This document shows, in pieces, positions 1 to 36,536 of a DNA stretch of 36,536 nt (positions are counted from its first letter, which is position 1; each line of letters opens with the position of its first letter). A model generated the notes under the pieces. That model was not told the DNA's origin and searched no databases. It worked only from the letters and a program-made list of their open reading frames with translations. Origin of the DNA: Rickettsia typhi (GTDB lineage Bacteria; Pseudomonadota; Alphaproteobacteria; Rickettsiales; JABSSG01); contig CAMCSP010000002.1 in NCBI GenBank assembly GCA_945877755.1, positions 1 to 36,536 on the forward strand. Direction: 5' to 3'. Position numbers and translations under genes: made by a program.

Positions 1-123
1 CCTTTCGATTTAGGCTCTTATAATTCGCTGTCTACGCTTCGCCCCCCTCGTTACCTTAGGACACGCAAGACTCGCTACACAGTGGTCTGGCTAACCTTCT
101 GTGACAGGACTTTCACCTGCAAG
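1..123. other. Unclassified GC-rich segment at the window edge. It stays in frame with the adjacent adaptor gene and takes the place of its N-terminal half. Possibly the end of an inserted multicopy element.
   Basis: Hand count gives 62 G+C in the first 120 nt (~52%) against an AT-rich background. The frame starting at nt 1 has no stop and runs into the MFP ORF, but the encoded PFDLGSYNSLSTLRPPRYLRTRKTRYTVVWLTFCDRTFTCK is not MFP-like. Confidence 0.3.
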
Positions 124-843
124 ATATCGGCAGCTTTGCCTAGCGCACTAGAAGCATACCAACAAAAACTAACAAATTTAAATACCACTCAAGCAACTAT
201 TGACTCTGACAAAGCCGATATTAAAAATGCACAATTACAAATAGATTACTCAAACATAACGTCCCCAGTCGATGGTAAAACAGGTCCAATTTTACTTAAA
301 GAAGGTAATATGGTAAAGGCCAATGACACTAATTCATTAGTATCAATCAACACTATATCTCCTATTTATTGCAGCTTTTCCGTTTCAGAAAAATATTTGG
401 ATGTAATCAAAAACTCTAAGGCAAATAATTTGCTGAAATTGGTTGTAAAAACAAATAAGGATGCTGAAATTTCCAACGGTGAAATTTTGTTTATTGATAA
501 CCAGATCAATGAAGGCACTGGTACAATTAAAGTAAAGGGTTTAATACCAAACACTGATGAAGTGTTATGGCCTGGGGAATCTGTACAAGTATACCTACAA
601 TTATATTCTAAAGAAAATGCTATAATTATACCAGACAAAGCAGTGCAAATTGGACCAAACGGACAATACGTATTTGTTATAGATAAGGACAACAAAGCTA
701 AAATCCGCAATATTGAAATTGATTTTACTAATGGCGGTTATACTGTTATTGCAAGTGGCTTAAAAGCAGGAGAAAAAATAGTGACTAATGGTCAAATTAG
801 GCTACAAGATGGCACTGAAGTAAAGATTATAGGAGACAAATAA
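124..843 (+). CDS. RND efflux membrane fusion protein (periplasmic adaptor, HlyD/AcrA/MdtA family). Only the C-terminal ~240 aa are present; the signal/lipobox and first hairpin arm are missing.
   Basis: ORF 82..843. ALEAYQQKL...AQLQIDYSNITSPVDGKTG aligns with the MdtA hairpin/lipoyl junction (...AQLQLDWSRITAPVDGRVG). IDNQINEGTGTIKVKG matches LDNQIDATTGTIKVKA. The stop codon directly abuts the RND permease start. Confidence 0.85.
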   Translation: MSAALPSALEAYQQKLTNLNTTQATIDSDKADIKNAQLQIDYSNITSPVDGKTGPILLKEGNMVKANDTNSLVSINTISPIYCSFSVSEKYLDVIKNSKANNLLKLVVKTNKDAEISNGEILFIDNQINEGTGTIKVKGLIPNTDEVLWPGESVQVYLQLYSKENAIIIPDKAVQIGPNGQYVFVIDKDNKAKIRNIEIDFTNGGYTVIASGLKAGEKIVTNGQIRLQDGTEVKIIGDK

Positions 844-3800
844 TTGAATATTTCAGCGTTATTCATTAACCGACCAGTAATGACCACATTAGTCATGAGT
901 ATATTCCTGATTGCAGGAATGGTTGGCTATCAATTATTACCAATCAATGAATTGCCAAATATTGACTTTCCTACCATTCAAGTTACAGTTAGTCTACCAG
1001 GTGCAAGCCCTGACACTATGGCATCATCAGTTGCATTACCGTTGGAAAAAAGTTTTTCCACTATTGCCGGTATCGACTCAATGAATTCTGTAAGCTCCCA
1101 AGGATCAACACAAATCACTTTACAATTCTCTCTAGACAGAAATATTGATGCCGCAGCTGAAGATGTTCAAGCAGCAATTGCAGCTGCCACAAACAATTTA
1201 CCAAGTAACCTTCCATCTCCTCCATCTTACGTAAAAGTAAATCCTGCTGAAGCACCAATATTTTATCTGGCTTTAACCTCTGAAACTATGCCATTATCAG
1301 CTGTAGATGAGTATGCAGAGGTAATGATCGCCGAAAGATTATCAATGATCAATGGTGTAGCACAAGTACAAGTTTATGGGGCACAAAAATATGCCGTACG
1401 CATACAGTTAGATCCAGTTGAACTTGCTAATAGAGGAATAGGGATTGACGAAGTTGAATCTTTAATTGTTAGCAATAACGTCAATTTGCCAACCGGCTCT
1501 TTATCAAATACAAGCAAAAATATTTTGATTAGCGTTGATGGACAACTATATAATGCAGAGCAATATAAGAATTTGATCCTTACTTACCGCAATGACGCAC
1601 CTGTTTTACTGGGAGACATAGCAAATGTTGTTGATAGCGTTGAAAATGATCAAGTAGTGGCCTGGTATAATAATACTAAAGGAATAATTGTAGCAATACA
1701 AAGACAACCAGGAAGCAATACTGTAGAGGTGGTGAATCTAATAAAAGCAGCGCTGCCACAATTACGCAGTCAAATTCCTCAAGGCATTTTGGTGAATATA
1801 TTATATGATCGTTCTATTTCAATCATAAAATCAGTTAACGATGTTAAGTTCTCACTAATTATGGCTTTAGTGTTAGTTATAGCAGTAATATTTTGTTTCC
1901 TTAAGAATTTTTCATCAACGCTAATACCAAGCCTTGCTTTGCCTATATCTATCATTGGAACTTTTGCAATGATGTATTACTGGGGATATAGTATTGATAA
2001 CATTTCTCTTTTAGCTTTAACCCTATGCGTGGGTTTTATAGTTGATGATGCAATTGTAGTGCTTGAAAATATCACCAGACATATGGAAAATGGCCAAAAC
2101 AAGCTTAAAGCAGCGCTTGATGGTTCAAAAGAGATTAGCTTTACTGTAATCTCGATGACAACTTCTCTTATAGCAGTGTTCATACCTATCTTATTCATGG
2201 AAGGAATTTTAGGAAAATTACTACATGAGTTTGCAGTCACTATCATGGTTGCAATACTTATCTCAGGATTTGTATCTATTACTTTAACACCAATGATGTG
2301 TAGTTTATTTTTAAAAACAGATCACACAAAACATAATTTCTTTCTGAACAAGTTTGAAGAAATATTCAATTATATAAAAGCAAAATATGAAACCAGTTTA
2401 AAATTATCATTAATCCATAAAAAATATACTATACTAACTTTTGTAATCATCATTGTTGCAAATATTTTGATTTTTCAAATGATTCCTAAGGGTTTTTTAC
2501 CTGATGAAGATACAGGCCAATTATTTGGCTTCACCGAAACATCTCAAGATATTTCATTTAGTGAAATGTCAGTACAGCAACAAAAAGTTGCTAAAATAAT
2601 ATTAGAAGATAAAAATGTTGATTCACTAGCATCTTTTATTGGAGCGTATCCTGGTCAATCACTAAATAATGGCAGAACATTCATTAAATTAAAACCTGCT
2701 AACCAAAGACCTGGGGCTAATGTTGTAATGGATGAGCTCAGAATAAAATTGGATAATATACCAGGAATAAAAACATATCTACAAAACCTACCTATTATTA
2801 GAATTGGAAGCAAACTCACTAAAAGCCAGTATCAATTTACACTTCAAGGCATCAATCAAAAAGAGCTTTATGATTTTATACCTATTATTGAAGCAAAGCT
2901 CAATACTTTGCCAGGATTTATCAACGTTACGTCTGATTTGCAAATTGCGCAACCACAAGCAACAGTAAAAATTGACCGAGATAAAGCAGCAAAGCTTGGG
3001 GTAACTTTAGCACAAATAGAAAATACGCTATATAGTGCTTATGGCGAAAAACAAATTTCAACCATATACACTTCTAGTAACCAATATGAAGTTATATTAG
3101 AGTTGCAAAAAGAATATCAAACTGACCCTTCAGTATTCTCAATGTTATATGTGCGATCTTCGAGCGGTAATCTAGTGCCTCTTGAAACTTTAGCAACTAT
3201 TACTAATGATATTGGACCACTGCTTATTTCACATTTTGGTCAGTTACCCTCAGTTACAGTTACCTTTGATTTAAAAAATGGGTTTTCACTTAGCGAAGGA
3301 ATAGCTGAAATAAATAAGGCCATTCCTACCATGAACATGCCCCAATCTATCAGCACCAATTTCCAAGGATCAGCACAAGCTTTTCAATCATCTTTATCAG
3401 GCATGTTATGGTTAATGCTTCTAGCAATAGTAATTATTTATATAGTGCTTGGTATATTATATGAAAGTTTCATCCACCCTCTTACTATTATTTCAGGAAT
3501 ACCAACAGCTGGTCTAGGCGCTCTCCTTACCCTGTTGTTGTTTAACAGAGAGTTAGACATGTATGGATTTGTTGGACTAATGATGCTAATTGGCATCGTA
3601 AAAAAGAATGCAATCATGATTATTGATTTTGCAATTTCTGCGCAAAGAGAAAAAAATGAAAGCCCAGTTGATGCAATTTATGAAGCTTGTTTAATAAGAT
3701 TCAGACCTATCATTATGACCACTGTAGCAGCATTAATGGGAGCTTTGCCTATTGCACTTGGTATTGGCGCAAGCGGAAGCGCTAGAAGCTCACTTGGACT

Positions 3801-3918
3801 GTCCGTGGTTGGAGGACTGCTTGTTTCACAATTACTGACATTATACATAACCCCAGCAATATACCTATATCTTGAAGATGCCAAAAAATGGGTACAATCC
3901 TCAAAGAGTAAAGCTTAG
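844..3918 (+). CDS. RND family efflux transporter permease (AcrB/MdtB/MdtC-like), 1024 aa, TTG start
   Basis: N-terminus MNISALFINRPVMTTLVM...ELPNIDFPTIQV is the canonical RND start. Length and the two large periplasmic loops flanked by TM clusters fit. Translationally coupled to the upstream adaptor. Confidence 0.95.
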   Translation: MNISALFINRPVMTTLVMSIFLIAGMVGYQLLPINELPNIDFPTIQVTVSLPGASPDTMASSVALPLEKSFSTIAGIDSMNSVSSQGSTQITLQFSLDRNIDAAAEDVQAAIAAATNNLPSNLPSPPSYVKVNPAEAPIFYLALTSETMPLSAVDEYAEVMIAERLSMINGVAQVQVYGAQKYAVRIQLDPVELANRGIGIDEVESLIVSNNVNLPTGSLSNTSKNILISVDGQLYNAEQYKNLILTYRNDAPVLLGDIANVVDSVENDQVVAWYNNTKGIIVAIQRQPGSNTVEVVNLIKAALPQLRSQIPQGILVNILYDRSISIIKSVNDVKFSLIMALVLVIAVIFCFLKNFSSTLIPSLALPISIIGTFAMMYYWGYSIDNISLLALTLCVGFIVDDAIVVLENITRHMENGQNKLKAALDGSKEISFTVISMTTSLIAVFIPILFMEGILGKLLHEFAVTIMVAILISGFVSITLTPMMCSLFLKTDHTKHNFFLNKFEEIFNYIKAKYETSLKLSLIHKKYTILTFVIIIVANILIFQMIPKGFLPDEDTGQLFGFTETSQDISFSEMSVQQQKVAKIILEDKNVDSLASFIGAYPGQSLNNGRTFIKLKPANQRPGANVVMDELRIKLDNIPGIKTYLQNLPIIRIGSKLTKSQYQFTLQGINQKELYDFIPIIEAKLNTLPGFINVTSDLQIAQPQATVKIDRDKAAKLGVTLAQIENTLYSAYGEKQISTIYTSSNQYEVILELQKEYQTDPSVFSMLYVRSSSGNLVPLETLATITNDIGPLLISHFGQLPSVTVTFDLKNGFSLSEGIAEINKAIPTMNMPQSISTNFQGSAQAFQSSLSGMLWLMLLAIVIIYIVLGILYESFIHPLTIISGIPTAGLGALLTLLLFNRELDMYGFVGLMMLIGIVKKNAIMIIDFAISAQREKNESPVDAIYEACLIRFRPIIMTTVAALMGALPIALGIGASGSARSSLGLSVVGGLLVSQLLTLYITPAIYLYLEDAKKWVQSSKSKA

Positions 3919-3925
3919 TCGAAGT

Positions 3926-5446
3926 CTAAGAAGGTTGCTTTTTTATTCTAAAACTAGTGTTTGCAGTTAAAGTTCGCTGCCCTGGTTTTTTAGTAGACCC
4001 AAAATAACCTGATTTTCTTTCACCACCAAACTCAGCCCTTGGTTCTGCGCCTCTATTAGGGAAACGGCTAGGCTTTCTATCACTACCGAATTCAGCTCTT
4101 GGTTCCGCACTTCTGCTACCAGCGAAACGACTAGGTTTTCTATCATTACTAAATTCAGCTCTTGGTTCCTCACTTCTGCTAACAGCAAAACGGCTAGGTT
4201 TTCTATCATTACTAAATTCAGCTCTTGGTTCCGCACTTCTGCTACCAGCAAAACGACTAGGCTTTCTGTTATTAACAGCACCAGAGTTTGGAGCACTTCT
4301 ATACATTTTCCTTGGAACACCTTTAGAACCTCTTCTTGGAGAAGATTTGTGAGCTAGTTCTGGTAAGCTTGGATCCATAAATTTTTGAATTGCATTCCAT
4401 TTATATTCATCTTGTGGAGAAATAAAGCTCATAGCACAACCTTCTGCACCAGCACGAGCTGTTCTGCCTACTCTATGAACGTAATCCTCAGGATCTTCAG
4501 GTAAATCATAATTTATAACATGTTGAATATGAGGAACATCTAGACCACGAGCTGCAACATCAGTTGCCACCATAATTCTACAACGGCCATTACGGAATGA
4601 ATTCATCACACGCTCACGTTTTTGCTGTCTTAGATCTCCATGAATTGCCGCAGCTTCATGACGCTCTTTAGATAATCTAGTAGCGATACGATCGGCATTA
4701 ATTTTTGTTTTCACAAATACTATTATTGAACCTTCTCGTTCTTGCAATTGAATCAAAAGATTTGCATATTTTTCCGTATCAATAACTTTTAGACTTTCTT
4801 GTTTTAATTTTAATACCGGAGATACTTCTGAACCAACAGAAACTCTTTGTGGAGCATTTAAATATTTTGCTGCTAATTGCTCAATCTTTGGTGGAAAAGT
4901 TGCAGAAAACATTAAGGTTTGCCTTTCCTTAGGAATTTGACTAATAATTTTTTCAATCTGGATACTGAAACCCATGTCAAACATTCTGTCTGTTTCATCT
5001 AAAACTAAAAATGCAATATTATTACATCTCAAAGTCTGACGCTCTAAATGATCAATCACTCTACCAGGAGTTCCAACTATAATTCTTGGCTTTGATTTAA
5101 GCTGGGTAAACTGCCTAGCAATTTGTTCACCACCTATTAAAAGAGCTATATTGAAATGTGGAAGATCTTTAATTAATTGCTTAATGTTAGTGGATATCTG
5201 CTGAGCCAACTCTCTGGTTGGTGTCAAAATAAGAGCTGATTTACTTGGATCAGCAAGTATTGCTGCAATAGTTGGTATGGAGAAAGCTAAGGTTTTACCT
5301 GTGCCTGTTTGTGCTGAGCCCATAACATCTTTACCCTCTAAAGCGAGAGGAATTGTTTGCGCTTGAATTGGTGTAGGTTCTTTAAAACCAATTCGGTCCA
5401 GAGCTTTAATAAGAACTGGAGATAGATCCATTTTATGGAAATTCAT
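3926..5446 (-). CDS. rhlE: DEAD-box ATP-dependent RNA helicase (RhlE-like) with a basic repeat-containing C-terminal tail
   Basis: Q motif FKEPTPIQAQ, motif I AQTGTGKT, Ia PTRELA, II DETD (variant), III SAT, V ATDVAARGLD, VI HRVGRTARAG. Start moved to MNFHKMDLSP (5446) because the longer ORF (to 5497) overlaps the cspA terminator hairpin. Confidence 0.9.
   Translation of the reverse strand: MNFHKMDLSPVLIKALDRIGFKEPTPIQAQTIPLALEGKDVMGSAQTGTGKTLAFSIPTIAAILADPSKSALILTPTRELAQQISTNIKQLIKDLPHFNIALLIGGEQIARQFTQLKSKPRIIVGTPGRVIDHLERQTLRCNNIAFLVLDETDRMFDMGFSIQIEKIISQIPKERQTLMFSATFPPKIEQLAAKYLNAPQRVSVGSEVSPVLKLKQESLKVIDTEKYANLLIQLQEREGSIIVFVKTKINADRIATRLSKERHEAAAIHGDLRQQKRERVMNSFRNGRCRIMVATDVAARGLDVPHIQHVINYDLPEDPEDYVHRVGRTARAGAEGCAMSFISPQDEYKWNAIQKFMDPSLPELAHKSSPRRGSKGVPRKMYRSAPNSGAVNNRKPSRFAGSRSAEPRAEFSNDRKPSRFAVSRSEEPRAEFSNDRKPSRFAGSRSAEPRAEFGSDRKPSRFPNRGAEPRAEFGGERKSGYFGSTKKPGQRTLTANTSFRIKKQPS
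4028..4276 (-). repeat. About four tandem copies of a 63-bp unit (one copy 60 bp) encoding the 21-aa repeat (S/G)NDRKPSRFAGSRSAEPRAEF in the helicase tail
   Basis: Units read directly at 4028-4087, 4088-4150, 4151-4213 and 4214-4276. Protein: NNRKPSRFAGSRSAEPRAEFSNDRKPSRFAVSRSEEPRAEFSNDRKPSRFAGSRSAEPRAEFGSDRKPSRFPNRGAEPRAEF. Confidence 0.9.
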
Positions 5447-5473
5447 AATTATTTCTATGTGTGCTAAAGGATG

Positions 5474-5512
5474 AAAAGGCCTAACTTTCCTAAGCATAAG
5501 CTAAGTTAGGCC
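5474..5512 (-). terminator. Rho-independent terminator downstream of cspA
   Basis: Perfect 10-bp stem ggcctaactt (5478-5487) / aagttaggcc (5503-5512) with a 15-nt loop. On the minus strand it is followed by TTTT (5474-5477). Confidence 0.6.
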
Positions 5513-5546
5513 TTAAATAAACGAAAGTACTATAAGTTAAGCGTAC

Positions 5547-5750
5547 TTAAAGAAGCTTAAGATTAGATGCAGACACTTTGCCTTTGTTAGTAACTAATTC
5601 GTAACTAACACGTTGGCCTTCATTTAAATTTGCAATACCTGCAGCTTCTAACGCACTGATGTGAACAAACACATCACTACTACCCGATTCTGGTTGAACA
5701 AAACCATAACCTTTAGTTGGGTTAAACCACTTTACAATACCTGTTTCCAT
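5547..5750 (-). CDS. cspA: Cold-shock protein, CspA family (67 aa)
   Basis: [15 protein letters not shown] (RNP1) and DVFVHISAL (RNP2). Strong SD AAGGAG 6-7 nt upstream of the ATG. Confidence 0.95.
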
Positions 5751-5995
5751 AAAAAAACTCCTTAAAACATTAATATAAATCTTATGATTTTCATAAGACC
5801 AAAAAATTTCATTCGGTAAACCGAAAGGTATTATAACGCTGAAGGAATTTTTTTAGCCTTAAAACCGAAAAAATAACTGATACCTCTTTCAAAGGAATTG
5901 CGAAAAATACTTAAATTTTCAAAGAAGAATATACATCATAAACTATTATAAAGCAAGTAGTAATTGAAATTATATTAAGAAAAGTCTAGTAAAGT

Positions 5996-6661
5996 CTAAT
6001 TTTTACTAACCTTAAATCTAAAAAAATATGGCTGTGAAGCTTTATAAGCTGCCTTCTTATAGTAACGAGTTAAAATTGCATAATCAAATGGTGTAAGCCA
6101 ATCATTTTGTGCGGTAACTTGCCAATGATAATGCAGCTGATTTAATAAATGAGAAAGAATCCATACAGCATATTCTTGATGGTCTGTAGCAACATTTAAA
6201 ATAGCTCCTGGCTTCATTTTATTATACAAAAATTCTAAGAATTCATTGTTAATTAACCGTCTTTTATGTTGTTTTTGCTTTGGCCAGGGATCAGGAAATA
6301 AAATGTAAACCGTATCAAAAATGTTATCCGGCAATTGGTTAAGTAATAATCGGACATCATCTTTCCATAATTTAATATTATCAATACCATGTTCGCTCAT
6401 TATCTTTAGAGTATTAGCTACACCATTGAGGTAAGGTTCACAGCCAATACATAAAGTATCTGGATTATTAATTGCAAATTCTGTGATAAAATCACCATTA
6501 CCAGATCCAACTTCTAAGTATAAATTGCGTGCCGAATTAACTAGTTCTTGTAAATTAACAATATGCTGTGGCAATACATATTTGATTATATCTTGACTTG
6601 ATTGACTAAGCCTCTTGCCTATTCTCCTACCAAAAGAATTGATTAATTTTTTCTCTGACAA
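5996..6661 (-). CDS. trmB: tRNA (guanine46-N7)-methyltransferase TrmB, TTG start
   Basis: LEVGSGNGDF SAM motif, GCEPY, and LFPDPWPKQKQHKRRL, the TrmB signature. Confidence 0.9.
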   Translation of the reverse strand: MSEKKLINSFGRRIGKRLSQSSQDIIKYVLPQHIVNLQELVNSARNLYLEVGSGNGDFITEFAINNPDTLCIGCEPYLNGVANTLKIMSEHGIDNIKLWKDDVRLLLNQLPDNIFDTVYILFPDPWPKQKQHKRRLINNEFLEFLYNKMKPGAILNVATDHQEYAVWILSHLLNQLHYHWQVTAQNDWLTPFDYAILTRYYKKAAYKASQPYFFRFKVSKN

Positions 6662-7306
6662 TTAAAGCCCCAAATTACGCTTCAATGCCTTACGAGCAAA
6701 TTCAAGACCTACTGTACCAATTGAATGACCAAGCATTGGCTCAATAATAGTTTCGACTGGAATATGAGCATACTCCAAAGCTGCTAACGCCATTTGCATT
6801 GCAGGCAAAGGAATAACATCATCTAGTGCACCATGAATTAAAGAAACAGGTGGCTTAGACTTTAACTCTGTTTGCAATAATTGAGGAGCAACTAACATAC
6901 CGGCAAAGCTAATAACCGCTCCTATTTTTTTAGTTCTTCTTAAAGCAGTATGCAATGCCAACATCGCCCCTTGCGAAAAACCAATTAAAGCAAGGTTCTC
7001 ATCAGATAAATTAAATTTCTGCAATTGATAATCAATAAACTGGTTAATATAAGGAGCAGCATTGTTAAGACCTTTTAACATGGATTGCTCAGAACGGTCA
7101 TTCAAACCAAACCATTGATAACCAAATGGTGCATTTTCAAATGGCAAAATACCATTTGGAGAAAAGAAATGAGTATCAGGAAAAGCCTTACTTAACTCTG
7201 CTGCTAAGCTAATAAGGTTCTCTCCATCAGCGCCATAACCGTGCAATAATATCACGATCGATGATAAAGTTTGTGTTTTAGATTTTATCTCTGGTCCAGA
7301 AATCAT
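6662..7306 (-). CDS. Phospholipase/carboxylesterase family alpha/beta hydrolase
   Basis: ILLHGYGADG, nucleophile elbow GFSQGA, GALDDVIP and GHSI are consistent with a Ser-Asp-His triad of the Abhydrolase_2 type. Confidence 0.8.
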   Translation of the reverse strand: MISGPEIKSKTQTLSSIVILLHGYGADGENLISLAAELSKAFPDTHFFSPNGILPFENAPFGYQWFGLNDRSEQSMLKGLNNAAPYINQFIDYQLQKFNLSDENLALIGFSQGAMLALHTALRRTKKIGAVISFAGMLVAPQLLQTELKSKPPVSLIHGALDDVIPLPAMQMALAALEYAHIPVETIIEPMLGHSIGTVGLEFARKALKRNLGL

Positions 7307-7312
7307 AAAATA

Positions 7313-8428
7313 TTACGCATGAAAATAAGAAAGAATTATTTCTTTATAAATTAATACTAGTTTTTGCAACTCTTCAATAGATATATGCTCATCAATTTTA
7401 TGGGCACTTTCATTAACCAGACCAAACTCAATAATGTTTGCATGATGATGGATAAATCTAGCATCAGAAGTACCACCAGTTGTACTTAATACAGGCTCTA
7501 TCCCAGTAACTTTTTTTACCGCATCTACCACTAATTTTTGCAACTGTGGAGCATTAGATAAAAATGACTCCGAAGAAGAACCAACCTTTAGAGTATAATT
7601 TTTAGTATGTCTTTTGCATATCTTATCAATCATATGCTCAAGAGAAATCGGATTATGTATGTTGTTAAATCTAATGTTAAAGCTAGCCTTTGCTTCTCCA
7701 GGAATAACATTAGTTGCTTTATTATCCACTGCAATATTGGTCACTTCTAAATTAGACTTAGGAAAATTTTCATTACCATCATCAAGGCTAAGTGATTGCA
7801 AATCAGAAAGAATTTTTACCAAAATTGTAATGGGATTGACAGCAATCTCATTATAGGCAACATGACCTTGTACGCCTTTTACATCAAGGTGAAAATTGAT
7901 AGACCCACGCCGACCTATTTTTGCCATATCTCCAACAAAAGAAGGATTAGTTGGTTCACCAACCAAGCAATCATCTATTTTAATCTCTTGTTCTTTTAAC
8001 CAATTCAATACTCTAGGAGTTCCGTTAGTAGCATCCTCCTCTTCATTACCACTAAGAAGCAGAGAAATCGTTCCCTTTATTTTATTTAGATCAATCATTG
8101 AAAGTGCAACAACAAAAGCAGCGATTGCCCCTTTCATATCAACCGCACCGCGCCCATAAAGAACACCATCTTTTACTTGTGGATCAAAAGGATTGTGTGA
8201 CCAGCCATCACCAGCAGGTACCACATCAAAATGCCCAGCAAAAGAAAAGTGACGCCCGCCCTGACCTTTGATAGAAAATAGATTAACTGTGTCTCCATAT
8301 GGCAAGACATGGTTGTGGAAGCCCATCTTTTCTAAGACAGAAGCCAGAAACAATGATGGCTCCTCTTGAGCAGGAGAAACAGATGGGATCCTAATTAAAT
8401 CCGAGGCTAAACTTATAACATCTAACAT
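7313..8428 (-). CDS. dapE: Succinyl-diaminopimelate desuccinylase (M20 peptidase)
   Basis: LIRIPSVSP, AGHFDVVPAGD...W..PF, GRGAVDMKG, GNEEE and FGL.N.SAHK..E follow the DapE/ArgE M20 metal-ligand pattern. Length is 371 aa. Confidence 0.85.
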   Translation of the reverse strand: MLDVISLASDLIRIPSVSPAQEEPSLFLASVLEKMGFHNHVLPYGDTVNLFSIKGQGGRHFSFAGHFDVVPAGDGWSHNPFDPQVKDGVLYGRGAVDMKGAIAAFVVALSMIDLNKIKGTISLLLSGNEEEDATNGTPRVLNWLKEQEIKIDDCLVGEPTNPSFVGDMAKIGRRGSINFHLDVKGVQGHVAYNEIAVNPITILVKILSDLQSLSLDDGNENFPKSNLEVTNIAVDNKATNVIPGEAKASFNIRFNNIHNPISLEHMIDKICKRHTKNYTLKVGSSSESFLSNAPQLQKLVVDAVKKVTGIEPVLSTTGGTSDARFIHHHANIIEFGLVNESAHKIDEHISIEELQKLVLIYKEIILSYFHA

Positions 8429-8697
8429 AGAACAATTTCCGTTGTGTCGGCTCCTGCAGTGAACTCAATAAAATACATAATTAATATCATAGGGCATAAA
8501 TTCCTCTTTAACCACCACTTCTTCTTTGTGGTCATCACTTAACTTAACATGCCAGTTAGGCTTGCATATTCTAATAAAGCCTCCCATGTCATAACATCTT
8601 AATTTAAAAATTTTTACTCATAAATATTAAAGAAGAAAAAGTTCAGTAGACTATATTTACTTAATAATTCAAGCAAAAATTCTAAATATTATTGGAT

Positions 8698-10260
8698 CTA
8701 TATCAAAACTGAGAAAATTTCAGCTAACACGAGATGCTTTTCATACGGCTTCCTAATACAACCGTCAATACCAATATTACGCGCTTTAGTTATATCTTTT
8801 TCATTAGCAACACCACTTTGCAGTATTATTTTTAAATGTGCTAAATATGAGTTCTTCCTAATATATTCCAATACTTCAAGACCATTTATATCTGGCATCA
8901 TCAGATCAAGTAGCACTAGATCTACAGACTGACCATGCTCTTGTAAATAATGCAAGCCCGCCTTACCACCAGAAGCTTTTATTAACGTATATGAAGTTTT
9001 ATACAAAAATAGCTCCATATTTAACAAGCAAGCATCTTCGTCGTCAATGATAAGTATGGTTGCAGGCTTAGTAATAACTTGATTGTCTTGTTTTTTATAA
9101 TCCTCAAATATCTTAGTTTCTTTAAGTTGATCAATTGGGATAACAAAGTTAAAAATCACACCCTCTGAAATATCATTTTCTGCCCATATTCTACCATGAT
9201 GACCTATAATAATCTCTTTACAAATAGCAAGACCAAGACCTGTACCACCTGTATTTGTTTTAGTATGTGTGCTTTGGGTAAATGGATCAAATATTACCTT
9301 AATCTCATCCTCAGGTACACTAATGCCGTAATTAGAAATAGAAAATTGTACTGCTTTGATTATCTTCCCTTGATCATTTGTAATATCAGTCTGAGTAGTG
9401 GTGATAGTAATAATACTATTATTTTGACTGAACTTAATAGCATTAGTAAAGAGATTACGTAAGACTTGTGTAATCCTGTCCTGATCAACAAAAGCAAAGA
9501 TTGGACCGGTATTATTAAATTCAAAATTACTCTTTTTTTCATTGATATAAAGGATTTTGCATTCCTCAATCATATCTTCGACAAGCAAGTTAAAATCTAT
9601 TTCTTGAAAGGCTAATAACATTTTCCTGGCAGTAAATTTTGACAAATCCAACAAATTTCCAACCAAAGATAGCAACCGTTTACTATTGTTTCTTACATGT
9701 TTTGCTATCTCAAGTCTTTTATCATCGGTAAACACTGCCCAATGTTCAACAAGACTGTCTGATAGACCTGTAACCCCTTGAATTGGAGTTCGTATCTCAT
9801 GGCTCATATTATTTAAAAACTCCGTCTTAAAAGCAAGAGCAAGTTGTAAATCTTTAGTACGCACGGCTACTTTTTGCTCAAGATCTGCATTTATTAACTT
9901 AATTTTATTGTTTGCTTCAAAAAGTTGTTTGCGAACCAAAATTTCCTTTTTAAATGCTGCTTTTACAATTTCAAAAGCCTCTACTAAATGTACACCTTCA
10001 CTACTGCTAACAGTAGGCATTTTAATATCCAAATTGCCATGTGAAAGTAGATGAACACTTTCTGAAAACAATATCATTGGATTAACTATTTTTATGCGGA
10101 AAAAATACAGAAGAACTAAGAAAGAGATAGCTACCAAAACTGTGGCTATCTGAGATATAACTAACTGCTTAAATTCTTCTTGTAAAAAATTTTTGTTTTG
10201 CCCTATTAATATAGTTATATGGATACATAATTTTATAATATCTATAAGTAATATTATCAT
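8698..10260 (-). CDS. Hybrid sensor histidine kinase, C-terminal portion (TM2, linker, HisKA, HATPase_c, receiver). Appears to be the 3' part of a frameshifted gene.
   Basis: H-box NNMSHEIRTPI, N-box NLFTNAIKFS, G2 GGTGLGLAICKEII. Receiver: ILIIDDE...LVLLDLMMPDINGLE...RKP. Overlaps the upstream sensor ORF in another frame. Confidence 0.85.
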   Translation of the reverse strand: MIILLIDIIKLCIHITILIGQNKNFLQEEFKQLVISQIATVLVAISFLVLLYFFRIKIVNPMILFSESVHLLSHGNLDIKMPTVSSSEGVHLVEAFEIVKAAFKKEILVRKQLFEANNKIKLINADLEQKVAVRTKDLQLALAFKTEFLNNMSHEIRTPIQGVTGLSDSLVEHWAVFTDDKRLEIAKHVRNNSKRLLSLVGNLLDLSKFTARKMLLAFQEIDFNLLVEDMIEECKILYINEKKSNFEFNNTGPIFAFVDQDRITQVLRNLFTNAIKFSQNNSIITITTTQTDITNDQGKIIKAVQFSISNYGISVPEDEIKVIFDPFTQSTHTKTNTGGTGLGLAICKEIIIGHHGRIWAENDISEGVIFNFVIPIDQLKETKIFEDYKKQDNQVITKPATILIIDDEDACLLNMELFLYKTSYTLIKASGGKAGLHYLQEHGQSVDLVLLDLMMPDINGLEVLEYIRKNSYLAHLKIILQSGVANEKDITKARNIGIDGCIRKPYEKHLVLAEIFSVLI

Positions 10261-11038
10261 GGGTTATTTCAGCGCTTAACTTCCCTTGATTATTCTTTAT
10301 AAAATTGTTGTTTTTTAGTAGTTTAGTAATATTACTCAAAGAATCTTTAATATGTGTTGAACTAGTAATTAGTTTTAAATCTTCAGTTAAAACCATAAAT
10401 TCACTTGTATCAGAGCGTAAAGAACGTTCAATTTTTTGTGTAAGTTTTTCGATGCTAAACCCAATAGAGACAATACCGACAAATCTATTATTTTTATCCG
10501 TAATACCATAACCGCCTGGAATAATATACTCACCACTAACAATGCCTAAGTCTGGATAAGCAAGATGAAGAAACCATGGTTTAGTACGTGCTGTTATTAC
10601 CCATGGCCTTTTTTTACTATCAACCTTAAGTGGGGCATAAGTAACGCCTGCAGCAGCAGCTATAATATAGTTATCTGGGTTTATAAATTCAAATAAAGTC
10701 CATGGAAAGATATCGTCTTTAATTTCACTTATATCAACTTTATTTTGTAATATCAATGCCACAGACTCAGCATCGTATTTGCCAGAAGATGCTATCACGT
10801 TCCCCACAAATCTCATGAAAATTGAAGCGTAGGTAAAAGAATCTTCTAACACTTCCTTTATTCTATTTGCCTCTAAGGCGTATTCGTAGTCTTTTTCTGT
10901 TTCCAAATTGTTATAAGAAAACCATAATAACCATGCTAAAGAAGAAATAATAATAGCTGAGACAATAGAAGCAAAATAAAAATACTCTCTGGATATAGAG
11001 AGATTCTTATGTTTATAATAATAACTTTTACGCTTCAT
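10169..11038 (-). CDS. N-terminal sensor portion (TM1 plus periplasmic domain) of the same histidine kinase, in a different frame
   Basis: TM helix FASIVSAIIISSLAWLLWF followed by a ~230-aa extracytoplasmic domain. It ends inside a 92-nt overlap with ORF 8698..10260, just upstream of the next TM segment. Confidence 0.6.
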   Translation of the reverse strand: MKRKSYYYKHKNLSISREYFYFASIVSAIIISSLAWLLWFSYNNLETEKDYEYALEANRIKEVLEDSFTYASIFMRFVGNVIASSGKYDAESVALILQNKVDISEIKDDIFPWTLFEFINPDNYIIAAAAGVTYAPLKVDSKKRPWVITARTKPWFLHLAYPDLGIVSGEYIIPGGYGITDKNNRFVGIVSIGFSIEKLTQKIERSLRSDTSEFMVLTEDLKLITSSTHIKDSLSNITKLLKNNNFIKNNQGKLSAEITHDNITYRYYKIMYPYNYINRAKQKFFTRRI

Positions 11039-11251
11039 TCATCATCGCCTAACTACTTTAAAGACAAAAAAAGTAAAATATCAACATAGTAATACCAAAT
11101 ATTTACTTAATTGTCTTTATTAAACTTAATTTGACATTGCTGCGTTGCAACAATATTAAATAATAGTAGTATATAATTAATATTAATAAATCCTGGGTAA
11201 TTCTTTTTAATTTGTGGTGTATTGCGGAGTACAGAGCTCGCTTTTTATACT

Positions 11252-11506
11252 TCAATTACGTTTTACTCCTTGAGCTGCAAGAAATATGGCATCCTTCTTG
11301 CTCAGCTTCTTATTTACTTTATCCCTAGAGTCTATTAAGGCATTATCTTTTAATGAATTTTGATTAGAGAAAAAACTGTTTTGAGTATTTATTTCTCCAT
11401 GTAATTTCAATAACATTACTCTGGCCTTTCGATATTTGCATCCTATTTCAAAGATAATGATCAAAACTAAAATGAAATTGAGGAAGCAATAACAAAACTT
11501 ATACAT
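11252..11506 (-). CDS. Hypothetical small protein with an N-terminal hydrophobic segment
   Basis: ORF track only, with no recognisable motif. The hydrophobic N-terminus FLNFILVLIIIFEIGC could be a signal or anchor. Confidence 0.2.
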   Translation of the reverse strand: MYKFCYCFLNFILVLIIIFEIGCKYRKARVMLLKLHGEINTQNSFFSNQNSLKDNALIDSRDKVNKKLSKKDAIFLAAQGVKRN

Positions 11507-11607
11507 ACAAAGTGTTCGAGCATAATAAAGTATTGTTTTTAATCAGTTACATCCATACTAGTAGACCCGGATAGCAACAAAAATAAATAAAAAAGGAAAA
11601 TTCTAAG

Positions 11608-11638
11608 TAGAGTTGTAACCTTGAGGCTAATTGGTCGG
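11608..11638. repeat. Direct repeat copy A, matching the 3' end plus 3' flank of tRNA-Pro
   Basis: gtagagttgtaaccttgagGctaAttggtcgg versus gtagagttgtaaccttgagTctaCttggtcgg at 17351-17382 (two mismatches). An additional shared taaataaaaaa block lies just upstream of both copies. Confidence 0.8.
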
Positions 11639-11778
11639 CTAGTTAGCCTAGTCATTATTGAGGTTTTTATCGCCCTTACCGTTTTGGTTTAATTTTCCGC
11701 GCTCGAAGAGTTTATGAGACATTTTTCAACCTATATTATTATGATTTTACTAGGGATTTATGGTAATAGCCTCTATAG

Positions 11779-12222
11779 TCACTCCTTATTTTTTGTATTG
11801 TCTTCAGGTAAATAAATGGCAGTATTTTCATACCAATCTTGACGCATAGGTGCAAAAATATCAACATTAATTGTATCCTCCAATACCTCAAATTGATGAG
11901 GAACATTGGGAGGTATTACCAGCACTCCTCCAGCCTTAACAATAAACTCTTTGCCTTGAGAAAGCACTTTAACCGAGCCCTTAGTAATCCAAGTAATTTG
12001 CTCATTCACATGATGATGCCAAGGTACAATAGCCCCTTTTTTAAAAGTCCATTTTACGAGCATTGATTGCCCACCGTAAATATATTGTCTGGAAATCTTA
12101 TCTGTTAAAACTTCTGGGGGCATATTGTCTAAATCATAATAGACCGGCAGAGCTTGATAGTGCATGGACAGGCTGTTTTCTGTTGAATCCTGATTTTTCG
12201 AATTAGAAGGCTGCTTTTTCAT
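11779..12222 (-). CDS. Cupin domain protein (147 aa)
   Basis: WHHHVNEQITWITKGSVKV...VLVIPPNVPHQFE is a two-motif cupin_2 metal-binding pattern. Confidence 0.8.
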   Translation of the reverse strand: MKKQPSNSKNQDSTENSLSMHYQALPVYYDLDNMPPEVLTDKISRQYIYGGQSMLVKWTFKKGAIVPWHHHVNEQITWITKGSVKVLSQGKEFIVKAGGVLVIPPNVPHQFEVLEDTINVDIFAPMRQDWYENTAIYLPEDNTKNKE

Positions 12223-13172
12223 AAAATTTTCCTAATATATTTTTGATTTCATATCTATACTGTATACTAGAATTATTAATATATAGTAAAAATTCTGTAT
12301 TGGCATCTTCAAGGTCAAGCTTTGTTAAACTCTCGACATTCTGAATTGGGATCAGTTAGGTGGCAACTAGGCCAAGAATGACATTGACTGAAGAGCCACC
12401 GGTTACTAAAAAATTCTTCTTCCTTGCCGAAGTCATAATCAAGAGTTAGAATGATGCTGAATTCTAGATCTTTATCTGGGAATGAAAAATTTAGATTGCC
12501 TCCAACCTCAGTCTCGACCACCTATAATTCCTGGTGAATAATTCTAGTAATGGCCCACAGTAAAACGGTGTATATTCTAGGAATGATATGGTTCACCTCC
12601 GTCTCCAGATGATGACTCATGGGACAAGCCTGGAAGTTGGCCTGGAGATGGACCTGGAATTTGTTATATATCAACTAAAAGTCAGAAAGTATATGATCAG
12701 CCGACAGGCCCAGAACAACCTATTGATCCAATAATATCTAAATATATAGATAAAGAATTATCTATATATTGCTGATATGATGGGTTGCAATAGCGGTGGT
12801 TATATTCTTAATCAAGCATTTTCAAACGATTCTAGGTTAGTATTCATAAGGTAAGATTGATGAGCAAGATAGTATCAACTAAATTTTGCATTATTTCTTT
12901 ACATTTTTAGTATAACTGATGCATAATAGAATAAATTTATTTTGAGTTATTATAGTTTTCATATATAATAAAGATGAAAACAACTACCCAAATTTTATTT
13001 ATTATTTATATATTTTGAGCAATGTTTTATAAATATTATCTATACACTCCCCTAGAAACTGCAGTGTCTGGCCTTGTCTTATACGCAATGAGTTTATACA
13101 GATTTACTCACATAAGCCCTTTACAAATTACTAATATAAGTAGATTTCCCGAAATGCAGTATCATAACAGCA

Positions 13173-13430
13173 ATGCTCTTGATCATAAGATGGGTTGCTA
13201 TTGTGGTGTATCTATATGGTTTTTTTAAGGGAGCAGTTGTAGGTGCGGCTTCTGCTGGTGCAATTATTGGAGCAGAATATTATGCAACAGGTCAAGATCT
13301 TTTCAAACTACCAGAAACAATAGAAGAAAACTTCCAAGACAGTGCCATTGCAGCAGTTTCAGTAGCTACCATTGTGGGAAGCACAATAATGCTAAGCGCA
13401 GTATATCTCGATTCAAATACATCCCCGTAG
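13173..13430 (+). CDS. Hypothetical small membrane protein with a glycine-zipper-like segment
   Basis: ORF track. GAVVGAASAGAIIGA is a small-residue repeat, and a C-terminal TM is present (AAVSVATIVGSTIMLSAV). No homology recognised; the start is uncertain. Confidence 0.3.
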   Translation: MLLIIRWVAIVVYLYGFFKGAVVGAASAGAIIGAEYYATGQDLFKLPETIEENFQDSAIAAVSVATIVGSTIMLSAVYLDSNTSP

Positions 13431-13450
13431 CGAATCTACCAACCGGAATA

Positions 13451-13693
13451 ATGTTTCCCGAGGCAGAAATATTTCGCCCTCATGAAAACACTTTGATTAC
13501 TTATGCTAAAATCGGGGTTTGTTTTGCTATGGCAAGTGCTATTAGTTCAGTTCCTGCTATTATCATTGGCACCATTATTGCAGGTATAGAAAGCAATAAT
13601 CTCTCCTTTACCCACAATGATCAGCAAAACATTACAAACAGCAATAGTAATACTACTATTCTTGGAGAAATATATTACACTACGGAATCGTAA
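13451..13693 (+). CDS. Hypothetical small single-pass membrane protein
   Basis: ORF track. TM segment FAMASAISSVPAIIIGTIIAGI followed by an N/S/T-rich tail. Confidence 0.3.
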   Translation: MFPEAEIFRPHENTLITYAKIGVCFAMASAISSVPAIIIGTIIAGIESNNLSFTHNDQQNITNSNSNTTILGEIYYTTES

Positions 13694-13727
13694 TGTCATT
13701 CATTGCCATGTGTAAAAATAGGTAAAA

Positions 13728-13898
13728 ATGTTAGGAAATATTTTTCACGTTTTAGGAACTAATTTGCCTGGGGACTTTCAACACATGCCTAGTACTTCTA
13801 TGGCTATTGTAGCAACAATAGCTATGGCAGGATTAACTTATTTAGTTAATACTTGGCGAACTAATCCTGAAAATAATAATATATATCCCATCAATTAA
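13728..13898 (+). CDS. Hypothetical small membrane protein (56 aa, below the ORF-track cutoff). Its 3' end runs into the IS remnant.
   Basis: Hand translation: MLGNIFHVLGTNLPGDFQHMPSTSMAIVATIAMAGLTYLVNTWRTNPENNNIYPIN*. The last ~5 codons lie in sequence shared with the IS6 copy. Confidence 0.25.
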   Translation: MLGNIFHVLGTNLPGDFQHMPSTSMAIVATIAMAGLTYLVNTWRTNPENNNIYPIN

Positions 13899-14216
13899 AG
13901 AAGAGACAAGCTAAAAGAGGAGATATGTAGCACCTTGATGAATAATGCTTAGTAATGAATGATAAGCGACATTGGTTATGGAGAGCGATTGACCAAGATG
14001 GTTATGAGCTTGATATATTGATGCAACTCAGGAGAAATACTAAAGCAGCTATAAGATTTTTCAGAAAATTGTTAAAAGAGCTACAATATGTACCAAGAGT
14101 AATCGTTACTGATAGACTAAGAAGCTATATGGACAGCAATTAGTTTATTAAATATTGCTCCCTGAAATACACAAAATAGCATAATTTACCACCATTCCTA
14201 ACAACTTGACAATGCC
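13885..14216 (+). mobile_element. IS6-family insertion sequence remnant, 5'-truncated and carrying a ~250-bp internal deletion
   Basis: Near-identical to parts of the 15443-16253 copy. Encodes HLDE*CLVMNDKRHWLWRAIDQDGYELDILMQLRRNTKAAIRFFRKLLKELQYVPRVIVTDRLRSY, then jumps to the last codons. Terminal repeat ggcattgtcaagttg (reverse complement) ends at 14216. Confidence 0.8.
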
Positions 14217-14435
14217 AGAAATACATCTGATTTAATAATATCCTTAAGGTTCACTAAAATTTACAGGTTAGAAATGTGATTAATTGCATAAATGATTGAA
14301 TTGAAAAAATACAATCTTGGGTTGCATATTTAATATGCTATAACAGTATTTGTATTATGTTCAAGATAATTATTAGCTTATATATAGTGCTAAACTAGAA
14401 TCATACAGTAAAATTACAAGCGTTATATTCATTGA

Positions 14436-15290
14436 TTATTGTAGCGTACCGTCACGATAATCACTAAATGCTTGACGGATTTCAAAATCTGTATTCATAA
14501 CAAATGGCCCTTCTCCAACAATTGGTTCATTAATTGGTTCGCCGGACATGAATAGAATTTTGGAATCTTTTTCAGCTTTCAAAACAATCTCATCTCCTTC
14601 ATTCTGATCAAATAATGCTAGCTCTGATGAAACAATAGTTTCTCCCTCTATTTGAACCTTACCGTTAAGTACTAAAAGAGAGGCATTAAAACCTTTATCA
14701 ACAGGTAAATTAAGTGAGGCTCCGGCTTTAAGACGTATATCGTAGAGATGTATAGGCGTAAAAGTTTTTGCTGCACCCTTTAAATTATTAAAGCTGCCTG
14801 CAATAATACGCATTGAACTACCTTCTTGTTCCACTACCGGTATGTTTTTATTTAAGATTCCTTGATAGCGCGGCTCAGACATTTTATTTTTAGCAGGAAG
14901 ATTTACCCAAAGCTGTATCATTTCCATTCTACCGCCCTTCTTACTAAATTCAATGCTATGTTTTTCTTCATGTAGAACACCATGGGCTGCTGTCATCCAT
15001 TGTACGTCACCAGGGCCAATTTTACCTGAATTGCCGGCTGTATCTTTATGTTCTACCTCACCCGCATAAACAATAGTCACAGTTTCAAAACCTCGATGTG
15101 GATGTTGCCCTACACCACGCGGAATATCAGAAGGTGAAAATTCAGACGGTGCAGCATAATCTAATAGTAGAAACGGACTAATATTATGTCCGTCAATCCC
15201 GTAATAAAACATGGTACTCACATAAAAACCATCACCGACCCAATGTCTTTCTTTTTCACGCCTAATTATCTGAATCTTTCTGCTTTTCAT
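14436..15290 (-). CDS. Pirin family protein (284 aa)
   Basis: GVGQHPHRGFETVTIVYAGEVEHKD and WMTAAHGVLHEE are pirin/cupin motifs. Start set at MKSRKIQ (15290), which has GAGGA 5 nt upstream, rather than the extended ORF start at 15362. Confidence 0.9.
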   Translation of the reverse strand: MKSRKIQIIRREKERHWVGDGFYVSTMFYYGIDGHNISPFLLLDYAAPSEFSPSDIPRGVGQHPHRGFETVTIVYAGEVEHKDTAGNSGKIGPGDVQWMTAAHGVLHEEKHSIEFSKKGGRMEMIQLWVNLPAKNKMSEPRYQGILNKNIPVVEQEGSSMRIIAGSFNNLKGAAKTFTPIHLYDIRLKAGASLNLPVDKGFNASLLVLNGKVQIEGETIVSSELALFDQNEGDEIVLKAEKDSKILFMSGEPINEPIVGEGPFVMNTDFEIRQAFSDYRDGTLQ

Positions 15291-15442
15291 AATGTCCTCA
15301 ATTATTAACCTGCTATATATATTTATTGATAATATGCTAAATATAATAAATATTCTTGTCAACTATCATATCTATACAAAATTATCTACTGAAGGGGCTT
15401 CACCAAAATGTTATGATTTAACTTAACAATATGTACCAAGGG

Positions 15443-16253
15443 GGTATTGTCAAGTTGTTAGGAATGATAGTAAATTATGCTATTTTGTGTATTTCAGGGA
15501 GCAATATTTAATAAACTAATTGCTGTCCATATCGTAAATACAGCTTTTATTTTTTCTTTTCTTTCTTTTGCCCTTAACTTGTATAAACCTACTTTAAAAT
15601 AATTCTTAATTATACCAAATGCTGATAAAAATTGCTGCGCTTGAGGTGGCGATTTAAATCTCCGCATTTGCTTCTCTTTTAATCTGGTGGGCTGATGAGC
15701 TGCTTCAATATAATTATTTAGCCCTTTGTGGTTTCTATGCTCAACTTTCTTTAGTATTTTCTTCTTTGCTGAACTATAGCTTCTTAGTCTATCAATAACG
15801 ATTACTCTTGGTACATATTGTAGCTCTTTTAACAATTTTCTGAAAAATCTTATAGCTGCTTTAGTATTTCTCCTGGGTTGCTTCAATATATCAAGCTCAT
15901 AACCATCTTGGTCAATCGCTCTCCATAACCAATGTCACTTATCATTCATTACTATGCATTATTCATCAAGGTGCTACCTATCTCCTCTTTTAGCTTGCCT
16001 ATTCTTTAATTGATGGGATGTAATGCACCAAAATTCTTTACCCAGCAACGAACTGTCTCATGGCTCACTTCTCTACCACGTTGCATCAGCAACATTTCTA
16101 TATCTCTAAAACTAGCTGTTAATCGGTAATAAACTGCTTATTACTTCAATTGGAAATCTATAACCCTTATATCTTTTTATCCTCTTAACTCTTATCATTG
16201 TAGTAAGACATTTTAATAACTTATCTACCATTACTCAAGAACTTGACAATACC
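15443..16253 (-). mobile_element. IS6-family insertion sequence, full length (811 bp) but with a degenerate transposase
   Basis: Terminal inverted repeats GGTATTGTCAAGTT at 15443-15456 and (reverse complement) 16240-16253, resembling the IS26 IR GGCACTGTTGCAAA. The 8-bp flanks (accaaggg / cacatagg) are not a target duplication. Confidence 0.85.
15494..15886 (-). pseudogene. IS6-family DDE transposase, C-terminal open segment. The N-terminal ~110 codons upstream are broken by stops and frameshifts.
   Basis: VIVIDRLRSY...NNYIEAAHQPTRLKEKQMRRFKSPPQAQQFLS parallels the IS6100/IS26 motif NNRAENSHQPTRRRERQMQRFKS. Hand translation upstream gives ...HLDE*CIVMNDK*HWLWRAID. Confidence 0.85.
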
Positions 16254-16364
16254 CACATAGGTTATAATCATAACAGAAAAAACTTTTCTCAGTAGGATAG
16301 CTTTAGATAAAAATAAAAACGCAGAACCTTATGCACCAATAGAAATTACGCAGCTATATTTGGC

Positions 16365-16952
16365 TTATGATAATAATTTTTCTATTCTTCGATCTGGTAT
16401 AATCCACATTAAAATCACTGCAAAATAAATTATCTGAGATATTTTCTCATAATAAAAAGCAGTAGGTATGGCAATTAAAAATAAAATCAAAGACATTTTG
16501 CCTTTAAAATCTTTTCCTATAGCATTCGATAAAACTGAAGTTGGGTTATATTTTAATATTGCAAATTGTAAAATACGATAAGCAGCAGCTGTAAATAATA
16601 GCTCTATCCCATATAAAGCAGTTGGTAAAGGTTCAAAATGATTTTCTCCCATCCAATCTGTAGTAAAAGGAATTAAGGAAACCCAGAAAAGAAAATGTAA
16701 ATTTGCAAGTAATATTTGTCCATTAACATGAGTAACAGTATGAACCATGTGATGATGATTACTCCAATAAGTACCAATGTAAAAAAAGCTTATCACATAA
16801 CTCAAAAAAATTGGTGCCATTGAGCAAAGATGTTCAAAACTAGATCCATGAGGTGCTTTGAGCTCTAAAACCATTATGGTAATAGTCACTGCTAACACTC
16901 CATCACTAAAAGCTTCAAGCCTAGCTTTGCTAATTCCTTTGTTTTCTTTCAT
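16365..16952 (-). CDS. TMEM175-like (DUF1211) putative potassium channel, 6-TM, 195 aa
   Basis: TM1 signature RLEAFSDGVLAVTITIMVLEL (RxxxFSD motif), with six hydrophobic segments. Confidence 0.8.
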   Translation of the reverse strand: MKENKGISKARLEAFSDGVLAVTITIMVLELKAPHGSSFEHLCSMAPIFLSYVISFFYIGTYWSNHHHMVHTVTHVNGQILLANLHFLFWVSLIPFTTDWMGENHFEPLPTALYGIELLFTAAAYRILQFAILKYNPTSVLSNAIGKDFKGKMSLILFLIAIPTAFYYEKISQIIYFAVILMWIIPDRRIEKLLS

Positions 16953-17350
16953 TTTTATATTTTATAATAAATAAATTTTTTTAATTTTCTTTCTTTTACT
17001 ATCAAGAATAATCACTTTATGGCTTTAAAGCTCTCTTTATTCCTGAGAATATAAAGTTTTTATGCCCTTTTCTAGCTAAGAAAAAGACTTAATCTAACTT
17101 TTATATTCAAGTATACTAAAAGACAATTATTCTGTAGTCAAATTTTTTGCTGTAACAAAAAAGCCTGCTATAAAAAATATGGTATGCACAAAATACTTTG
17201 AAATCTAAGCTTAATTTGTCTGGAAACTTATATTAGAAATTTAGAATTAAAATAACATTAAAAAGAAGACCTGCTTTGACCATTCGTAGTCTAATAAATT
17301 TACGTACGTACAGTAACAACCAAGTAACGACGAGAGTAAATAAAAAAATT

Positions 17351-17375
17351 GTAGAGTTGTAACCTTGAGTCTACT

Positions 17376-17382
<7 letters not shown>
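17351..17382. repeat. Direct repeat copy B, covering the last 7 nt of tRNA-Pro (including CCA) plus 25 nt of its 3' flank
   Basis: See copy A at 11608-11638. The match ends inside the tRNA acceptor 3' strand. Confidence 0.8.
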
Positions 17383-17452
<70 letters not shown>

Positions 17453-17650
17453 AAATATAAGATTTTTTATATTATTCTTTTGCGCAGAATAATCAATAAG
17501 TTTTTTATATTTAGAGTCTTCTCATAAATTAAAATAAAATAAAATTGCTTTTTTACAGATATTTTCTACTTCTAGTTTGAAATTAATAATAAAAATACAT
17601 TATTCCAGCTTTTTATATAATTTTATTGCATTTATTACTTGAACACATCA

Positions 17651-17714
17651 TTATTTCCATGTAATACCACTTAATCCCATATTAACCCATTATTAACCAT
17701 TTTAGTGTTATAAT
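17651..17714 (+). promoter_or_regulatory. Putative mraZ/dcw promoter: five 10-bp-phased CCAT/CCAC repeats (candidate MraZ operator) followed by an extended -10 TGTTATAAT
   Basis: Decamers ttatttCCAT|gtaataCCAC|ttaatcCCAT|attaacCCAT|tattaaCCAT at 17651-17700. TATAAT lies at 17709-17714, 35 nt upstream of the mraZ ATG. Confidence 0.4.
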
Positions 17715-17748
17715 GTGAATAGAAGTAAAGATAGATTGAAAATTAAAG

Positions 17749-27854: not shown

Positions 27855-28886
27855 TTGAAAATAATAAGATATTTATTCATATGTTTAGTATTGGTTCTAA
27901 CTTTTTATAAACTATTCCCAACTACATATTATAAAGGTCCTATTTCTGATCATTTCGACGGTAAGCACTTTTATAATTCGATTAAAGATGATGGAAGTTT
28001 TCTTAGCGTATTAAAATGGCAGCTAACTCGTCATAGACCAACTTGGCCAAAGCTACAATTACCACAACAATATGATTACCCACCTAAAATAATCAATGAT
28101 AATAGCATCAGAGTAAGCACAATAGGGCATTCAACCTTATTGATCCAAACTCATGGGGTTAATATTCTAACTGATCCAATATGGTCAAAAGTGACTGGCC
28201 CATTTTCTTTCTTGGGAGCTAAACGCGCAGTTATGCCTGGAGTGAAATTCAAAGATTTGCCTAAAATTGATGTCGTGCTTATAAGTCACAATCACTATGA
28301 TCATATGGATAAAGATACTATAGTAAAACTTTATCAAGATCATGATCCACTTTTTATCACTCCTTTGGGAAATGATAGTATTTTAAAAAAAATGCTGCCA
28401 AATATAAAAGTTCAGTCATTGGACTGGTATGAAAATGCTAACTTTAACAAAATTAAAATATGGACATACCCTGCTCAACATTGGTCAAGCAGATGGATAA
28501 TTGATCGTGATCGTGCTTTGTGGGGAGCTTTTGTCATTGAGACCCCAACTGACAATCTTTATTTCGCTGGTGATACTGGTTATGGTGATGGGAATCATTT
28601 TAAAGCGGCACAAAAAAAGTTTAAAAAATTTAAAGTAGCATTTTTGCCAATTGGAGCATTTGAACCAGAATGGTTTATGGCACACGCACACATCAATCCT
28701 TCTGAAGCTGTCCAAGCAATGTTAGATTTAAATGCAGATCATGCTGTTGCTATACATTTTGGAACTTTTCCGCTAGCTGATGATCAATATGAAGATCCGC
28801 TAAGGTACTTGAAAAATTCACTTAAGAATTTTCCACATTTGGATTTTAAAGTACTTTCAGCAGGCGAAAATTGGATTTTTAGATAG
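27855..28886 (+). CDS. MBL-fold metallo-hydrolase (NAPE-PLD-like / Lactamase_B_3 type) with an N-terminal signal anchor, TTG start
   Basis: GPISDHFDGKHFYN near the N-terminus, a SHNHYDHMD zinc motif, and GDTGY, with HFGTF near the C-terminus. Confidence 0.75.
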   Translation: MKIIRYLFICLVLVLTFYKLFPTTYYKGPISDHFDGKHFYNSIKDDGSFLSVLKWQLTRHRPTWPKLQLPQQYDYPPKIINDNSIRVSTIGHSTLLIQTHGVNILTDPIWSKVTGPFSFLGAKRAVMPGVKFKDLPKIDVVLISHNHYDHMDKDTIVKLYQDHDPLFITPLGNDSILKKMLPNIKVQSLDWYENANFNKIKIWTYPAQHWSSRWIIDRDRALWGAFVIETPTDNLYFAGDTGYGDGNHFKAAQKKFKKFKVAFLPIGAFEPEWFMAHAHINPSEAVQAMLDLNADHAVAIHFGTFPLADDQYEDPLRYLKNSLKNFPHLDFKVLSAGENWIFR

Positions 28887-28902
28887 TAGTGAAAATCATA
28901 AA

Positions 28903-28977
28903 TGGAGCGGGTGATGAGATTCGAACTCACGACATTTACCTTGGCAAGGTAACGCTCTACCCCTGAGCTACACCCGC
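28903..28977 (-). tRNA. tRNA-Gly (anticodon GCC), CCA encoded
   Basis: Acceptor GCGGGTG/CACCCGC, D stem GCTC/GAGC, anticodon stem TTACC/GGTAA with loop TTGCCAA, T arm GTGAG-TTCGAAT-CTCAT. Confidence 0.95.
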
Positions 28978-29201
28978 ATTACCAATAGGCGTGGATAATA
29001 ATACAAAAAAAAATTTTTGCAAGAGATTAAGTACAATCATACCTAAATTAAGATTTATTTCTTGTAGAAGTAATAATACTTGGCACACATGAAACCATGA
29101 AAAAGTTGTTGTAATGATGCTTGTTTAGAACAGCTGGCATCATTAAAGAGCCTGAAATTGAACCTCAAGGCACTTCAAATCTTCTGGCATTAAAATTAAA
29201 A

Positions 29202-29729
29202 CTAGAAATATTTCACTAGCTCTATTGCTATCTGACAGCCCTTCTTTATGGCACCAGTTAAGAAAGGATATCCAGTGGCTGTAGTTCCACCATTTTGTGT
29301 GGCAATATAAAGATGATGAGCTTCATCTTCTTTAAACTTATTTATTTGCTTGCTTAAAGCTGCTTCGCCATCTCCCAGTTGCTGCAACTGCTCCTCATAA
29401 TGTTCCGATATCACCTCCTCAACCGCTATAGTACAGGCCATAGCAGACTCCTTGCCTAGCTTAGCAGTAACTATTCCTAATCCATAAGCCATAACATTTA
29501 CTAAAGGTAAAAGTAAAGTAGGACGAGTTCTTCTAGTTTTGATCTGCTTCTCAAAAAACTCCAAATGTTCAAGCTCTGAATTAAGCATCTCTTGTACTGT
29601 TGCTGCTTCCTTGCCTTTTAATACTGATAACTGCCCTTCGTAAATTCTTTTGGCAGCATACTCTCCAGCATGGTTAATTCTAATTATTCGGTCGGTGAGC
29701 TTTTTACTTTGTAATTCAGCATTATCCAT
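29202..29729 (-). CDS. coq7: Demethoxyubiquinone hydroxylase, COQ7/Clk-1 di-iron family
   Basis: RINHAGEYAAKRIYEGQ, SELEHL, AVEEVISEHY and EDEAHH give the four-helix di-iron ExxH pattern of COQ7. Confidence 0.9.
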   Translation of the reverse strand: MDNAELQSKKLTDRIIRINHAGEYAAKRIYEGQLSVLKGKEAATVQEMLNSELEHLEFFEKQIKTRRTRPTLLLPLVNVMAYGLGIVTAKLGKESAMACTIAVEEVISEHYEEQLQQLGDGEAALSKQINKFKEDEAHHLYIATQNGGTTATGYPFLTGAIKKGCQIAIELVKYF

Positions 29730-29845
29730 TATTAACCCCTAAAATAATAAACTACATTGAATTATAAATCTTTGGGGTGATTTGTAAATTTAATATTCAT
29801 ATTGTAATTTTTTAATTTGCCAATATGCTATACAAAATGTGAAAA

Positions 29846-29930
29846 GCGGGTGTGGCGGAACTGGTAGACGCGCAAGATTTAGGTTCTTGTAACGCAAGTT
29901 GTGGGGGTTCAAGTCCCTCCACCCGCACCA
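29846..29930 (+). tRNA. tRNA-Leu (anticodon UAG), long variable arm, CCA encoded
   Basis: GCGGGTGTGGCGGAACTGGTAGACGCGCAAGATTTAGGTTCTTG...GGGGGTTCAAGTCCCTCCACCCGCACCA. Anticodon loop TTTAGGT. Closely parallels the class II Leu tRNA architecture. Confidence 0.95.
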
Positions 29931-29958
29931 GTTAATAAAATTATAAGGATCTTAAGTT

Positions 29959-31287
29959 ATGCAAGTTAAAGAATTATCAAGCAGCAAATCAGAGAAAGAA
30001 TTTTCAGTCATCATTCCAGCTAAAGAAATTGAAACTATGATTGAGTCTAAGGCTTTGGAAATTGCTAAAGAAGCAAAAATTGATGGTTTCAGAGCTGGTA
30101 AGGTCCCTGTATCAGTAATTAAAAAGCGCTATAAAGAAAATATCCTTAGCGAATCCTTGGATTTTCTGATTAATCAAACATCTCAAAAAATTATTGAGGA
30201 TAACAAGTTAACATTAGCAACTCGTCCAAATATACAAATCTCATCTTTTGTTGAGGGTAAAGATTTAGAGTATAAAGCAACCTTTGAACTATATCCTGAA
30301 ATTCCTGAAATAGATTATAGCAAATGTGGAGTAACAGAATTCATTTGTGATATCACTGAAGAAGAAATTATAAAAACTCTCAACGATCTTCGTAAAAATA
30401 AAAAAGAATTAAAACCAGTAACTGGTAAATCTGCTGCAAAAGAAGGTGATACTATTTTAATTAATTTTGTTGGTTATATTGATAACAAAGAATTTCCAGG
30501 TGGAAAAGCAGATGATTATAAACTTGAGCTTGGCGCTGGTCATTTTATTCCAGGCTTTGAATCAGGATTAGTTGGCTCCAAAGCAGGAGAAGAAGTGAAA
30601 TTAGATCTAACATTTCCAAAAGACTATGGTTCTAAGGACCATGCTGGCAAAAAAGTTCTCTTTAATGTAACTATTAAAGAAATAATGCATACAATATTAC
30701 CTGAATTAAATGATGAATTTGCAAAATCATTTGGCGTACAAACTTTAGAAGAACTTAGGAAAGCCGTAAAAACTGATTTGGAAAAAAGATATTCTAACGT
30801 AACATATGGGCTAACTAAAAAAGAATTGCTTGATGTATTAGATAAAGAAATAAAATGTAACATGCCAAAAACTATGGTTGAAAGTGAATTAGAAAACTTG
30901 ATTAAACAACTTGCTGATCCAAATCATAAAGAAGATAAAAAAATAGATGAAACACTAAAAGCAAAATATCAAAAAATTGCTGAAAGACGTGTGAAACTTG
31001 GCTTAGTGCTTTCTGAAACAGCAAAAACAAACAAACTATCTATTACTCAAGATGATATTAAGGGCGCGATAATCAATTATGCCCAATCTATGCCTGGTCA
31101 AGAACAGATGGTAATAGAATATTTTACTAAAAACCCTCAAGCAGTTGAAAACCTTAAAGGGCCGATAATTGAAGATAAAGCTGTGAAATTTATTTTATCA
31201 AAAACTACAAACAAACCAAAACACCTATCAGTAGAAAAATTAATTGATCTTGTAAAAAAGAATGAAATAGATAATGCTATTGTGTAA
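29959..31287 (+). CDS. tig: Trigger factor
   Basis: MQVKELSSSKSEKEFSVIIPAKEIE at the N-terminus, GFRAGKVP, and an FKBP-type PPIase core (GDTILINFVGYIDNKEFPGG...FIPGFE..L.G). Lies upstream of clpP-clpX. Confidence 0.95.
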   Translation: MQVKELSSSKSEKEFSVIIPAKEIETMIESKALEIAKEAKIDGFRAGKVPVSVIKKRYKENILSESLDFLINQTSQKIIEDNKLTLATRPNIQISSFVEGKDLEYKATFELYPEIPEIDYSKCGVTEFICDITEEEIIKTLNDLRKNKKELKPVTGKSAAKEGDTILINFVGYIDNKEFPGGKADDYKLELGAGHFIPGFESGLVGSKAGEEVKLDLTFPKDYGSKDHAGKKVLFNVTIKEIMHTILPELNDEFAKSFGVQTLEELRKAVKTDLEKRYSNVTYGLTKKELLDVLDKEIKCNMPKTMVESELENLIKQLADPNHKEDKKIDETLKAKYQKIAERRVKLGLVLSETAKTNKLSITQDDIKGAIINYAQSMPGQEQMVIEYFTKNPQAVENLKGPIIEDKAVKFILSKTTNKPKHLSVEKLIDLVKKNEIDNAIV

Positions 31288-31349
31288 AATAAAGTTACAT
31301 ATTATTATAATCATTGTACAATTAATTTTTTAAATATTCGGGATTGTAG

Positions 31350-31994
31350 ATGAATAATGAATTTAGCTCTAATATGCATATGAGCCTTGTGCCAATGGTC
31401 GTTGAACAAACTAATCGTGGTGAAAGATCTTACGATATTTTCTCACGCTTACTTAAAGAACGGATCATATTTGCAATTGGCGCGATCGACGATGTAATGT
31501 CTAGCTTAGTAGTTGCTCAGTTACTTTTCTTAGAAGCCGAGAACCCTGATAAGGATATTTCTCTATATATCAACTCTCCTGGTGGGTCTGTAACTGCTGC
31601 GTTAGCTATGTATGATACAATGCAGTATATAAAGCCAAAGATTGCTACCTTATGCGTAGGTATGGCTGCCTCAGGTGCTTCATTACTACTTACTGCAGGT
31701 ACTGCTGGTATGCGTTCTTCTTTGCCAAATTCTAAAATAATGATACATCAGCCACACCTTTCTGGTCTAAGAGGACAAGCAACTGATATTGAAATTCATG
31801 CTAAAGATATGCTGGATACAAGAGCAAGATTAAATGGTATATATGCCTATCATACTGGTCAAAAATTAGAAATCATCGAACAGAGCATGGAACGCGATAA
31901 CTTTATGAATCCGGAAGTAGCATTAGCGTTTGGATTAATTGATCAAGTCACGAGTAAAAGAGAAGAAACACCTAAACACAATAAAAAAGATTAA
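31350..31994 (+). CDS. clpP: ATP-dependent Clp protease proteolytic subunit
   Basis: [28 protein letters not shown], catalytic GMAASGAS (Ser), MIHQP (His) and RD. The true start may be an internal Met (31374 or 31380). Confidence 0.95.
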
Positions 31995-32013
31995 GAAAAT
32001 GGAGTTAATCTAA

Positions 32014-33279
32014 ATGGATAAAACAAAAAATACTCCTCCAAAAACTGTGCTTAAATGCTCATTCTGTAACAAGAGCCAGCATGAAGTTAAAAAGCTCGTT
32101 GCCGGCCCATCTGTATATATATGTAATGAGTGTGTTGATTTATGCCAAGATATCATCAAAGAAGAGTCTGGCAATAATTTTAAGAAAAAAGATTCCACTG
32201 ATATTGCAAAACCTAGTGAGATTTGTAAAACCCTTAATGAATACGTCATTGGACAAAATCGTGCAAAAAAAATATTATCTGTAGCCGTTCATAATCATTA
32301 TAAGAGGCTTAAATTTGAAAACGGCAATTCAGATGTAGAAATATCTAAATCTAATATATTGCTAATTGGGCCCACCGGCTCAGGAAAAACTTTGCTAGCA
32401 CAAACTTTAGCAAAAATCATTAACGTACCATTTACTATGGCAGATGCCACATCTCTTACTGAAGCTGGCTATGTTGGAGAAGATGTAGAAAACATTCTAT
32501 TGAGACTATTACAATCGTGTAATTATAATGTTGAAAAAGCACAAAAAGGCATAATCTACATTGATGAAATTGATAAAATTTCACGCAAGTCAGAAAACCC
32601 ATCCATTACTCGCGACGTATCTGGTGAAGGAGTCCAGCAAGCACTACTCAAAATTATGGAAGGAACTATTGCATCAGTGCCGCCGCAGGGTGGGCGCAAA
32701 CATCCACAGCAAGAATTTATTCAGATAGATACTACCAACATATTATTTATATGTGGAGGTGCATTTACTGGATTAGAAAAAATTATTTCTAATCGTAGCA
32801 AAGGCAGTCATGCAATTGGTTTTGGAGCTAAAGTTAAAGGTGAATCAGATGCCAATACTGATGCATTACTACAAAAAGTTGAGCCAGATGATTTAATAAA
32901 ATTTGGATTAATTCCAGAATTCATTGGTAGATTACCAAATATTGCAACCTTAACTAACTTGGATGAGCAAGCATTAGTTGATATTCTGATAAAACCAAAA
33001 AATGCTCTGGTAAAGCAATATCAAAAACTTTTCCAAATTGAAAATGTTGAATTGGAATTTACTGATGAATCACTTCAGGAGATAGCAAAGAAAACGTTGC
33101 AGCGCAAAACTGGAGCCAGAGGATTACGTGCAATTATGGAAGATATTTTATTAGAACCAATGTTTGAAGTACCAAGCCAATCTTCAATAAAGAAAATCAT
33201 TGTTGATAAGAATGCTGTAGTAAATAGTACCCATCCATTATTTGTTTATGAAAATACTAAAAAGAAGAAGAGCTCTTAA
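32014..33279 (+). CDS. clpX: ATP-dependent Clp protease ATP-binding subunit ClpX
   Basis: C4 zinc finger CSFCNKSQ...ICNECVDLC, Walker [12 protein letters not shown], Walker [10 protein letters not shown], and [10 protein letters not shown] sensor 2. Confidence 0.97.
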
Positions 33280-33298
33280 ATATTGCAAGTAATAAACT

Positions 33299-33775
33299 AT
33301 GCAGTTAAAAAACTTCATTATGAGGATAGCTTTACAAATTCAGAATCTCATCGATTCTTTAACTACCAAAAATATTTTGGCAGTAAGGTGTATAGTTGTT
33401 AAAAATGACAAGTTTTTACTGGTTAAACACACTTATATGCCTGGATGGTATAATATTGGTGGGGGCGTTGACATGGGAGAAACTCCTTTGCAAGCTGTGA
33501 TCCGTGAACTTCAAGAAGAAGCAGGCATCACTTGCTTAACTCCCCCTAAATTATCCAATATCTATCTTTATACAGATAAGAAAAAAAGCAATCAACATTA
33601 TATAACTCTTTATATATGCGAAGATTTCCAGGAAGCAGATTATATCTGCCCCATAGAAATTGCTCAAAAGAAATGGTTTAAGCTCAAAGACTTACCAGAA
33701 GATACCACCCCTGCTACCAAAGCTAGAATTTTAGAATATTTAGGCAAGATAGAAAGTAGTGACACGTGGAAGTAA
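33299..33775 (+). CDS. NUDIX hydrolase
   Basis: Nudix box GGGVDMGETPLQAVIRELQEEAGI (GX5EX7REUXEEXGU). The start codon is uncertain; an internal Met lies at codon 8. Confidence 0.8.
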   Translation: MQLKNFIMRIALQIQNLIDSLTTKNILAVRCIVVKNDKFLLVKHTYMPGWYNIGGGVDMGETPLQAVIRELQEEAGITCLTPPKLSNIYLYTDKKKSNQHYITLYICEDFQEADYICPIEIAQKKWFKLKDLPEDTTPATKARILEYLGKIESSDTWK

Positions 33776-33810
33776 AGATCAATAACATACTATACAGTTT
33801 GCCCACGCAT

Positions 33811-33838
33811 CTTGTAATAATAAAATTACCACCTATAT
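33811..33838 (+). promoter_or_regulatory. Putative sigma-32 (RpoH) heat-shock promoter for lon
   Basis: CTTG (33811-33814), a 17-nt spacer, then CCTATAT (33832-33838). This matches the alphaproteobacterial RpoH consensus CTTG-N17/18-CYTATNT and lies 22 nt upstream of the lon ORF. Confidence 0.4.
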
Positions 33839-33859
33839 TATAGGTATATATATTGTATA

Positions 33860-36268
33860 ATGGTAAGTGTTATGAAAAATAAACAACTCAATCTATACCC
33901 TCTAGTCCCTCTAAGAGATATAGTATTATTCCCAAAAATGGTTTCTCCTTTAATAGTTGGCAGAACTAAGTCAATTAAAGCGATTGAGGAAGTTAGCGCG
34001 AGCAATTCACCGATATTATTTGTTACTCAGAAAAGTGCTACAGTCACAGATCCTAAACCAGAAGAGTTACATAAAGTTGGGGTAATTGCAAAAGTATTGC
34101 AATTACTAAAGCTACAAGATGGTACGCTAAAAGTATTAGTCGAAGCAACTGAACGAGTAAAAATAGAAAATATAATCAGCACCAAAAATCATTTGGAAGC
34201 AATTGTATCTAATTTTGAAGAAAAAGCTGGAGATAATATCAAAACTACTGCTCTAATGCGTTCAGTAATCGCGCAATTTCACGAATATGCAAAATTAAAT
34301 ACCAAAACCAATTCTGAAGTAATGCAAGTATTAGAGAAGATCAATGACCCAGGTCATTTTGCTGATATAATCACTACAAATTTATTAATAAGAATCGAAG
34401 ATAAACAAGAAGTGTTGGAAATATCCAATATTAAAAAAAGACTAGAAAAACTCCTCGAATTAATAGGAACTGAAATCAGTATTCTCACAACAGAACAAAA
34501 GATTCGCACCAATGTTAAAAAACAAATGGATAAAACTCATAAAGAATTCTTCTTAAATGAGCAGTTAAAAGCCATACATAAGGAACTTAACGAAGGAGAC
34601 GATGGTAAAAGCGAATTAGCAGAGCTCGAAAAGAAAATTAGTAAAACTAAAATGAGCAAAGAAGCTTTTAAAAAAGCTATTTCCGAACTTCGTAAACTCA
34701 AAATGATGAATGCAATGTCAGCTGAGGCTAGTGTAATTCGTAATTACCTTGAATATTTAGTTTCGTTACCATGGAATAAATATACCAAAATAAAGCATGA
34801 TATTTCTGCTGCCCAACAAATTCTAGATCATGACCATTATGGCTTAGATAAGGTTAAAGAAAGAATTATTGAGTATTTAACCGTACAAAAACGTACCTCA
34901 TCTAATAAAGGGCCTATTTTATGCTTAGTTGGCCCTCCAGGAGTCGGTAAAACCTCACTAGCAAAATCAATTGCAAAAGCTACCGGTAGAAATTATATAA
35001 GATTCTCTCTTGGGGGAGTACGAGATGAGGCAGAAATTAGAGGCCATAGAAGAACGTACGTTGGAGCAATGCCAGGAAAAATAATAAGCTTACTCAAAAA
35101 AGCTGAATCAGCAAACTCCTTAATTCTTTTGGATGAAATTGATAAAATGAGTTCTGATTTCCGAGGAGACCCAGGCTCAGCCTTATTAGAAGTGCTAGAT
35201 CCTGAACAAAATAATAAATTTATAGATCATTATATAGAAGTAGAATTCGATTTATCAAAAGTATTATTCATTGCTACTGCAAACTCATTGAACCTTCCAA
35301 GGCCTCTGTTAGACAGGATGGAAATCATAAGGCTATCTGGTTATACAGAAGAAGAAAAAACTCAGATTGCAATACAATATTTAGTAAAGAAAATTTGTAA
35401 AGAGCATCATCTCTCGAAAAAAGAGTTCTCTATTACTAATGAGTCAATAAGAGATGTAATAAGGTACTACACAAGAGAATCTGGAGTACGTAATCTTGAG
35501 CGGGAAATTGCTAAACTTGCTAGAAAGGCGGTTCGCTTAATTGAACAAAAAAATATTAAGTCACTAAATATCACTTCTGAAAATCTTAGTACGTATGCTG
35601 GTGTAAGGAAGTTTGATTTTGGCCAATCAGAAAGTGAAAATCAAGTTGGTGTTACTACAGGTCTTGCTTATACAGAGGTTGGAGGAGATCTATTAGCCAT
35701 TGAGGCAGTATTATTGCCAGGCAAAGGTTTAATTAAAACTACCGGTAAGCTTGGTGAAGTGATGCAAGAATCTGCCCAAACTGCCTTTAGCTACTTCAAA
35801 TCTACCTCTTTAAAATATGGGATAATCCCACCTCAATACTCTAGGAAAGACATTCATCTGCACGTTCCTGAGGGTGCTACACCTAAAGATGGTCCATCAG
35901 CAGGAGTTGCTATGTTTACCTCCATCGTCTCAGTAATGACCGGCATCACTGTTGATAAAACTATTGCTATGACAGGAGAAATTACTTTAAGAGGAAGAGT
36001 GCTTCCTATAGGTGGACTCAAAGAAAAATTACTTGCAGCTCTAAGAGGAGGCATAAAAACCGTACTAATACCTGCACAAAACATGAAAGATCTTGAAGAT
36101 ATGCCAAAAAATATCACTGAAAATATAGAGATTGTTCCCATAAAAACTGCAGAAGAAGCTATAAATCGTGCCCTAACTGCAACATTTTTGCCAGTAGAGT
36201 GGTCTGAAATTAACAAAATAGAGCCAATTATAGCAAAAAATGATGAAAATGATGTAGTAACGCATTGA
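33860..36268 (+). CDS. lon: ATP-dependent Lon protease
   Basis: N-terminus YPLVPLRDIVLFP, Walker A GPPGVGKTS, Walker B LDEIDK, and a protease domain with the catalytic KDGPSAG Ser and a downstream Lys. The start may be Met5 (33872). Confidence 0.97.
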   Translation: MVSVMKNKQLNLYPLVPLRDIVLFPKMVSPLIVGRTKSIKAIEEVSASNSPILFVTQKSATVTDPKPEELHKVGVIAKVLQLLKLQDGTLKVLVEATERVKIENIISTKNHLEAIVSNFEEKAGDNIKTTALMRSVIAQFHEYAKLNTKTNSEVMQVLEKINDPGHFADIITTNLLIRIEDKQEVLEISNIKKRLEKLLELIGTEISILTTEQKIRTNVKKQMDKTHKEFFLNEQLKAIHKELNEGDDGKSELAELEKKISKTKMSKEAFKKAISELRKLKMMNAMSAEASVIRNYLEYLVSLPWNKYTKIKHDISAAQQILDHDHYGLDKVKERIIEYLTVQKRTSSNKGPILCLVGPPGVGKTSLAKSIAKATGRNYIRFSLGGVRDEAEIRGHRRTYVGAMPGKIISLLKKAESANSLILLDEIDKMSSDFRGDPGSALLEVLDPEQNNKFIDHYIEVEFDLSKVLFIATANSLNLPRPLLDRMEIIRLSGYTEEEKTQIAIQYLVKKICKEHHLSKKEFSITNESIRDVIRYYTRESGVRNLEREIAKLARKAVRLIEQKNIKSLNITSENLSTYAGVRKFDFGQSESENQVGVTTGLAYTEVGGDLLAIEAVLLPGKGLIKTTGKLGEVMQESAQTAFSYFKSTSLKYGIIPPQYSRKDIHLHVPEGATPKDGPSAGVAMFTSIVSVMTGITVDKTIAMTGEITLRGRVLPIGGLKEKLLAALRGGIKTVLIPAQNMKDLEDMPKNITENIEIVPIKTAEEAINRALTATFLPVEWSEINKIEPIIAKNDENDVVTH

Positions 36269-36339
36269 CATCTGTCTCTATTTCAGAAAAAATAGTAGTT
36301 AGGAGTTTGTTCGATCCAGAGTGAGCTTCGTAAAATTGG

Positions 36340-36359
36340 AAATATGCTCGCATATTTTT
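36340..36359 (+). terminator. Weak candidate Rho-independent terminator after lon
   Basis: aaatatg-ctcg-catattt hairpin (7-bp, all-but-one A/T stem) followed by tt. Low predicted stability. Confidence 0.3.
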
Positions 36360-36389
36360 GATCGTTAATAATTTAATAAGGACCATAAA

Positions 36390-36406
36390 ATGAACAAAAA
36401 TGAACT
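36390..36406 (+). CDS. hupB: First 17 nt (MNKNEL...) of an HU-like DNA-binding protein gene, interrupted
   Basis: RBS AAGGA 8 nt upstream. ATG AAC AAA AAT GAA CT encodes MNKNE(L), the typical HU N-terminus, at the position hupB occupies after lon in alphaproteobacteria. The downstream frame (CDMRLQNRAVFHHYEKTILITE*) is not HU-like. Confidence 0.45.
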
Positions 36407-36536
36407 GTGCGACATGAGGTTGCAGAATAGGGCTGTTTTCCACCATTATGAGAAAACCATTCTTATCACAGAATGAATCTAGGATGCTGAATCGAGTAGC
36501 GCATCTGACAATGTAATGAAGAGCGACATTACAAGC
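36407..36536 (+). mobile_element. Candidate 5' end of a group II intron (domain I start), truncated by the window edge
   Basis: Begins GTGCGAC, matching the group II 5' consensus GUGYG, exactly where HU-like coding stops. ...GCAGAATAGGGCTGTT resembles the Ll.LtrB start GTGCGCCCAGATAGGGTGTT. GC-richer than the flanks, with a hairpin TGTAATG-N7-CATTACA near the end. Confidence 0.45.

Follow-up and report, generated by a model that had tools for sequence, protein, structure and literature searches.

Evidence for a group II intron interrupting codon 6 of an alphaproteobacterial hupB gene

Most bacterial group II introns reside outside housekeeping genes (PMC4424553, PMC12584367, PMC6003770). Exceptions in host genes include the intron of recA in Geobacillus kaustophilus, introns at the stop codon of groEL in E. 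coli and Azotobacter, and those in cyanobacterial housekeeping genes (PMC4424553; PMC12584367). Introns that are spliced from bacterial host genes are known, and they lower the expression of the gene that hosts them (PMC4424553, PMC6003770). Ll.LtrB, which interrupts the Lactococcus lactis relaxase gene ltrB, decreases both mRNA and protein of its host gene even with splicing (PMC6003770). Why conserved host genes of bacteria are nearly always free of group II introns is debated, with expression cost and the coupling between translation and transcription as the reasons under discussion. Here, we analyzed a 36,536-nucleotide stretch of DNA from an uncultured, AT-rich alphaproteobacterium (the window), at the right end of which the nucleoid-protein gene hupB breaks off within its sixth codon. 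As in the recA, groEL and cyanobacterial cases, the intron proposed here lies in sense orientation within a conserved chromosomal gene, the expression of which would need splicing. It differs from them in the host gene, hupB, and in lying 17 nt after the start codon. Specialization to the insertion site is described for the groEL intron of E. coli (PMC12584367), whereas the hupB insertion is found in one strain only, and the published host-gene introns mostly belong to the CL/ML or IIB1 lineages, whereas the hupB intron has been placed in no class.

The gene order at the locus is tig-clpP-clpX-nudix-lon-hupB. It is anchored upstream by lon (33860-36268, plus strand), an ORF of 802 aa, and both the Lon protein and the gene order are identical on contigs of sister strains. 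The ATG of hupB follows the lon stop codon after 121 nt and is preceded at a distance of 6 nt by an AAGGA ribosome-binding site (36379-36383, plus strand), which is the same in the sister contigs. The portion of hupB contained in the window, exon 1 (ATG AAC AAA AAT GAA CT; 36390-36406, plus strand), consists of codons 1-5, encoding MNKNE, and two bases of codon 6 (Leu6). Its 17 nt are identical to the start of the uninterrupted 90-aa hupB (L001-L004, L015, L016, L018-L020), and its final ~13 nt would be IBS2/IBS1. From 36407 onward, the sequence reads GTGCGACATGAGG / GTGCGACATGAGGTTGCAGAATAGGGCTGTT / GTGCGACATGAGGTTGCAGAATAGGGCTG, up to the window end at 36536, with a modest rise in G+C from 0.31-0.33 before the junction to 0.41 after it. 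Translation across the junction yields a 28-aa ORF (36390-36476, plus strand), composed of MNKNEL and 22 intron-encoded residues and closed by TGA at 36474-36476; this ORF overlaps the first 70 nt of the intron, including two of the three conserved hairpins described below. A preliminary description of this DNA had located the lon end, the AAGGA motif, the MNKNE(L) start and the switch at 36407, and had noted 22 non-HU codons followed by a stop as well as an increase in G+C; all of these were confirmed in the sequence. A 72-aa minus-strand ORF spanning the junction retrieved no record on look-up, and a second HU gene is absent from the 36.5-kb window, the part of the genome covered here.

Uninterrupted alleles of hupB were identified in sister strains, in which at least nine contigs harbor the 90-aa gene. 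Several metagenome contigs in public collections encode a Lon protein identical to that of the window and keep the tig-clpP-clpX-nudix-lon order, and on sister contigs the 90-aa gene likewise begins 121 nt after lon. Alignment of the window with four sister contigs via blastn showed stretches of up to 12.5 kb at 99.3-99.97% identity, and all four alignments terminate at exactly 36406. Intact hupB is also present on L015, L016, L018 (with a scaffold gap), L019 and L020 and in one ENA record found via RecG; downstream of hupB, the sisters harbor a tRNA, recG, a CTP-transferase-like gene and gyrA. The empty site in these strains reads ...AATGAACT|CGTAACAAAAATGTCC..., i.e. ...GAACT|CGTAAC..., and the sister gene starts ATGAACAAAAATGAACT|CGTAACAAAAATGTCC. 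The insertion thus splits codon 6 (CT|C), separating nt 17 of hupB from nt 18, and the 5' side of the insertion is exact against the intron-less alleles. The intact sister HU matches Pfam PF00216 (Bac_DNA_binding) over its full length (88 bits, residues 1-90). The earlier recognition of MNKNEL as an HU start was therefore correct, as the same 17 nt open this 90-aa Bac_DNA_binding gene after lon in the sisters. Judged by these alignments, the break in hupB is far beyond chance.

The insertion was absent from every other contig of the species examined (at least nine). A search of the protein database with HU revealed neither an exon-2-only nor an intron-extended product, and the longer HU matches in this search are upstream start extensions of intact genes only. 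A contig that starts in the intron and enters hupB exon 2 was found neither by the protein search nor by five contig look-ups via RecG; the RecG-linked contigs shown either carry intact hupB or stop short of the insertion site. Codons 7-16 of hupB display clustered substitutions in one sister (L019:2759-3031), with six changes in 30 nt, and both Logan contig L004 and the NCBI MAG GCA_037129345.1 break inside hupB, at +75 and +49, respectively, 3' of the intron site. The hupB breaks and substitutions in L004, L017 and L019 (nt 18-75) probably reflect strain microdiversity rather than the intron.

Further features were observed elsewhere in the window. The NUDIX gene (33299-33775) encodes 158 aa in the window and in most sisters, 79 aa in L001 (9441-9680) and 149 aa in L003, which suggests frameshift or start variation. 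A DEAD-box helicase gene (3926-5497, minus strand) contains a 63-nt tandem repeat in 4.1 copies (4013-4267) that encodes a repeated ...DRKPSRFAGSRSAEPRAEF... tail; depending on the sister strain, the helicase measures 523, 585 or 607 aa, and the repeat number therefore varies within the species. A 248-nt inverted repeat with 96% identity between its arms (13882-14129 and 15775-16022) corresponds to transposase fragments of the IS6/IS240 DDE type. Between its arms lies a pirin gene; sister strains have the same arrangement, and it looks like a decayed composite transposon.

The inserted DNA starts with GTGCG (36407-36411), in line with the GUGYG consensus of group II introns, directly where host homology ends at 36406. 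A search of Rfam at gathering thresholds returned no match in the inserted 130 nt. A permissive search yielded RF02012 (group-II-D1D4-7) at 27.2 bits, compared with a gathering threshold of 34, in a match that is 3'-truncated by the window end; full-length relatives score 75-82 bits on the same model. Comparison with plasmids via blastn identified sequences of 72-76% identity to intron nt 1-116 in Shewanella, Vibrio and Pseudoalteromonas; for the introns of Vibrio and Shewanella plasmids, the identity is 74-76%. These matches always begin at the G of GTGCG, and the annotated full-length plasmid copies contain a group II intron RT/maturase gene (ltrA) ~570 nt from the intron start. A covariance model was built from 36 non-redundant 5' ends of relatives, with the window left out. 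Applied to both strands of the window, it produced a single match at 36407-36529 on the plus strand (95.3 bits, E 2e-25), with model position 1 coinciding with 36407.

Covariation was analyzed in a MAFFT alignment of the window and nine plasmid copies. Three domain I hairpins are located on the plus strand at 36434-36457, 36458-36475 and 36482-36506 (alignment columns 29-51, 52-69 and 76-100), in which 98.5% of cells are paired, compared with 29-38% when the partners were slid. Double changes occur in half of the 20 hairpin pairs (10/20), a number reached by none of 500 shuffles, and the window sequence itself supplies seven of these compensatory changes. Folded alone, the 130 nt are not unusually stable (z = -0.72); the structural evidence hence derives from covariation and not from folding energy. 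As the hairpins covary in the family, the ribozyme of this lineage is under selection, and the inserted 130 nt retain every conserved position and stem of the family. The preliminary description had pointed at a hairpin TGTAATG/CATTACA with a loop of 7 nt. This hairpin is present, but its loop comprises 8 nt (TGTAATG-N8-CATTACA), and it is not conserved in the intron family, where ATGTAAYGAAG is invariant and a different hairpin comes next. Empty sites in sister strains, homology starting at nt 1, the 95-bit model match and compensatory changes together bear out the proposal that a group II intron interrupts hupB. We are highly confident that 36407-36536 (plus strand, sense to hupB) is the 5' end of such an intron inserted in hupB, comprising its first 130 nt with GUGCG and the start of domain I, and ending with the window.

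To describe the intron family, 49 metagenome relatives were recovered with a degenerate two-block pattern. The nearest among 58 relatives, L056, is 78% identical, and the window copy is thus an outlier. Exact scans of GTDB genomes, JGI metagenomes and IMG/VR revealed no copies of the first 29 nt or the last 27 nt of the intron. Relatives encode a 490-aa RT/maturase; their IEP contains RVT_N, RVT_1 and GIIM, without a Pfam endonuclease-domain match, and in the introns the 34-nt domain V has an AGC triad and EBS1 is located at ~+300. The V. campbellii copy yields full D1D4-7 and Intron_gpII (domain V/VI) Rfam matches, spans ~2155 nt and ends ...CGAC. L056 (398-~1181; JGI Ga0181566_10229224) is an ORF-less mini-intron of ~784 nt with good domains V and VI and AT-rich flanks, and its 78% identity to the hupB intron extends over the first 115 nt. 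In L070, an intron is inserted inside domain I of another copy (twintron), and L009 harbors a second intron 5' end 1490 nt past the first.

The target sites of the family were compared via 54 distinct 5' flanks (plasmid L005-L013, metagenome L031-L079), which display the motif ...TAAC-N8-TTTGGGGC| before GTGCG. Sub-lineages have flanks ending TGTCC, TGCCC or GGGAC. In the V. campbellii copy, a 6-nt EBS1 (GCCCCA, at ~+300) is able to base-pair with TGGGGC. Introns of the IIC and IIC-attC classes insert behind a terminator or an attC hairpin and have a short EBS1 and no EBS2. The idea of a IIC-attC intron had arisen from the TAAC motif; this class has the target consensus TTGT/T (PMC7923331). 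The target consensus of the family, its 6-nt EBS1 and the AGC triad in its 34-nt domain V rule out a IIC/IIC-attC assignment. The insertion site in hupB lies inside a coding region. Whereas the homing site is common to the relatives, the hupB site bears no resemblance to it: the flank AACAAAAATGAACT| scores at background on the family flank profile (rank 28270 of 73362 positions, z = 0.28). Sequence available for EBS pairing on the exon 1 side is AAAAATGAACT, and the first base after the junction is C. Either the exon-binding sequences differ in this diverged lineage or the insertion arose by ectopic retrotransposition. For introns lacking an endonuclease, priming from replication-fork DNA is expected. 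As the IEP of the relatives is devoid of a Pfam endonuclease domain, such priming is predicted here. The GC skew in the window follows gene orientation and is uninformative on replication direction or a fork-priming bias. A paper on endonuclease-less IEPs makes no mention of the hosts of this family.

The intron is placed on the coding strand of hupB and would therefore be transcribed within the hupB pre-mRNA. In the reading that we prefer, the element would have been inserted recently, in one strain, by reverse splicing and reverse transcription between hupB nt 17 and 18. A complete ribozyme would be excised and ATGAACAAAAATGAACT rejoined to CGTAACAAAAATG..., and the rejoined CT|C would restore the 90-aa HU of the sister strains exactly. 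Unspliced RNA would give rise to the 28-aa peptide only. Synthesis of HU in this strain would then be splicing-dependent and probably reduced. Taken as a whole, a recent sense insertion in hupB together with a complete intron that splices and restores HU appears somewhat better than evenly supported. We infer that the intron is complete and competent to splice, that exon 2 is intact, that expression is lowered and that the element moved by the pathway given. Splicing is favored by the sense orientation, by an undecayed ribozyme start maintained by selection and by a probable identical copy elsewhere in the genome. Against it, the closest relative, L056, is ORF-less, and a maturase may therefore be missing from the hupB intron; moreover, translation initiated at the hupB start codon would proceed for 70 nt into domain I, which should hinder its folding. 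The tolerance of another knock-out by the same strain (see below) and the departure of the hupB site from the conserved homing site of the family also count against it. The insertion is seen in one strain only, and the allele may be rare and deleterious. We consider it rather unlikely that HU is expressed only via splicing of a multicopy, possibly ORF-less intron positioned 17 nt after the start of a single-copy gene. If true, the arrangement would be like that of organellar intron-hosting genes, with polymorphism within the species and a possible splicing-dependent throttle on HU levels.

Alternatively, as the preliminary description had also considered, the insertion could be a knock-out, with an intron that is truncated, ORF-less without a usable maturase, rearranged through recombination between intron copies, or misfolded when translated; we regard this as a serious possibility, short of an even chance. 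The hupB locus would then yield no HU and the strain would survive without it or via a paralog, an outcome that we put forward tentatively. HU is dispensable in several bacteria, which counts for a knock-out. So does a second group II intron in the same strain, the 5' end of which occupies the left end of the window (148 to 1, minus strand; Rfam D1D4-6, 62 bits). It interrupts an RND membrane-fusion (HlyD-type) gene (82-843, plus strand) in antisense orientation and cannot be spliced from that mRNA. Sister contigs L023, L025 and L026 have the uninterrupted gene, encoding 387 aa, and their alignments stop at window position 149. The antisense intron certainly inactivates it, and the strain therefore tolerates knock-outs. 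The IEP of the second intron is 28% identical to the IEPs of the hupB-intron family, making help in trans unlikely; one strain thus harbors two unrelated group II introns in chromosomal genes, one sense and one antisense. The ORF-less state of L056, the extension of the hupB ORF by 70 nt into the intron and the lack of the interrupted allele on other contigs of the species point in the same direction. On the other hand, sense orientation is expected of a tolerated insertion in a needed gene, and the visible 130 nt are undecayed, with all conserved positions and stems of the family kept. The lack of a second HU gene in the 36.5-kb window also argues against a knock-out, but says little on the whole genome.

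An assembly chimera, in which an intron repeat was joined to the hupB start of a strain whose real hupB is intact, is improbable. It would fit a metagenome assembly, a contig end that lies within a probable repeat, 130 nt beyond the junction, and the presence of sister strains with intact hupB in related samples. However, the switch occurs exactly at intron nt 1 (model position 1), as a real insertion predicts and unlike a mis-join, which would be expected inside a shared k-mer; hupB and the intron share none. A second assembly of the strain, contig k141_290165 of ENA ERZ27280245 (38,297 nt), aligns to window 1-18426 (18.4 kb) without a mismatch and with a single 2-nt gap. This contig runs 1767 nt further through the second intron (D1D4-6 at 127 bits, a 444-aa RT gene), with domain V at the last bases of the contig; the full copy of this intron occupies L024:18281-20195. 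The other end of our contig has an equally exact intron junction, which is confirmed by this second assembly. By length arithmetic, not by sequence, we infer that k141_290165 stops at its right end ~8 nt before the window does, after ~120 nt of the hupB intron. Two assemblies stopping in the hupB intron fit a repeated element without proving its copy number, and a multicopy state, as suggested in the preliminary description, is plausible; introns at both ends explain the contig breaks. The least probable reading, to which we attach hardly any weight, takes the inserted DNA for another element such as an IS or prophage end, or MNKNEL for a chance ORF unrelated to HU: although only 130 nt are visible and GTGCG alone would be weak evidence, homology and covariation place these 130 nt in group II domain I, which excludes an IS or prophage end and disposes of the IS-type element that the preliminary description had held open, and the HU start opens an intact gene in the sisters.

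In its visible part, the hupB element is an ordinary group II intron, and the event is rare but known. A full-text literature search for a natural group II intron in hupB returned engineered or incidental mentions only, and an intron in this gene, 17 nt after the start codon, appears to be unreported. The hupB case would represent a natural, recent and strain-polymorphic insertion at the start of a highly expressed nucleoid-protein gene, for which the intron-less sister strains offer natural controls to study in vivo splicing, cost and persistence of such insertions.

With respect to sequence, the counterparts of the hupB intron are the plasmid introns of Vibrio, Shewanella and Pseudoalteromonas, exemplified by the copy on V. 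campbellii pVIBHAR (NC_009777.1, 84737-86891; ltrA WP_021018383.1), which is matched by RF02012. They share with it the GTGCGAC start, the three domain I hairpins and GACAAUGUAAYGAAG, which is invariant in the plasmid introns. The hupB copy resides in an AT-rich alphaproteobacterial chromosome, whereas theirs are in gammaproteobacterial plasmids. RmInt1 of Sinorhizobium meliloti (PMC4615759) likewise has an alphaproteobacterial host and is multicopy, which is plausible for the hupB intron; its IEP is endonuclease-less, and the IEPs of the relatives of the hupB intron similarly lack a Pfam endonuclease domain. RmInt1 homes into an insertion sequence, whereas the hupB intron is located in a host gene, and the likeness described here is one of features. 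Like Ll.LtrB, the hupB intron interrupts an ORF, the product of which would need splicing, and lowered expression is predicted for hupB. In contrast, Ll.LtrB is a IIA intron with an endonuclease-containing IEP on a conjugative element, whereas the hupB intron is located in a chromosomal gene for a nucleoid protein.
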